A stretch of 64,000 bases of DNA from Alphaproteobacteria bacterium (GCA_965248835.1 CBDFLJ010000002.1:2112001-2176000); one strand, 5' to 3'. Counted from the stretch's first letter, positions 1 through 64,000 are shown. Numbers and translations: made by a program. The notes: generated from the letters alone by a model not told the origin.

Positions 1-2
1 GC

Positions 3-143
3 AACCGGAACGAGGTCTTCACCGGCGGGTACATGTACTACCCCGACAACCCGACCCGGACCTGGGACCAGAGAGAGATCGGCAAGAGCATCTTCTACTA
101 CGAAAAGGAGCTCAACGACCGGTTCCTCGGGCGCGTTACCTGA
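3..143 (+). CDS. 3' end of an unidentified CDS running in from the window edge
   Basis: Open frame NRNEVFTGGYMYYPDNPTRTWDQREIGKSIFYYEKELNDRFLGRVT* with strong GC3 codon bias; family not recognised. Confidence 0.6.
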   Translation, partial: NRNEVFTGGYMYYPDNPTRTWDQREIGKSIFYYEKELNDRFLGRVT

Positions 144-479
144 GAATACGGTCGGCAGGCCGGCGCGGGGAGGAACAGCCGATAGATCTGCCGTGCGCGA
201 TGATCTCCTGTAACCGGGACAGGTTGATCAACATGAAATCGTGCAGCACGACATCGACGGTGATCAGAAGCGGGATCGCCGAGGAAGGCGGTGACCCGCC
301 CGAACGCGCGGTCGAAGCGGTCCATCGGCTCCGTGTTCGCACGGTTCCCAGGTCGGGAACAAACCCTGGAAGCGACGGCCCGGCCGGCCGCCATTGACAG
401 GGCAAGCCGCCCCCTTTAACCGCATCGGCTTGCCGAGATGCAGACCCGGTGTCCCGATCCGAGGACAAGGGAGCAGCCG

Positions 480-2132
480 ATGCCCGAAAAGCCTGCCACG
501 GCAGCGCAGGCGCCTTTGACGCAAAGGCCCGAATGGAAGGCGCTCGCCGCGCATTTCGAGCGGACCCGCGACATCCATCTCCGCACCCTGTTCGTCGAAG
601 ACCCCGGGCGGGGCGAGAAGCTGGCGCTGGAGGCCGCCGGCGTCTATCTCGATTTCTCCAAGAACCGGCTGACCGAGGAGACGCTCGCTCTGCTTTGCGC
701 GCTCGCGGAGTCCTGCGGGCTGAAGGCGCGGATCGACGCCATGTTCGCCGGAGAGCGGATCAACGTCACCGAAGACCGCGCCGTCCTGCATGTCGCGCTG
801 CGGGCACCCCGGGACAGCGCGATCCATGCCGACGGCAAGGACGTCGTGCCGGACGTCCACGCGGTCCTCGACAAGATGGCCGCGTTTGCCGCCCGGCTGC
901 GCAGCGGCGAATGGAAAGGTCATACCGGCAGGCCGATCCGCAACCTGGTCAACATCGGGATCGGCGGTTCCAACCTCGGGCCGATGATGGCCTGTGCGGC
1001 GCTGCGGCCCTTCGGCCTGCACGGGCTCCGCCTCGGGTTCGTCTCCAACATCGACGGTGCCGCCTTCAGCGAGACCGTCGCGGGGCTCGACCCGGCCGAG
1101 ACCCTGTTCATCGTGAGTTCGAAGACCTTCACGACGCTGGAGACGTTGACCAACGCGCATGCCGCCCGGGCGTGGTGCCTGGATGCGCTCGGCGAGGAAG
1201 CGGCGGTCGCCAGGCACTTCGTCGCGGTCTCGAGCAATGCCGCTGAAGTGGCGAAGTTCGGCATCGACACCGCCAACATGTTCGAAATCTGGGACTGGAT
1301 CGGCGGCCGGTACTCGCTCGATTCCGCGATCGGCCTGTCGCTGATGACCGCGGTCGGCGCGGATAACTTCCACGCGATGCTGTCCGGGATGCATGCGATG
1401 GACGAGCATTTCCGCACCGCCCGGTTCGACCGCAACATCCCCGTGCTGCTGGGCCTCATCGGTCTCTGGTATGTCGCCTTCTTCGGTGCGCAGACCCACG
1501 CCGTTCTGCCCTACAGCCACTATCTGGAGCATCTGACCGCCTACCTTCAGCAGCTCGAGATGGAGAGCAACGGCAAGCAGGTCGACCTGAACGGCCGTCG
1601 CCTCGCCTACCCGACCGGGCCGGTCGTCTGGGGGCAGGTCGGCACCGACGGACAGCACGCCTATCACCAACTTCTCCATCAGGGCAGCCCTCTGGTTCCT
1701 TGCGACTTCATCGGCTTCTGCCGGACGCCAAGCCCGGTCGGCCGTCACCATGACCTGCTGATGGCGAACTTCTTCGCCCAGACCGAGTCTCTTGCCTTCG
1801 GCAAGACCGCCGAGGAGGTGCGCGCGGAAGGCGTCGCCGAGCCGCTGATCGCCCACCGCACCTTCGAGGGCAACCGGGTGAGCAACACGATCCTGCTCGA
1901 TGCGCTGAGCCCGGAGAGTTTCGGCAAGCTGATCGCGCTCTACGAGCACAAGGTGTTCGTCCAGGGCGCGCTGTGGAACATCAACAGCTTCGACCAATGG
2001 GGCGTCGAGCTCGGCAAGATCCTCGCCGACCGCATCGTCCCGGAGCTGGAGAGTAAGGCCGAGCCCGCGCTCGACCACGACAGCTCGACGAATGCGCTGA
2101 TCCGCCGCTACCGGGACCGCCGGCTTGCATGA
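480..2132 (+). CDS. pgi: glucose-6-phosphate isomerase
   Basis: Motifs [56 protein letters not shown]; ATG at 480 preceded by GGAG. Confidence 0.97.
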
Positions 2133-2148
2133 AATGCGGTGACGGCGG

Positions 2149-2335
2149 TCAGGACGGGTCGGTCTGGAGCGGCGCGTTCTCCTGGAAATCCATCATGCGC
2201 CGGAGCAGGCGCTCGGCGAGGTCGGCGCAGGTCTGCCGATGCGCGGATCGGTCCCGGAGGTTCTCGATCTCGTCCGGATCGCCGTTCAGATCGTAGAGCT
2301 CGCCCCAATCGACGCCGCTGTGAACGGTCAGGCGC
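2149..2335 (-). pseudogene. C-terminal fragment of a sulfatase-family hydrolase
   Basis: WGELYDLNGDPDEIENL matches the sulfatase C-terminal ELYDLxxDPxExxNL motif; the N-terminal catalytic region is absent. Confidence 0.65.
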
Positions 2336-2339
2336 CGGC

Positions 2340-2680
2340 CGCGGCGACCACCGCCGCTTTCCGCGGGAGCTACTGGACGCCGGCACAGATGCTGTGCCAC
2401 CACGCGGGTAACGGCTGCGCTCTGGAGCCGGGCGATCTGCTCGGCAGCGGCACCGTCTCGGGGCCGGGCGAGGACTCGCGCGCCTGTCTCGCCGAGATCA
2501 GCGAACTCGGGAAAAGCCGTTCGACATCGACGGTGAAACGCGGACCTGGCTCGAGGATGGCGACGCGGTCAATTTCCGGGCGCGGGCCGCGCGCGAGGGC
2601 TATGTCGGCCTCGGGTTCGGCGAGTGTCGGGGCGAAGTCGCCGCGGCCGCGAGTTGGCCGGGGACCTCCTGATTCGCAGC
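2340..2680 (+). pseudogene. fahA: C-terminal fragment of fumarylacetoacetase, frameshifted
   Basis: YWTPAQMLCHHAGNGCALEPGDLLGSGTVSG, then after a frameshift at ~2515 FDIDGETRTWLEDGD...GLGFGECRG; 5' part missing. Confidence 0.75.
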
Positions 2681-2696
2681 GGCGTTATCCCGTTAT

Positions 2697-3081
2697 TCAC
2701 TTGGAGACCTCCGACAACCGGCGGATCGGGCAGGTCTCGGCCGCGCCCTTGCCCGCCTTGATCGCTGGCTTCTCATCATCGCTGTTGCGCTGCTTGGGCG
2801 CCGACACCAAGGTCTCATCGACGATCTGACCGCCCATCGCCAGACAACCGCTGCGGCGAAGCGCGCCATCGAAGGTTCCGGTCCGGCGTCGGCGCGCCGA
2901 GATCGAAGCCAAGGAAGCGAGGCCAACGCAAACGGTCACGGATCAGAAACTCCATCTGCTCGTCGCTCACAGCGTGCTGCGCGGCCAGAACCAGAATCTT
3001 TAACAGCGTCACCGGATCGCCGGTCGAAGACAGCTTGCGCAAATGATCCGGCAAGCCAAACAGACCAGCCCGTCTCATCAA
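2697..3081 (-). mobile_element. internally deleted IS5-family transposase remnant
   Basis: Pieces KILVLAAQHAVSDEQMEFLIRDRL..RFLGF....PD and MGGQIVD.TLV.APKQRN in different frames; most of the DDE domain is missing. Confidence 0.8.
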
Positions 3082-3356
3082 GACCCCCTCCAGCCAAGCA
3101 GCCGCAGAGAATCACAATGAAGAAAATTCACCATTAAATGGAGGCGTCCATCTGTTCGAACCGGGACAGACTTAAACTCTTGAACGGACACTCTCTTATA
3201 GAATTCTCCAAGAAATAGCATTGGTCGTGAACGGCCGCTCGCCTCGACCACCCGGACAGTGAAGCAACCTCCGGCGCCTATCGCAATCCTCCTCGATGGA
3301 CCGATAGCTTCTCCATGTGATAAGCTTGCTCTTGTCGAAGGGTCGAATGGCTGGGT

Positions 3357-3506
3357 ATGGACGAGATCACCGGGAGGTCGGGGGCCGGGCATTGCCTTGA
3401 CAAACGGCATTGCGAATTGAAGCTGGGTGAGGCAAAGGCCAAGGTCGGCGGAATCGCCTCTGACGAGACGGGGGCGATCGGGGTGGAGCCGTCGGAACTT
3501 GGTTGA
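3357..3506 (+). pseudogene. xseB: degenerate exodeoxyribonuclease VII small subunit
   Basis: [15 protein letters not shown] matches the XseB C-terminus (KxHCExKLxEAxxxV); canonical position upstream of ispA-dxs; N-terminal SFEEAL and YERG segments not recognisable. Confidence 0.6.
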
Positions 3507-4404
3507 ACTCCTGACCGGGACTCGTTTGGCAGAAGCGATCGCCGAGACGGCATCGGTGATGGAGACCGTCCTCGACGCCGAATTGCCGCCGCCGGCCGGC
3601 GCGGGCGCGAGGCTGTTCGAAGCCATGCGCTACGGTACGCTGGGCGGCGGGAAGCGGCTGCGCGCGTTCCTGGTCCGCACCGGGGCGGAGCTCGCAGGGG
3701 CAGACGATCGGGGCGCCCTGCTCGTCGGCGCCGCCGTGGAGATGATCCACGGCTATTCGCTCATCCACGACGACCTGCCGTCGATGGACGATGACGACAT
3801 GCGCCGGGGGAAACCCTCCTGTCACGTCGCCTTCGACGAAGCCACCGCGATCCTTGCCGGCGATGCCCTCCTGACCCTGGCGTTCGAGCTGGCGGCCGAT
3901 CCCAGGGTCCACCCGGATCCTTCGATCCGCTGCGACCTGGTGCGAGCGATGGCGCTGGCGGCTGGGGGCAAGGGAATGGTCGGCGGCCAGATGATCGATC
4001 TGGCTGCCGAGCACAGCGTCGTCGATTACCAGTTGATCGCCATGCTGGAAGGCATGAAGACCGGCGCATTGATCGCTTTCAGTTGCGAGGCCGGTGCGAT
4101 CCTCGCCGGCCGCGACGCGGGGTTCCGCGAATCCGTTCGCGAATACGGGCACGATATCGGCCTTGCCTTCCAGGTGATCGACGACGTTCTGGATGCCACC
4201 GGGGACGAGACCGCGCTCGGCAAGAAGGTCGGCAAGGACGCGGCCGCCGGCAAGGCGACCTTCCTCGCCGCTCTGGGTATGGACGGAGCCAGGCGAGAGG
4301 CGCTCGCCCTGGTCGAGCGCGCCGTCGTCCGTCTCGAAGGGTTCGATGAACGGGCCGACGCTCTGCGCGCCTTCGGCAAGTATGTTCTAACGCGTCGAAG
4401 CTGA
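3427..4404 (+). CDS. ispA: geranyltranstransferase (farnesyl diphosphate synthase); true start probably downstream, ~3499-3559
   Basis: [26 protein letters not shown] (FARM), [15 protein letters not shown] (SARM), [10 protein letters not shown]. Confidence 0.95.
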
Positions 4405-4418
4405 CACCGAGAGCCGCA

Positions 4419-6353
4419 ATGCCTGTCGAGACCCCACATCTGGACCGAGTTAAGGTGCCCGCCGACCTCCGCGAATTGTCGGTCGCGGAGCTGAAGGTGG
4501 TCGCCGAAGAGCTTCGCGCCGAGACGATCGACGCGGTCTCGAGCACCGGTGGCCATCTGGGGGCCGGGCTCGGCGTGGTGGAGCTCACCGTGGCCCTTCA
4601 TCACCTCTTCAATACGCCGGAAGACATACTGGTCTGGGATGTCGGCCATCAATGCTACCCGCATAAGATCCTGACCGGAAGACGTGATCGGATCCGCACA
4701 TTACGCCAAGGCGGCGGCCTTTCGGGGTTCACCAAGCGTTCGGAGAGCGAATACGATCCCTTCGGCGCCGCGCACGCGTCGACCTCGATCTCGGCCGCGC
4801 TCGGATTTGCCGTTTCCCGCGACTTGCAGGGCCGCAAAAACCGCGTCATTGCGGTGATCGGAGACGGTGCGCTGACCGGCGGCATGGCCTACGAGGCGAT
4901 GAACAACGCCGGCTCGATGGACACACCTCTGGTCGTTGTCCTGAACGACAACGACATGTCGATCGCCCCGCCGGTGGGCGCGATGAGCGCTTATCTCTCG
5001 CGACTGATTTCGTCCAAGCGATATCGTTCGCTCCGCGACATCGCGCGCCACGCGGCAGAAAAATTCCCGCGTGCGGTGGAGCGTGGTGTCAAACGGGCGG
5101 AGGAATATGCCCGCGGCCTAGTGACCGGCGGGACACTCTTCGAGGAGCTGGGTTTCTACTACGTGGGGCCGATCGACGGTCATAACCTCGACCATCTTCT
5201 GCCGATCTTAAGGAACGCGCGCGATGACGTCGCCACGGGGCCGATCCTGGTCCACGTCGTTACTCAGAAGGGAAAGGGCTATCCCCCGGCGGAGCAGTCG
5301 GCAGAGAAGTATCACGGCGTGTCCAGTTTTGATGTCGTCACCGGCACGCAGGACAAGCCCAGCTCCAATGCGCCGCCCTTTACCAAAGTCTTCGCCCAGA
5401 GCCTGCTGACAGAGGCGCGGCTGGATGACCGGATCTGCGCGATTACCGCGGCAATGCCTTCGGGCACCGGGATCGATATCTTTCGGGAGGTCTTTCCGGA
5501 GCGATCCTTCGATGTCGGGCTCGCGGAGCAGCACGCGGTGACCTTCGCGGCCGGGCTTGCCGCCGACGGAATGAAACCGTTCGCCGCGATCTATTCGACA
5601 TTCCTGCAGCGCGCCTATGACCAGATCGTTCACGACGTCGGGATTCAAAGCCTTCCCGTCCGCTTTGCCTTGGATCGCGCGGGGCTGGTCGGCGCCGACG
5701 GCCAGACGCATGCCGGCGCCTACGACATCGCTTACCTGGGTTGCCTGCCCGGCTTCGTGCTGATGGCGGCGGCCGATGAGGCCGAGCTGGTTCACATGGT
5801 CCGGACCGCGGTGGCGATCAATGACCGGCCGTGTGCTTTTCGCTATCCGCGAGGCACCGGGTTCGGCGTCACATTGCCCGATCGGGGCGAGATCCTGCAG
5901 ATCGGCAAGGGACGCGTTCTGCGCGAAGGAAACACCGTCGCCATCCTGTCCTATGGTGCAAGATTGCACGAGGCGATGTCCGCAGCCGAGGAGTTGACCC
6001 GTCGCGGCCTGTCGACGACGGTCGCCGATGCCAGGTTCGCGAAGCCTCTGGACGGGGATCTGGTGCGAGAGCTCGCCCGAGAGCACGAGGTTCTCATCAC
6101 CATCGAAGAAGGCGCAATCGGGGGCTTCGGCACGCAAGTGCTGCACTTCCTGGCGGAGAACGGCATTCTGGATCGCGGGCTCAAGATCCGTCCCATGGTG
6201 CTTCCCGATCTCTATTTGGACCATGACAAGCCGCAGCTTCAATACGACGACGCCGGTCTCCAGTCGCGTCATATCTTGGCGACCGCGCTCGACGCATTGG
6301 GGTACGCTCCGGCCGAAAGGATCTTGGAGATTCCCAAAGGGTTGGCACCGTGA
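4419..6353 (+). CDS. dxs: 1-deoxy-D-xylulose-5-phosphate synthase
   Basis: [53 protein letters not shown]. Confidence 0.98.
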
Positions 6354-7518
6354 AAGCGTACTCTGTGCATAACTTGTCGGGGTCTTGAATGATGGACGCT
6401 GTCCCTCGGCGTGCAAAGAGGGATAAGCGCCGGCCCGTGCGATGTGCGATACCGACAAGGGTCAGCCGCGCCGACGGAACAGTTGCTCGGCCAAGTTGCC
6501 GAAATATTTCACGCCGCCGTCGGTCGCAAGGTCGGCGGCTAGAACGTCCCACGGCAATCCGGCAGTGATCGGTTTTCCGGCGCCAGCCGTCGGGACTCCC
6601 GGGAGCCATGCGGCGAGCTCCATCACCGTCTCCGGCTCGATGGTCTTGCCCGCGGTGATCTCGACCCCGTAGCCTGTCGGTAGCATCGCCTTGACAGATC
6701 GCATGGGCCGCATTGGGGAGGTCCGCGTGACGGTGCTTGAGGCGATGGAATATAACGCCCTGATGCGCGGGTTTTCCAAGCGGGAACAGACCATCGAACA
6801 GGTGGCGGGCTCCGTATTCGCCGAGAGGCGGCCAGACCAAACTTCCCTCACAAACGCGCAACCTAATGATGTGCCCGACACGGACGCAGAGAACGCGCAC
6901 CGGGGCGCACCGGGAAGTTACATTCGGGGTACGGAGCTTTTGCTCTCGTTGCGGCGCGGTTAAAACCCCCATCGACGTAAAAGACGCGGATAACCTGGTT
7001 GCGCTTGATCGTGGACGCGGGCGGAGGGGAGCCCGCCGGGGCATGGCGTCCGAAGCATCTCCTGCTGGCTTAACACGTCCGACCTCTGCTACAACAACCG
7101 GGTGGAGAAGAACGCCGCGGGCAAGATCCGGCCGATCAGCTTTTCTGGCAGCACGGTAAGCGGGACCTGGGTCGATGTCAGAGCTCACGAGGCGCGTTAC
7201 GAACTTTGCCGTGACATTTCGGGCGATATCTATTGCGAGAACGATCCGGAAGGCGGTGCGTTCACGGCGCCTTGAACATGCAAAACTGATAGACCGAAGA
7301 GCGGAGCGGATAAGGCTTACGCAACAACAGGCAGCCGCCGATCATTTGCGGCCCCGACCTGTCGGGGCGACGGCGGCGCCGCATGCAACGCGTCCGTCGG
7401 ATCCGGTCATCGGACCGAACGTCGGAGGCCGATCATCGGGCGGGGGCATCGCTCTCATCCCGGGCCTGGTTCTTAGCCAACTCTGCCGCGCTTCGGCTTC
7501 GGGCCCCGGGTGAGGAAG

Positions 7519-8925
7519 ATGAAACGGGTCGAGCTCCTGGCTGCGTCCTGTGTGGTGATGACGTGCTGCGCACTGTCGGCGCCCGCGGCCGGGGACGAGC
7601 ATGGCGGAGCGGAGGCTTCGCGCATGGAGCTGACGCTGGATGACGCGATCCGTCTGGCGCTGCGGAACAACCGGAGCCTGCTCGATGCACGCCTCGACCG
7701 CACCCTCGATGTGTTCGCGCTCGACGTGGCCGGCGACCGGTACCGCCCGAAGGCGAGCATCAGGTCGTCGGCGGACGCCGAGAGGGAAGGCGATCCGCGA
7801 GCGAACCTCTCCACCACAGGGAGCATCCGGGTTCCGACCGGCGGCGAGCTCACGCTAGGATGGCGGAAGCCCCTCGCAGGCGGAGGCAACGACTCCGGCG
7901 ATTACAGTCTGGGGTTCTCGCAGCCGCTGCTGAAGGGCTTCGGGATCGCGGTCGACACCGCTCCGCTGCGGATCGCCCGGCTCAGGGAGAAGATCAATAT
8001 CCTGAACTTCAGGGATGCGATCGCCGGGATCGTCGACTCGACGATCCGGAATTGGCGGGACCTGATCCGGGTGAACCGGCAACTGGAGATCGCCGAGGCG
8101 TCCCTCGAGAGGGCTCGGGAGCAACTGAAGGTCAACCGGACGCTGATCAAAGCGGGCCAGATGGCGGAGCGCGAAGTGCTCCAGAGCGAGGCGGAGATCG
8201 CCAACCGGGAGCTCTCGCTGGTGGAGGCGAGGAACGCTCTGATCGAGGCCAATTTCAATTTGATCGACACTCTGGACATCGATAGCGCGACCCTGATCCG
8301 CCCGCTGGAAACGCCGAGGGCTCGGCGGGCGGCGCCCGGCGTGGCGGAGGGCATCGAGGTGGCGCTGCGCAACGCGCCCGACTATTTGCAGGCGCTTCTG
8401 AACGCCGACATCGCCAGGATCGATCTGAAGGTCGCCGAGAACGACCGCCTCTGGGATCTATCGCTGGATACGGATGCGTCGCGTGCCGCCGGCGGCGGCC
8501 CGACCGACTATGCAGCGGGGCTGAGGCTGACGGTTCCGCTGTGGGACCGCTCCCCCCGCCAGGCATGGATGGGGGCCCGGGCCAGTGTCCGGAAGGCCGA
8601 GCGCGGCCTCGTGGAGCGGCGCCAGAAGATCGCCATCGACGTGCGCCAGGCGGTGCATAACGTCGTGGTCGGGCTGCGGCGGATCGAGCTTGCCCGTCAG
8701 GCGCTCGCACTCACGGAACAGAAGCTCGAGATCGAACGGAGCAAGCTGCGCCAGGGCCTGTCGTCAGCCTTCCAGTTGAGCCAGTTCGAAGACGACCTGG
8801 TGGCCGCGCAGAACGCCGAGGTGGACGCGGTCGTCAGCTACGAGAACGCGCTGACCTCGCTGGACCGGACCCTGGGCACGACGCTGGAGACATGGGACAT
8901 CCGCGTGGACCAGGTCGAGCGATGA
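7519..8925 (+). CDS. TolC-family outer membrane efflux/secretion channel
   Basis: Signal peptide, LTLDDAIRLALRNN, QPLLKG, two OEP helical repeats, LTVPLW, C-terminal LDRTLG; first gene of an adaptor/ABC operon. Confidence 0.9.
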   Translation: MKRVELLAASCVVMTCCALSAPAAGDEHGGAEASRMELTLDDAIRLALRNNRSLLDARLDRTLDVFALDVAGDRYRPKASIRSSADAEREGDPRANLSTTGSIRVPTGGELTLGWRKPLAGGGNDSGDYSLGFSQPLLKGFGIAVDTAPLRIARLREKINILNFRDAIAGIVDSTIRNWRDLIRVNRQLEIAEASLERAREQLKVNRTLIKAGQMAEREVLQSEAEIANRELSLVEARNALIEANFNLIDTLDIDSATLIRPLETPRARRAAPGVAEGIEVALRNAPDYLQALLNADIARIDLKVAENDRLWDLSLDTDASRAAGGGPTDYAAGLRLTVPLWDRSPRQAWMGARASVRKAERGLVERRQKIAIDVRQAVHNVVVGLRRIELARQALALTEQKLEIERSKLRQGLSSAFQLSQFEDDLVAAQNAEVDAVVSYENALTSLDRTLGTTLETWDIRVDQVER

Positions 8926-10697
8926 CGGACCGCGGCGTGGACATCCGCGGGAGCGTCCTTGACAACCTGATGGACGGGGTCATGGTGGTCGAGCTCGGCG
9001 GCTCGATCGGGATGTTCAATCCGGCGGCGGGCCGCATTCTCGGCCTCTCTCCCGACGAGGTGGCGGGAAGGACGTTCGCGGAGCTGTTCATCGCCCGCGA
9101 GGGCTTCGACGAGTTCACCGAGCTCATCCTGGACGCCGTCGGGAACAGGGGCGAAGGCGGCCGGCAGGTGGTTGCCCTGCATGCCGGCGGCGAGGCGCGG
9201 TCGCTTTCGGTGGCGACCTCGTATCTCAGATCGACCCGCGACGGCGCCGTCGAGCCGGTCGCCGTGATCGCCGTGTTCAGCGACATCACCGAGGTCCGTG
9301 AACTGCGCGAGACCGAGCTGCGCATGGCCAAGGCGGCGGAGGCGCAGCACGCCGAGCTGCAGACGGCCTACCGGCAGATCGAGGAGCGTAACGAGACGCT
9401 GGCCGCGACGTTGAAGAAGGTCCAGGTGGCGCGGGTGCTGGCAACGGTCCTGGTGATCGGGGTATTCCTGGGGGCCGGGGTCTACACTTGGAAACCCCTC
9501 GACCTGTTCGGCGGCTCATCGACACCGGCCGTCGTGTCGTCGGCCGATGCCGGCGTTGGCGAAGGCCAGCGCACGATGGAGGTCGAGCCGCGGCCGGTGC
9601 GCACGACGATCTCGCTGGTGGGCAAGCTGGCGCCCTGGCGCAAGGTGAGCGTCACGAGCCCGGTCGAAAGCCGCATCGGGAAGGTGCACTTCCAGTACGG
9701 CCAGAAGGTCGTGAAGGGCACGCTTCTGGTTGAACTGGACATCGCCGAGACCAATCGCGAGTACCGCGAGGCCCGGGTTGCTTATATCGACGCGCTGAAG
9801 AAGTTCGAGGCCATCGAGGATTGGGAGAACGGCCCCGAGATGGCCGACGCCCGGCGGTCGTTCACCCGGGCGAAGCTGGAGCTCGAGAGTCAGGAGAACC
9901 GGCTGAAGCGGACCGCGTTCCTTCTGAAGCAGGGGCTGGTCGCCTCCTCCGAGCACGAGGACGCGCAGCGGCAATATCGGGGCCAGCAACTGGACGTCGA
10001 GGCGGCTCGGCAGGACTTCGAGGCGGCGCGGGCCAGGGGCGGTCAGGAGGCGCGGGACAAGGCCGAGCTGGAGCTGGGCATTGCCCGCGAGAAGATGCGC
10101 GAGCTCGAGCAGAGCCTGCAGCGGAGCGCGATCCATGCGCCGCTCACCGGCGTCGTCCTCGCGCCGGCCGGGGTCGGCGACAGCAGTCTCACCGCGGGCA
10201 AGTCGGTCGAGAGGGGCGGGGTGCTGCTGACGATCGGCGACTTCGCGCGCATCTCTGCGGTTACCAAGGTCGACGAGGTGGATGTTGTGCGAATCAAGGC
10301 CGGCCAGGCGGTTTCGGTCACCGGCAACGCCTTTCCCGGCTTGACGCTGGGAGGAATTGTGACCCACGTCTCGTCGCAGGCGGAGGCGCGGTCGCGGGGC
10401 GCGCCCGAGTTCAGCGTGGTCGTGACGCTCGATCCTCTCGAGGCTGCGCAGCAGGGGCGGCTGCGGGCCGGGATGTCGAGCAATCTGAAAATCGTGGTCT
10501 ACCGGAACGACACCGCCCTGCTGGTCCCGATCGACGCCGTGGAACGGCACGGCAGGAAGCACCGGTTGCGGGTGGTCGACCGGGAGACCGGCGAGGCGCG
10601 GGCGCGCGAGGTCGAGCTCGGCCCCACCACTCTGGACTCGGTCGAGATCGTCGCCGGCCTCAAGCCCGGCGACGAGATCGTGGTGCCGGCGAACTGA
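8922..10697 (+). CDS. PAS domain-fused periplasmic adaptor (membrane fusion protein, MacA/HlyD family)
   Basis: N-terminal LDNLMDGVMVV...FNPAAGRILG...VFSDITE (PAS), coiled coil, TM helix VLATVLVIGVFLGAGVYTW, then adaptor motifs IHAPLTGVV, VDEVDV..IK.GQ.V, LRAGMS, GLKPGDEIV; ATGA overlap with the TolC gene. Confidence 0.88.
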   Translation: MTDRGVDIRGSVLDNLMDGVMVVELGGSIGMFNPAAGRILGLSPDEVAGRTFAELFIAREGFDEFTELILDAVGNRGEGGRQVVALHAGGEARSLSVATSYLRSTRDGAVEPVAVIAVFSDITEVRELRETELRMAKAAEAQHAELQTAYRQIEERNETLAATLKKVQVARVLATVLVIGVFLGAGVYTWKPLDLFGGSSTPAVVSSADAGVGEGQRTMEVEPRPVRTTISLVGKLAPWRKVSVTSPVESRIGKVHFQYGQKVVKGTLLVELDIAETNREYREARVAYIDALKKFEAIEDWENGPEMADARRSFTRAKLELESQENRLKRTAFLLKQGLVASSEHEDAQRQYRGQQLDVEAARQDFEAARARGGQEARDKAELELGIAREKMRELEQSLQRSAIHAPLTGVVLAPAGVGDSSLTAGKSVERGGVLLTIGDFARISAVTKVDEVDVVRIKAGQAVSVTGNAFPGLTLGGIVTHVSSQAEARSRGAPEFSVVVTLDPLEAAQQGRLRAGMSSNLKIVVYRNDTALLVPIDAVERHGRKHRLRVVDRETGEARAREVELGPTTLDSVEIVAGLKPGDEIVVPAN

Positions 10698-10712
10698 GCC
10701 GGGGGCGCCGCG

Positions 10713-11417
10713 GTGCTTCAGCTGCTGGACATCGAGAAGTCCTACAGGCTCGGGACCATGAACATCGAGGTCCTTCGCGGGGTCTGCCTGGAGGTGGCGA
10801 AAGGAGACCTGCTGTCGATCATGGGGCCTTCGGGAAGCGGCAAGTCGACGTTGATGAACATCATCGGGCTGCTGGGCCGCCCGACGGCGGGGTCGTATTT
10901 TCTGAACGGGCGCGACGTCCGGTCGATGAAGGACCGGGAGCTGTCGGCCTACCGCAACGCCAATATCGGCTTCGTGTTCCAGTCGTTCCAGCTGTTGGGG
11001 CACTTGACGGCGCTGGAGAACGTGGCCGTCCCGCTGGTGTACCGGGACATGGGCCGGGGCGAGATCCGGCGCCGGGCGCGGGCGATCCTGGAGAAGGTCG
11101 GCATGGGGGACCGCGCCGGGCACAAGCCGGACCAGCTATCCGGCGGGCAGAAGCAGCGGGTCGCGATCGCCCGGGCGCTGGTCGGCGAGCCCGCCGTGCT
11201 GCTCGCCGACGAGCCGACGGGGGCCCTGGATTCCGGCACCGCCGAGGAGGTCATGGAGCTGCTGACCCGGCTGAACGTCGAGGACCGGATCACGATCGTG
11301 ATCATCACGCACGACCCCTCGATCGCCCGGCAGTGCAGGCGGCAGACCCGGATCGACGACGGCGTACTGCATGAGATCGCGCAACCTCAGGACATAGGAA
11401 CGCGATGCGGCAGCTAG
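10713..11417 (+). CDS. ABC transporter ATP-binding protein (MacB/LolD type)
   Basis: Walker A GPSGSGKST, IGFVFQSF, LSGGQKQRVAIARAL, LLADEPTGALD, ITHD. Confidence 0.95.
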   Translation: MLQLLDIEKSYRLGTMNIEVLRGVCLEVAKGDLLSIMGPSGSGKSTLMNIIGLLGRPTAGSYFLNGRDVRSMKDRELSAYRNANIGFVFQSFQLLGHLTALENVAVPLVYRDMGRGEIRRRARAILEKVGMGDRAGHKPDQLSGGQKQRVAIARALVGEPAVLLADEPTGALDSGTAEEVMELLTRLNVEDRITIVIITHDPSIARQCRRQTRIDDGVLHEIAQPQDIGTRCGS

Positions 11418-12625
11418 GCCCCGCCCTGACAACCAACCTGCGGGAAGCGGCGCGCAGCCTTTACGGCGCCAGGCTGCGCACGCTCCTGGGGCTGATCGGC
11501 ATCATGATCGGGATCGCTTCGGTGATCACGATGATCTCGACGGGAGAAATCGCGACGGCCCAGGCGCGCAAGGAGTTCGAGGCGCTCGGCACCGATATCC
11601 TCACCATCCGCAAGTCCGACGACCTGATGACGGCGGAGGCCCGGCGGCGGGGGATCGCCATCGGCCTCGGCGACGCCCTGGAGGTCGCGGACGCGGTCCC
11701 GTCGGTCGCCGAAGCGGCGCCCCGGATCCGGTCGCAAGGCGGATTCGCCTATGCCGGCAAGCGTGTCGGCAACGGCGCCCTCCAGGGGGTGACGGCTTCC
11801 TTCGCGAGCGTGAACAAGCTGCGGGTGGCCGAGGGGCGGTTCGTGTCGGATTTGGATGTCGACCGCTATTACGGCGTGGTCGGCGCGGACATCGCAAACG
11901 CCATGCGCCGCCGCGGGGCGGGCGCGGTCGTCGGCAAGGTGCTGGAGATCGGCGGGCGCCTGTTCACGGTCGTAGGCGTGCTGGAGGCCAGGCCGGAGAG
12001 CTATGCGCTGCCGTTCCAGGTCGAGGCGAACGAGTCCGTGTTCGTGCCGATCACCACCGCGCGGCGGATTTCACCCCGTGCGGAGATCCAGCTGATCATC
12101 GCCCGCGTGCGGGCCGGCGTTCATTACTCGGCCGCCGCCCGGGACGTGCAGGCCTATTTCGGCAAACGGACCAGGGGGCTGGCGGTCGAGGTCACGAGCG
12201 CCGAACAACTGATCGAGCAGATGGAATCGCAGCTCGGCCTGATGACCCTTCTGCTCGGCGCGGTCGGCAGCATCAGCCTCATCGTCGGCGGCATCGGGGT
12301 CATGAACATCATGCTGATCTCTGTTGCAGAGCGGCGTCGGGAGATCGGGATCCGGCGCGCGCTGGGCGCCAGCCGCGGGGACATCCAGGGCCAGTTCCTG
12401 ATGGAGGCCGTCATCCTGACCTTGGGCGGGGGGATGGCCGGCCTGGTGTTCGGGACGGGGGCCACCTATGGGATCTGCCAGTTCACCAGTTGGGACTTTT
12501 TCATATCGCCGGTGTCCGTCATAGCCGGGATCGGCGTCTCGACCATCGCGGGCGTCTTCTTCGGCTTCCAGCCCGCCTATCAGGCGGCCCGCCTCGACCC
12601 GATCATCGCCCTGCAGGGAGGATAG
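11405..12625 (+). CDS. ABC transporter permease (MacB/FtsX type)
   Basis: LRTLL..IGI.IGIASV, large periplasmic domain, ISLIVGGIGVMNIML.SV.ERRREIGIRRALGA, PAYQAARLDPI.AL. Confidence 0.95.
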   Translation: MRQLGPALTTNLREAARSLYGARLRTLLGLIGIMIGIASVITMISTGEIATAQARKEFEALGTDILTIRKSDDLMTAEARRRGIAIGLGDALEVADAVPSVAEAAPRIRSQGGFAYAGKRVGNGALQGVTASFASVNKLRVAEGRFVSDLDVDRYYGVVGADIANAMRRRGAGAVVGKVLEIGGRLFTVVGVLEARPESYALPFQVEANESVFVPITTARRISPRAEIQLIIARVRAGVHYSAAARDVQAYFGKRTRGLAVEVTSAEQLIEQMESQLGLMTLLLGAVGSISLIVGGIGVMNIMLISVAERRREIGIRRALGASRGDIQGQFLMEAVILTLGGGMAGLVFGTGATYGICQFTSWDFFISPVSVIAGIGVSTIAGVFFGFQPAYQAARLDPIIALQGG

Positions 12626-12695
12626 CGCGCCCGCGCGGCCCCCTCGGCGGCGCAGGACGGAGACTGGCTGCGAGGACGGCAGCGTGACGAAGCGC

Positions 12696-13529
12696 GCCCC
12701 TGACGCCAATCCGCATCCTCGCCGCCGGGCCGATCTCCGGACAGGTCTTCGCCGTCTTCCGGATCGCGTTCGGGCCTGCCGACGCTGCACGACATGGTGC
12801 ACGTCCTTTGGGTCGGCCGGCCGACCGGCTTCCATGTCGAGCGCGACATTTCCTTCCCGTATCAGGGGCTTGAGATCCCATGCCGTCCCGCCCCCGACTC
12901 CACTGGCTCCGGGCCGGGTGCGGGGTCTGCTGCCTGCGCGTCGCGCCGGGCGCTCTACCGTGCCGCCGTCCGGGGCTTCGACGTGGTAGATCGCCGGACG
13001 CAACCTCACATTGCTTCCGCGACCTGGCCCGCACGGCTTGCGGGTGTAAGCTTGACAGTGAGGCGCCGCTGCTGGACATTCCCGGCAGCGTCAGGCGAGC
13101 AGGCCCACTGTCCGGCCCGTGCCATGGCGATGCCCCGGCACGGAACAGGAGGGTCCGAAAATGAAGTGGAATGCAGACCCACGCGCTCTCGGCAGTGTTC
13201 GCGCTCGCCTTGGCGGCGGCTGCTTGCCGGTCAGGCTCACGCCGCCTGCGGAGGCAGCCAGAGAATAGATCACGACGACGTCAACTGCCTGGAGGCCGGT
13301 TGGACAAACCACAATTTTCCGATTAAGGGTGACGCCCATGCCCGGAGCCAATGCTCTGCATATGGAAGGGTTCGTCGTAAAGGTCGACAGAATATCTGGC
13401 AGCGACTGGACATGGCATTTGACCAGCAGCAGCACGAGAGAGGACAGCGGCGGTTACAAAATCAGGGAGATTTCCTGCTGTTCCGACCTGAGCGATCTCT
13501 GCGACACGTCGGACATGGACGACGACGGC
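12696..13529 (+). repeat. copy A of a ~0.8 kb direct duplication (HTTM fragment + promoter + 5' half of the Cys-rich gene)
   Basis: Near-identical to 14151-14988 by direct reading, with small indels. Confidence 0.9.
13052..13080 (+). promoter_or_regulatory. sigma70-like promoter of Cys-rich paralog 1
   Basis: TTGACA-N17-GACATT; equivalent element upstream of all five paralogs. Confidence 0.65.
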
Positions 13530-13733
13530 TGCCTTGACAACTTCCGTAAGAGTAACGCGGATGATTCATGCAAGGATGAATCCGCCAGCTTCACTAGCCC
13601 CGACCAGTGCAGGATCGACGCGAGATGTATAGCGTGGAATCACTCCATTGAGCCGACAAACATCACCGTTCGCTATAAAGAAGTCCGAGATCTCCAAAAT
13701 TGTAATTCCGTTCTGACAGTCGGAGGGTGTTGA
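13161..13733 (+). pseudogene. secreted Cys-rich two-domain protein, paralog 1 (frameshifted)
   Basis: Aligns to 14625-15221 but has three +1 insertions in the 5' half; C-terminal domain CLDNFRKSNADDSCKD...QCRIDARC...DLQNCNSVLTVGGC is intact. Confidence 0.8.
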
Positions 13734-13814
13734 CTGACCCGGGGGTTCTGCGGCGGCCACCGGACTGATGTCCGGCGGCGGGCTCGAAAACATCGCGCCG
13801 CCGCACCGATCCTG

Positions 13815-13965
13815 ATCGCAGGATCACAGTCGTGATCGTCGCCGTGGCTGTATCGTCGTCATAATCCGTCACCCGATAGGTGTAGCTACCCGGTGTATCC
13901 GCGGTTGCGGTGTCGGACAGCACACGGGTGCCGGCGTCGAACGCCAGCCCGTCAGGCCCTCGGTG
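13815..13965 (-). pseudogene. fragment of a putative Ig/cadherin-like adhesin repeat
   Basis: PDGLAFDAGTRVLS...GSYTYRVTDYDDDTATATIT resembles the He_PIG pattern P.GL.FD..T..LSGTP...YT..VTD. Confidence 0.6.
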
Positions 13966-14078
13966 GAAACGCGCCTGCCGAAATGTCTTGCCCACCAACA
14001 GCCAACCAAACCCGACCGTCTCCTATGCCATGAACCAGGACATCGGATTGACACGGGCGCGCAACCCGAGCGGGCGCG

Positions 14079-14153
14079 CTATTCGCCCTGTAGAGCGACG
14101 ATCGGGTCGAGGCGAGCCGCCTGGTAAGCGGGCTGGAAGCCGAAGAAGACGCC
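14079..14153 (-). pseudogene. inverted 3' end of a paralogous MacB-type permease
   Basis: Reverse complement encodes GVFFGFQPAYQAARLDPIVALQGE*, versus GVFFGFQPAYQAARLDPIIALQGG* at ~12550-12625. Confidence 0.85.
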
Positions 14154-14189
14154 CCTGACGCGCATCCGCATCCTCGCCGCCGGGCCGAT

Positions 14190-14500
14190 CTCCGGACAGG
14201 TCCTCGCCGTCTTCCGGATCGCGTTCGGTCCTGCCGACGCTGCACGACATCGTGCACGTCCTTTGGGCCGGCCGGCCGACCGGCTTCCATGTCGAGCGCG
14301 ACATTCCCTTCCCGTACCGGAGGCTTGAGGTTCCGCCCATGGCGCCCCCTGACTCCACCGGCTCCGGGCCGGTGCGGGGTCTGCTGCCTGCGCGTCGCGC
14401 CGGGCGCTCTACCGCGCCGCCGTCCGGGGCTTCGACGCGACCTTCATCTACTTCTTCCTCCGCGGCCAGATACTCTACCGCAACCATCTCTACATGATCG
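14190..14500 (+). pseudogene. HTTM-domain (vitamin K-dependent gamma-carboxylase-like) membrane protein fragment
   Basis: Across frames: LAVFRIAFG...FPY..LE...LYRAAVRGF.ATFIYFFL..QILYRNHLYMI, matching the HTTM LAVFRI.FG and Y.NH.Y motifs; a shorter copy lies at ~12735-12995. Confidence 0.55.
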
Positions 14501-14558
14501 CCGGGCGCAACCTCACATTGCTTCCGCAACCTGGCCCGCACGGCTTGCGGGTGTAAGC

Positions 14559-14587
14559 TTGACAGTGAAGCGCCGCTGCTGGACATT
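14559..14587 (+). promoter_or_regulatory. sigma70-like promoter of Cys-rich paralog 2
   Basis: TTGACA-N17-GACATT. Confidence 0.65.
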
Positions 14588-14624
14588 CCCGGCATCGCCA
14601 TGGCACGGAACAGGGGGTCGGAAA

Positions 14625-15221
14625 ATGAAGTGGAATGCGACCCAGGCGGTCTCGGCGGTGTTCGTGCTCGCATTGACGGCGGCGCTTGCCGGTCAGGCCC
14701 ATGCCGCCTGCAGCGAAGGCCAGAGAATAGATCACGAGGACGTCAACTGCCTGGAGGCCGGTTGGACAAACCACAATTTTCCGATTAAGGGTGACGCCCA
14801 TGCCCGGAGCCAATGCTCTGCATATGGAAGGGTCGTCGTAAAGGTCGACAGAATATCTGGCAGCGACTGGACATGGCATTTGACCAGCAGCAGCAAGAGA
14901 GAGGACAGCGGCGGTTACAAAATCAGGGAGATTTCCTGCTGTTCCGACTTGAGCGATCTCTGCGACACGTCGGAAATGGACGACGATTCGTGCCTCGACC
15001 GGTTCCGGGCCAGCGCCGCGGGTGAGACATGCGAGGATGTATCCGCCAGCATCAATGGCGACCAAGAGTGCACGATCAACGCACAGTGTGAAACTTACAT
15101 ACGGCATAGTTTGGCGAGTGAACCTCAGAGGTGGATGGTGTCGGCAAGCACCACCGTGAGTTGGCGCGACGTTAAAGATCTCCGCAATTGCAAGGGCGAG
15201 CTGAAAGTCCGACGGTGTTGA
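14625..15221 (+). CDS. secreted Cys-rich two-domain protein, paralog 2 (198 aa, 12 Cys)
   Basis: Signal peptide MKWNATQAVSAVFVLALTAALAGQAHA; conserved VVVKVD, TWHL, CCSDLSDLC, DLRNCKGEL; purine-rich RBS. Confidence 0.88.
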   Translation: MKWNATQAVSAVFVLALTAALAGQAHAACSEGQRIDHEDVNCLEAGWTNHNFPIKGDAHARSQCSAYGRVVVKVDRISGSDWTWHLTSSSKREDSGGYKIREISCCSDLSDLCDTSEMDDDSCLDRFRASAAGETCEDVSASINGDQECTINAQCETYIRHSLASEPQRWMVSASTTVSWRDVKDLRNCKGELKVRRC

Positions 15222-15457
15222 CTGACCGGGAGGTCTGCGGCGGTCACTGTTCTGACGCCCCGCTTCTCCACGAACCCGCCCGATTGCGGGGAAAGAAGGC
15301 GCTCGCTCAAAACAGGATATAGCGCGTCAATTCGAGCGAAATAACCGCCGGTGATGCTGCAGCAGCATCGTGCGAAGCCCTCGATCGGCCGTGCCGGGCG
15401 CCGCATGTGCGCTGCCCGACGGCGCCGTACGGGCATCCTTAACCTTCCCGCACAGCC

Positions 15458-15486
15458 TTGACAGTTGCGCGCCGCCGCCGGAGAGT
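15458..15486 (+). promoter_or_regulatory. sigma70-like promoter of Cys-rich paralog 3
   Basis: TTGACA-N17-GAGAGT. Confidence 0.6.
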
Positions 15487-15537
15487 CCCGGCGATGGGCA
15501 GGTGAACGCCCCGGCCACTGAGCAGGAGGATCCGAAA

Positions 15538-16140
15538 ATGAATTGGAATGCAGCCCATGCGGTCTCGGCGGTGTTTGCGCTCGCATTGACGGCGGTGCTT
15601 GCCGGTCAAGCCCATGCCGGCTCCTGCGAAGGCAGCGACAGAATAGACCGCGACGACGCCGAATGCCTGGACGCCAATTGGAATAATCGTAAGGATTTGC
15701 TGAGCAGAGGCGAAGTTTGGGCAACGAACAAATGCTCCGACTACGGAACGGTTGTCGTGAAGGTCGATATAAAAAGCGCCAAGGACAAAACGTGGCATCT
15801 GGACCATGGCAATAAGAAGAAGGAAGGCACGGGCCTTTTCGATACCAGGAGTGTTTCCTGCTGCGCGGATCTGAGCGATCTCTGCAACAAGTCGGACTTA
15901 GCCAATGTCGATTCGTGCGTTGATCGTTGGAGGTACAGCTCGGCGAATGAGTCCTGCATCGATACATCCGTCGCCGTCAATGACGACCTAGAGTGCGTGT
16001 TCACCTCGCGGTGTCGCAATTTGGATGGGGATCGTAATTCGTCAACCATAGCCGCGAGCTGGCCCGACACGGTAGATCTCCACAACTGCGATGGCGTTCT
16101 GAGACTTGTGAAATCCGGGTCGTGTCCCGGTTCGAACTGA
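15538..16140 (+). CDS. secreted Cys-rich two-domain protein, paralog 3 (200 aa, 12 Cys)
   Basis: MNWNAAHAVSAVFALALTAVLAGQAHA signal; same 12-Cys framework; AGGAGG RBS. Confidence 0.88.
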   Translation: MNWNAAHAVSAVFALALTAVLAGQAHAGSCEGSDRIDRDDAECLDANWNNRKDLLSRGEVWATNKCSDYGTVVVKVDIKSAKDKTWHLDHGNKKKEGTGLFDTRSVSCCADLSDLCNKSDLANVDSCVDRWRYSSANESCIDTSVAVNDDLECVFTSRCRNLDGDRNSSTIAASWPDTVDLHNCDGVLRLVKSGSCPGSN

Positions 16141-16177
16141 TCGAAAGCGCTGTCGGTCTTTCGCGGCGCGTTTTCTC

Positions 16178-16219
16178 TTGTCACCCCGGCTCTCCGCTGC
16201 GCGCCGTCCGGGGTGACAA
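16178..16219. repeat. 12-bp inverted repeat (hairpin, terminator- or REP-like) after paralog 3
   Basis: TTGTCACCCCGG ... CCGGGGTGACAA. Confidence 0.55.
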
Positions 16220-16737
16220 ACGGGGGGGGGTCAGCCAGCCGGCGCTATGCCGGGCGGCCCGGCCAAGCCCCGGACCGGAGACCGGGGCGGCAAGTCGGGC
16301 CTGTCGAGGGCGTATCGGGACCGGCCAAGGGACCGCGGATTTCGAACCGGGACACGACCGAAATCTGGAGCGTGTTGACTGACCCGGCGTTCTGCGGCGG
16401 CCACCGGAGTGGTACCCCGCGGCGCGACGAACCCGACTCGATTACAAGGAGGAAGCGCCAATCAGGTGAGATAGCCGGCAGCGAAGCCGCGGCAGCGTCG
16501 CGGGAAGCCCTCGCGTTGGCCGTGCCGGCCATCCACGGCCCAGGTTGTGCAGGGCGCCGCGCAGGCGCTGTCCGGTGGAGAGATCGACGGTCTCAAGGCG
16601 AATGCCGAGCCCCGCCCTCGGGCGCATTCGACCGATGGCGCGACGCCCGCGCCGAGGAGGTCGACTTCTTCCGGCCCCGCCAGGCCCTCGGCCTTCAAAC
16701 CACCGTCAAGCTGATATCCCCGTCGCGCGCGTGACGC

Positions 16738-17294
16738 TTACCGGGGCGAAAGGCACTCTCCTCCAACGTGCAGATCGCCCGTACAGTTGTCGGGATTTGC
16801 GGTGTCGGACCAGCTCACGGTTACATGTGTCAGTCGATTGACCCCGTGCCCGCACGTATCCAGCATGCATTTTACCGCATCCCGCAATTGATCACGCACT
16901 CATCGCGCCGTTGATGCTGGAGGATGAATCAATCGTAGTCGAGGTCGGACCTGTTGCAAAGATCGCTCAGGTCCGTGCAGCGGTAAACCCGGTTGATCTT
17001 GTAATTGCTTTTGATTTCTCTCGTCTCTCTGCTCGGCAAATGCCGCGTGTAGTCTCGGGCACCCTCCATGTCGAGCTTTGCGGCGACCTTTCCGAGGCCC
17101 GAGCATAGGTCCCAGGCTCTGACGGCGTTCGGGTGCGCCGATGTCTCGTTTTTTCACTCGGCGCGCAGGCATTCCGAGCCCCAGCAGCTCGTTCTCTGGC
17201 CGCCGCCGCAGGCGGCATGGGCCTGAGCGGCAAGCGCCGCCGTCAAGGCGAGCGCGAACACCGCAGAGACCGCATGGGTTGCATTCCACTTCAT
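16738..17294 (-). pseudogene. secreted Cys-rich protein, paralog 4 (nonsense and frameshift mutations)
   Basis: MKWNATHAVSAVFALALTAALAAQAHAAC...CLRAE* (TGG>TGA), then KVAAKLD, RCTDLSDLCNRSD, and in another frame TVSWSDTANPDNCTGDLHVGGEC. Confidence 0.82.
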
Positions 17295-17385
17295 TTTCAG
17301 GTCCTTCAGCTACGTGCTGGGTCATCGCCGTGGCACAAGCCGGACAGCGAGCGTGCGTCCGCGCCGCTCATGTGCCGTCGCCGGG

Positions 17386-17414
17386 ACATTTTCCAGGCAG
17401 CGCGTACCTGTCAA
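17386..17414 (-). promoter_or_regulatory. sigma70-like promoter of Cys-rich paralog 4
   Basis: TTGACA-N17-AAATGT on the minus strand. Confidence 0.55.
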
Positions 17415-17906
17415 GCCCGCACCCTCGCGACGCGCGGGCGTGGCCGCACGACGCAGTCAGGGCTTGGGCGGGCGCGAGCCGGTGCATGCGATCCGCCACG
17501 GGCTGCGGTCAGGCGATGGGCCGCGAGCATGCCGAACGACAGGCCGGTCAGTCCGCCGAGGTCATCGGCAGCCAGACGATGAAACCGCTGGCCGCAAGCG
17601 TCATTTGGCAGTGGATATCGCCCGCGCATGGCCGACGTCCGGCAGCAATCCGGTGATCGTATCACGGTCAAAACAGGAAAACACGCCCACCGTCAGAACC
17701 TCATGACGCGTGGCAAGCGCGTTCGCCGTCACACTGTCGAACCTGTCAATGTCACACGACAGACACTACAATCGAACAGGCATCCGGTTCCGGATATGCC
17801 GGGTCAGGACGCGAGGCTCCCCCACGGTGGTGCGGCAGCCGCCCAGCGCATCCCTTCCGGATGATAAGCCATCTTCTGTGCTTGTGGTTCAGCAAGTGTT
17901 GCGGAC

Positions 17907-20900
17907 ATGCCTGATTTCAATGCCGCGAAGAATTCAGGGCCGGGAGACCGGACGCTGCACCAGATTTCGGGACGGAATCGGAAAACGTCGAGAGCGATCC
18001 TCGTCTGCCTGATCAGTGGGTTTCTCTCAGTCGGCGCGGCCTGCCTTGCCGAATCGGCGGCCACGGCCGGAGGTGGACAGAGCGGTTTCGTGGATATCAC
18101 TGCCGCGCTCGGTCTCGACTACCATGTGAAATCCGATCCGGAAGGAGAGGAAGCGGAGACGGACGGTCCAGACAGGGAGAATGGAGGCCTGGCGCTTGTC
18201 GACATCGACAATGACGGCAGGCTCGAACTCTACGTCGCGCACGGACGCGGCGAGACGGGCCGGCTGTTCAGCTACGACGGCAGCCGGTTCACGCGGCTCG
18301 CCGGCAATCGGGGCATCGAGCCGACGAGGATGGATCGTGCGGGATATTTCATCGATCTCGACCATGACGGCCGGCAGGACTTCGTGTCGGTCCAGTCGCG
18401 AGGCGTGGAAGCGTTCCGAAACGATGGCACGGGACAGTTCGTTGAGACGACGGGCCTGTTCGGCATCCGGCACGACAGAAGCACCCACTCGATGGCCGCC
18501 GCCGACATCGACAATGACGGTGACCTCGACCTGTTCTTCGCGCACTGGGGGAACATCTGGAACAGGTTCAGGCCGCCCTCGCACTATCTCTGGCGCAACG
18601 ACGGCAGGGGGCGCTATGCGGACATCAGCCACGTCGTGCCAATTCGCCCCACCGTGCATTATGAATTGGAAGGAAGCGCGCAGGACCCCTCCTACGAATA
18701 CTCCTTCACACCGACATTCGCGGATATCGACGCCGACGGGGATCCCGACATTCTGCTGGCAGGTGATTTCGGCTCCAGCCAGATCCTGCGGAACGAGGCC
18801 GGCACGGCGTTCGTCGACACAGGCGGCGGTGCGATCACCGACGAGAACGGCATGGGCGCCGCGGTCGGAGACTACGACCGGGACGGCGACCTGGACTGGT
18901 TCGTGACCAGTATCCATGACGCGGACGGCAATTCCGGCTTCGGCCCGACCGGAAATCGACTTTACCGCAATATCGACGGAACCGGCCGGTTCAAGGACGC
19001 GACCGAAGACGCAGGCGTGCGCGAGGGCGGCTGGGCCTGGGGCACCTGCTTCGCGGACTTCGACAATGACGGTCATCCGGACCTGTTCCAGACCAATGGC
19101 TGGTTCGGCGAATACATCGACGATGCCGAGGGCGAGTCCGTCGAGGTCACCGAGTTCCTGGAGGATCCGTCGCGGTTGTTCATGTCCAACGGCGACGGAA
19201 CATTCACCGAGCGCGCGTCCGAGCTCGGCATCCGTCATTCGGGCCAGGGGCGCGGTGTCGTGTGCCACGACTACGACGGCGACGGCAGGGTGGACATTTT
19301 CATCGCAAACAACGCCGCCGCGCCGACCGTCTATTCCAACGTCTTCGAGAACAACCACCATTGGCTCGCGATCGACCTGGTCGGCCGGTATGCGAACCCG
19401 CACGGGATCGGCGCGCGAGTCACCGTCCGCACGGCATCCGGCAATCAGATGCAGGAGATGCGACTCGGCAGCGCGTACCTGTCCCAGGCTCCTCCGATCC
19501 TCCACTTCGGCCTGGGCCGCGACCGGACGGCGGCCGTGATCGAGGTGCGGTGGCCCGGCCCCGGCAACCAGGTCAGCCGGCTGGAGAACGTCATCGCGGA
19601 CCGGCGCCTGACCATCCGTCAACCGGCGCCCGCCGGCTTTGCGCTCGGCGTCGTGGACGGCGCCGGCGGCGGCCTCCATGGCGAAGGCACGACGATCTCG
19701 ATCAAGGCGGCCGAACCCGCGAGAAACCATAGTTTCAGCCACTGGACCAGCGAAGGAGGCGGCGCGTTCGGCGATGCGCGGTCGCCAGAAACCACCTTCA
19801 CGATGCCCGCGAACCCGGTGACGGTGTTCGCCCATTTCCCGCCCGGACCGCCGCCGTCCAAGGCGGGCGTCTCGGTCGCGAGACGCTGGATCGAGGTGAT
19901 GCTGCAGGCGATCCGCGACGATTTCGCCCGCCCGACGGTCCATGCCCGCAACCTCTTTCATCTCTCGGCCGCGATGTACGACGCCTGGGCCGCGTATTCG
20001 GAATCCGCCAAACCCTACCTGCTCGGCGACGCCGACGCCGCGTGCATTCCCACGAGCGTCCCGCCCGCCGGCGATGTCCGGCGTGCCGCACAGGAGGAAG
20101 CGATCAGCCACGCCGCCTGGCGCATCGTCCGGCATCGCTTCCGGCAGTCGCCGAATGCCCGTCGCACCCGGAAGAACGCCGATACCCTGATGTCCGCCCT
20201 GGATTACGACACCGGTGCCGGGTTCGCGGGTACGGCGATCCGACCGGCCGCGGGCCTGGGCAAATGCATCGGCGAGTTCTATATCGCCCGCGGCCTGACG
20301 GACGGCTCGAACGAAGCGAATGCCTACCGGGCAGAAAATTATCGCCCCGTCAATCCGTCCATGGAACCGTACGACCCGGGCAATCCTGAATTGGAAGATC
20401 CCGACCGCTGGCAACCGTTGTCGCTGGGCCGGTTCGTCGATCAGTCGGGTTTCCTGATCGCGACCGGCGCTTCCGATTTCGTGACGCCCGAATGGGGCCG
20501 CGCGGCGCCGTTCGCGCTGACCGGGGACGATCTGACCGTCCATCAGCGGGACGGCGCCGCGTATTACGTCTATCACGACCCGGGGCCGCCGCCGAGCTTC
20601 CGCGGTCCGCTCGCCGACCTCTACAAATGGGGGTTTTCCCTGGTCGCCCTATGGTCGTCGCAGCTGTCGCCGGAGGACGGCGTGCTGATCGACATCGCGC
20701 CGTCCGGTATCGGCAACATCCGCGCCTTGCCCCGCAGGTTCGAGGACCATGTCGATTTCTACGACTCCGGTGCCGGAGGCCCGGGCCACGGGATCAACCC
20801 GGCAACCGGCAAGGCCTATGAACCCCAGTTGGTGCCCCGGGGCGACTATCTCCGCGTGCTGGCGGAATTCTGGGCCGACGGACCCGACTCCGAAACGCCC

Positions 20901-21710
20901 CCCGGCCACTGGTTCGTGATCCTGAACACGGTCAACGACCATGAGCTGCATGTCAGGCGGTTCGGCGGCGAAGGCCCCGAGCTCGGCGCCCTGGAATGGG
21001 ACGTCAAGGCCTACTTCGCCCTGGGCGGGGCCATGCACGACGCCGCCATCGCCGCCTGGGGGATCAAGGGCTGGTACGACTATATCCGGCCGATCTCGGC
21101 CCTGCGGGCCATGGCCGAGCGCGGGCAATCGAGCAATCCGGCGCTGCCCTCCTGGTCCGCCGACGGCATCCCGCTGGTCGAGGGATCGATCGAGCTGGTC
21201 GGTCCCGACGATCCTCTTGCCGGCGAACACGGCGAGCACGTCGGCGAAATCAAGCTACGTGCGTGGCGCGGCCCCGACTTCATCGACGATCCCGCGGCCG
21301 ATGCGGCCGGGGTCGGCTGGATCCTTGCCGGGAACTGGTGGCCCTATCAGCGGCCGTCCTTCGTCACGCCGCCGTTCGCCGGCTACGTGTCCGGCCATTC
21401 GACCTACTCGCGGGCGGCCGCGGAGGTGCTGACCGCGCTGACCGGCGATCCCTTTTTCCCCGGAGGCATGAGCGAATTCGAAATCACCGCGAACGACTTC
21501 CTGGTGTTCGAGCGCGGCCCCTCCGTCGACATGACCCTGCAGTGGGCGACCTACCGCGACGCCGCCGACCAGTGCAGCCTGTCGCGCATCTGGGGCGGCA
21601 TCCATCCGCCGGCCGACGACATTCCGGGGCGTCTCATCGGCGCCAGGATAGGCCTCGATGCCTTCAGCTTCGCGAAATCCTATTTCCGGCCGCTGCCGCC
21701 CCGCCGTTAG
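17907..21710 (+). CDS. secreted FG-GAP/CRTAC1-like beta-propeller + ASPIC/UnbV + vanadium-dependent haloperoxidase (PAP2) fusion protein
   Basis: Hydrophobic N-terminal segment; seven DxDxDG motifs; GIGARVTV..YLSQ..LHFGLG..IEVRWP (ASPIC/UnbV); KGWYDYIRP, PPFAGYVSGHS, SRIWGGIH (three PAP2/VHPO motifs). Confidence 0.88.
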   Translation: MPDFNAAKNSGPGDRTLHQISGRNRKTSRAILVCLISGFLSVGAACLAESAATAGGGQSGFVDITAALGLDYHVKSDPEGEEAETDGPDRENGGLALVDIDNDGRLELYVAHGRGETGRLFSYDGSRFTRLAGNRGIEPTRMDRAGYFIDLDHDGRQDFVSVQSRGVEAFRNDGTGQFVETTGLFGIRHDRSTHSMAAADIDNDGDLDLFFAHWGNIWNRFRPPSHYLWRNDGRGRYADISHVVPIRPTVHYELEGSAQDPSYEYSFTPTFADIDADGDPDILLAGDFGSSQILRNEAGTAFVDTGGGAITDENGMGAAVGDYDRDGDLDWFVTSIHDADGNSGFGPTGNRLYRNIDGTGRFKDATEDAGVREGGWAWGTCFADFDNDGHPDLFQTNGWFGEYIDDAEGESVEVTEFLEDPSRLFMSNGDGTFTERASELGIRHSGQGRGVVCHDYDGDGRVDIFIANNAAAPTVYSNVFENNHHWLAIDLVGRYANPHGIGARVTVRTASGNQMQEMRLGSAYLSQAPPILHFGLGRDRTAAVIEVRWPGPGNQVSRLENVIADRRLTIRQPAPAGFALGVVDGAGGGLHGEGTTISIKAAEPARNHSFSHWTSEGGGAFGDARSPETTFTMPANPVTVFAHFPPGPPPSKAGVSVARRWIEVMLQAIRDDFARPTVHARNLFHLSAAMYDAWAAYSESAKPYLLGDADAACIPTSVPPAGDVRRAAQEEAISHAAWRIVRHRFRQSPNARRTRKNADTLMSALDYDTGAGFAGTAIRPAAGLGKCIGEFYIARGLTDGSNEANAYRAENYRPVNPSMEPYDPGNPELEDPDRWQPLSLGRFVDQSGFLIATGASDFVTPEWGRAAPFALTGDDLTVHQRDGAAYYVYHDPGPPPSFRGPLADLYKWGFSLVALWSSQLSPEDGVLIDIAPSGIGNIRALPRRFEDHVDFYDSGAGGPGHGINPATGKAYEPQLVPRGDYLRVLAEFWADGPDSETPPGHWFVILNTVNDHELHVRRFGGEGPELGALEWDVKAYFALGGAMHDAAIAAWGIKGWYDYIRPISALRAMAERGQSSNPALPSWSADGIPLVEGSIELVGPDDPLAGEHGEHVGEIKLRAWRGPDFIDDPAADAAGVGWILAGNWWPYQRPSFVTPPFAGYVSGHSTYSRAAAEVLTALTGDPFFPGGMSEFEITANDFLVFERGPSVDMTLQWATYRDAADQCSLSRIWGGIHPPADDIPGRLIGARIGLDAFSFAKSYFRPLPPRR

Positions 21711-21824
21711 TCGCGGCGTTTGCGGTCCTCGGGCAGGCGCTGTCGGGCGATAGCTCCCATCAATTGGCATTGAGACTGCGCATTGATCACGCACTCGTCG
21801 CCGCCATTGAAGCTGGCGGTTGCA

Positions 21825-22196
21825 CTAATCGTCGTCAACATCCGACCTGTTGCAGAGATCGCTAAGATCCTTGCAGCAGTGAACCCCCTCGACATTGAAG
21901 AAGCGGGTGTTTCTTTTCTTCTCATTACCGTGGTCCAAATGCCATGTGTAGTCCGTGGCATTCACTAAGTCGACCTTTACTACGACCGTACCAAGGTTCG
22001 AGCACTGGTTCTGGGCTTTAACTTCACCATGGCTCAGCCAATTTATACTGTTGTCCCACTCGGCGCGCAGGCAGTCGGCGTTATCGTGGCCGATTCTCTG
22101 GCCGATGCCGCAGGCGGCATGGGCCTGACCGGCAAGCGCCGCCGCCAATGCGAGCGCGACCACCGCCGAGACCGCATATGCTGCATGCCACTTCAT
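21825..22196 (-). CDS. secreted Cys-rich protein, paralog 5 (N-terminal 6-Cys domain only; second domain out of frame and degraded)
   Basis: MKWHAAYAVSAVVALALAAALAGQAHAAC...VVVKVD..TWHLDHGN..HCCKDLSDLCNRSDVDDD*; ASFNGGDECVINAQ follows in another frame. Confidence 0.8.
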   Translation of the reverse strand: MKWHAAYAVSAVVALALAAALAGQAHAACGIGQRIGHDNADCLRAEWDNSINWLSHGEVKAQNQCSNLGTVVVKVDLVNATDYTWHLDHGNEKKRNTRFFNVEGVHCCKDLSDLCNRSDVDDD

Positions 22197-22287
22197 TTTC
22201 CGATCCTCCGGTTCCGTGCAGGGGCATCGCCATGGCACAGGCCGGACAGCGGGCCTGCTCGCGCGGTGCTCACCTGCCGCTGCCGGA

Positions 22288-22316
22288 AATCTTCGACAGT
22301 GGCGCGTCACTGTCAA
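22288..22316 (-). promoter_or_regulatory. sigma70-like promoter of Cys-rich paralog 5 with overlapping dyad
   Basis: TTGACA-N17-AAGATT; GACAGT-N8-ACTGTC inverted repeat overlaps the -35 and spacer. Confidence 0.6.
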
Positions 22317-22375
22317 GCCAATGTCGGGTTCGGAACATGGAGGACGGTGGTTTGGATTTCTCATGGAATCGCACC

Positions 22376-23076
22376 ATGAGCAACTTGGTGGACTGTGATC
22401 GGGAGCAGGCGTTTCTGCTTCCTCCCGATCTGCGGGACCGGGTCCCGGAGGATGATTTGGCGCATTTCGTGATCGAGGCGGTCGAGCGCGTCGATCTGGG
22501 CGCCTTCAAGGTGAACCATCGTGGCACGGGCTCGGCGCAACATCACCTCCGGATGACGCTGGCCCTGCTGATCTACTGCTATGCCAATGGGATCTTCTCC
22601 AGCCGCCGGACGAGACGCCGGGTCCGGACGAGCGGAGCAATTCGAGCGGCCCGGACAGCCGGCTGATGCGCAAGAGCAACCAGCACGCGTATCGCCAAGC
22701 CTACAACGCGCAGGCGGTGGTGGATGCCGGCGGCAGTCGGTTGATCGCGAACGCGCGGATCAGCCAATGCGCCGGCGACCGCAACGAACTGGTGGCGGAT
22801 ATCGCGGCGATGCCGGCGCCGCCGGAGGCGAGCGGCATCGAAGCCTTGGTGTCGACCGCCGCGAGTAGCTCTCGCCTACAACTGCAAGCGCTTACACGAG
22901 CCGAGCCTGGCGACGTGAAGCACCCCGGTGGAGCATGTCGCGACAGAGCAAGGGCGGCCACGCTGCGAGACGCCGCCGAACCGGCAAACGGACTCTATCG
23001 AGAAGAAACCGACGCCAACTCAGCCCAGCAACAAAACCGTACGCGATCGATGAACCAAAGCCCGACGGACCGCTAG
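22376..23076 (+). mobile_element. internally deleted IS1182-family transposase remnant
   Basis: DREQAFLLPPDLRD.VPEDDLAHFV...LLIYCYANGIFSSRR (DUF772-type N-terminus), MRK..AYNAQAVVD, C-terminal SPTD; split across frames. Confidence 0.85.
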
Positions 23077-23714
23077 AACGCCGTCTCGGCAACAGAGGAG
23101 CGGGCGGAGGCTTCGGCGTGCCAACGGGCCAGGTTGTCGTGGGTCTCCGGAATCGGCATTTCGATGAACTTGGCGAAGTCGACCGTGCAGACCGCGGTCA
23201 CGTCGGCCACGGTGAAGCGCTCGCCGGCCAGATAGCGCACTTCGCCCAGGCGCCGGTCGAGCTTGTCGTAGTAGAGCCCGACCCGCAGCTTGCCGCGCTC
23301 GACGAGTTCGGGGATCTGGCCGACCTCCCGGTCGATGCCGGCAAGCGGCCGGCCGGCGAACGAGCGCTTGGCGTTGCGGAACGCCTCGGAGACCGCGGCC
23401 AGCCCCTCGTACTCGGACAGCCGCTCCCACATCTCCGCCAGCGCGGTCTCGCGGGCATCGCTGCCCATCATCGCCGGGTCGGGGTGAAGCGTCTCGAAAT
23501 AGCGGCAGATCGCCATCGCCTCGCCGACGACCGTGCCGTCGTCGAGCTCCAGGATCGGCACCCGGCGGTGGCCGAATCTTTCGAGAAACGCGGGATCGAG
23601 GATCGGCTTGCCCGGCACGCCCACGTCCTCCATCGGGACCTCGATGCCCTTCTCCTTGAGTGTGATCAGCACCCGGCGCGGGTTGGGCGCGATGTTCCAG
23701 ACATAGAGCTTCAT
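23073..23714 (-). CDS. glutathione S-transferase family protein
   Basis: MKLY....APNPRRV, RVPILELDDG, AICRYFE, YLAGERFTVAD. Confidence 0.92.
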   Translation of the reverse strand: MKLYVWNIAPNPRRVLITLKEKGIEVPMEDVGVPGKPILDPAFLERFGHRRVPILELDDGTVVGEAMAICRYFETLHPDPAMMGSDARETALAEMWERLSEYEGLAAVSEAFRNAKRSFAGRPLAGIDREVGQIPELVERGKLRVGLYYDKLDRRLGEVRYLAGERFTVADVTAVCTVDFAKFIEMPIPETHDNLARWHAEASARSSVAETAF

Positions 23715-23736
23715 GGCGCCTCGCGTGAATTGGCGT

Positions 23737-24609
23737 TCAGCCGAGCTCGGGCCCGGCCAGGGCGTAAATATAGTCCGGTTCGTCGAGCGGCGCCTGTTGG
23801 CCGCGCAGCATCCTGATATAGGGCCTCTGGAAGGCGAAACCCGAACCTTCCAGCCAGCCGATCAGAGCCCCATGGCGGTCGGGACAGTCGATCACCGCCG
23901 GGCCGTCCAGCCCGTCCAGCGCATGACGGGCAAGGTCGCGCGCGATGTTGGGGTCTTCGGCCACCAGCGGGCCGACCTGCATCGCCTGGCGGCCCTCGCG
24001 GGCCAGCACGTAGCCGGCCGGCGCTCCGCCGATGCGCGCGACATAGGCCCGGCCGGGCACCCGCCCGCGCAAGTGCGCGAGCAGCGCCGACCGGTCGCCG
24101 CCGAAGCGGGCGGCATCGTAGTCGGCGATCTCGCCGATATCGGCCTCGGCCAGGACGGCGATGCGCGCCGGGCAAGCCGGCGCATCGGCGGGCGCGACCG
24201 CCTCGGCCCACAGCCGCGCGATGGCGTAGATGTCGACAAACCCGAGATGGCGGTAGACCTCGCGCCCGGCCGGCGTCGCATCGAGCCCGGCGGTGGTCCC
24301 CGCAGCCTCGAGCTCGGCCAGCACCCGGCCCATCAGGTCGGTCGCGATCCCGCGCCGGCGCCAGTCGGGGCTGACCAGCACCATGCAAACCCAGGCGAAC
24401 CGGCCGTAGGGCAGCGCCATCGCCGAGCCGATCAGCTTGCCCTGCGCATCGCTCCGCCCGCTGCCGAAGCCGTTGGCCAGCATGTAGGACCAGTCCGCCG
24501 CGTTCTGATTCCAGCCGATCTCGGCCGACAGCGCCGCCCCTCGCCGGACATCGCCGGGGTCCAGCGGCGCCAGGTCCAACCCGTCAAAAGGATCCGTCGC
24601 GGCTGTCAT
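23737..24609 (-). CDS. GNAT family N-acetyltransferase (tandem, YitH-like)
   Basis: [45 protein letters not shown]. Confidence 0.88.
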
Positions 24610-25618
24610 AGGCGGTCGGCTTGTCGAGGCTGTCCATGCCGCGCGCCACCCAATCGGCAACCCAGTCGATCATCCGTGACAACGGCACGCGCGGGTAGCC
24701 GAACAGGCCGTGGCAGGCGTCGGTGTTGACCAGCCAGCCGCGGTCGTCCTCCCGGCCGGTGATCTCCGGTCGCTTGTCCATCCGCCGGCCGAACGCCGCA
24801 GCCAGCGCGCGGACGCTGACGGTTTCCGGCCCGCTGACATTCAGCGGGCTCGCCGGAATGGTGCAATGGCCGAGGCAGCGCAGCACGATGGCGTTGGCGT
24901 CGCCCTGCCAGATCACGTTGACGTGGCCGGCGGTCACGTCGACCGGCTTGCCGTCGCGGATTTTGGTCGCGACGTCCCACAGGACGCCGTAGCGCATGTC
25001 GATCGCGTAGTTGAGCCGGATCAGCCGGCCCGGCGTGCCGTGATGGGCGGAGAAGAATTCGAAGGCCCGCTCGCGGGCCAGGCAGGACTGGGCGTACTCG
25101 CCCATCGGGGCCGGCGGCGTCGCCTCGTCGGCGCCGCCCTCGAGGATGTCGACGAACGGATAGACGTTGCCGGTCGAGAAGGCGACGATCCGCGCGCTCC
25201 GGAACGTCTCGGCGACGATCGCCGGGACGTGGGCGTTCATCGCCCAGGTCAGCGGCAGGTTGCCCGAGGTGCCGAATTTCCGCCCCGCCATGAAGACCAC
25301 GTTCGCGACCTGCGGCAACGCCTCGACTGCGGCGCGGTCCAGCAGGTCGCAGCGGATGGTCTCGATCCCGTGCGCGGCGAGCGCGGCCTCCAGCCCCGGT
25401 GCGGAGAAGCGCGCAACGCCGATGATGCGCTTGCCGGGCGCGGCGCGCTTTGCCAGCCGGGCCAGGGTGGGACCCATCTTGCCGCCGACCCCGAGGACGG
25501 CGATGTCCCCGTCGATTTCGGCCAGGTCCGCGACGAGCGCCTCATCGGGCGCGGTCATGAAGTCCTCGAGCGCGGCGACGTCGGCGAAACGCTCGGGCCA
25601 ATCCGGCACGGGGCTCAT
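24584..25618 (-). CDS. NAD-dependent epimerase/dehydratase family protein
   Basis: [48 protein letters not shown]. Confidence 0.88.
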
Positions 25619-26508
25619 GGCGCCTCGAAGTCGAACAGCCGTGCGGGGTTGTCGACCAGCATCCTGCGGCGGAGGTCGGCATCGGGAACCATCACCGGGA
25701 CCAGGTCCACCAGATCGCCGTCGTCGCACATCCGGCCCGGCTCCCAGCGCTGGGTGTGCGGCCAGTCGGTGCCCCAGATCAGCCGGTCGGGCGCGGCGGC
25801 CTCGAGCGTGGCCGCGACATAGGGCATCACGTCTTCATAGGGGTGGCCGGTCCTGCTGAGCCGCTCGGGACAGCAGATCTTCGCCCACACGTGGTCCTCG
25901 CCCAGGAGATCGCGATAGACGCCGAACGCCTCCTGGCCGAGGCCGGCGGTCACGTCGATGCGCCCGAAGTGATCGATCACCACCGGGATCGGAATGGCGC
26001 GGATCCATTCCGCGGCGCGGATCAGGTCCTCGGGCATGGCGTGCAAGGTCACCGACCAGCCGAAACCGGCGATCGCGGCGATCACGCGGTCGAACATCGC
26101 CAGGTCGATGGCGGTGCCGCGGGACTCGATCAGAGTGAGCCGCACGCCGCGCGCGCCCTGGTCGTGGAAAGCGCGGTAGTCGGCGGCATCGAAGCGGTCG
26201 TCGGCCTTGAGCACGGCGCGGAACCGGCCGTCCGAACGCGCGACAGCATCCAGACTCACCGCATTGTCGAAGCCGTGGCCCATCGGCTGGGTGACGACGC
26301 CGCGGTCGATCCCGAGGATCGCGGCGAGGCTCAGATAGTGCTCCAGCGGCGCGGTCGAGGGCGTATAGGCGCGCTCGGGCGCGAACGGGAAAATGTCCGG
26401 CGGGCCGAAGACATGGAAATGCGCATCCACCGTGCCCGCCGGCAGCTTGAAGTGCGGTGTCCTCGGGTTCGGCACCGGGGGATAGCAGACGCGAAATCGC
26501 TCTGGCAT
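25615..26508 (-). CDS. amidohydrolase family protein (2-pyrone-4,6-dicarboxylate lactonase-like)
   Basis: [41 protein letters not shown]. Confidence 0.88.
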
Positions 26509-26566
26509 ACGACCAGCCTAGCCTATTGTGTCGGAGGATGGAATCGCGCGGAGGACATGCACGGAG

Positions 26567-27415
26567 ATGACCGCAGAGATCGCCAACGCGGGCCAGATCG
26601 CGTTCTGGAACGGCAAGGTGGGCGAGATGTGGACGGTCGACTGGGAGCACCGCGACCGCATGCACGCGCGCCTTGCCGCGGGCTCGATGGCGGCGGCCGA
26701 CTTCAAGCCGGGCGAGCGCGTCATCGACATCGGCTGCGGCTGCGGCACGTCTACGCTGGAGGTCGCCGAAGCGGTCGGACCGCGGGGCGCCGTAACCGGG
26801 ATCGATATCTCGCGTTCGATGCTCGACCTCGCGCGCGGGCGCGCCGAGACATCGGCGGTGCCGGGCGTCACCTTCGTCGAGGCCGATGCCTCGGTCCACC
26901 GTTTTCCGGAATCCGCGGCGGATGTGATCTATTCCCTCTTCGGGATGATGTTCTTCGAGAACCCGGAGACGGCGTTCACCAACTTCGCCCGCGCGTTGCG
27001 GCCGGGCGGTCGGCTCGTCTTCATCTGCTGGCGTCGGTTCGAGGTCAACGAATGGATCGCCGTGCCGTATGCGGCGGCCTGTGCGCTGGAAGAAATCCCG
27101 CCGCCATGGTGGCCCGGCGTGCCGGGGCCGTTCGCATTCTGCGACGACGGCCCGATTCGCGACCTTCTCCGGGGGGCCGGGTTCGTCGACATCGCCATCG
27201 AGGCCTTCGATGCGCCCCTGCTGCTGGGCGAGACCGCCGAGATCGCGGTCCGCAAGATCGCCAAGACCTCGCCGATTTCCGCCGGGCTCGCCGCCGTGGC
27301 GGCCGACCGGCGCGGCGCGGTGATGGACGCCGTCGCCCGGTCAATGGCACCCTTTGCCGGCAAGGACGGCGTCGCGATGGGCGGCGGCGCCTGGATAGTC
27401 ACGGCAAGGCGGTAG
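26567..27415 (+). CDS. class I SAM-dependent methyltransferase
   Basis: VIDIGCGCG, GIDIS, FGMMFF, LRPGGRLVF, PGPFAF. Confidence 0.9.
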   Translation: MTAEIANAGQIAFWNGKVGEMWTVDWEHRDRMHARLAAGSMAAADFKPGERVIDIGCGCGTSTLEVAEAVGPRGAVTGIDISRSMLDLARGRAETSAVPGVTFVEADASVHRFPESAADVIYSLFGMMFFENPETAFTNFARALRPGGRLVFICWRRFEVNEWIAVPYAAACALEEIPPPWWPGVPGPFAFCDDGPIRDLLRGAGFVDIAIEAFDAPLLLGETAEIAVRKIAKTSPISAGLAAVAADRRGAVMDAVARSMAPFAGKDGVAMGGGAWIVTARR

Positions 27416-27418
27416 GCG

Positions 27419-28483
27419 ATGGGCCGGTCGATCGGCGATATCCCCGAGGCGGTGCGCGGCCTGATCGGCCGGGGCGCGGCGATCCCGGCCCACCCGCTGG
27501 CGCTGGATGCCGACCGAAAGCTCGATCCGCGGCGCCAGCGCGCGCTGTCGCGCTATTACCTCGATGCCGGCGCGGGCGGGCTTGCGGTCGGCGTCCATTC
27601 CACCCAGTTCGCGATCCGCGACGTCGGGCTCTATGCCCCGGTTCTGGAGCGCGCCGCCGAGACCGTCGATGAATGGGTCAACCGGCCGGTCGCGATGATC
27701 GCGGGTCTTGCCGGGCGGACCGCACAAGCCGTTGCCGAGGCGCAGACCGCGTCCGCGCTCGGCTATCACGCGGGACTTCTGAGCCTGGCCGGCATGAGGG
27801 GCGCCGGCGAGGACGAGCTCCTCGCGCACTGCGAGCGGATCGCCCGGGAAATCCCTCTGGTCGGCTTCTACCTGCAGCCCGCGGTCGGCGGCGTGCCGCT
27901 CGGCCCGTCGTTCTGGCGCCGCTTCGCCGCGATCGAGAACGTGATCGCGATCAAGGCCGCCCCGTTCAACCGCTACCACACGCTCGACGTCATCCGCGGC
28001 GTTGTCGAGGCGGGCGCCGAGGATCGGATCGCGATCTATACCGGCAACGACGACCACATCGTGCTCGACCTCCTGGCCCCGTTCGCGGTCCGCCGCGGAG
28101 CCGAGGAGATCAGGGTGCGGATCAAAGGCGGTCTCCTGGGCCACTGGAGCATCTGGACCAAACGCGCGGTCGAGATCCTGGCGCGCATCCACGACGCGGT
28201 CGCTTCCGACATCGTCGATGCCGACCTGCTGGCGCTCGATTCCCGGGTGACCGACTGCAACAGCGCGGTGTTCGATACCGCCAACGGCTACCGCGGCTGC
28301 ATCGCCGGCTGCCACGAGGTCCTGCGCCGTCAGGGCCTGCTCGACGGCATCTGGTGCCTCGACCCCGACGAAGGGCTGAGCCCCGGCCAGGCCGAAGAGA
28401 TCGACCGGGTGCACGCGGCCCACCCCGACCTCAACGACGACGAATTCGTGGCCGGGAACCTCGATCGCTGGCTGGCCCACTGA
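27419..28483 (+). CDS. dihydrodipicolinate synthase-family (class I aldolase-like) protein
   Basis: IPAHPLAL, AVGVHSTQF, GFYLQPAVGG, AIKAAPFNRY, YTGNDD. Confidence 0.85.
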   Translation: MGRSIGDIPEAVRGLIGRGAAIPAHPLALDADRKLDPRRQRALSRYYLDAGAGGLAVGVHSTQFAIRDVGLYAPVLERAAETVDEWVNRPVAMIAGLAGRTAQAVAEAQTASALGYHAGLLSLAGMRGAGEDELLAHCERIAREIPLVGFYLQPAVGGVPLGPSFWRRFAAIENVIAIKAAPFNRYHTLDVIRGVVEAGAEDRIAIYTGNDDHIVLDLLAPFAVRRGAEEIRVRIKGGLLGHWSIWTKRAVEILARIHDAVASDIVDADLLALDSRVTDCNSAVFDTANGYRGCIAGCHEVLRRQGLLDGIWCLDPDEGLSPGQAEEIDRVHAAHPDLNDDEFVAGNLDRWLAH

Positions 28484-28672
28484 CCCGGGTCGGGCCGGGC
28501 ACGCCCATGGGCGAGCTGTTGCGGCGCTATTGGCTGCCGGCGGTAAAATCCGATGAGGTTGCCGAGCCCGACGGCGCGCCGCTGCGCCTTCGTCTGCTGG
28601 GCGAGGCGTTGATCGTCTTCCGCGACACCGAGGGCCGGGTCGGCATCCTCGATCAGTTCTGCCGCCACCGCC
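28480..28672 (+). pseudogene. N-terminal fragment of a Rieske oxygenase alpha subunit (phthalate dioxygenase type)
   Basis: LTRVGPGTPMGELLRRYWLP...RLLGEALIVFRDTEGRVG...C.HR, truncated inside the Rieske motif. Confidence 0.85.
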
Positions 28673-29171
28673 TTGACGCCGGTGACGCCGGAGACCTTTG
28701 CCATCGCATTCCACACCAGCTCGATCTCCGGAAGGGCGCGGCGCTTGGCAACGATCGTCTTGCCTTTCAGGTCGGCAAGCGTCGAGACCCCGCTGCCCTT
28801 GCGGACAAGCATCCAGCGGAACGAGGCCTGGCCCTGGACGACCAGCTGGATGTCGATTTTTTCTTGAAGTTGTGGGTGCCGTTGTAGCCGGTGAAGGCAG
28901 CGAAGGCGTTGGCCAGCGCAAACTCGATCCGCTTGCCGGCGAGGCCGCGGTTATTGGCCGAGGAGCCGCCGACCGGCTCGACGGTCGCGTTGATCTTGGC
29001 GTGCCTGGTGATCACCTCCGAGGCGCCGATGGCGATCGTATAAAACACGCTGCCGACGCTCGACGTCCCGATCCTGATCACGTCCTGCGCCGCCGCGGCG
29101 CCCGCGAGCACGAATGTCGCCGTGGCGACCGCGAGACCTGCTCGCACGAACCCCTTGAGCCAACCTCCCAT
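28670..29171 (-). pseudogene. TAXI-family TRAP solute-binding protein, frameshifted and 3' truncated
   Basis: Signal peptide, IGTSSVGSVFY, VGGSSAN; after an A6-run frameshift at ~28860 continues SGVSTLADLKGK; ends abruptly. Confidence 0.8.
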
Positions 29172-29568
29172 TGTTGCCTATCGAGCATCGACACTAACAG
29201 AGCCGAAAGACCGCTCCAAAAGACGGCCGCGGCCTCGACGGGCCGGTCCATGGTTTCATAACCGCTGTGAAAACGAGGCCGAGGAAGCAGGTGCCCGGTC
29301 TTGCCCGGGACCGGGAGAAAATCGATGGATCCTGCCGAGAACGCGGTTGAGGCCGGCGCGAGCCGCCTTTCCACAACTCGCGCCCGGTCGTCGATGCCTG
29401 CCGCCCGTGGGAATGGAAGGAGACCTTCGCCAAGCTCGCTTCGGCAAGTGCGGACCTGCGGCGAAAGACGGCCGCGAAACGGCGCCAGGTCCTGGATCGA
29501 AGATAGCCCAGGTTGGGCCGACCGGCTCGATCCGCAGACCGCACCGGTATGGGATAAATTGCGGCCGC

Positions 29569-30003
29569 CTATCGGTCGAGCGGCATGGCGACCATGCCTT
29601 CGATCTCGATCAGCATTTTCGGGTGGGCGAGCTCGGCCACGCCGACCAGCGTGCGGGGCGGCGGGTTGGCCGGGTCGAAGTGCCGCGCGGAAATCTCGTT
29701 CAGAATGTCCTGGCCGGTCATGTCGGTCAGGTAGACGTTGAGCTTGACCACCTGGGAGAAATCGGCTTCGGCGGCGGCGAGGATGGTCCCGATATTGGCG
29801 AAGGTCTTCTCGGTCTGATCGCGCATATCGCCTGAGAGCCACTCTTGCTCCGCGACCGGGTCGTGCGGATGCGTGTGGTAGATCGGGATCGGCCCGCAGC
29901 CCGAGAACAGCACCAGCCTTGCGTTCTCCACGGCGAATGCCGCGCTGAACGGGCTTTTGTGCTCGGGCTCGAGCGGAATGTGATGGATGGGGATGATCGC
30001 CAT
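29569..30003 (-). CDS. RidA family protein
   Basis: LFSG, QTEKTFANI..IL, VVKLNVYLTD, PPRTLVGV.ELA, LIEIE. Confidence 0.88.
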   Translation of the reverse strand: MAIIPIHHIPLEPEHKSPFSAAFAVENARLVLFSGCGPIPIYHTHPHDPVAEQEWLSGDMRDQTEKTFANIGTILAAAEADFSQVVKLNVYLTDMTGQDILNEISARHFDPANPPPRTLVGVAELAHPKMLIEIEGMVAMPLDR

Positions 30004-30158
30004 GGCTTGCGCTCTCTCGTCTGGGCCCGCGCGGCGGCGGGGACAATTTCCCGTCGAGGCGCCCTGTGCTCCCCGACGCGGCGGGCATCGTGCGGGACCT
30101 CGCCGGGCGCCGCAACGGGCGCACACGACGTGATGGCCGAGCGCACGCCCGATCGGGC

Positions 30159-31154
30159 TCAGACGCGGGCGCGCTCGCGCGTCGTGGGATGGAACAGCTC
30201 CGCCGGCTCCATTTCGCGCACGGCCAGGCCTTGGGCGTGGGAATAGCGGACCATCGCCGCGAGCTCGGCCAGGTTATCCTGGAAGCCGTAGGGCCAGATG
30301 TCGGGGCCGAGCAGCGCGCGGGTGGCCTCGATCTCGGCTGCGATCCACGGCATCGAGACATGCGGCGCGGTCACGTCGTCGAGCGCAGCCACCGCCAGGG
30401 TCTTGGCCGCGAGGAAGGCCTTGTAGAGGCTCGCCGGCAGCCACGGATGGACTTCCGCCAGGCTCTCGCGCACCACCAGCGTGTGCATGATCGGGTAGAG
30501 CCGGGTCTTTCTGTAATAGGCCTCCTCGGCCGCACGGTAGTCGGGGAATAGCCGCCGAACCGCCCCCTTGCCGTCCGGGTCGAAACACGACGGCGCGCGG
30601 GCGCTGATCACAGCCGTCAGGGCGCCGTCCGCCAGCATCGGCGACAAGGACTGATCCGCGTCGATCGGCTCGACGGTGATCGCGGACGGCAGGTCGAGCC
30701 GGAAGGCGCCGTAGCGCCCGGGCTGCTCCAGCCCGCCGGTGCGCCAATGGATGTCGGAGGGCAACACGCCGTACTCATCGGCCAGCATGCCGCGCACCCA
30801 GAGCGCGGCGGTCATCGCATAGACCGGCACCCCGACCTGCCTGCCCTTCAGCTCCTCGGGCCGCTCGATGCCGGCGTCAGCCCGGACATACAGCGCCGAA
30901 TGCCGGAACATCCGCGAGGTGAAGACCGGGATCGCGATATAGGGGATCTCGCCGCGCGAGCGCGCAAGGATGTAGGACGACAGCGAGACCTCGGCGACGT
31001 CGAATTCCTGGTTGGTGAACGTCCGATACGAGGACTCTTCGATCGGGATCGGGAAATAGGCGGTCTCGCAGCCTTCGACGGCAACGCGCCGGTCGATGAC
31101 GGGCCTCACCCGATCGTAATCACCGGTGGCGATGGTGATGGGAAGCTTCGCCAT
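30159..31154 (-). CDS. 4,5-dihydroxyphthalate decarboxylase-like / periplasmic-binding-fold protein
   Basis: GDYDRV, FDVAEVSLSSY, IPVFTSRMFRHS, YAMTAALWVRG, YPIMH, WPYG. Confidence 0.82.
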   Translation of the reverse strand: MAKLPITIATGDYDRVRPVIDRRVAVEGCETAYFPIPIEESSYRTFTNQEFDVAEVSLSSYILARSRGEIPYIAIPVFTSRMFRHSALYVRADAGIERPEELKGRQVGVPVYAMTAALWVRGMLADEYGVLPSDIHWRTGGLEQPGRYGAFRLDLPSAITVEPIDADQSLSPMLADGALTAVISARAPSCFDPDGKGAVRRLFPDYRAAEEAYYRKTRLYPIMHTLVVRESLAEVHPWLPASLYKAFLAAKTLAVAALDDVTAPHVSMPWIAAEIEATRALLGPDIWPYGFQDNLAELAAMVRYSHAQGLAVREMEPAELFHPTTRERARV

Positions 31155-31186
31155 TAAATGGATTTAAATCGTGAAATATCAATCTA

Positions 31187-32122
31187 TTAGAAATTTACCT
31201 TATCACCACCCTTCAGGTTAAGCCGCGCCCTTGCCTCCTCCGGCGTGGCGACTTCGAGCGAGAGCTCCTCGATGATCCGACGAATTTTGGCCACCTGCTC
31301 GGCATTCGACTCGGCCAGTCGGCCGCGGCCGGCATACAGGCTGTCCTCGAGACCGACGCGGACATTGCCGCCCATCATCGCACCCATCGTGCACAGGCTC
31401 ATCTGGTGGCGGCCGGCGCCGAGGATCGACCATTCGTAGTCCTCGCCGAACAACCGGTCGGCGGTCTGCTTCATGAAGACCAGGTTCTCCTTGTCGGTGC
31501 CGATGCCGCCGAGGATGCCGAAGATCGTCTGGACGAACATCGGCGGCTCGACCAGCCCGCGGTCGAGGAAGTGAGCGAGGTTGTAGAGATGGCCGACATC
31601 GTAGCACTCGAACTCGAACCGGGTGCCGTGCGCCTGCCCCAGGTCCTTAAGGATTCGTTCTATATCGCGGAACGTGTTACGAAAAATGAAATCGTCCGTG
31701 CCGCGCAGATAAGGCTCTTCCCAGTCGTGTTTCCACGTCGAGAACCGGTCCGCGGCCTGGAAGATGCCGAAGTTCATCGAGCCCATGTTGAGCGAGGCGA
31801 CCTCGGGCTTGGCGACCAGGGCCGCGGCCATGCGCTCCTCGACGGTCATGCCGAGCCCGCCGCCGGTGGTGATGTTGATGACCGCATCGGTGTTCTGCTT
31901 GATGCGGGGCAGGAAGTCCATGAACACCGAGGGGTCGGGCGTCGGCCGGCCGTCGCGCGGATCACGGGCGTGGAGATGCAGGATCGAGGCGCCGGCCTCG
32001 GCTGCGCCGATTGCCTGCTCGGCGATCTGATCGGGCGTCAGCGGCAGGTAGTCCGACATGGTCGGGGTGTGTATCGCGCCGGTCACCGCACAGGTAATGA
32101 TGACCTTGCCGTTTTTCGCCAT
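31187..32122 (-). CDS. 3-keto-5-aminohexanoate cleavage (BKACE/DUF849) family protein
   Basis: IITCAVTGAIHTP, ILHLHARDP, SLNMGSMNF, EFECYD, VRVGLED. Confidence 0.93.
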   Translation of the reverse strand: MAKNGKVIITCAVTGAIHTPTMSDYLPLTPDQIAEQAIGAAEAGASILHLHARDPRDGRPTPDPSVFMDFLPRIKQNTDAVINITTGGGLGMTVEERMAAALVAKPEVASLNMGSMNFGIFQAADRFSTWKHDWEEPYLRGTDDFIFRNTFRDIERILKDLGQAHGTRFEFECYDVGHLYNLAHFLDRGLVEPPMFVQTIFGILGGIGTDKENLVFMKQTADRLFGEDYEWSILGAGRHQMSLCTMGAMMGGNVRVGLEDSLYAGRGRLAESNAEQVAKIRRIIEELSLEVATPEEARARLNLKGGDKVNF

Positions 32123-32136
32123 TTTGCAGGCCTCCC

Positions 32137-32178
32137 CAGTCCTCGAAAATCAGTCCTCGAAAATCAGTCCTCGAAAAT
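32137..32178. repeat. three perfect tandem copies of 14-bp CAGTCCTCGAAAAT
   Basis: Read directly; overlaps the cyclase stop codon. Confidence 0.9.
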
Positions 32179-32940
32179 CGCCACCGCCCGGGTCCAGCCG
32201 GCCGAGGCGCCCTTAATCTTCACCGGGAAGCAGGACACCATGAACCCGGTGTCGGGCAATTCCTCGAGGTTGCCCAGCTTCTCGATCTGGCAATAGCCGA
32301 TGTCACGCCCGGCCTTGTGCCCCTCCCAGATGATGGAGGGATCGCCGGTCTCCTCCCAGCGTGTTTTGGTGTGGACGAACGGCGCATCCCAGCTCCAGCC
32401 GTCGGTGCCGCAGATCCTGACGCCGCGCTTGGTCAGGTAGAGCGTCGCCTCGCGCCCCATGCCGCAGCCGCGCGCGACATAATCGTCCTCGCCGTAGCGT
32501 GCGCCGGCGGCGGTGTTGACCAGAACGATGTCGAGCGGGGCAAGCGCATGGCCGATGCGGTCGAGTTCGGCCTCGATATCGGCTGCGGAGACGACATAGC
32601 CGTCCTCGAAGCGGCGGAAGTCGAACTTGACCCCGGGCTGGAAGCACCAGTCGAGCGGCACCTCGTCTATGGTGATCGCCCTTTTCCCGCCGTCCATGGT
32701 CGAATGGTAATGCCACGGCGCATCGACATGCGTGCCATTGTGGGTGGAAAGGCTGACCCATTCGATCGCCCAAGCTTCGCGGTCGGGGAGCTGTTCCGCC
32801 GTCAGGCCGGGGAAGAAGTCGCACATCTGGTCGACCGTCTCGCCATGCGCCTGGTACCTGATCTCCGGCTGCATGAACGGAGGATCCGAAGCGATCCCCG
32901 ATTCGAGCGGCACCGAGATATCGAGGATCCGTCTTGCCAT
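32164..32940 (-). CDS. cyclase family protein (kynurenine formamidase-like)
   Basis: STHNGTHVDAPWH, GTDGWSWD, QIEKL.NL, FPVKIKGASAG..RAVA. Confidence 0.92.
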   Translation of the reverse strand: MARRILDISVPLESGIASDPPFMQPEIRYQAHGETVDQMCDFFPGLTAEQLPDREAWAIEWVSLSTHNGTHVDAPWHYHSTMDGGKRAITIDEVPLDWCFQPGVKFDFRRFEDGYVVSAADIEAELDRIGHALAPLDIVLVNTAAGARYGEDDYVARGCGMGREATLYLTKRGVRICGTDGWSWDAPFVHTKTRWEETGDPSIIWEGHKAGRDIGYCQIEKLGNLEELPDTGFMVSCFPVKIKGASAGWTRAVAIFED

Positions 32941-34055
32941 CACGCGGGCTCCCTGGTGTCGATATGGATGTGGACGGGCTCCGGGCCGTCCCTGGTCTCG
33001 CGGCCCAGCACCTGGACGGCCTTCTCGGCCTCGCCGATCCTGTAGGAATGGGTACACATCACCTCGAGCTCGCGCCACCGCGCCTTGAGAATGTCGATCG
33101 CCTTGGCGGTGTCGGTCCAGTCCGAGGACAAGACCCCCAGCATCGAGATTTCCTTGTAGATCAGCCGGTCGGTATAGAAGTCGCCCAGCGCGTTGTCGGT
33201 CTTCAGCCCGGCAACCACGATGGTGCCGCCCTTGCGGACCATCTCGACGGCCTGGTGCAGCGGCTCGGTCGCGCCGGCCGAGACATCGACCACCACGTCG
33301 GCGCCGTGCCCGCCGGTCAGGTCCTTGACCCGGGCGACCGCGTCCTCTTCCTCGACGTTGATCGCCGCATCCGCGCCCAGTTGGCGGGCAAGCGCCAGCC
33401 GTTCGGCATCGGCCGCCGTGCCGGTGATGATCACCTGGGCTGCGCCGGCCTCGCGCGCGACGACGACGGCCAGCAGCCCGCGCTGGCCGGGGCCGGTGAT
33501 GACCACCGAATCGCCCGCCTTGGTGCCCGGACGCTCCCACGCCCAGCGGACGGCGTTCGACATCGGATTGAACAGGCTGAGCGGTGCCGTCGGCACGTCC
33601 TCGGGCGCCTTGTGCAGGCGGGTCCTTGGATGGAGATAGAGGTGGGAGGCATAGCCGCCCCACAGGCGCGGCGCGGTGTCGAAGCCGACGCGCAAACCGT
33701 ATCCCATACCGTTGTCGCACAGCACCATGCGATTGTCTTTGCAATACCGGCATTCGCCGCAGCCGATCGAGGTCTCGACGATCACCCGGTCGCCTTCCCT
33801 GACCCCCCAGCGCTCGAGCGCCTTGGCGCCGGCGCGGTCTATCCAGCCGAAGATCTCGTGGCCGGGGATGATGGGAAAGATCTGGGTCTGGGAAGCGCCC
33901 AGCCTCCCGTCATACTGCTCGTAGTCGGTGCCGCACAGACCCGCGGCTTCCATCTTGAGCACCCCGTCTTCGGGGCCGACCTCCGGGACCGCGACCTCGC
34001 GGTATTCGAAGCTCCGGGGCGCGGTCAGCACGGCCGCGAACGCGTTGTCGGGCAT
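32940..34055 (-). CDS. zinc-binding (medium-chain) dehydrogenase
   Basis: GLCGTD, IPGHE, CGECRYC...C, GPGQRGL. Confidence 0.92.
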   Translation of the reverse strand: MPDNAFAAVLTAPRSFEYREVAVPEVGPEDGVLKMEAAGLCGTDYEQYDGRLGASQTQIFPIIPGHEIFGWIDRAGAKALERWGVREGDRVIVETSIGCGECRYCKDNRMVLCDNGMGYGLRVGFDTAPRLWGGYASHLYLHPRTRLHKAPEDVPTAPLSLFNPMSNAVRWAWERPGTKAGDSVVITGPGQRGLLAVVVAREAGAAQVIITGTAADAERLALARQLGADAAINVEEEDAVARVKDLTGGHGADVVVDVSAGATEPLHQAVEMVRKGGTIVVAGLKTDNALGDFYTDRLIYKEISMLGVLSSDWTDTAKAIDILKARWRELEVMCTHSYRIGEAEKAVQVLGRETRDGPEPVHIHIDTREPA

Positions 34056-34283
34056 TGCCGGGTCTCCCTGCGGTCGCCGTCTCGCGGTCCAGGCGCCGCA
34101 TGGCATTAAATCCGCCGCATGTGCGCCACGAGCCGGACCGGCGCGATCGGATCGGGACCGTTCTAGCACGGCCCGATCGGAGCCGGCGAGACGGGGCGCG
34201 ACAGCGTCGGTACAAATGTCGCGCTCTTGAGGTATGCTGGCGCCCCTTTCTGCGCCGCCACCGGCCGTCACGGAGCGAAAATC

Positions 34284-35450
34284 ATGACCGCATGCATCGT
34301 GGGATGGTCCCACACCAAGTTCGGCAAGCACGACGGAATCGACATCGAATCCCTGATCACCGATGTGGCGGGCCGGGCGCTTCACGATGCCGGGGTGGAA
34401 CCGGCGGATGTCGACGAGATCTATATCGGGCTGTTCAACGGCGGGTTCGTAAAACAGGATTTCCCCTCATCGCTCGTGCTCCAGACCGATGACGCGCTGC
34501 GCTTCAAGCCGGCAACCCGGGTCGAGAACGCGTGCGCGACCGGATCGGCCGCGATCCACCAGGGGCTGAAGTCGATCGCCGCCCGGCAGGCGCGTATCGT
34601 GCTGGTTGTCGGTGTCGAGAAGATGACCGAGCTTGCCGGCGCCGCCATCGGCGAGGTGCTGACCAAGGCCGCCTATCTCAAGGAGGAAGGCGGCGAGTAC
34701 GGCAGCTTCGTGGATATCTTCGGGCGCATCGCCGAGCACTACTTCCAGCGCTATGGCGATCAGACCGATGCCCTGGCCAGGATCGCGGCGAAGAACCATG
34801 CCAACGGCGCAGCCAACCCGCTGGCCCATTTCCAGAAGGATCTGGGCTACGAATTCTGCCGCACGCCGTCGGACAAGAACCCGGTGGTCTCCGGCCCGCT
34901 CAAGCGGACCGACTGCTCACCGGTCACCGACGGCGCGGCCGCGCTGGTGCTGGCCGACATGGAGACCGCGCTTGGCCGGGACAAGGCGGTCGTCTTCCGG
35001 GCGGCGCGCCAGGTCAACGATTACCTGCCGCTCAGCCGGCGCGACCCGACCCGGTTCGAAGGGGTCGAGCGGGTCTGGCAGCAGGCCTTCGCGGACAGCG
35101 GACTGGCGCTGGACGACCTCGACATGCTGGAGGTCCATGACTGCTTCACCATCGCCGAGCTGATGATCTACGAGGCGATCGGCCTGACACCGCAGGGCCA
35201 GGGCGCGCGCGCGATCGAGCAGGGCTGGACCACCAAGGAGGGCAAGCTGCCGATCAACCCCTCCGGCGGGCTCAAATCGAAGGGCCATCCGATCGGGGCG
35301 ACCGGGGTGTCGATGCACGTGATGGCGGCAATGCAGGTGCGCGGCGAAGCCGGCGGGCTCCAGGTGCCGGGTGCGAAACTCGCCGGGGTGTTCAACATGG
35401 GCGGCTCGGCGGTCGCCAACTACGCCAGCATCGTCGAGCCGCTGCGCTGA
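34284..35450 (+). CDS. acetyl-CoA acetyltransferase (SCP2-type thiolase)
   Basis: VENACATGSAA, DCSPVTDGAAA, EVHDCF, NPSGGLKSKGHPIGATG. Confidence 0.93.
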   Translation: MTACIVGWSHTKFGKHDGIDIESLITDVAGRALHDAGVEPADVDEIYIGLFNGGFVKQDFPSSLVLQTDDALRFKPATRVENACATGSAAIHQGLKSIAARQARIVLVVGVEKMTELAGAAIGEVLTKAAYLKEEGGEYGSFVDIFGRIAEHYFQRYGDQTDALARIAAKNHANGAANPLAHFQKDLGYEFCRTPSDKNPVVSGPLKRTDCSPVTDGAAALVLADMETALGRDKAVVFRAARQVNDYLPLSRRDPTRFEGVERVWQQAFADSGLALDDLDMLEVHDCFTIAELMIYEAIGLTPQGQGARAIEQGWTTKEGKLPINPSGGLKSKGHPIGATGVSMHVMAAMQVRGEAGGLQVPGAKLAGVFNMGGSAVANYASIVEPLR

Positions 35451-35511
35451 GCCGCTCCGGCGGGAACGCGCGGCGTCCTGCGAAGGAGCATGGAAAGCCG
35501 CGGCCCTCGGC

Positions 35512-36150
35512 TCAATAGAGCCGGTTCTCGTACGAATCGCGGATCGAGGCCTCGATCTCTTCCAGGGGCTTGTCGCGGGCCCGCTGATCCTTGGTGATCT
35601 GGGCAAGCGAGGGGAAGGCGGAGCGTGCGATGACGGTCTGCGGATCCCACAGCTTGGCCCGCTTGATCGCCTTGGCGCAGTGGAAAAAGATCTCATCGAG
35701 ATCGATGAGAATGCCGTAGGCCGGGGCCCGGTCGCGCACCCGCATGTCGTCCAGCGCGTCCTTGTCATCGATCACCCGGGCACGGCCGGAGGCGCGCAGC
35801 ACCTCCTCGACCCCGGGCAGCAGGAAGATCAGCCCGACCGACTGACCGGAGTTCTCGATGATGTTCATCATCGTGTCGGCGCGCCGGTTGCCGGGGCGCT
35901 CGGGGATCAGGACGGTGCGGTGGTCGATCACCTTGACGAAGCCCGCCGGATCGCCGCGCGGGCTGACATCGGCGCGGCCGTCGGCGCCGACGGTGGAGAT
36001 GAACAGCATCGGCGACATCGCGATGAACTGCCGTGCGTGCTTGTCGAGCGCCGGCATCTCCTTGTTGACGATCAGGGGGGCCGGCTCGCCCACGCCGTCG
36101 CGCAGGACCTCCGGCTCGTCGATTGTGCTGAACGCGGCGGCGTCGCTCAT
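35512..36150 (-). CDS. pyridoxamine 5'-phosphate oxidase-like FMN-binding protein
   Basis: FIAMSPMLF, DVSPRGDPAGFV, PERPGNRRAD, FFHCAKA. Confidence 0.88.
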   Translation of the reverse strand: MSDAAAFSTIDEPEVLRDGVGEPAPLIVNKEMPALDKHARQFIAMSPMLFISTVGADGRADVSPRGDPAGFVKVIDHRTVLIPERPGNRRADTMMNIIENSGQSVGLIFLLPGVEEVLRASGRARVIDDKDALDDMRVRDRAPAYGILIDLDEIFFHCAKAIKRAKLWDPQTVIARSAFPSLAQITKDQRARDKPLEEIEASIRDSYENRLY

Positions 36151-36255
36151 GGTGGTGCTCCTTGCATCCGGATTTGCCGGAGTCTCTCTCGCCGGCGAGG
36201 CGCATGCAAGCCGCCAAGCTTGACGATCCGATCCCGGGTATGGGACGGAAGGGAC

Positions 36256-37770
36256 ATGAACCTTGCAAGCCTCCTGGTCAAATCGGCGCTGGCGCGGGCC
36301 GATCGGCCGGCGGTCGCGGTCGGCACCGGGACGGCCGCGACCTACCGCACGCTGGCCGCCCGGGCCGCCAGGATCGCAGCCGGGCTGCGCGGGATCCACG
36401 GCCTGGAGCCCGGCGACCGCGTCGCGCTGGCGATGAAGAACTGTCCTTCGTTCATCGAGACTCTTTTTGCGATCTGGCATGCCGGGCTGGTGGCGGTGCC
36501 GATGAACGCCAAGCTCCACCCCAAGGAGCACGCCTATATCCTGGAGAATTCCCAGGCACGGCTGTGCGTGGCCACCGCGGAGCTCGTGTCCGGCATCGCC
36601 GAGGAGGACCCGGGGCTCGACGCGCTGATCGAGGCCGACGGCCCCGAATACGAAGCGCTGACGCGCGCCCGGCCGATGGCGATGGTCGCTTCCTCCCCGG
36701 AGGACCTCGCGTGGCTGTTCTACACCAGCGGCACGACCGGGCGGCCCAAGGGCGCGATGCTGTCGCACCGCAATCTCCTGATGATGACGCTGAACTATTT
36801 CGCCGATGTCGATTCGGTCGGGCCCGGCGATGCGGTCATCCACGCGGCCCCGCTCAGCCACGGCTCGGGCCTCTACATGCTGCCTTTCATCGCCAAGGGC
36901 GCCTGCAACGTGATCCCGGCCTCCGGCGGCTTCGAGGCCGAGGAGTTCCTGTCGCTTGTGCCGTCCTGGCCGGGGACGGCGGCGTTCTTTGCGCCGACCA
37001 TGGTCACCAGGCTGATCAACGCGCCGTCGATCGGCACGGCGGATCTCGCCAACTTGCGGACCATCGTCTATGGCGGCGCGCCGATGTATGCCGAGGACTG
37101 CGTGCGGGCCCTGGATGCGCTCGGGCCTACGCTGGTGCAGATCTACGGCCAGGGCGAGGCGCCGATGACCATCACCGGCCTGCCGCGTGATGTCTATGAG
37201 GACCGCGACCATCCGCGCTACATGGCCCGGCTCGGCTCGGCGGGAGTCGCGCGCACGGACGTCGAGGTCCGCGTGGTCGATGCCGAGGACAAGGACGTTC
37301 CGGTCGGCGAGGTCGGCGAGGTCCTTGCCCGCGGCGACGTGGTGATGAAGGGCTACTGGCGCAATCCGGATGCGACCGCGGAGACCCTGCGCGGCGGCTG
37401 GCTGCATACCGGTGACATGGGCGCGTTCGATGAGGACGGGTACCTGACGCTGAAGGACCGCTCCAAGGACCTGATCATCTCCGGCGGGTCCAACATCTAT
37501 CCGCGCGAGGTCGAGGAGGTGCTGCTGCGCCACCCCGCCGTGCTGGAGGTCTCGGTCATCGGCAAGCCCGATCCGGACTGGGGCGAGTCGGTGATGGCCT
37601 TCGTCGTCGCCCGCCCCGGCGAGGCGCTGAGCGAGGCCGCGCTCGACCGGCTGTGCACCGAGCACATCGCCCGGTTCAAGCGGCCCAAGGCCTATCGGTT
37701 CATCGACGCGCTGCCCAAGAACAATTACGGCAAGGTGCTCAAGACCGCGCTGCGCGAACGGCCGGACTGA
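36256..37770 (+). CDS. acyl-CoA synthetase (AMP-binding)
   Basis: YTSGTTGRPKG, QIYGQGE, GWLHTGD, DRSKD.IISGGSNIYPREVE, LPKNNYGKV. Confidence 0.95.
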   Translation: MNLASLLVKSALARADRPAVAVGTGTAATYRTLAARAARIAAGLRGIHGLEPGDRVALAMKNCPSFIETLFAIWHAGLVAVPMNAKLHPKEHAYILENSQARLCVATAELVSGIAEEDPGLDALIEADGPEYEALTRARPMAMVASSPEDLAWLFYTSGTTGRPKGAMLSHRNLLMMTLNYFADVDSVGPGDAVIHAAPLSHGSGLYMLPFIAKGACNVIPASGGFEAEEFLSLVPSWPGTAAFFAPTMVTRLINAPSIGTADLANLRTIVYGGAPMYAEDCVRALDALGPTLVQIYGQGEAPMTITGLPRDVYEDRDHPRYMARLGSAGVARTDVEVRVVDAEDKDVPVGEVGEVLARGDVVMKGYWRNPDATAETLRGGWLHTGDMGAFDEDGYLTLKDRSKDLIISGGSNIYPREVEEVLLRHPAVLEVSVIGKPDPDWGESVMAFVVARPGEALSEAALDRLCTEHIARFKRPKAYRFIDALPKNNYGKVLKTALRERPD

Positions 37771-37778
37771 CCGCGGCG

Positions 37779-38867
37779 ATGCGCCTGGGCTTCTTCACCC
37801 AACCCGTCCATCCGATCGATCGCGACTACCGCACGGTGCTGGAGGAGGACCGCGAGGCGGTGCTGCTGGCCGACCGGCTGGGATATGAAGAGGCCTTCAT
37901 CGGCGAACACTACACCGATCTCGCCGAGCCGATCACCTCGTGTCTGATGTTCATCGCCTCGCTCGCGCGCGATGCGCCGCGCATCACCTTCGGCAGCGGG
38001 GTGGTCAATTTGCCAAGCTATCACCCGGCGATGATTGCCGGCCAGGTCGCGATGCTGGACCACATGCTCGAGGGCCGGTTCATTCTCGGCATCGGCCCCG
38101 GCGGGCTGCCGTCGGACATCGAGGTGTTCGGCAATCTCGATCTCGACCGCAACGCCAAGATGGCCGAAATCTTCGACCAGGTTCTGGCCCTCTGGAACGG
38201 CGATGCGCCCTATGACGTCGAAGGCCTCTACAACGCCTTCACCACCCGGCGGACGCTGCTCGCCGAGATCGGCCAGGGCATCGCACCCAGGCCGCGTCAA
38301 TTGCCCCATCCGCCGGTGGTCGTCACCGCGCTGGCGCCGGCCTCCGAGGGCATCGCCAGAGCGGCCGAGCGCGGTTGGACTCCGATCTCATCGAACTATG
38401 TCCAGGCGCGTGTCGTGGCGACCCATTTGCCCAAATACCTCGAAGGCTGCCGGCGCGGGGACCGCACGGCCGACCCGGCCGCGTGGCGGGTGGCCAAGTC
38501 GATCTTCGTCGCCGACGACGAGGCGACCGCGCAGGCCTATGCCAAATCCGCCGACGGCCCTTATGGCCATTACTTCCATTCGATCATCAAGAAACTCACC
38601 CGCGGCGGCCGGTTCGACCTGTTCAAGGACTCCGCGGATCTGCCCGACGAGGCGGTCTCGGTCGAGCGCTCGCTCGCCACGCAGGTCATCGCCGGCACGG
38701 TGCCCAGCGTCATCGACCAGATCCTGCGCTTGCGTGAGCAACTCGGCGCCTTCGGCACGCTGCTCTATACCGGCCACGATTGGCGCAACCCGCCGCTCGG
38801 CCGCCGTTCGATGGTGCTGATGGCCGAGGCGGTGATGCCGGGCGTCAACGCGGCGCTCGGCGAATAG
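37779..38867 (+). CDS. LLM-class flavin-dependent oxidoreductase
   Basis: ADRLGYEEAFIGEH, HPAMIA..VAMLDH..EGRF..GIGPG, P.Q.PHPP. Confidence 0.92.
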   Translation: MRLGFFTQPVHPIDRDYRTVLEEDREAVLLADRLGYEEAFIGEHYTDLAEPITSCLMFIASLARDAPRITFGSGVVNLPSYHPAMIAGQVAMLDHMLEGRFILGIGPGGLPSDIEVFGNLDLDRNAKMAEIFDQVLALWNGDAPYDVEGLYNAFTTRRTLLAEIGQGIAPRPRQLPHPPVVVTALAPASEGIARAAERGWTPISSNYVQARVVATHLPKYLEGCRRGDRTADPAAWRVAKSIFVADDEATAQAYAKSADGPYGHYFHSIIKKLTRGGRFDLFKDSADLPDEAVSVERSLATQVIAGTVPSVIDQILRLREQLGAFGTLLYTGHDWRNPPLGRRSMVLMAEAVMPGVNAALGE

Positions 38868-38884
38868 ATCCGGGCGCACGGCGC

Positions 38885-38990
38885 CTAAAGCATCAGCCCC
38901 ATTCGGCTGGGCAGCCACAGGGCGAGGCTCGGGAAAACCGTAAGGATCGCAAGGCGGACCATGTCGGCGATCAGGAAGGCGGTGATGCGC
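38885..38990 (-). pseudogene. C-terminal fragment of a TRAP large permease (DctM)
   Basis: ITAFLIADMVRLAILTVFPSLALWLPSRMGLML* resembles the DctM terminal helix (FP.L.LWLP). Confidence 0.6.
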
Positions 38991-39016
38991 GGGATCGATC
39001 CGTGCCGGCCGGCCGC

Positions 39017-39940
39017 TCAGCCGCAGCGGGCACCGGGCCCGACCCCCGCTTCGTCGGCGAATGCCGCGGCGGCCAGCTTGGCACCGCCTTCGCCGCGGGC
39101 GCGGCCGAGCCGGACCTGGCCGTCGGCGGCGGCGACAACCATCCCGTCGTCCTCGATCGCGACGATCTCGCCGGGAACGCCGCCGGTCCGCCCGGTCTTG
39201 CGCGAGTCGAAGAGCTGGACCTCCTTGCCGCCGATCGTGGTCCAGGCCCCGGGCGAGGGGTCGGCGCCGCGGATCAGGTTGTGGACCTCAGCCACCGGCC
39301 TGGACCAGTCGATCTCCACATCGGCCTTGCGGCACCAGCTCTCATAGGTCTTTTGGCTCTCGTCCTGGACGATCCTGGGCGCGGTGCCGGCGCGGACCAT
39401 GTCGATGCTTTCGATCATCGCCTCAACGCCGAGCGGGAACAGCTTGTCGAAATAGACTGTCCCCAAAGTGTCGTTCTCGCCGACCTCGACCTCCTTCTGC
39501 ATCAGGATCGGCCCGGTATCCAGGCCGTTGTCGGGCCAGAAGATCGACAGCCCGGTCTTCGTCGCGCCCTGGATGATCGGCCAGTTGATCGAACTCGGCC
39601 CGCGGTGGCGCGGCAGCAGCGAGGGGTGGTATTGGATGGTCCCCCTGGTGGGGATGTAGAGAAAGTCCTCGGGCACCAGCAGGGTGACGAACGCCATCAC
39701 CCCCAGATCAGGCTTCATCTCTCGGAATTGCTGCCATACCGCGGGCTCCTTGTAGGACGACGGCTGCAACAGCGGGATATCGCGCTCCAGCGCAGCTTCC
39801 TTGAGCGGGTCGGGGCGGGCGCCTTGCCTGTCCGGTGCGCAATAGACGGCGATCACGGTCTCACCGCGCTCCAGCAACGCCTCAAGAACCGCCTTGCCGA
39901 AGGCCTGCTGCCCGATCAAAGCGATATGCATGTCCGCCAT
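39017..39940 (-). CDS. formyltransferase-family protein (Fmt-like; resembles the hydrolase domain of 10-formyl-THF dehydrogenase)
   Basis: IALIGQQAFG, QYHPSLLPRHRGPSSINW, IFWPDNGLDTGPIL, IDWS, NLIRGADPSPGAW. Confidence 0.85.
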   Translation of the reverse strand: MADMHIALIGQQAFGKAVLEALLERGETVIAVYCAPDRQGARPDPLKEAALERDIPLLQPSSYKEPAVWQQFREMKPDLGVMAFVTLLVPEDFLYIPTRGTIQYHPSLLPRHRGPSSINWPIIQGATKTGLSIFWPDNGLDTGPILMQKEVEVGENDTLGTVYFDKLFPLGVEAMIESIDMVRAGTAPRIVQDESQKTYESWCRKADVEIDWSRPVAEVHNLIRGADPSPGAWTTIGGKEVQLFDSRKTGRTGGVPGEIVAIEDDGMVVAAADGQVRLGRARGEGGAKLAAAAFADEAGVGPGARCG

Positions 39941-40104
39941 GGCCGATTCACCCTCCCCTTCTGAGGATTTGTTCGACCATAGACCAGCACGCGAAGGCTC
40001 GCCATAGCGGGCCTCGCGACACTGAGGGATGCGGCCATCGCGCACCCGCGCGGGCGCGCGTAAGATGGCCTGCAACAAGGCGGAAGAATGCGGAAACGGA
40101 CGGG

Positions 40105-41799
40105 ATGGAAATCGATTACCTGATCGTCGGCGGCGGGTCGGCCGGGTGCGTCCTGGCCGCGCGGCTGTCGGAGAACCCCTCCAACAACGTGCTGCTGCTC
40201 GAAGCCGGGAGAGACTATGCGCCGGGCGGCGAGCCGGCCAACGTGCGCGATACCTTCTTCCGGGCGGCTTACGACCCCGACCATCTGTGGCCGGACACCC
40301 AGGTCTATTGGCAGCCGGTCCCGCACAATGCACCCGAGACCGTGGCCCCGAAGCGCTACGAACAGGCGCGGATCATCGGCGGCGGCTCCAGCGTGAACGC
40401 GATGGTGGCGTTGCGCGGCGTACCCGCGGACTATGACGGCTGGGCGGAGGCCGGCGCCGACGGGTGGCGCTACGACGACGTCTTGCCCTATTTCAAGAAG
40501 CTCGAGCGCGATCTCGACTTCGACGGCGCCTATCACGGCGATGACGGGCCGATCCCGGTGCGCCGGCACAAGCGTGAGGAGTGGCCGCCGTTCACCACCG
40601 CCGTCGCCAAGGTCGCGGCCGAGCGCGGCATGGACTACGTCGCGGACATGAACGGCGCGCCGGCCGACGGGTTCTGCTCGGTGCCGATGAGCAACCTGCC
40701 CGAGCACCGGGTCTCGACGGCGATCGGCTATCTGACCGAGGAGGTCCGCGCACGGCCCAATCTCGAGATTCGCGGCGGGACCGAGGTCGAGTCGATCCGT
40801 CTGGACGGCGGCCGCGCGGTCGGCGTGGACGTCCGGCGGCCGCACGGAATTGATGTCGTGACGGCGGCCAACACGATCCTGTCCGCCGGCGCCTTCCGGT
40901 CGCCGATGCTGCTGTTGCGCTCGGGGATCGGGCCGGCGGCGGAGATCGCGGCCCACGGTATCGAACGCCGCGCCGATTCGCCCGGCGTCGGGCGCAACCT
41001 CCACGACCATCCGGTGGTGGTGGTGGCCGCCCTGCTCAAGCGCTCCGCGGTGCAGCCGGCCGGGCTGCGGCCGGCCGCGAACATGGCCCTTCGCCAGTCC
41101 AGCTTGATCGGCGATGCGCCGCGGCACGACGTCCAGATGGGGGTCAACAACAAGATCTCCTGGCACGCGCTGGGCCGCCGGCTGGGCGGCATCGTGTGCA
41201 GCCTCTACAAGCCCTATTCGCGCGGCGCGGTGAGCCTCGATCCGGACGATGCGCTGCGGGCGCCGGTGATCCGGGCCAACTTGCTGTCCGATCCGCGCGA
41301 CATGGAGCGGATGGTCTGGGCGGTCCGGCTGGCCGCCGGAATTGCCACCGACCCCGGGATGACCTCGTGCGTCGATGCGGTCTTCCCGGCCTATTTCTCC
41401 GAACGGGTGCGCGGCTTCAACCGCGAGACGCTGGCCAACCGGATCAAGTCGCGGATAATGGTGCTGGCGCTCGACGGCCCGCCGGCGCTGCGCAACCACC
41501 TGGTGCGCACGGCGCTGAGCGAGGGCGTGGACATCGCCGCGCTGGCAAGCGACAACGAAGCCATCGAGAGCTGGATCCGCGGCCATGCGACCGGCTTCTA
41601 CCACCCCGTGGGAACCTGCCGGATGGGCGCCCGCGATGACGCCGAGGCTGTCGTCGATCCGGCGGGCCGAGTCTACGGTGTCGAAAGCCTCAGGGTGTGC
41701 GATGCCTCGATCATGCCCTGGATCACCAGCTGCAACACCAACATCCCCACCATCATGATCGCCGAGAAGATCGCCCAGTCGATCCGCGACGGCAATTAG
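40105..41799 (+). CDS. GMC family oxidoreductase
   Basis: DYLIVGGGSAGCVLAARLSE, GGGSSVN, GVGRNLHDH, HPVGTCRMG, NTNIPTIMIAEK. Confidence 0.95.
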   Translation: MEIDYLIVGGGSAGCVLAARLSENPSNNVLLLEAGRDYAPGGEPANVRDTFFRAAYDPDHLWPDTQVYWQPVPHNAPETVAPKRYEQARIIGGGSSVNAMVALRGVPADYDGWAEAGADGWRYDDVLPYFKKLERDLDFDGAYHGDDGPIPVRRHKREEWPPFTTAVAKVAAERGMDYVADMNGAPADGFCSVPMSNLPEHRVSTAIGYLTEEVRARPNLEIRGGTEVESIRLDGGRAVGVDVRRPHGIDVVTAANTILSAGAFRSPMLLLRSGIGPAAEIAAHGIERRADSPGVGRNLHDHPVVVVAALLKRSAVQPAGLRPAANMALRQSSLIGDAPRHDVQMGVNNKISWHALGRRLGGIVCSLYKPYSRGAVSLDPDDALRAPVIRANLLSDPRDMERMVWAVRLAAGIATDPGMTSCVDAVFPAYFSERVRGFNRETLANRIKSRIMVLALDGPPALRNHLVRTALSEGVDIAALASDNEAIESWIRGHATGFYHPVGTCRMGARDDAEAVVDPAGRVYGVESLRVCDASIMPWITSCNTNIPTIMIAEKIAQSIRDGN

Positions 41800-41901
41800 G
41801 CGACGGCTGCACCGGCCGGTCCGGGGCAACCATCGTTCATTGGACCTTGCGGGGCTGCACCGCCACAATGCCGGGACAACAGCCGGACAGGGGGAGCACG
41901 C

Positions 41902-42900
41902 ATGCGTCTTGATGTCTTCAACCACGTCTTTCCATCCGTGTTCATCGACACCCTGGAAGCGACGATGCCCAAGAAGGCGGTCGCCCGGTGGCGCTCGATC
42001 GCCACGCTGCACGACATGGACGCCCGCAAGCGGCTGCTCGATGAATTCGGCGACTACCAGCAGATCATCTCCATGTCCCAGCCGCCGATCGACGTGCTCG
42101 GCGGGCCGGACGAGACTCCGGCGCTTGCCAGGATCGCCAATAACGGCATGGCCGCGATCTGCAAAGCCGACCCCGACCGGTTCCCGTCGTTCCTCGCCAG
42201 CCCGCCGATGAACAACCCCGATGCAGCCGTCCTGGAGGTCGACCGTGCGGTGGGCGAGCTCGGCGCCTGCGGCCTGCAAGTCCATTCCAACGTCAACGGC
42301 CGCGCGCTCGACGACCCGGCCTTCTTCCCGGTCTTCGAGCGCATGGCCCAGCTCGACCGCCCGATCTTCCTCCACCCGGCCCGGCCGATGTCGCACGCCG
42401 ACTACCAGGCCGAGGACGAATCCATGTACGAGATCTTCTGGGGGCTCGGCTGGGCTTACGAGACCTCCGCGGCGATGGCCCGCATCGTCTTCTCGGGCAT
42501 GTTCGACAAGCTGCCGACTCTGAAGATCGTCGCCCACCATTGGGGCGCCTACATCCCGCACGCCGGCGGCCGGATCACGCCGCATTGGGATCACCGGTCG
42601 TCCCAGTCCGACATCACCAGCTACGGTCCGCTCAAGGACGCCCTCAAACGGCCGGCGATCGACTACTTCAAGATGTTTTACGTCGATACCGCCATGTTCG
42701 GCGCCAAAGAGGCGAGCCAGTGCGGGCTCGACTTCTTCGGCGCCGGCCAGTCGCTGTTCGCATCCGACTGCCCGTTCGACATGGAGGGCGGGCGCATGCT
42801 GATCCGCGACACGATCGACGTCGTGGACACGCTTCGCTGCACCGAGTCCGAGCGGGCCGACATGTATCTCAACAACGCGCAGAAGCTGCTGCGGCTGTGA
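41902..42900 (+). CDS. amidohydrolase-2 family protein (ACMSD/decarboxylase-like)
   Basis: DVFNH, PIFLHP, GWAYET, AHHWG, FYVDTA, FASDCPF. Confidence 0.88.
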   Translation: MRLDVFNHVFPSVFIDTLEATMPKKAVARWRSIATLHDMDARKRLLDEFGDYQQIISMSQPPIDVLGGPDETPALARIANNGMAAICKADPDRFPSFLASPPMNNPDAAVLEVDRAVGELGACGLQVHSNVNGRALDDPAFFPVFERMAQLDRPIFLHPARPMSHADYQAEDESMYEIFWGLGWAYETSAAMARIVFSGMFDKLPTLKIVAHHWGAYIPHAGGRITPHWDHRSSQSDITSYGPLKDALKRPAIDYFKMFYVDTAMFGAKEASQCGLDFFGAGQSLFASDCPFDMEGGRMLIRDTIDVVDTLRCTESERADMYLNNAQKLLRL

Positions 42901-44147
42901 TGGCCGAGCCGCGCGATGTGACGATCATCGGTGCCGGAATCATCGGGCTGGCGAGCGCGCTTGCGCTCCAGCGCGACGGCCACCGGGTGAAGCTGATCGA
43001 CCGGCTGCCGCCCGGCGAGGGCACCTCCTACGGCAATGCCGGCATGATCCAGGTCGATGCCTGCGTGCCGATCGCGACCCCGGGCATCTTGCGCCAGGTG
43101 CCTTCCATGCTGCTCGACCCGGAGGGCCCGCTGGTGATCCGCTGGCGTTATCTGGCCCGCCTCGCGCCGTGGCTGCTGCGTTTCATCGCGGCCTCGCGGC
43201 CCGGCCGGGTCGAGGAGATCTCCTTCGCATTGGCGTCGTTGCTGGACCGCGCCTGGGACGCCTACCGGCCGCTGATCGCGGCTTGCGGCGGCGATGACCT
43301 GTTCCGCCCGACGGGCGAACTCTATGTCTACCGCCGGATCGATGCCTACGAGGACGCCCGGGCGGGTCATGACCTCAGGCGGCGGCGCGGCGTGAGGCTG
43401 GAGGAGCTCGGCCCCTCGGAGCTGCGCCAGCTCGAGCCCGCCCTGGCGAAGGATATTGTCCGGGGCGTCTTCTCGCCCGACTGCCACGTGCTCGCCGATC
43501 CGCTCGCCCTGTCACAGCGCTTCGCCGCGGAGATCCGGCGCAACGGCGGCACGTTCCTGCGCGAAAGCGTCAGCGACATCGAGCCCGGACCGGACGGCCC
43601 CGCCGCTGTGGTCACCGATCAGGGCCGGCACGCGGTGGACCGGCTGGTGCTCGCCGCGGGCGCGTTCTCGAAGCGCCTGGCGGCCCGGCTCGGCGCCCGG
43701 CTGCCGCTCGATACCGAACGGGGCTATCACCTGATGCTGCCCAGGCCCGGCGTGGATCTGCGCGTTCCACTGCTGGTCGGCGATCACCGGTTCGGCATCA
43801 TCCCGATGGCGCACGGCATCAGGCTCGCGGGCACGGCCGAGCTCGGCGGCATCGCGGCGCCAGCCAACTATCGGCGCTCGCAGATGCTGGGGCCGATGGC
43901 CCGCAGGATCGTGCCCGACCTCAACATCGAGGACGGTGCGCAGTGGATGGGCTACCGCCCCTCGATGCCCGACAGCCTGCCGGTGATCGGCACGGTGCCG
44001 GGGAGCGACCGCTGCGTGCTCGCCTTCGGCCACGGCCATCTCGGCCTGACCATGGGCGCGGTCACCGGCAGCCTGGTCGCCGACCTGGTCGCGGGCCGCG
44101 AGGCGCCCATCGACATGACCCCCTACCGACCCGAGCGCTTTTCCTGA
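42900..44147 (+). CDS. FAD-dependent oxidoreductase (D-amino acid dehydrogenase family)
   Basis: IIGAGIIG, TSYGNAG, ERGYH, WMGYRPSMPDSLPVIG, GHGHLGLT. Confidence 0.92.
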   Translation: MAEPRDVTIIGAGIIGLASALALQRDGHRVKLIDRLPPGEGTSYGNAGMIQVDACVPIATPGILRQVPSMLLDPEGPLVIRWRYLARLAPWLLRFIAASRPGRVEEISFALASLLDRAWDAYRPLIAACGGDDLFRPTGELYVYRRIDAYEDARAGHDLRRRRGVRLEELGPSELRQLEPALAKDIVRGVFSPDCHVLADPLALSQRFAAEIRRNGGTFLRESVSDIEPGPDGPAAVVTDQGRHAVDRLVLAAGAFSKRLAARLGARLPLDTERGYHLMLPRPGVDLRVPLLVGDHRFGIIPMAHGIRLAGTAELGGIAAPANYRRSQMLGPMARRIVPDLNIEDGAQWMGYRPSMPDSLPVIGTVPGSDRCVLAFGHGHLGLTMGAVTGSLVADLVAGREAPIDMTPYRPERFS

Positions 44148-45439
44148 TCGAACAGGTCGTCGAGCTCACGATGGTCAGGCAGCGTCGTGTCGATCGGCTT
44201 GCCGGCGCGCAGCACCACCCGGTTTGACTGCGGGCGGACCAGGAGCTCGCTAAACCACCGGGCGCGGAACAGGACCAGGTCGGCAGGCAGGCCGACGGCG
44301 ATCCGGCCGCGCTCGGCAAGACCCATGGTCGATGCCGGCGTGCGGGTGACCGCCGCCGGCCAGGGGCCGATCGGGTGGTCCAGATGGGCGATCCGCACCG
44401 CCTGGGTGAACACTTCCAGCCCGTCGAGGTCGCCGTAGGCGAAGAAGGGATCGCGCGTGTTGTCGCTTGCGATCGACACCGGGATGCCGCGGCCGGCCAT
44501 CTCGTGCACCAGGGTGACACCGCGCCAGCGGGGGGTCCGGGCCCGGCCGCGGTCCTGCAGGTACATGTTGCACATCGGCAGGCTGACCACGTGCAAGCCC
44601 GCTTCCGCCACCAGGTCGAGCGCGCGGTCGATCTCCGCCTCGGGGCGTTGCGCCAAACTGCAGCAATGGCCGACGGTGACGTTGCCCTCGAAGCGGTTGC
44701 GCATCTTCGCCTCGGCCACCCGGTCGAGCGCGCGGGCCGTCGGATCGTTGGTCTCATCGACATGGAAGTCCATGTCGAGACCACGCTCGGCGGCCGCGCG
44801 AAAGAGGCTGTCGAAAATCTCCTCCTGGCCCTCCTGGATCGAAGCGACGCAGCCGAGCAGCCCGACGTGGGCGGCCGTGCTGTCGGCCACCGCCCGCATC
44901 ACGTCCGCGTCCCGGTAATAGTCGAAATGGACCAGCGAGACCGCCTGGAGGTCGATCCGCCCGGCCCAGTCCGATCGCAGTTCGGAGAACACCGGCCAGG
45001 AGATCTCGTTCTGCGGCGGCAGCGAATCGATATGCGTGCGGATTGCCGCCGTGCCGTGCGCGAAACCGCAGCGCAGCGCGAAATCGAAGCGCCGGCGCAC
45101 GTCCTCAGCCGACCAGTTGGCCGCCCGGTCGCGGGCGACCGTGCCGACCGCATCCGACCATGACCCCTTGGGATCGGCCAGGCGCGGCCAGATGTGGGCC
45201 TTGTCGAGATGGGTGTGCAAATCGACGAAGCAGGGCCAGACCTGCCCGCCGTCGAGGTCGATCCCCGCCCCGCCTTCCCCGGCCGGCGCGACGGAGGCGA
45301 TCCGTCCATCCTCGACCGTGATGTCGAGACAGGCCAGCTCGTCCTTGCCCGCCGCCGCCCCGTCGAGCAGGCAGGTCGGCACGTTCGCGTTGCGCAGGGT
45401 GTAGCGCCGCGCTTCCGGAATCTCCACGAAGCCCGTCAT
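44123..45439 (-). CDS. codA: cytosine deaminase family protein
   Basis: FVDLHTHLDK, HGT.AIRTH.D, DFHVDE, GHCCSL, SLPMCNMYLQ, SDNTRDPF. Confidence 0.88.
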   Translation of the reverse strand: MTGFVEIPEARRYTLRNANVPTCLLDGAAAGKDELACLDITVEDGRIASVAPAGEGGAGIDLDGGQVWPCFVDLHTHLDKAHIWPRLADPKGSWSDAVGTVARDRAANWSAEDVRRRFDFALRCGFAHGTAAIRTHIDSLPPQNEISWPVFSELRSDWAGRIDLQAVSLVHFDYYRDADVMRAVADSTAAHVGLLGCVASIQEGQEEIFDSLFRAAAERGLDMDFHVDETNDPTARALDRVAEAKMRNRFEGNVTVGHCCSLAQRPEAEIDRALDLVAEAGLHVVSLPMCNMYLQDRGRARTPRWRGVTLVHEMAGRGIPVSIASDNTRDPFFAYGDLDGLEVFTQAVRIAHLDHPIGPWPAAVTRTPASTMGLAERGRIAVGLPADLVLFRARWFSELLVRPQSNRVVLRAGKPIDTTLPDHRELDDLFDQEKRSGR

Positions 45440-46173
45440 GCGAAGCTCGCCCCGCCGTTGACGTTGATGATCTCGCCGGTGATGTACTTGGCCTGGTCCG
45501 AGATCAGAAAGCGCGCCGCATCGGCGATGTCATCGACATGGCCCGCACGGCCGATCACCGATCGAGAACGCACGTTGGCCCACGCCTGCTCGGTGTAATC
45601 CGCCGTCATCGGCGTCTCGGTCGAGCCGGGCGCGATCGCGTTCACCCGGATGCCGCTGGGGCCGAGCGAGCGAGCATAGGACCGTGTGAGGGCGATGATC
45701 GCGGCCTTGGAGCTCGCATAGGCCGGACCGCCGCGGCCCTCCCCGCCGACCCCGCCGGCATGGACGATGCTGGAGCCGGTGAACACGATCACCCCCTTGC
45801 CGGCCTCGATCATCGGCCGGGCTGCGGCTTGGGCCATCAGGAACGAGCCGGTGACATTGACCGCCAGCACGCGGTTGAACTCATCGGCGGAAACCTCGTC
45901 CCACCGCTTTGTCGAATGGATCGCCGCGAAGTGGACCAGCGCGTCCAGCCCGCCCAGCCGCGACAAGGCTTCGTCGACGGCGGCCTCGCAGTCCTCCGAC
46001 CTGGCAACGTCGCAGGCCTTGAACGACAGCGCGTTGCCGGCGCCGGGATGGGCGGCCGAGAGCGCGTCCTCGCTGAGATCGACCGCCAGCACTTGGTCGC
46101 CGTCCGCGGCCATGTTGCGCGCGCACGCAAGACCGATCCCGCTCGCGGCTCCGGTCACGATCACCCTGGCCAT
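45436..46173 (-). CDS. short-chain dehydrogenase/reductase
   Basis: TGAASGIG, YASSK, IRVNAIAPG, ITGEIINVNGG. Confidence 0.93.
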   Translation of the reverse strand: MARVIVTGAASGIGLACARNMAADGDQVLAVDLSEDALSAAHPGAGNALSFKACDVARSEDCEAAVDEALSRLGGLDALVHFAAIHSTKRWDEVSADEFNRVLAVNVTGSFLMAQAAARPMIEAGKGVIVFTGSSIVHAGGVGGEGRGGPAYASSKAAIIALTRSYARSLGPSGIRVNAIAPGSTETPMTADYTEQAWANVRSRSVIGRAGHVDDIADAARFLISDQAKYITGEIINVNGGASFA

Positions 46174-46368
46174 GTTCCCTCTCCCGTTTTGCCGCCATCA
46201 GGGCCAGTCTATCGGAACCGCGACCGGAAGCGAGAGCCGCTCAAGCGGCCTCCGCAGCGAGCGGCAAGCAGCAAGCGAGCGCCTGCGCCGGTCCCGTCAT
46301 TCCGCCATGTCGATCCTCCCTGCCCCGCTATCCTCCGCTATAGTGGACGCAACAGCGGGGAGCGAACC

Positions 46369-47568
46369 ATGGATTTCGAGCTCAGCCGTGAGCAGCGCGA
46401 TCTCAAGGAGCGGGCGCGGGCGCTCGCCCAGGAAACCATCGCCGCCCGCGCCGCGGAGATCGACGAGAGCCGCGACTATCCCTGGGACAATGTCGAGGCG
46501 CTGCGCGCGGCCGGGTTCATGGGCATGACCGTGCCCAAAGACTACGGCGGGCCCGGGCTCGGCTACCTCGACGCGGCCCTGGTGATCGAGGAGATAGCCA
46601 AGGCCTGCGCGGTGACCGGACGGATCGTGGTCGAGGCCAACATGGGCGCGATCTCGACCGTCTTGGCTTATGGCACCGAGGACCAGAAGCGGCAGTGGGC
46701 CCGAGGAGTCCTGGGCGGCGACAAGCCGGCGATCTGCATCACCGAGCCGGAAGCGGGAAGCGCGGCCTCCGAGATGAAGATGCGCGCCGACCGCCGCGGC
46801 GATGCCTATGTGCTCAATGGTATGAAGCATTGGATCACCGGCGGCGGCGTCTCGCGGCTGCACCTGATCTTCGCCCGGATGTTCGACGAACGCGGCACGG
46901 AGCAAGGCATCGCCGGCTTCATCGCCGTCCGGGACGAGACGCCCGGCCTGATGATCGGTGCGCGCGAAAAAACGATGGGCCTGCGCGGCATCCCGGAGGC
47001 CGAGATCCATTGCCGCGACATGACCGTGCCCGCAACCGCCATGGTTGTGCCGCCGCGCGGTCCGGGCAAGGGCTTCGCCGATCTGATGAACGCCTATAAC
47101 AGCCAACGCGTGGGTGCAGCCACGGTCGCGCTCGGGGTCGCCGCCGGCGCCTACGAGCACGCGCTCGCCTACGCCCGGACCCGCGAGCAGTTCGGCCGGC
47201 CGATCTGCGAGTTCCAGGGGCTGCAATGGATGCTGGCCGACATGTCGATCCAGATCGAAGCGGCGCGGACCATGATCCATCGCGCCGCTGCCAGCGCCGG
47301 GGAGGGCTTCCCCGACGCTCTGCTCGCCGCCCAGGCCAAGGTGCTTACCTCCGAGATGGCGATCAAGGTGACCAACGACGCGCTCCAAATCTTCGGCGCA
47401 GCCGGATATTCCCAGTCCCGCCCGCTGGAGCGCATGGTGCGCGATGCAAGGATGTTCGCGATCGGCGGCGGCACCGCCCAGATCCTGCGCACCGTGATCG
47501 CCGGCCGGCTTCTGCAGCGCCGGCTGCCGCAGACCCGTGACGGCTACGCGCGCCTGGCTGCGGAATAG
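46369..47568 (+). CDS. acyl-CoA dehydrogenase family, probable 3-sulfinopropanoyl-CoA desulfinase
   Basis: [48 protein letters not shown] as recalled from the Advenella desulfinase Acd. Confidence 0.8.
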
Positions 47569-47577
47569 GCCCACGCG

Positions 47578-47745
47578 GTGGCGGCAAAGGACGACAAGGG
47601 CAACCAAGCGGACAAGACGGCGGCGCGGCGCGCGCGCGAGGCCGCGGCGCTTCGCGAGAACCTCAAGCGGCGCAAGGCCCAGAGCCGCGCCCGGGCAGAA
47701 CCGACGACCGAGCCGCCTCGCGATCGCCGCCGCGACGACCGTTAG
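47578..47745 (+). CDS. small basic hypothetical protein (55 aa) of the type found upstream of murA in alphaproteobacteria
   Basis: GTG start; ...[18 protein letters not shown]...; below the ORF-track size cut-off. Confidence 0.65.
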
Positions 47746-47825
47746 GCTGCCATTCCCGGCTTTGGCCTCGGGGCTTGATGGTATATCAAGCGCCCGACGA
47801 TGCGTTGATCCCCTGGACGACCCCC

Positions 47826-49097
47826 ATGGACACGATCAAGCTCCGCGGCGGCGAGAGGCTGCGCGGCCGTATTCCGATCGCCGGCGCCAAGAACGCAGCC
47901 TTGCCGCTGATGGCCGCGAGCCTGTTGAGCGACGAGACGCTGCGGTTGGATAACCTGCCCGGCGTGCACGACATCCGGACCATGGTCCGGCTGCTGGAGA
48001 CGCTCGGCGTGCGCATCGAGGACGGGCCGGGCGCGGATACCGTCTCGTTCAACGCGGCGGGCGTGAACGACACCACCGCGCCATACGAGCTTGTGCGCCG
48101 CATGCGGGCGTCCGTGCTGGTGCTCGCGCCGCTCCTCGCCCGGTTCGGCCGCGCGCGGGTCTCGCTGCCGGGCGGGTGCGCGATCGGCAGCCGGCCGATC
48201 GATCTCCACCTGAATGCACTGCGCCAGATGGGCGCAGCGATCGACCTTCAGGACGGCTACGTCGATGCCCGCGCTCCCAACAGGCTTCAAGGCGCGGACA
48301 TCACCTTTCCGTTCGTCTCGGTGGGCGCCAGCGAGAACCTGCTGATGGCCGCATGCCTGGCGCGCGGCGAAACGGTGCTGCGCAATGTCGCGCGCGAGCC
48401 CGAGGTCGGCGATCTTGCCGCCTGCCTGTCCACCATGGGCGCCGGGATCGCGGGCATCGGGACCGACACGTTGCGGATCCAGGGCAGCGAAAGCTTGAAA
48501 GGCGGATCCCACCGGGTGATTTCGGATCGGATAGAATCGGGCACCTATGCGATCGCGGCCGCAATGACCGGCGGCGACGTCATGCTGACCGGCGCCCGGC
48601 CGGACACGATGCGCGCCCTCCTGGATACGCTGCTCGCGGCGGGCATCGGCATCGCGGAGACCGACCGCGGCATTCATATCCAGGCCGCGGACAGCAGGCC
48701 CGGTGCGATCGATCTTTTCACCCAGCCCTATCCCGGGTTCCCGACCGATCTCCAGGCGCAGATCATGTCGCTGGCGGCCGTCGCCGACGGCGCCTCTCGG
48801 GTCACCGAGACGATCTTCGAGAACCGGTTCATGCATGTGCCGGAACTCGTCCGCATGGGTGCGGACATCAAGGTCCGCGGCGCGACCGCGCTGATCCGCG
48901 GGGTGGACCGGCTCAAGGGAGCCGCCGTGATGGCGACCGACCTCCGGGCCTCGGTCTCGCTGATCCTGGCGGGGCTGGTCGCCGAGGGCGAGACCGTGGT
49001 CCACCGGGTCTACCATCTGGACAGAGGATACGAGAAGATCGAGAACAAGCTCGCGGCCTGCGGGGCCGGGATCGAACGGATTTCCGAAGCAAGATGA
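47826..49097 (+). CDS. murA: UDP-N-acetylglucosamine 1-carboxyvinyltransferase
   Basis: [55 protein letters not shown]. Confidence 0.98.
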
Positions 49098-49525
49098 GCG
49101 CGCCGCTGAAACTCTCCGCCAGGGACGAGGAAGACCTCGCAATCATCTCCTCATGCCTGCAGGACGCGATCGTGCCGGTCGTCGAGATGACATTCCTGCC
49201 CGATGAGCAATCTTTCCTCTTCATCGCCAGCCGGTTCGGCTGGGAGGGCACGGAAGGCGATATGGCCGGGCGCAAGGTCTACGAGCGCATAAACTGCGCG
49301 GTTCGGTTCAACGGCGTCGCCTCGGTCAAGCGCCGCGACATCGACCAGACCGGCCGGGACGCGATCCTGTCTTTGCTCGCCATTCGGCCCAACCGGGAGT
49401 ATATCGACCTGATTTTTTCGGGCGGCGGCATGATCCGGCTGGCGGCCGGCGCGATCGATTGTCGATTGGACGACCTCGATCATCGCTGGCCGACCCGCTG
49501 GAGGCCGAGCCACGATCAGGGTTGA
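49094..49525 (+). CDS. DUF2948 family protein
   Basis: [33 protein letters not shown]; conserved position between murA and his genes. Confidence 0.85.
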
Positions 49526-49531
49526 GCGGGC

Positions 49532-50203
49532 ATGCCGGATCAGGATGCGAACGACAGGCTGGTGATCGCCGTGCCGCGCGGCCGGATCCTGGACGAGCTC
49601 AAGCCGCTTCTCGACCTGATCGGGATCGAGCCCGAGCCGGCCTTCGCGCGCGAGGACTCCCGGCAGCTCGGGTTCACCACCAATATCGACGGCGTGATGA
49701 TCATCCGCGTGCGCAGCTTCGACGTCGCGACCTTCGTCGCCTTCGGTGCCGCCCACCTGGGGGTCGCCGGCAACGACGTGCTGATGGAATTCGACTACCC
49801 GGAGCTCTACGCACCGCTCGACCTCGGTATCGGGCGCTGCAGGATGGCGGTCGCCGCCACCGCCGAACTGCTGGCCGCCGAAGACCCGGCGCGGTGGAGC
49901 CACGTCCGCGTGGCGACCAAGTATCCGGCGATCACGCGGCGCCATTTCGCCGGGCGCGGCGTGCAGGCCGAATGCATCAAGCTCAACGGAGCCCTGGAGC
50001 TTGCCCCCCGGCTCGGCCTGTGCCGGCGCATCGTCGACCTGGTTTCGACCGGCGACACGCTGCGCGCCAACGGGCTGATCGAAGTCGAGACGATCGCCGA
50101 GATCAGCTCGCGGCTGGCGGTCAACCGCGCCGCCCTCAAGACCCGGCCGGAGGAGATCGGCGGCTGGATCGAGCGGTTCCGGGACGCGGTCGATGCCGCT
50201 TAG
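49532..50203 (+). CDS. hisG: ATP phosphoribosyltransferase (short form)
   Basis: [54 protein letters not shown]. Confidence 0.96.
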
Positions 50204-51488
50204 GCTCGACGCCGGCGCGGCCGGGTTCGAACGTGCCTTCACCGCCTTCGTCGAGAGCCGGCAGGCCGCCGAACCGGACGTCGCCGCCGAGGTCGCCCGG
50301 ATCATTGCCGACATCCGTGCGCGCGGCGATGATGCGCTGCTCGCCCTGACCGCGGTGCACGACCGCTTTCATGTCGAGGCCGCCGCCGCGCTCGCGGTCC
50401 CCGCCGCCGAACTCAACGGCGCGCGCGCGGCATGCGCGCCCGATGTGATCGAAGCCCTCGAACTCGCCGCCGCGCGCATTACCGCCTTCCATGACCGGCA
50501 GCTTCCCGGGCCGCTGTCCTGGCGCGACGCCGCGGGTGTCAACCTGGGGGCGCGCTGGACCCCGCTCGAAGCGGTGGGCATCTACGTGCCCGGCGGCACG
50601 GCTGCTTATCCGAGCTCGGTGCTGATGAACGCCATCCCCGCCCGGATCGCCGGTGTGGAGCGGATCGCCATGGTGGTGCCGGCGCCGGGGGGTCGTCTCA
50701 ACCCGCTCGTCCTGGCCGCCGCAGCAATCGCCGGCATCGAAGAGGTCTGGCGGATCGGCGGCGCTCAGGCAGTCGCGGCGCTGGCCTACGGCACCGCGAC
50801 CATCGCCGCGGTCGACAAGATCACCGGGCCCGGCAATGCCTATGTCGCCGAAGCCAAGCGTCAGGTCTTCGGCAAGGTCGGCATCGACCTGATCGCCGGT
50901 CCATCGGAGATCCTGGTGGTCGCCGATGCCGACAATGACCCGGAATGGATCGCCGCCGACCTGCTCTCCCAGGCCGAGCATGACGCGCGCGCCCAATCCG
51001 TCCTGATCACCGACGATGCCGGCTTCGCCGATGCGGTCGTCGCGGCGGCCGAGGCGCTGCTCGCGCGGCTGCCGCGCGCGAACATCGCGCGGGCGAGCTG
51101 GACGGCGTGCGGCGCGGTGATCGTGCTGGCAGCGCTCGATGACGCGCCGGCGCTGATCGACCGCATCGCACCGGAACACCTGGAGCTCGCCTGCGAGGAC
51201 CCGGAGGCGCTGGCTTCGCGGGTCCGCCATGCCGGAGCGATCTTCCTTGGACGCCACACGCCGGAGGCGATCGGCGACTATGTCGCGGGGCCCAACCATG
51301 TCCTGCCGACCTCGCGCAGCGCGCGGTTCGCATCGGGCCTGGGCGTACTCGACTTCCTCAAGCGCACGACGCTCGTGGGCTGCGATGCGGCCTCGCTGGC
51401 GGCGATCGGACCGGCGGCGGTCAGGCTCGCCGAGGCCGAGGGGCTCGATGCTCACGCGCTGTCATTGTCGATCCGGCTGGGCAGCTAA
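50193..51488 (+). CDS. hisD: histidinol dehydrogenase
   Basis: [59 protein letters not shown]. Confidence 0.98.
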
Positions 51489-51549
51489 GCCGTCTTTAAC
51501 GTTTGTAGGCCTGATTTGTCGGCAATCGCCGCGCCGCCTGCGGTCATGC

Positions 51550-52083
51550 CTACCCGCCCGCCGGGACCGCATCGATCAGGATGAAGGCGATGCGGCAGGC
51601 GGCGGTGCCGCGGTTCACCCAGGCGTGGTTGGTGCCGCGCTGGATGATGACGTCGCCGGCCGTGCAGTGGACTTCGGAATCATCGAGCAGCATGTCGATC
51701 TCGCCGGACAGGATGATCGCGTAGTCGATCGAATCGGTGCGATGCATGAACGGATGCCGGTTGGCCACGTCCTCGGCCGGCTTGGCGCCCAGCGCGGAGG
51801 CGAGAGCGCTGTGGTCCAGCCCTTCGATCTCCGCACCCACCGGCTCGAACTCGACGATGCGAAAGACCGAGCCGTTGGCCGGCGGCGGGGTGACGATCTC
51901 GCCCACCACCGGATCGTCATCGCCGCTGTTGTCGGCCGGTGTGGCGAAGGTCCGCCAAAGCTGGGTCGAGGCCAGCCTGCCGACACCCCTGACCAGCACG
52001 TTGGGTGCCGGCCCATCGCGAAGCACCACGGCTTTCCCCGCCGCGTCGTGCCCGGTGACGATCCGCCGAACGCTTTGCGCCAT
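51550..52083 (-). CDS. cupin domain protein
   Basis: RRIVTGHD..GKA, MHRTDSIDY, GDVIIQRGTNHAW.NR. Confidence 0.9.
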   Translation of the reverse strand: MAQSVRRIVTGHDAAGKAVVLRDGPAPNVLVRGVGRLASTQLWRTFATPADNSGDDDPVVGEIVTPPPANGSVFRIVEFEPVGAEIEGLDHSALASALGAKPAEDVANRHPFMHRTDSIDYAIILSGEIDMLLDDSEVHCTAGDVIIQRGTNHAWVNRGTAACRIAFILIDAVPAGG

Positions 52084-52153
52084 CGCATCGTCCTCCCTTT
52101 GATCGGCCGTCTCGGCGCCGGCGCCAATTAATCCGGCGGCGTGCTCCGCCGCC

Positions 52154-53623
52154 TCACACGTACAGATGCGGCCACTTGGTGCGGACCTGCTCCTTCAATT
52201 CCGGGCTCGCCTCGGCGACTTGCGGGAACTCGTCCTTCCAGCCATAGGGGCGGCATGCGTCCACGATGGCGCGGTTGTTGTGATAGGGAGGCTCGCGCAA
52301 CAACGGGTCGAGCGGGGTCGACCAGGCGCGCTTGATGAACTGGATATCCTCGGGCGGGTCGCAGCGCGTCGACATGGCCCAGATGACGTCGAACATGTTC
52401 GACGGGTCGATGTCATCATCGACCACCACGACCCAGCGGCCGGCGTAGTTGCCGGCGTGACAGTTGGCCGCCAGCATCGCGGCCTGGCTGGCGTGGCCGG
52501 GGTACATCTGGCGGATCGCGACCACGTTGAACAGCCGCCCCGCGCCGGCTTCGTGGCACCAGACGCCGGCGACGCCCGGCAGCCCGGCCTTCTCGATCTC
52601 CTCCCAGATCATCGCCGATTTCACCGTCGCCCGGGCGAAGGTGAAATTCTCCGGCGGGCGCGAAGGAATGGCAAGCGTGAGGATGGGATCGTTGCGGTGA
52701 TAGACGCGCTCGACGCGGACCACCGGCTGTTCGGAGGCGTTGGAGGCGTAATAGCCCATGAACTCGCCGAACGGCCCCTCCTCGCGGGTCTCGTCGGGCA
52801 TCATGACACCCTCGATCACCACCTCGGCATGCGCCGGCATCGGCAAGCCGTGGACCTCCGAGGCGACGACCGGGATCGGCCGGCCGCGCAAGCCGCCGGC
52901 ATAGGCCAGCTCGTTCACCCCGATGTCGATCTCCTGGTGGGCGGTGATGAACAGCAGCGGGTCCTGGCCGCAGCAGATCAGGACCGGGCAAGGCTCGCCC
53001 CGGTCGAAATATTTCTGACGGATGAACCGTCCATGCTTGCCGGGCGACATCCACACGGCCACGGTCCGCGCGTCATGGACCATCACCCGATAGGTTGCCG
53101 AATTGACCCAGCCGGTGTCGGGATCGCGCATGATCACCAGGTCGTCGGTGCCGATATAGCGCCCGCCGTCATGCTCGTGGACGAACGGCACCGGGAACGT
53201 CCAGACGTCGATGTCCTCGCCGCGCTGGACGTTCTCCAAGATCGGCCCGGTCGCGACCTCGACCGGTGGTATCACCTCGAAGTCGGTGCGCATGCGCTCG
53301 CGGTAGGCCTTGACCAGGTCGAGCTCATGGCGCGGCTCGGGCAGGCCGAGGACGACGGCGAGCCGGCGATAGGCGTTGGCCCCGCCGGCTAGGACCCGGA
53401 AGCCTTCCGGATAGCCCTTGATGTTGTCGAACAGGACCGCCGGGGCACGGCCCGGATTGCGTGCAGCCACGGTCTCGGCGACCGCACCGATTTCGAGGTT
53501 CCAGTCCGCGCCCTCGATACGCTCAACCTCGCCCATTTCCTCGAACAGCGCCAGCAGCTCGCGCAAGCCTTCGTAGCCCTGGTTCGGCGTGGCGAGCCGG
53601 GACCTGGCGGTGTCCTCGGCCAT
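52154..53623 (-). CDS. UbiD family decarboxylase
   Basis: WNLEIG, PAVLFDNIKGY, DGGRYIGT, YR, EGPFGEFMGYY, VVVDDDID. Confidence 0.93.
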   Translation of the reverse strand: MAEDTARSRLATPNQGYEGLRELLALFEEMGEVERIEGADWNLEIGAVAETVAARNPGRAPAVLFDNIKGYPEGFRVLAGGANAYRRLAVVLGLPEPRHELDLVKAYRERMRTDFEVIPPVEVATGPILENVQRGEDIDVWTFPVPFVHEHDGGRYIGTDDLVIMRDPDTGWVNSATYRVMVHDARTVAVWMSPGKHGRFIRQKYFDRGEPCPVLICCGQDPLLFITAHQEIDIGVNELAYAGGLRGRPIPVVASEVHGLPMPAHAEVVIEGVMMPDETREEGPFGEFMGYYASNASEQPVVRVERVYHRNDPILTLAIPSRPPENFTFARATVKSAMIWEEIEKAGLPGVAGVWCHEAGAGRLFNVVAIRQMYPGHASQAAMLAANCHAGNYAGRWVVVVDDDIDPSNMFDVIWAMSTRCDPPEDIQFIKRAWSTPLDPLLREPPYHNNRAIVDACRPYGWKDEFPQVAEASPELKEQVRTKWPHLYV

Positions 53624-53630
53624 GGCGACC

Positions 53631-54869
53631 CTATTCGGCGGCCGCGCGCGCGCCGAGTTGCGGGGCGAGCTTGAACAGCCGGTTCGCGTTGCCGCCCAGA
53701 ATGTTGCGCTTGGCCGTCTCGTCGAGCCACGGGATGTTCCAGATAGTGGACGGCCCGTCGAAGTCCCAGTGCGGCCAGTCCGAGGCGTAGAGGAGCTGGG
53801 TCTCTGCGTTGATCGCCTCGAACGTCGCGCGCATCAGCTTCTGGTCGCGGGTCTCCATCGGCTGGGAGGTGAAGTACATCTCGCGGATGTACTCGCTCGG
53901 CGGGCGCTTGAGCATCGGCGCCTCCGAGGAGCGCATGAAGTACTCGTTGTCCAACCGCTGCATGATGAACGGCACCCAAGCCAGCCCGCTCTCGATCCAT
54001 ATCACCGGCAGGTTGGGGAACCGCTCGGGCAGCCCTTGGAGCACGTAGTTGGTCATGTGCACCAGGTTCGACAGCACGAAGGAGATCGCGTGCACGCCGA
54101 TGAACCGGTCGATCTGGCGTGTCCATTCGTCGTGCCAGGTCGGGCCTGCGTGGAAGCCCAGCGGCATGCCGCGCTCCTCGATCGCGGCATAGACCTTCAT
54201 GTACTGGTTGTGGTGGACCGGCTTGTGACGGACCGAGGTGATGTTGAACCCGACCACGCCCGGCTTGTCGGCGAACTCCTCGACCGTCTTGAGCGAGGCC
54301 TCGGCATCGCTGAACGGCAGGTAGATCATCGTGGTTACGCCGGGATCGCCGGGCAGCACTTCCTGGGTGAGCCAGCGGTTGTAGGCGAACGCGAGCGCGA
54401 CCTCCATATCCGGGTTGGGATGCAGCCCGAGCTGCAGCATCGGCGTGGGGAAGACGACCTGGTAGTCGATGCCCAAAGCCTCCATCGCGCGGCGGGCGAT
54501 AACCACGTCGCGGTGCGCACCGCTATCGTCGGACGGCTCCCGCGTGCCGCCGCCCGAATGCGGAATCCGCCCGGCAACGTTCTGAAAGTTGAGCCCCGGC
54601 TGGACCGGCAGCAGGCCGCCCGGGTTGGTACCGTCGGGCCGCTCGAAGCTTTGGGCCAGATGGCGCAGCACCGGATCCTCGATGTATTCGACGATGCGCG
54701 CCCAGGAGGTGTTCTCGAAATGATGCGCATCGACATCGATGATCAGGTAATCCTCCAGCCGGTTCTCGCGCTTGTAGCGCGCGGCATGGGCCAGCACATC
54801 GGTGGTCGATGTCGTCGGATCCATCTCTTTGATGTCGATTTCGCGGGGCACGTCGAAGCTGTCGGTCAT
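53631..54869 (-). CDS. amidohydrolase-2 family protein
   Basis: IDVDAHH, AYNRWL, PLGFH, PERFPNL...ESG..W.PF...RLD, YASDWPHWDFD. Confidence 0.88.
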   Translation of the reverse strand: MTDSFDVPREIDIKEMDPTTSTTDVLAHAARYKRENRLEDYLIIDVDAHHFENTSWARIVEYIEDPVLRHLAQSFERPDGTNPGGLLPVQPGLNFQNVAGRIPHSGGGTREPSDDSGAHRDVVIARRAMEALGIDYQVVFPTPMLQLGLHPNPDMEVALAFAYNRWLTQEVLPGDPGVTTMIYLPFSDAEASLKTVEEFADKPGVVGFNITSVRHKPVHHNQYMKVYAAIEERGMPLGFHAGPTWHDEWTRQIDRFIGVHAISFVLSNLVHMTNYVLQGLPERFPNLPVIWIESGLAWVPFIMQRLDNEYFMRSSEAPMLKRPPSEYIREMYFTSQPMETRDQKLMRATFEAINAETQLLYASDWPHWDFDGPSTIWNIPWLDETAKRNILGGNANRLFKLAPQLGARAAAE

Positions 54870-54921
54870 TGCGCCGTCTCCTGATCCTCTCGCCGGTGTT
54901 GTCTCAATTATAGCACGTCGC

Positions 54922-56361
54922 TCAGGGCAAGCGTATGCCAACGAACTTGAGCTGGGAAAGTTCTTCCATCGCGTAGCGCACGCCCTCGCGGCCGAACCCG
55001 CTGCGCCCGACCCCGCCGAACGGATAGGTGTCGAGCCGGAAGCGGCTGCCCTCGTTGATCCACAGCGAGCCGACCTCGAGCTCCTCGGCCACGCGGAAGG
55101 CAACCGAAAGATCGTTGGTGAAACACGCGCCCTGGAGGCCGAACTCGGAATCGTTTGCGATCGCCAGCGCGTGATCGAGCCCATGGGCGGTGATCACCAC
55201 TGCGACCGGCCCGAACGCCTCCTCGTGCATCAGCCTAGCATCGGCCGGCGGATCGACGACGATCGCAGGTCCCAGGATCGCGTCCTCGCGGGTGGGAGCG
55301 AGCGCAAGCCGGCCGCCCTTGTCCACCGCATCGTCGATCATCGCCTGGACGCGGTCGGCCGCCGCCGCACTCACCATCGGGCCGACAGCGGTCGCCTCGT
55401 CCGCCGCCTCGCCTACGACCAGCTTCCGCGCGGCGGCAACGAACAGCGGCACGAAGTCATCGACGACCGTGCTGTCGACGATGATGCGCTGGGCGGAGAT
55501 GCATTGCTGGCCCGACGCCTCGAAGGCGGAGCCCGCGATCCGGACGGCCGCATCCTCGAGATCGGCATCGGCACAGACTAGGTTGGCCGCGTTCGAGCCC
55601 AGCTCGGCGACGAATTTCTTGGCGCCCGCCGCCCGCGCCAGGGCGTCGCCGGCCGCGGTCCCGCCAGTGAAGGTCACCGCAGCGACGCCGGGGTGGGCGG
55701 CGAGTGCCGCCGCGGTCTCGCGGTTGCCGGGCACGACGTTGAACAGCCCGTCCGGCAGGCCCGCGCGCTGGAAGGCGCGCGCGATGATCAGCGCGGTCTC
55801 CACGCCCTGCGGAGCCGGCTTGACGACCACCGCATTGCCCATCGCGAGCGCCGGCGCGACCTTCTGGACCAGCAGGTTGGCCGGCGCGTTGAACGGCGTG
55901 ATCGCGCCGATCACGCCGTAGGGCACCCGTCTGGTGAACCCGTGCCTGCCGGCGCCCTGGGCCGAGACGTCGAGCGGCAGGGTCTCGCCGCGGAGCGCGC
56001 CGATCTCGGCGGCGACCAAGCGGACGAAGGCGGCCGAGCGGTTGGCCTCGAACGTCGCGGGTCGGACCGGCTTGCCGATATCGCGGATCAGCGCGGTCAC
56101 GATCGCCTGCCGCTCGGCCTCGATCTCTGCGGCTGCCTTGTCGAGCCAGACCGCGCGTGTCGCCGCCGGCGTCCTGCGGTGTTCGGCAAAGGCGGCCTGC
56201 GCGCTCCTGACCGCGGCATCGACGACGGCTTCATCGGCATCGACGATCCGCGAGGCGATGCTGCCGTCGACCGGGGAGATCAACTCGTAGCGCGCCCGCC
56301 CCTCGCCCGCGTCCTCGCGCCCGTCGATCCAGGGATCCAGCAATGCCACGTCGTCGGTCAT
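54922..56361 (-). CDS. aldehyde dehydrogenase family protein
   Basis: ITPFNAP, FTGG, ELGSNA, GQQCIS, EEAFGPV, PFGG...SG.GREG. Confidence 0.95.
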   Translation of the reverse strand: MTDDVALLDPWIDGREDAGEGRARYELISPVDGSIASRIVDADEAVVDAAVRSAQAAFAEHRRTPAATRAVWLDKAAAEIEAERQAIVTALIRDIGKPVRPATFEANRSAAFVRLVAAEIGALRGETLPLDVSAQGAGRHGFTRRVPYGVIGAITPFNAPANLLVQKVAPALAMGNAVVVKPAPQGVETALIIARAFQRAGLPDGLFNVVPGNRETAAALAAHPGVAAVTFTGGTAAGDALARAAGAKKFVAELGSNAANLVCADADLEDAAVRIAGSAFEASGQQCISAQRIIVDSTVVDDFVPLFVAAARKLVVGEAADEATAVGPMVSAAAADRVQAMIDDAVDKGGRLALAPTREDAILGPAIVVDPPADARLMHEEAFGPVAVVITAHGLDHALAIANDSEFGLQGACFTNDLSVAFRVAEELEVGSLWINEGSRFRLDTYPFGGVGRSGFGREGVRYAMEELSQLKFVGIRLP

Positions 56362-56457
56362 CTTATCCCTCCCGCGTTTACCGGCAAACTATCGGCCCAG
56401 TGTAGGCAGAGGCAACCGGGTCTTCTAATCTTTGCGGCGGCAACCCGGAGACGCGCG

Positions 56458-57450
56458 ATGTCGAAACTGCAGATCAGCCTGGCGTGCTGCGACTACGACC
56501 GGACACGGGCGCTGTTCGACGGGCGGGTGGGGATCGAGGGTTGCGAGGTGATCGCCACGCCGATGCACCCCGAGGAGGCTTTCCACCGGGCCTTCAGCTA
56601 TCAGGAGTTCGACGTCACCGAGCTGTCGCTGTCTTCGACCATGATGACCACCGCGCGCGGCGAATGCCCCTATGTCGGCGTGCCGGCGTTCGTCTCGCGG
56701 CTGTTCCGCCACTCTTCGATCTACATCCGCACCGACCGCGGGATCACCGAGCCGGCCGACCTCAAGGGACGGTTGGTGGGCTTGCCGGAATACCAGATGA
56801 CCGCCTGCCTGTGGGTGCGCGGCATCCTGGAAGACGAATACGGCGTGAAGCCTTCCGACATACGCTGGCGCAACGGCGGGCTCGAGGAGGCCGGCCGCAA
56901 GGAGCGCTCGCGCCTGACGCTGTCCGAAGGGGTGGAGCTCGAAAGCATCCCGGCGGACCAGACGCTGTCGCAATGGCTGGTCGAGGGCAAGATCGATGCC
57001 CTGGTCACCGCCCGGGCGCCGTCGTGCTTCATGACGGGCGCGCCGAATATCGGCCGGCTGTTCGCGAACTATCCGGCGGTCGAGCGCGCCTATTACGAGA
57101 AGACCGGGCTGTTCCCGATCATGCACATCATCGGCATCCGCAAGGCGCTCTACGAGCGCCATCCCTGGCTGGCGGTGAACGTCTACAACGCCTTCGTCGA
57201 GGCGAAGCGGCTGTGCTACGAGGCCATGGGCGAGATCGGCCACCTGCAGACCAGCCTGCCCTGGCCGGTGGCGGCCTACGACGAGGCGCGCGCGCTGATG
57301 GGCGAGGATTTGTGGAGCTACGGCATCGAACCCAACGTCGGCGAGATCGAGACGGTGACGCGCTATTCCTACGACCAGGGCCTGGCGCAGAGGAAGCTCG
57401 CGCCCGAGGAGCTGTTCGCTCCGTCGACATTCGAGATCTCCAAGATCTGA
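56458..57450 (+). CDS. 4,5-dihydroxyphthalate decarboxylase-like / periplasmic-binding-fold protein
   Basis: DYDRT, FDVTELSLS, FVSRLFRHS, EYQMTA.LWVRG, FPIMH; paralog of 30159-31154. Confidence 0.82.
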   Translation: MSKLQISLACCDYDRTRALFDGRVGIEGCEVIATPMHPEEAFHRAFSYQEFDVTELSLSSTMMTTARGECPYVGVPAFVSRLFRHSSIYIRTDRGITEPADLKGRLVGLPEYQMTACLWVRGILEDEYGVKPSDIRWRNGGLEEAGRKERSRLTLSEGVELESIPADQTLSQWLVEGKIDALVTARAPSCFMTGAPNIGRLFANYPAVERAYYEKTGLFPIMHIIGIRKALYERHPWLAVNVYNAFVEAKRLCYEAMGEIGHLQTSLPWPVAAYDEARALMGEDLWSYGIEPNVGEIETVTRYSYDQGLAQRKLAPEELFAPSTFEISKI

Positions 57451-57466
57451 GCAAGGAGAGGCCGCC

Positions 57467-59188
57467 ATGGCCGACAGCGGGCGCAGCAACACCCAGAGCG
57501 CCGCCGAGGCGATCGTCGATGCCCTGATCGAGGAAGGGGTCGAGCACGTCTTCGGCGTGACCGGCGACACGGTGCTTCCGATCCTCGATGCGATCTATCA
57601 CCGCCAGGACCGGATCAAGTACATCACCGCGCGGTTCGAGACCGGGGCGACCGCGATGGCCGACGGCTATTCGCGGGTGACCGGCAGGATCGGCTGCTGC
57701 CTGTTCCATGTCGGACCCAGCATCTCCAACACGGTCCTTGGGGTCTGGTCGGCCCAGAAGGATGCCGTGCCGCTCCTGGTGATGTCGGCCAATCTCGATA
57801 CCTTCCGGCTGAACCGCAACCTGTGGCACGAGTTCGACGTCATGGGAGTGATGAGCAAGATCACCAAGTGGAACGATCAGCTCGTCGAGCCCAAGGATGT
57901 CCCGCGGCTGATGCGCACGGCCTTCCAGGCGGCGAAATCCGGCATGCCGGGCCCGGTCCATCTCGATTTTCCCAAGGACCTCCTGGCCAGGCCGGTGGCG
58001 GTCGAGACCAGCGACGTCTCGGTCCGCGGCGGCGCGCATTCCGGGCGCCTCGCCAACGCGCCGCGCCCGGAAGCCTGGGCGGTCGAAGAAGCCGCCCGGC
58101 TGATCCAGGCGGCATCCCGGCCGGTGATCCTGGCCGGGCGCGGGGTGAAATGGGCCGGCGCGGGCGAAGCGCTCACCGCCCTTGCCGAACGGCTTGCGAT
58201 ACCGGTGATCACCACCGAGATGGGCCGCGGCGCGATCCCGGAGGACCATCGGCTCGCCGGCGGCATTGCCGGCCATTTCGGCCATTCGACAGCCAACGCG
58301 CTGCTCCGCGAGGCCGATCTGGTACTCGGCCTGGGCGCGCGCTTCCTCAATGTCAACACCATCAACTGGACGCTGATCGCCGAAGAGGCGCAGATCATCC
58401 AGGTCGAGAACGACCCGATCGAGATCGGCCGGCAATACGCGGTCGCGCTCGGCATCCACGCCGATTCGGGCAGCTTCCTCGCCGACCTCGCGGCGTGGTG
58501 CGCGGACCAGGGTATTGCAGCCGCGGCAACCGTCTCGCAGGCGCGGGTTGCGCGCGTGGCCGAACTCCGGGCAGACCAGGACCGGCGCTACTACGACACC
58601 GACCTCGATGCCGTGCCGATCAAGCCGCAGCGCATCACCCGCGCGATCGAGGAGGCGTGCGATCCCGACGCGCTCTATTTGATCGGGGCCGGGCTGCATA
58701 CCCAGTTCGCCCATGGGCTCCGGATCCGCCGGCCCGATCAGTACCAGTGGGCGGCGGGCTCGGGCACGATGGCCTGGGCGTTTCCGGCGGCGTTGGGCGC
58801 GAAGCTCGCACTGCCGGACCGCCAGGTGGTCGTGCCCATCGGCGACGGCGATTTCGGCATGAACGCCCAGGAGATCGAGACCTCGGTCCGCGAGAAGCTG
58901 CCGGTGATCGTGGTGGTCTACAACGACTGCAGCTACGGCGCGCTCCGGGTCTTTCAGAACGCCGTCTACGGTGCGCGCTATATCGGCTCCCACTACGGCG
59001 CGACCGATCTGGTGAAGCTCGCCGAGGCCTATGGCGCACGCGGCGAACGGATCGAAGACCCGGGCGATCTGGTGGGGGCGCTGAGGCGCGCGGCCGATGC
59101 GGAGGTAACCAGCGTGATCGATGTCCAGATCGACGGCTGGGAAGACCACTACCGCGCGGCCGAATGGGCCGAGTTCCACAAGTTCTGA
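57467..59188 (+). CDS. thiamine pyrophosphate-binding protein (acetolactate synthase-like)
   Basis: VFGVTG, AMADGYSR, GPVHLDFPKD, GDGDF...NDC.YG (TPP motif). Confidence 0.92.
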   Translation: MADSGRSNTQSAAEAIVDALIEEGVEHVFGVTGDTVLPILDAIYHRQDRIKYITARFETGATAMADGYSRVTGRIGCCLFHVGPSISNTVLGVWSAQKDAVPLLVMSANLDTFRLNRNLWHEFDVMGVMSKITKWNDQLVEPKDVPRLMRTAFQAAKSGMPGPVHLDFPKDLLARPVAVETSDVSVRGGAHSGRLANAPRPEAWAVEEAARLIQAASRPVILAGRGVKWAGAGEALTALAERLAIPVITTEMGRGAIPEDHRLAGGIAGHFGHSTANALLREADLVLGLGARFLNVNTINWTLIAEEAQIIQVENDPIEIGRQYAVALGIHADSGSFLADLAAWCADQGIAAAATVSQARVARVAELRADQDRRYYDTDLDAVPIKPQRITRAIEEACDPDALYLIGAGLHTQFAHGLRIRRPDQYQWAAGSGTMAWAFPAALGAKLALPDRQVVVPIGDGDFGMNAQEIETSVREKLPVIVVVYNDCSYGALRVFQNAVYGARYIGSHYGATDLVKLAEAYGARGERIEDPGDLVGALRRAADAEVTSVIDVQIDGWEDHYRAAEWAEFHKF

Positions 59189-59197
59189 GGCGCGGAA

Positions 59198-60562
59198 ATG
59201 GCCGATCACGCCGAGGGCCCCGCGGTTACCGCTGCCCTTGCCGAATTCGCGCTGACCAGCCGCGGGGAAAACGTGCCCGAGGCGGTGCGCGCCGAAGCGG
59301 TGCGCACGCTGCTGAATTGGGTCGGCGGCTGCGTCGGCGGTGCGGACAATCCCGCGATCGGATCGATCCTGGCCGGTCTCGGCCCGTTCATGGGCGCACC
59401 CCGGGCGACCGTCCTCGGCAGGGCGGAAAAGGTCGATGCGTTGCACGCGGCGCTGCTCAACGGGGCGTCCTGCAACGTGCTCGACTTCGATGATGCGCAC
59501 CTGCGCACGGTGATCCATCCGGCCGGCCCCGTGGCGCCGGCGATCCTGGCCCTTGCCGAGCACCGCCCGCCGGTGACCGGCGCGGATTTCCTGCACGCGC
59601 TGATCATCGGCATCGAGGTTGAGTGCAAGATCGGCAACGGCATTTCGCCCGAGCATTACGCCCACGGCTGGCATATCACCGGCACCTGCGGGGTGATCGG
59701 GGCTGCGGCCGCCGCCGGGCGGCTGCTGGGGCTCGACCGGATACGTATGCGCTGGGCGCTGAGCACCGCGGCAACCCATGCCGCGGGGTTCCGGGCCATG
59801 TTCGGCGGGATGGGCCGGATCCTCCATTCCGGCCGCGCCGCGCAGAACGGTCTCGCTGCGGCGTTGATGTCCGAGGCCGGGTTGGAGAGCTCCGAGCGCG
59901 CGATCGAGGCATCCGATGGGTTCGCCAACGTGATCTCGCCGCGCCGGGACTGGGCGGCGATGACCGACGGGCTCGGTACGGTCTGGGAGACCGCGGCCAA
60001 CACCTACAAGCCCTATGCCACCGGGATCGTCACACAGGCCGCGATCGATGGCTGCATCAGGCTGCGCGAGGCGCATGGCCTGAAAGCCGGCGACATCGCT
60101 GCGGTCGAGCTCGCGGTCAACCCAATCGCCCTGATGCTGACCGACAATCCGCGGCCGAAGTCGGCGAACGCAGCCCGCCTCAGCCTCCAGCATGTCACCG
60201 CCGCAGGGCTGGTACACGGCAAGGTCGGCGCGGCCGAGATGACCAAAGAGGCTGTCGCCAACCCCGAGACCGCCGCCTTGCGCGCGCGGGTCTCGGCGCT
60301 TGCCGACGACGCCCTGGCACGCGACCAGGCGCGGGTCAGGATCGTGCGCACCGCCGGCGAGGCTTGCGCGTGCGTCGTCGAGCATGCCTATGGCAGCGAA
60401 CAAAATCCGATGAGCGATGCCGACCTCGATGCCAAAGTCCGCGACCTGTGCCTCCCGGTGCTGGGCGCGGAGGCGGCCGAGGCGTTGATCGCGACCTGCC
60501 GCGGCATCGCCGGCCTGGCCTCGGCGGCTTCCGTCGCCGAGGCCGCCCGGCCGGCGCGGTGA
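59198..60562 (+). CDS. MmgE/PrpD family protein
   Basis: AALLNG...LDFDDAH...IHP, GWHITGT, YKPY. Confidence 0.9.
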   Translation: MADHAEGPAVTAALAEFALTSRGENVPEAVRAEAVRTLLNWVGGCVGGADNPAIGSILAGLGPFMGAPRATVLGRAEKVDALHAALLNGASCNVLDFDDAHLRTVIHPAGPVAPAILALAEHRPPVTGADFLHALIIGIEVECKIGNGISPEHYAHGWHITGTCGVIGAAAAAGRLLGLDRIRMRWALSTAATHAAGFRAMFGGMGRILHSGRAAQNGLAAALMSEAGLESSERAIEASDGFANVISPRRDWAAMTDGLGTVWETAANTYKPYATGIVTQAAIDGCIRLREAHGLKAGDIAAVELAVNPIALMLTDNPRPKSANAARLSLQHVTAAGLVHGKVGAAEMTKEAVANPETAALRARVSALADDALARDQARVRIVRTAGEACACVVEHAYGSEQNPMSDADLDAKVRDLCLPVLGAEAAEALIATCRGIAGLASAASVAEAARPAR

Positions 60563-60619
60563 AGGAAGCGGTCAATCGCTGCGCCACAGAGAACGGCCGG
60601 TCCCGCTTGCCGACGACGG

Positions 60620-60838
60620 TCAGGGCGCCCTGCCCTTCCGCCGCCGCGCGATGAGCCTCTCGAGCACGATCGCAATCACCCACGCCGCCAGCGGAGCGAT
60701 AAAGATGTATTCGAAAAGCGGGTGCGAGCGGTCGCCCCCGCTCGCCGCGACGACCACGACGAACCAGACGAGCGTGAGTGCGTAGCCGATCTTGTGCCAG
60801 GTCTTGCGGCGGCCTGGCGGGTTGGGCGGTGCGTCAAT
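60620..60838 (-). CDS. small two-TM hypothetical membrane protein (start uncertain)
   Basis: Frame encodes WHKIGYALTLVWFVVVVAASGGDRSHPLFEYIFIAPLAAWVIAIVLERLIARRRKGRAP*; only an ATT behind AGGAGG as an in-frame start. Confidence 0.5.
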   Translation of the reverse strand: MDAPPNPPGRRKTWHKIGYALTLVWFVVVVAASGGDRSHPLFEYIFIAPLAAWVIAIVLERLIARRRKGRAP

Positions 60839-61697
60839 CGGCCCCGGCCTCCTGTTCGGCCTCCTGGGCGATGGAGCGGTCGTGATAGCGCCGGTGCGCG
60901 GCCCGCATGTGATCGAGGATCGCCGGGTCCCGGTCGCGCACGGGCACCGGGTCGGGGTCCCAATGCCCGTAGGCGTCGGTGCCGCGCACCAGCGCCGCGG
61001 TGCGCCGGCCGAGCGTCGAGCGCACCGAGGTCGGGATGTAGAACAGCGTCAGCCCGATCCGGGGTACAGCGCTCCGGTTGGGCAGCGATCCGTGCACCGT
61101 GCGCTCGTGATGGACCGAGAACTGCCCCGCCCGGAGCTCGATGTCGACCGCTTCGCTCTCGTCGAGCCTCTCGATCGCCTGGCCGCGCGCCAGGAGGTTC
61201 TTTTCGGCGAACGTCTCGGTATGGCGGTACGCCGGCCCCAGATGGGAGCCCGGCAACACCCTGAGACACCCGTTGTCCCGGTTGCTGTCGGTCAGCGCCA
61301 CCCACACGGCAGCGAGCGCGTGCGGCTCGAGGCCGAAATAGGCCGAATCCTGATGCCAGGAGACATAGGAGCCCTCCCCACCCCCCGGCTTGACCCAGAA
61401 TTTCGAGGCAAAGATCAAGATGTCCGGCCCGATCAGATCCTCGACCACGTCGAGAATCTCAGCGCGCTTCGTCAGCGCATGCGACCAGGTAAAGCAAAGA
61501 TGCCCTTTGAAGTGGACCGCCCCGACCGAGAACCCTTCTTCCCGCTCGAAGTCATCCAGCGCTGCGCACATCGACGCCGCCTCGGCCCGTGAGATCCCCG
61601 AAAACGGTGCCAGGTAGCCCTGCGCCCGATAGAGCGTCACCTGATCGGCATCAAGACCCTTGCCCAAGACCCGGCGCCCTCCGCAGCCAATCCGCAC
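60834..61697 (-). CDS. phytanoyl-CoA dioxygenase family (Fe/2OG) protein; true start probably ~61667
   Basis: ILDVVEDLIGPD, WHQDSAY, WVAL, NGCL.VLPGSH, H...VHGS.PN.S..PR. Confidence 0.9.
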   Translation of the reverse strand: MRIGCGGRRVLGKGLDADQVTLYRAQGYLAPFSGISRAEAASMCAALDDFEREEGFSVGAVHFKGHLCFTWSHALTKRAEILDVVEDLIGPDILIFASKFWVKPGGGEGSYVSWHQDSAYFGLEPHALAAVWVALTDSNRDNGCLRVLPGSHLGPAYRHTETFAEKNLLARGQAIERLDESEAVDIELRAGQFSVHHERTVHGSLPNRSAVPRIGLTLFYIPTSVRSTLGRRTAALVRGTDAYGHWDPDPVPVRDRDPAILDHMRAAHRRYHDRSIAQEAEQEAGAD

Positions 61698-61809
61698 CGC
61701 TCCATGATCGCACGTTCAAGCCCCGGCACAATCCCCAGCGCCGCCGACATCCCCCTAGGCCCGATTCCGCCCAGCGGCTATCATCGTCCCGACAGCCCTC
61801 ACCCACCCG

Positions 61810-61896
61810 GGGCCCGTGGTGGAATTGGCAGACACAGCAGACTTAAAATTTGCTTCTCGAAAGAGAGTGCCGGTTCGAGTCCGGCCGGGCCCACCA
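61810..61896 (+). tRNA. tRNA-Leu (anticodon TAA)
   Basis: GGGCCCG/CGGGCCC acceptor stem + ACCA; GCAGA-CTTAAAA-TTTGC anticodon arm; long variable arm; GGTTCGAGTCC T-arm. Confidence 0.96.
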
Positions 61897-61940
61897 GAAC
61901 CTGCACGCGGAACCTGCACGCCCCACCGGAACCTGCACGC
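61897..61940 (+). repeat. three copies of GAACCTGCACGC directly after the tRNA
   Basis: Read directly. Confidence 0.8.
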
Positions 61941-61998
61941 GAAGCGACCTTGCGCGGCGGCCGGCGAAGAACCGGACTGCGGTCTGATCGGAACATGC

Positions 61999-62373
61999 TC
62001 AAAGCACGGCCGTGAAATCGCACTGGACGAGGTAGGGGCCCTCGGCCGGGGCGGGCTGGGTGTGGCGGGCCGGACGCGAGTCCGGATCGGGGAACATCCT
62101 GGTCCACTCGGCATTCAGCACTGCGCGGTCGGCCGGATTCCGGAGCCAGACCGAGACCTTGATGATGTCCTCCGTCGTCCCGCCCGCCGCCTCGACCGTC
62201 TCGCGTATATAACGGAAAACCAGCGCGCACTGCTCTTCCAGCGTCTTGGCGGGCTTCTCGGTCACCGGGTCGCGGCCGAGCAGGACGCCCGACATCACGA
62301 TATTGCCGATCCTGGATGCGTTGGGGATGGGGTTGGCGTGCTTGAAGCCCTCGATGTGGATGGACTTGCGCAC
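61999..62373 (-). CDS. RidA family protein
   Basis: H.NPIP.ASRIG, EQC, DIIKV, LNAEW..MFPD..SRPARH. Confidence 0.88.
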   Translation of the reverse strand: MRKSIHIEGFKHANPIPNASRIGNIVMSGVLLGRDPVTEKPAKTLEEQCALVFRYIRETVEAAGGTTEDIIKVSVWLRNPADRAVLNAEWTRMFPDPDSRPARHTQPAPAEGPYLVQCDFTAVL

Positions 62374-62376
62374 CGC

Positions 62377-62814
62377 TCAGCGCCCCTCGTAGTACTTGGC
62401 GAAGTCGGGCAGCTTGGCGAATCGCTCGACGCCGTCTTCCATCGGCACCCAGGGAAGTGCGCTGTCGGTCCAGATATTGGCCTTGATCGGCACCCAGCTC
62501 GGATCGTCCAGCGTGCCGCCGAACACGACCGTGACATGGGGCCTGGCGGCGCTGCCCGAATAGACCGTCGTGCCGCACGCGCCGCAGAACCGCATGGAAA
62601 GCGCGTTGCCGCTGTCGGCGGCCCGCGTGCGGATAACCGGGTCCCCCTTATCCAGGGTGAAGCCCGAGCTTGGGACCTGGAGCGATATGCCGAAGGCGCT
62701 CCCGGTGCGCTTCTGGCAGGCGGTGCAATGACAGAGATAGGAGACGAACGGCTCTTCGCTCACGGTGTAGCGGATCGCACCGCACGCGCAGCCGCCGGAA
62801 AACGGTACCGGCAT
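62377..62814 (-). CDS. GFA (glutathione-dependent formaldehyde-activating) family protein
   Basis: GGCACGAIRY, CHCTACQKRTGS, RFCGACG, GTLDD. Confidence 0.92.
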   Translation of the reverse strand: MPVPFSGGCACGAIRYTVSEEPFVSYLCHCTACQKRTGSAFGISLQVPSSGFTLDKGDPVIRTRAADSGNALSMRFCGACGTTVYSGSAARPHVTVVFGGTLDDPSWVPIKANIWTDSALPWVPMEDGVERFAKLPDFAKYYEGR

Positions 62815-63013
62815 CCCAAATCCTCCCCTGTGAGACTGTCCGCCGGCGATGATAACCGGAGCCGACGGCGCTGTCCCGGGGCGCGATGCACGGACGCCGA
62901 CCGCAGCGAGACCGCAGCACTTGCTTCAAGGGCGCTATCCAAAGCCGTGCTGACCCGCGCGGAGATCTCAAAGTATGATGCGGGCCGAGCATGGACGGAA
63001 CGGGAGTTTGCGT

Positions 63014-63199
63014 GTGACGGGCCAGGATGATCCGCTACGGGCGTTGCTGAACGGCCCGGTCTCGGTGGTCAACATCGGATTTGAGGGCTTCGCTGCCGTG
63101 CTGAGGCAGCAGGAGGTGCCGGTGGTCCAGGTCGATTGGGCGCCGCCGGCCGGCGGCGATCCTCGTCTGATCGACCTGCTGGAGAAGCTGGGGGCGTGA
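63014..63199 (+). CDS. small FdrA-associated protein
   Basis: VVNIG.EGFA..L..Q...VVQVDW.PPAGGD..L; TGATG coupling to the DUF1116 gene. Confidence 0.75.
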   Translation: MTGQDDPLRALLNGPVSVVNIGFEGFAAVLRQQEVPVVQVDWAPPAGGDPRLIDLLEKLGA

Positions 63200-64000
63200 T
63201 GGCGCAGAGCGCGACCGCAGAGGCCATCGAAGCCGCCAACGCCGAAGCGGTCCGCCGGATGTTGGCGGCCGAACCGGTTCTGGTCGACGTCGCCACCGCG
63301 GGCGCGGTCATCGACGGGCTTGGCGAGCATATGATCCTCCACGCCGGCCCGCCGATCGCATGGCAGGCGATGAGCGGTCCGATGCGCGGTGCGGTCGCCG
63401 GCGCGATCGTGCTGGAGGGCTGGGCACCGGATCTCACTGCGGCGGGCGCGCTCGCAGCCGGCAACGGCATCGCATTCCATCCCAACCATCACTTCGACGC
63501 CGTGGGACCGATGACCGGCATGATCACCGCCTCGATGCCGGTGATGGTGGTCGAGAACCGGGCCTTCGGCAACCGCGCCTTCTGCACCCTCAACGAGGGG
63601 CTGGGCAAGGTGATGCGGTTCGGCGGCAACGATGATGAGGTCCTTGCCCGGCTGCGCTGGCTGGGCGAAGCGCTGGCGCCGGCGCTTTCGGGCGCGCTCG
63701 GGCGGTCGGGCGGGGTTGCGTTGAAGGCGCTTATCGCGCGCGGCCTGTCGATGGGCGATGAAATGCACCAGCGCAACGTCGGCTGCACAAGCCTGTTCCT
63801 GCGCACCATCGCGCCCGCCATGGCGCGCGCCGTCGAGGACAGGGAGGAACTGGCGACGCTCTTCGACTTCATCTGCGGCAACGACCAGTTCTTCCTCAAC
63901 ATCGCCATGGCGATGGGCAAAGCGATCATGGACCCGGTGCGCGGCATCGCGGCATCGAGCATCGTCACCGCGATGTGCCGCAACGGCACCGAGTTCGGCA
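63199..64000 (+). CDS. DUF1116 (YlbE-like) protein, truncated by the window end
   Basis: ILHAGPPI.W..M.GPMRGAV, HHFDAVGPMTG, NEGLGKVMRFG, MGDEMHQRN, NDQFFLN, RNGTEFG. Confidence 0.9.
   Translation, partial: MAQSATAEAIEAANAEAVRRMLAAEPVLVDVATAGAVIDGLGEHMILHAGPPIAWQAMSGPMRGAVAGAIVLEGWAPDLTAAGALAAGNGIAFHPNHHFDAVGPMTGMITASMPVMVVENRAFGNRAFCTLNEGLGKVMRFGGNDDEVLARLRWLGEALAPALSGALGRSGGVALKALIARGLSMGDEMHQRNVGCTSLFLRTIAPAMARAVEDREELATLFDFICGNDQFFLNIAMAMGKAIMDPVRGIAASSIVTAMCRNGTEFG

Follow-up and report, generated by a model that had tools for sequence, protein, structure and literature searches.

A PAS-adaptor MacB-TolC-type pump and neighbouring 12-cysteine proteins as a candidate two-step secretion island in Alphaproteobacteria

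An island at about 6.9-23.1 kb of the DNA analysed here, flanked by dxs and a GST gene, places the genes of a tripartite pump beside copies of a gene for a signal-peptide-bearing, cysteine-rich protein, and raises the question of whether the pump carries such proteins out of the cell. The window, to which all coordinates refer, is a stretch of 64,000 nucleotides from an Alphaproteobacteria bacterium (GCA_965248835.1, CBDFLJ010000002.1:2112001-2176000). The protein cargos of MacB-type pumps given in a review of these transporters are few: STII, which is Sec- and DsbA-dependent and is exported by MacAB-TolC of E. coli, and dispersin/CexE, of which dispersin, a protein of 10 kDa, is exported by Aat (PMC5985334). 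Our main reading, to which we assign a probability of about 0.5 on the strength of gene content and its distribution, is that the Cys-rich family would be exported in two steps, through Sec with disulfide formation and then through MacB-TolC.

The four-gene operon for TolC, PAS-adaptor, ABC ATPase and MacB-type permease proposed in a preliminary description of the locus is confirmed by profile matches and the ORF map. It occupies 7510-12625, entirely on the plus strand, and its gene ends overlap or nearly abut.

7510..8925, plus strand: 471-aa outer membrane factor, TolC-like, signal peptide at the N-terminus (PF02321 OEP, E 1.6e-39; TIGR01844 match below cut-off)
8892..10697, plus strand: periplasmic adaptor, PAS and HlyD (PAS, PAS_4, PAS_9, HlyD_D23 and HlyD_3 matches; MacA equivalog model, E 3.4e-17)
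10713..11417, plus strand: ABC ATPase of MacB/LolD type, a separate polypeptide (PF00005, E 2.6e-33; NF007826 MacB positions 4-221, E 1.1e-71)
11405..12625, plus strand: MacB-type permease with four transmembrane helices and a periplasmic core domain (MacB_PCD PF12704, E 3.1e-33; FtsX PF02687, E 3.2e-22; NF007826 positions 248-645)
12550..12638, no strand: permease 3' end, forming the left arm of inverted repeat I5 (89 nt, arms 90% complementary; right arm 14066-14154)

We take these genes to encode a MacAB-TolC-type tripartite pump, as predicted from matches to the MacB, MacA and TolC models whose scores lie far under the equivalog cut-offs. The gene for the TolC-family duct is the first of the operon, and the permease is one of only two proteins with MacB_PCD in the whole genome. 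An ATPase-permease fusion as in E. coli MacB is absent from the operon, the two parts being encoded by separate genes (10713-11417 and 11405-12625) with a 13-nt overlap. In the adaptor, an N-terminal PAS domain (residues 22-137) is followed by a coiled region, one hydrophobic helix (about 183-205) and, at 227-598, an HlyD/MFP part, which is the portion covered by the MacA equivalog model. The hydrophobic stretch, visible in the translation, would anchor the adaptor as a single N-terminal helix, with the PAS domain presumably cytoplasmic. Homologues of about 590 aa suggest that the true start of the adaptor is at 8922.

The candidate cargo genes and their remnants lie on both sides of this operon.

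6920..7422, plus strand: remnant of a larger member of the Cys-rich family, interrupted by stops and a shift of frame (tblastn with L038-L043 proteins, E 3e-13 to 4e-11)
13050..13160, plus strand: conserved cassette leader, a promoter-like TTGACA box plus 5'UTR (nine upstream regions aligned; repeats I9, I12, D7, D9)
13161..13733, plus strand: P1, family copy that three 1-nt insertions (near 13176, 13219 and 13373) split into three reading frames in the assembly
14625..15221, plus strand: P2, intact, 198 aa, with signal peptide, N domain and C domain
15538..16140, plus strand: P3, intact, 200 aa
16753..17294, minus strand: P4, pseudogene: two internal TGA stops, loss of one Cys from the CC pair and a frameshift ahead of a C-domain relic
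21731..22196, minus strand: P5, signal peptide and N-domain ORF (22196-21825, 123 aa), then a C-domain relic in another frame

Five paralogs of a 12-Cys family with signal peptides had been claimed, and five copies are indeed present; the family has 12 invariant Cys behind a signal peptide that hardly varies, and P2 and P3 are the only intact copies at the locus. With two intact copies and four that are broken or relics, the locus does not fit the description of an expanding family. The break in P1 is at least partly an assembly error or strain variant, because an intact 189-aa version (P0002) is identical to P1 across residues 21-189 and read-derived contigs lack one base at 13218/13221. Read contigs span 16379-18263 without a gap, P4 included; they also concur with the end of the P5 ORF, which stops at a TAG exactly on the domain boundary and is 99% identical to a 123-aa protein (P0036). 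Elsewhere on the same contig are three intact copies, one frameshifted copy and C-domain-only pieces, and the three intact ones are separated from the genome's single pump by distances ranging from hundreds of kb to more than 1 Mb.

The TTGACA/5'UTR element recurs 5' of P2, P3, P4 and P5; of four dispersed copies included in the alignment, three have it as well (c820, c851 and c2384). As the cassettes each come with a promoter-like box and a 5'UTR of their own, co-transcription with the pump is not implied, and the earlier picture of copies following the operon as one transcript does not hold; P4 and P5 are on the minus strand. A second permease 3' end had also been reported, as a hint that exporter and Cys-rich gene were linked more than once. 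The sequence exists as merely 75-89 nt in inverted orientation (14066-14154), which is no evidence of a second exporter: minus-strand 14085-14159 matches permease residues 381-405 at 88%, and the arms 12550-12638 and 14066-14154 enclose the P1 cassette.

The Cys-rich protein consists of two domains of about 10 and 9 kDa, giving a mature protein of about 171 residues and about 18.5 kDa. The two domains are new and unannotated, profile and structure searches having returned no Pfam, NCBIfam or PDB fold match; the label "lectin-like" is not supported by these searches, which gave no fold or family match. The two domain families form 525 clusters at 50% identity. The family occurs in Alphaproteobacteria MAGs and a cyanobacterial sponge symbiont; a named sponge cyanobiont has it in multiple copies, and it is also found in a named alphaproteobacterial bin from a sponge. 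Copy number reaches 19-40 per genome, and single-domain and tandem-array forms exist. There are also long forms, in which a signal peptide and family module are joined to Calx-beta, a long helix and a beta-rich C-terminus, about 400 residues long, whose last residue is F or W. The AF2 model of a long form, of low confidence (pLDDT 51), has a helix at 323-345 followed by roughly 20 predicted strands, and Foldseek finds in it a weak resemblance to outer-membrane barrels (E about 3e-3); the Pfam autotransporter beta-domain PF03797 was not matched. All six pump-negative genomes carry long forms, and three apparent short forms in these genomes are cut, deleted or frameshifted long forms, leaving one true short form; short forms are nearly confined to pump-bearing genomes. 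The position of the module at the tip of a Calx-beta protein suggests an extracellular binding role for the family.

Fast-evolving mature domains (pairwise dN/dS of 0.5-1.6) behind a constant signal peptide, in a multi-copy family shared between phyla of one habitat type, would also suit Sec-dependent, bacteriocin-like antibacterial toxins whose MacB-type transporter mainly protects the producer, with or without exporting the toxin. Such protection is what has been proposed as the main task of the transporter in lactococcin 972-type systems. The ATPase does match the "putative bacteriocin export ABC transporter" model TIGR03608 (E 4.5e-57), but at 192.8 bits it stays under the cut-off of 254.85, and it is outscored by the MacB and LolD models. 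Searches matched neither a toxin family nor a toxin fold, and no dedicated immunity gene is apparent; display of the module on a Calx-beta stalk suits binding over killing. We consider the toxin explanation improbable.

Whether pump and family belong together can be asked of other genomes, and a lack of linkage was not borne out: counting a family match within 6 kb as linkage, 15 of 29 near-full-length PAS-adaptor loci are linked, in 8 of 14 genomes, a count that overstates independence because the compared genomes were mostly retrieved via the family itself and are kin. The PAS-adaptor occurs in 10 of 16 family-bearing genomes compared with 3 of 400 genomes sampled evenly from the class; the family was found in one genome of that sample, which has both, adjacent to each other. 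At linked loci the adaptors are 41-69% identical to that of the window, one of them in a cyanobacterial MAG, and the family gene may lie upstream on the same strand, divergently or downstream of the pump. Because the two are adjacent here and in about half of the relatives, the PAS-adaptor pump is probably the dedicated export route of the family, and the neighbouring small two-domain 12-Cys proteins are its likely cargo. The other 14 loci have no family match within 6 kb. The closest relative (G401), with an adaptor 84% identical to that of the window, has neither a family gene beside its operon nor a relic at relaxed thresholds, its nearest family gene being 38 kb away, and two genomes with the PAS-adaptor (G243 and G045) have no family match genome-wide. 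In favour of export by the pump, a search for secretin (PF00263) found none in G000, G312, G401 or G407, nor is there one among the matches of the genome studied here.

Two further features at the right of the island bear on what the pump might carry.

17907..21710, plus strand: fusion of FG-GAP/ASPIC (CRTAC1-like), Flg_new_2, DUF6851 and a VHPO-like PAP2-type domain, 1267 aa
22148..23076, plus strand: transposase fragments at the right island edge (weak DUF772 match, E 0.0026; translation resembles the IS fragment adjoining the operon of a relative)

The fusion has an N-terminal hydrophobic signal and is matched by vanadium haloperoxidases of the PDB (E 2.4e-11 to 3.8e-6) and by PF22778 and PF21167. 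Its translation contains KGWYDYIRP, YVSGHS and SRIWGGIHPPAD, which we take to be the three motifs of the PAP2-type, helical superfamily domain; halogenating activity is putative. Its gene is convergent with the C-domain relic of P5. The propeller-haloperoxidase fusion of the preliminary description is confirmed, its secretion being predicted; it is not a speciality of the island, the family being very large, common and mostly found elsewhere.

The fusion nonetheless recurs beside the pump at five loci (the window, L035, L046, L047 and L017), and IS fragments border the island both here and in the closest relative. Together with the unlinked loci and the promoters of the cassettes, these observations would suit a pump that moves something else, such as a small molecule, a peptide of host or competitor, an envelope lipid or the product of the haloperoxidase-like enzyme. 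The Cys-rich genes would then travel along on a horizontally shared island, their proteins being periplasmic, at the surface or exported otherwise. MacB-type pumps are, according to the review, known mostly for small substrates (PMC5985334). Hitch-hiking alone is nevertheless a poor explanation for an adjacency that recurs in different orientations beside pumps only 41-69% identical, or for the near-confinement of short forms to pump-bearing genomes, and the large size of the haloperoxidase family, mostly found elsewhere, also counts against this reading.

A disulfide enzyme beside the pump likewise points to a disulfide-bonded protein client. In five operons (L015, L038, L039, L042 and L048) a gene with DSBA and ScsC_N domains lies within about 65 nt 3' of the permease, and one is nearby at two more loci (L041 and L047). 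The neighbour is a DsbA/ScsC oxidoreductase by its matches (PF01323, E 9.2e-27; PF18312, E 3.8e-12) and has CPHC in its sequence; the genome studied here has only a distant copy, 48% identical, at C2:2575534. This arrangement fits the idea of Sec and Dsb followed by the pump, and we regard transport of some other substrate as rather unlikely.

The slot 5' of the operon suggests yet another role for the family. In two genomes (G404 and G408) a family gene is first in the operon, directly 5' of TolC, and the relic at 6920-7422, the sole such tblastn match in the genome, lies directly 5' of TolC as well, where other genomes hold intact homologues of about 260-400 aa. Family proteins could on this basis regulate the pump, or belong to it as accessory parts in the periplasm or outer membrane, instead of being its cargo. 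Up to 19-40 copies per genome would be unexpected for a subunit, as would single-domain and tandem-array forms and fusion to a surface-display scaffold, and at the present locus an intact pump stands beside an upstream copy that has decayed to a relic; we hold an accessory role to be very improbable.

The two-step export reading can be set out as follows. Each cassette would be transcribed from its own conserved promoter and 5'UTR, and the near-invariant signal peptide would direct passage through Sec. Six disulfides would form in the periplasm, with the help in some genomes of the operon-encoded ScsC/DsbA-like enzyme. From there the MacB-type permease and ATPase, a hexameric adaptor and TolC would move the folded domains, of about 10 and 9 kDa, out through the outer membrane, and pump activity would be adjusted from the cytoplasm by the PAS domain. 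Several observations stand against the cargo reading. The mature protein of about 18.5 kDa exceeds the possible upper bound of 10 kDa raised in the review (PMC5985334), and the broken state of most copies does not look like strong selection on cargo at this locus. The unlinked loci, the distance of the intact copies from the pump and the true short form in one pump-negative genome also count against it.

More broadly, and more doubtfully than the export route itself, the locus may represent a class of its own among MacB-type systems that secrete proteins in two steps, one gated by PAS. Its cargo would be modular, disulfide-knotted domains of about 9-10 kDa, occurring as free one- or two-domain proteins, as tandem arrays and as tips of self-exporting surface proteins, and serving, as rapidly evolving modules, in extracellular binding where cells meet the host or matrix. 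Pump, cassettes and ScsC-type isomerase would be shared horizontally among symbionts, namely Alphaproteobacteria and a sponge cyanobacterium. The size of folded protein that a MacB-type pump can pass is described as an open question (PMC5985334), and the module offers a natural graded set of cargos in its single domains, two-domain proteins and arrays, along with a pump that has a built-in cytoplasmic sensor domain and, in some genomes, its own disulfide enzyme. Cargo recognition, size limit and regulation thereby become testable in a heterologous host, and the two unannotated domain families are candidates for the symbiont-host interface.

Several known systems share parts of this arrangement. 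Type Va autotransporters resemble the long forms in having a signal peptide, an N-terminal passenger, a long helix and a beta-rich C-terminus; unlike them, the long forms have no Pfam autotransporter beta-domain match, and their barrel likeness is weak and comes from a model of pLDDT 51. DevBCA-HgdD (TolC) of Anabaena, like the island, has split genes for MacB-type ATPase and permease, a form known from DevCA and LolCDE (PMC5985334). The cytoplasmic N-terminus of its adaptor is required for export and not for assembly (PMC5985334), which could serve as a precedent for pump control through the cytoplasmic end of an adaptor. Its substrate, in contrast, is a glycolipid and its adaptor is without a PAS domain; the DevA and DevB models match the island proteins weakly (DevB 59.5 against a cut-off of 129, DevC 16.8 against 290). 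AatPABCD/CexPABC of enteroaggregative and enterotoxigenic E. coli resemble the island in a MacB-type pump, dedicated in their case and proposed to be so here, a TolC-like duct of their own and an adjoining gene for Sec-dependent cargo, in the island a candidate cargo (PMC5985334, PMC7943197). The Aat/Cex cargo, a folded domain of about 10 kDa, is close in size to each domain of the island family. Aat is not known to have a PAS-adaptor. The island differs in lacking a fifth, acyltransferase-like (AatD-type) gene in the dxs-GST interval searched, where no other ORF gave a family match. Its cargo candidates are unrelated by Pfam to dispersin/CexE and are predicted to be disulfide-rich, as well as multi-copy and two-domain. 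E. coli MacAB-TolC with STII is likewise tripartite, with a MacB-type permease/ATPase, an HlyD-family adaptor and TolC, and its cargo is delivered by Sec and Dsb-bonded in the periplasm before export (PMC5985334), a route only proposed for the island. The island departs from it in its split ATPase and permease genes, the PAS domain on the adaptor, the inclusion of TolC in the operon and the clustering of candidate cargo genes with the pump, and this candidate cargo has about 171 residues and 12 Cys where STII is a small peptide with two disulfides. By analogy with these systems, the chances seem to us evenly balanced that the island is a new variant of STII- and dispersin-type export.

Comparative evidence gives real support to the core claim of the preliminary description, a functional link between a pump with a PAS-containing adaptor and a MacB-type permease and a family of Cys-rich secreted-type proteins. 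That description as a whole is confirmed in part: its inventory of the locus stands, whereas its account of the state of the gene copies and of a 'second exporter' does not. The window covers C2:2112001-2176000 of a genome (G000) of two contigs with 66-68% G+C. Its island of about 16.7 kb is flanked by dxs (4419-6353) on one side and by a minus-strand GST gene (23073-23714) on the other, and the exporter is encoded by four genes whose ends overlap or nearly abut:

7510-8925, plus strand: TolC-like duct (PF02321, E 1.6e-39)
8892-10697, plus strand: adaptor, 601 aa, with PAS at 22-137, a hydrophobic helix near 183-205 and HlyD/MFP at 227-598
10713-11417, plus strand: ABC ATPase
11405-12625, plus strand: permease with MacB_PCD and FtsX domains

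In NCBIfam the ATPase aligns to one half of the E. coli MacB model, the permease to the other half and the adaptor to the MacA model, in each case below the equivalog cut-off. This is the sole pump of such type in G000, which possesses one other MacB_PCD gene 0.8 Mb away. A sequence search with the N-terminal 230 residues of the PAS-adaptor alone returned 244 clusters, the best 120 of which are unnamed and mostly combine PAS and MFP domains in about 590 aa; a literature search found no paper uniting 'PAS domain', HlyD, MacB and adaptor.

Five family copies (P1-P5) were recovered by tblastn and HMMs at the positions originally described, but their condition differs from that description, which also lacked a sixth copy directly upstream of the TolC gene:

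6920-7422: sixth copy, a larger family member reduced to a relic that contains stops (tblastn E 3e-13 to 4e-11, and translation)
13161-13733: P1, in three frames as a result of three 1-nt insertions
14625-15221: P2, intact
15538-16140: P3, intact
17294-16753, minus strand: P4, with internal stops, one Cys of the CC pair lost and a frameshift
22196-21825, minus strand: P5, ending at a TAG precisely where the two domains meet, followed by a C-domain relic in another frame

Contigs from public reads (four sets, all from one sample, none from RNA) cover P4 gap-free and confirm the state of P5, for which a 123-aa protein of 99% identity is on record (P0036). P1 shows full identity over residues 21-189 to P0002, a 189-aa protein on record, and the read contigs have one base fewer at 13218/13221; the organism, or a sister strain, may thus have an unbroken P1. 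The reliability of single-base indels, such as those of P1, should be judged in view of the marker-gene contamination of G000, which is 9.51% despite the two contigs and may be caused by duplicated markers or a mixed assembly. The read contigs also lack 17 nt at 14054 and 3 nt at 16222 of the window and differ from it at many single bases from 15027 to 16666; a strain variant of the cassette array likely co-exists.

Elsewhere on the same contig (C2) are three further intact copies, one frameshifted copy (c850) and C-domain-only pieces. All aligned family copies except c850, and thus three of the four dispersed ones in the alignment, share a box that contains TTGACA and a 5'UTR about 110 nt long:

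13050-13160, 14557-14624 and 15440-15537: box and 5'UTR regions in the window
17295-17400 and 22197-22318, minus strand: box and 5'UTR regions in the window
upstream of 820779, 851776 (minus strand) and 2384058 on G000:C2: box and 5'UTR of dispersed copies

Since the copies carry the same box and 5'UTR, each cassette is predicted to be transcribed as its own unit. The shared 5'UTR, in which a possible short hairpin directly precedes a Shine-Dalgarno-like GGAGG and which bears deletions in P2 and P3, could contain a common regulatory RNA or operator. Three tandem C-domain-only matches at G000:C2:495760-496914 (E 1.5e-13 to 4.8e-10) form a C-domain array far from the pump. The 'second permease 3' end', previously considered a vestige of another exporter, is the following feature:

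14066-14154, inverted: copy of the permease 3' end, 75-89 nt, which with the original brackets the P1 cassette as an inverted repeat

As it comprises only 25 codons and is inverted, we reject it as a second exporter, and read it as the scar of the duplication that yielded P1 and P2.

The family itself is modular: its N domain (about 91 residues) and C domain (about 80) are found jointly, singly (about 120 aa), as arrays of up to six C domains, or at the N-terminus of 700-850 aa proteins. In an alignment of 18 members all 12 Cys are invariant, and the signal peptide, with its AHA end, is nearly so. A word-based search returned 21 clusters, and a profile run against 1.84 billion representatives returned 525 at E <= 1e-3, 274 at <= 1e-10 and 79 at <= 1e-30. 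P2, P3 and P5 had no match in Pfam or NCBIfam, and the family had no usable match in the ESM Atlas. In an AlphaFold model of P2 (pLDDT 74) the N domain is rich in beta structure and the C domain is of alpha/beta type; its fold search against the PDB gave no usable match (best E 8e-3, TM < 0.3). Among the five intact G000 copies, dS is low in the signal-peptide codons (0.13-0.42) and reaches 0.18-1.04 in the mature domains, where pairwise dN/dS is 0.5-1.6; with dS close to saturation, all these figures are approximate. They describe a homogenised 5' end joined to fast-changing mature domains. Large family members beside TolC at loci L038-L043 (275-410 aa, 18-24 Cys) have an additional Cys-rich domain in the middle, marked by the motifs CxKDQVE...THxxRYxxC...YC and RPCGG...CxCGDHxCD.

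The linkage of pump and family was examined by setting every near-full-length PAS-adaptor locus in the examined genomes (29 loci in 14 genomes: 25 rows of the adaptor search plus G000, G312, G243 and G045) against all family matches. In this adjacency and co-occurrence check, proposed in the preliminary description, a family match lies within 6 kb of the adaptor at 15 of the 29 loci and in 8 of the 14 genomes, which were mostly retrieved via the family itself and are mutually related; we estimate chance adjacency at a few per cent per locus, given 1-40 matches in 2.5-8.8 Mb. Adjacency is present in G000, G312, G402 (2/2 loci), G404 (4/6), G407, G408 (4/6), G411 and G413 (1/5), and absent from G401, G405, G414, G415, G243 and G045, the last two of which lack the family entirely. 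Conversely, 10 of 16 family-bearing genomes possess the PAS-adaptor, although in two the sole copy has a stop codon. Of 400 evenly sampled genomes from the class, three contained the adaptor and one, G312, the family; G312 has both, 1.6 kb apart. Maps of 20 records reveal varied arrangements: the family gene may precede TolC in the same orientation, diverge from it, or come after the permease. In five operons the permease is followed, no more than about 65 nt away, by a gene for a DSBA+ScsC_N oxidoreductase, and such a gene is nearby in two more; these seven records represent three genomes. A search for a secretin in G000 (100% complete), G312, G401 and G407 found none, and therefore no type II route is apparent in them. 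At L044:8506-9915 (minus strand) and L045:8636-10896, which adjoin pumps in G408 and G413, there are either proteins that combine a signal peptide and a Calx-beta-like stretch with three consecutive C domains, or several proteins with one C domain each; from these neighbours we conclude that the N domain is dispensable for pump association.

Against the linkage stands G401, the closest relative, in which the adaptor is 84% identical but the permease is followed by an IS fragment, a ScsC-like gene and a haloperoxidase gene; its operon neighbourhood contained neither a family gene nor a relic, even with search filters off. A complex prediction of two permease copies with mature P2, run without controls, scored 0.00 and counts neither way. 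We put the probability of a two-step export model for the family at roughly 0.5, and the remainder is shared by three alternatives: that the pump has an unrelated substrate and the island is hitch-hiking, that the locus is a bacteriocin-plus-immunity system, or that the family provides an accessory subunit. Under the two-step model the pump would export the family proteins, the PAS domain would gate this export, and the proteins would have an extracellular role.

In the genome collection the family occupies 26 loci in 16 genomes, mostly Alphaproteobacteria MAGs. Other carriers are a Defluviicoccus, 'Rhodospirillaceae bacterium Spongia_Bin9', a Rhodobacterales MAG and the cyanobacterial MAG Aphanocapsa feldmannii 277cV, which has 40 family HMM matches; two of the 16 are sponge-associated by name. 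Because some of the cyanobacterial matches share contigs C84, C1 and C60 with phycobilisome genes, we reject contamination or a binning artefact as their origin, a ruling that covers the family matches; the MAG's complete pump lies on a 17.6-kb contig. A second, decayed pump locus of this MAG (L037, G402:C87:96676-100029) retains the last ~145 residues of TolC and a full PAS-adaptor, followed directly by two N-domain genes; the ATPase and permease are absent. The organism is a sponge symbiont (PMC6506613), and the main text of the Ca. Synechococcus feldmannii genome paper mentions no cysteine, signal peptide, haloperoxidase or TolC, although its supplementary data may list such genes (PMC6506613). 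Literature searches on sponge symbionts, Cys-rich secreted proteins and MacB, and on vanadium haloperoxidase, FG-GAP and sponge symbionts, found nothing on the module.

The haloperoxidase fusion is a 1267-aa protein with FG-GAP repeats and ASPIC/UnbV, Flg_new_2, DUF6851 and VHPO-like domains. It matches solved vanadium haloperoxidases, and its translation contains three motifs that we take to be of PAP2 type. Its family is very large (7984 of 8000 scored candidates at E <= 1e-3); the best 120 listed relatives, the query's own cluster aside, are 62-84% identical, and some of the best listed are labelled Gammaproteobacteria MAGs or Halioglobus japonicus. The fusion adjoins the pump in the window and at L035, L046, L047 and L017, and at L009 it lies beside a family gene, convergent as in the window. 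It is a recurrent pump neighbour, not novel in itself. The locus as a whole joins a system of a known general kind to two undescribed domain families.

Among known systems, STII is exported by MacAB-TolC after Sec transport and DsbA action, and dispersin (10 kDa), whose size may mark an upper bound, is exported by Aat; the cytoplasmic N-terminus of DevB is required for export but not for assembly (PMC5985334). Long forms of the family are carried by the six pump-negative genomes, in which three apparent short forms are contig-end-cut, internally deleted and frameshifted long forms, leaving one true short form. Those at L006 and L007 comprise a signal peptide, the family module, Calx-beta (E 4e-20) and then about 500 residues ending in F or W. 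Directly upstream of the long-form gene in L006 (6003-9116) is a 1037-aa relaxase/helicase-like ORF, presumably, from its translation, of TrwC/TraA type, which hints that some family copies are on conjugative elements. A low-confidence long-form model (pLDDT 51) contains a long helix followed by about 20 beta strands; in a Foldseek search with an 847-aa long form Calx-beta alone was secure and the similarity to outer-membrane barrels weak. From these features we read the long forms as a putative autotransporter-like display of the family module and, taking such display as a sign, suggest that the module works outside the cell. In layout the long forms resemble type Va autotransporters, of which they are at most candidate members.
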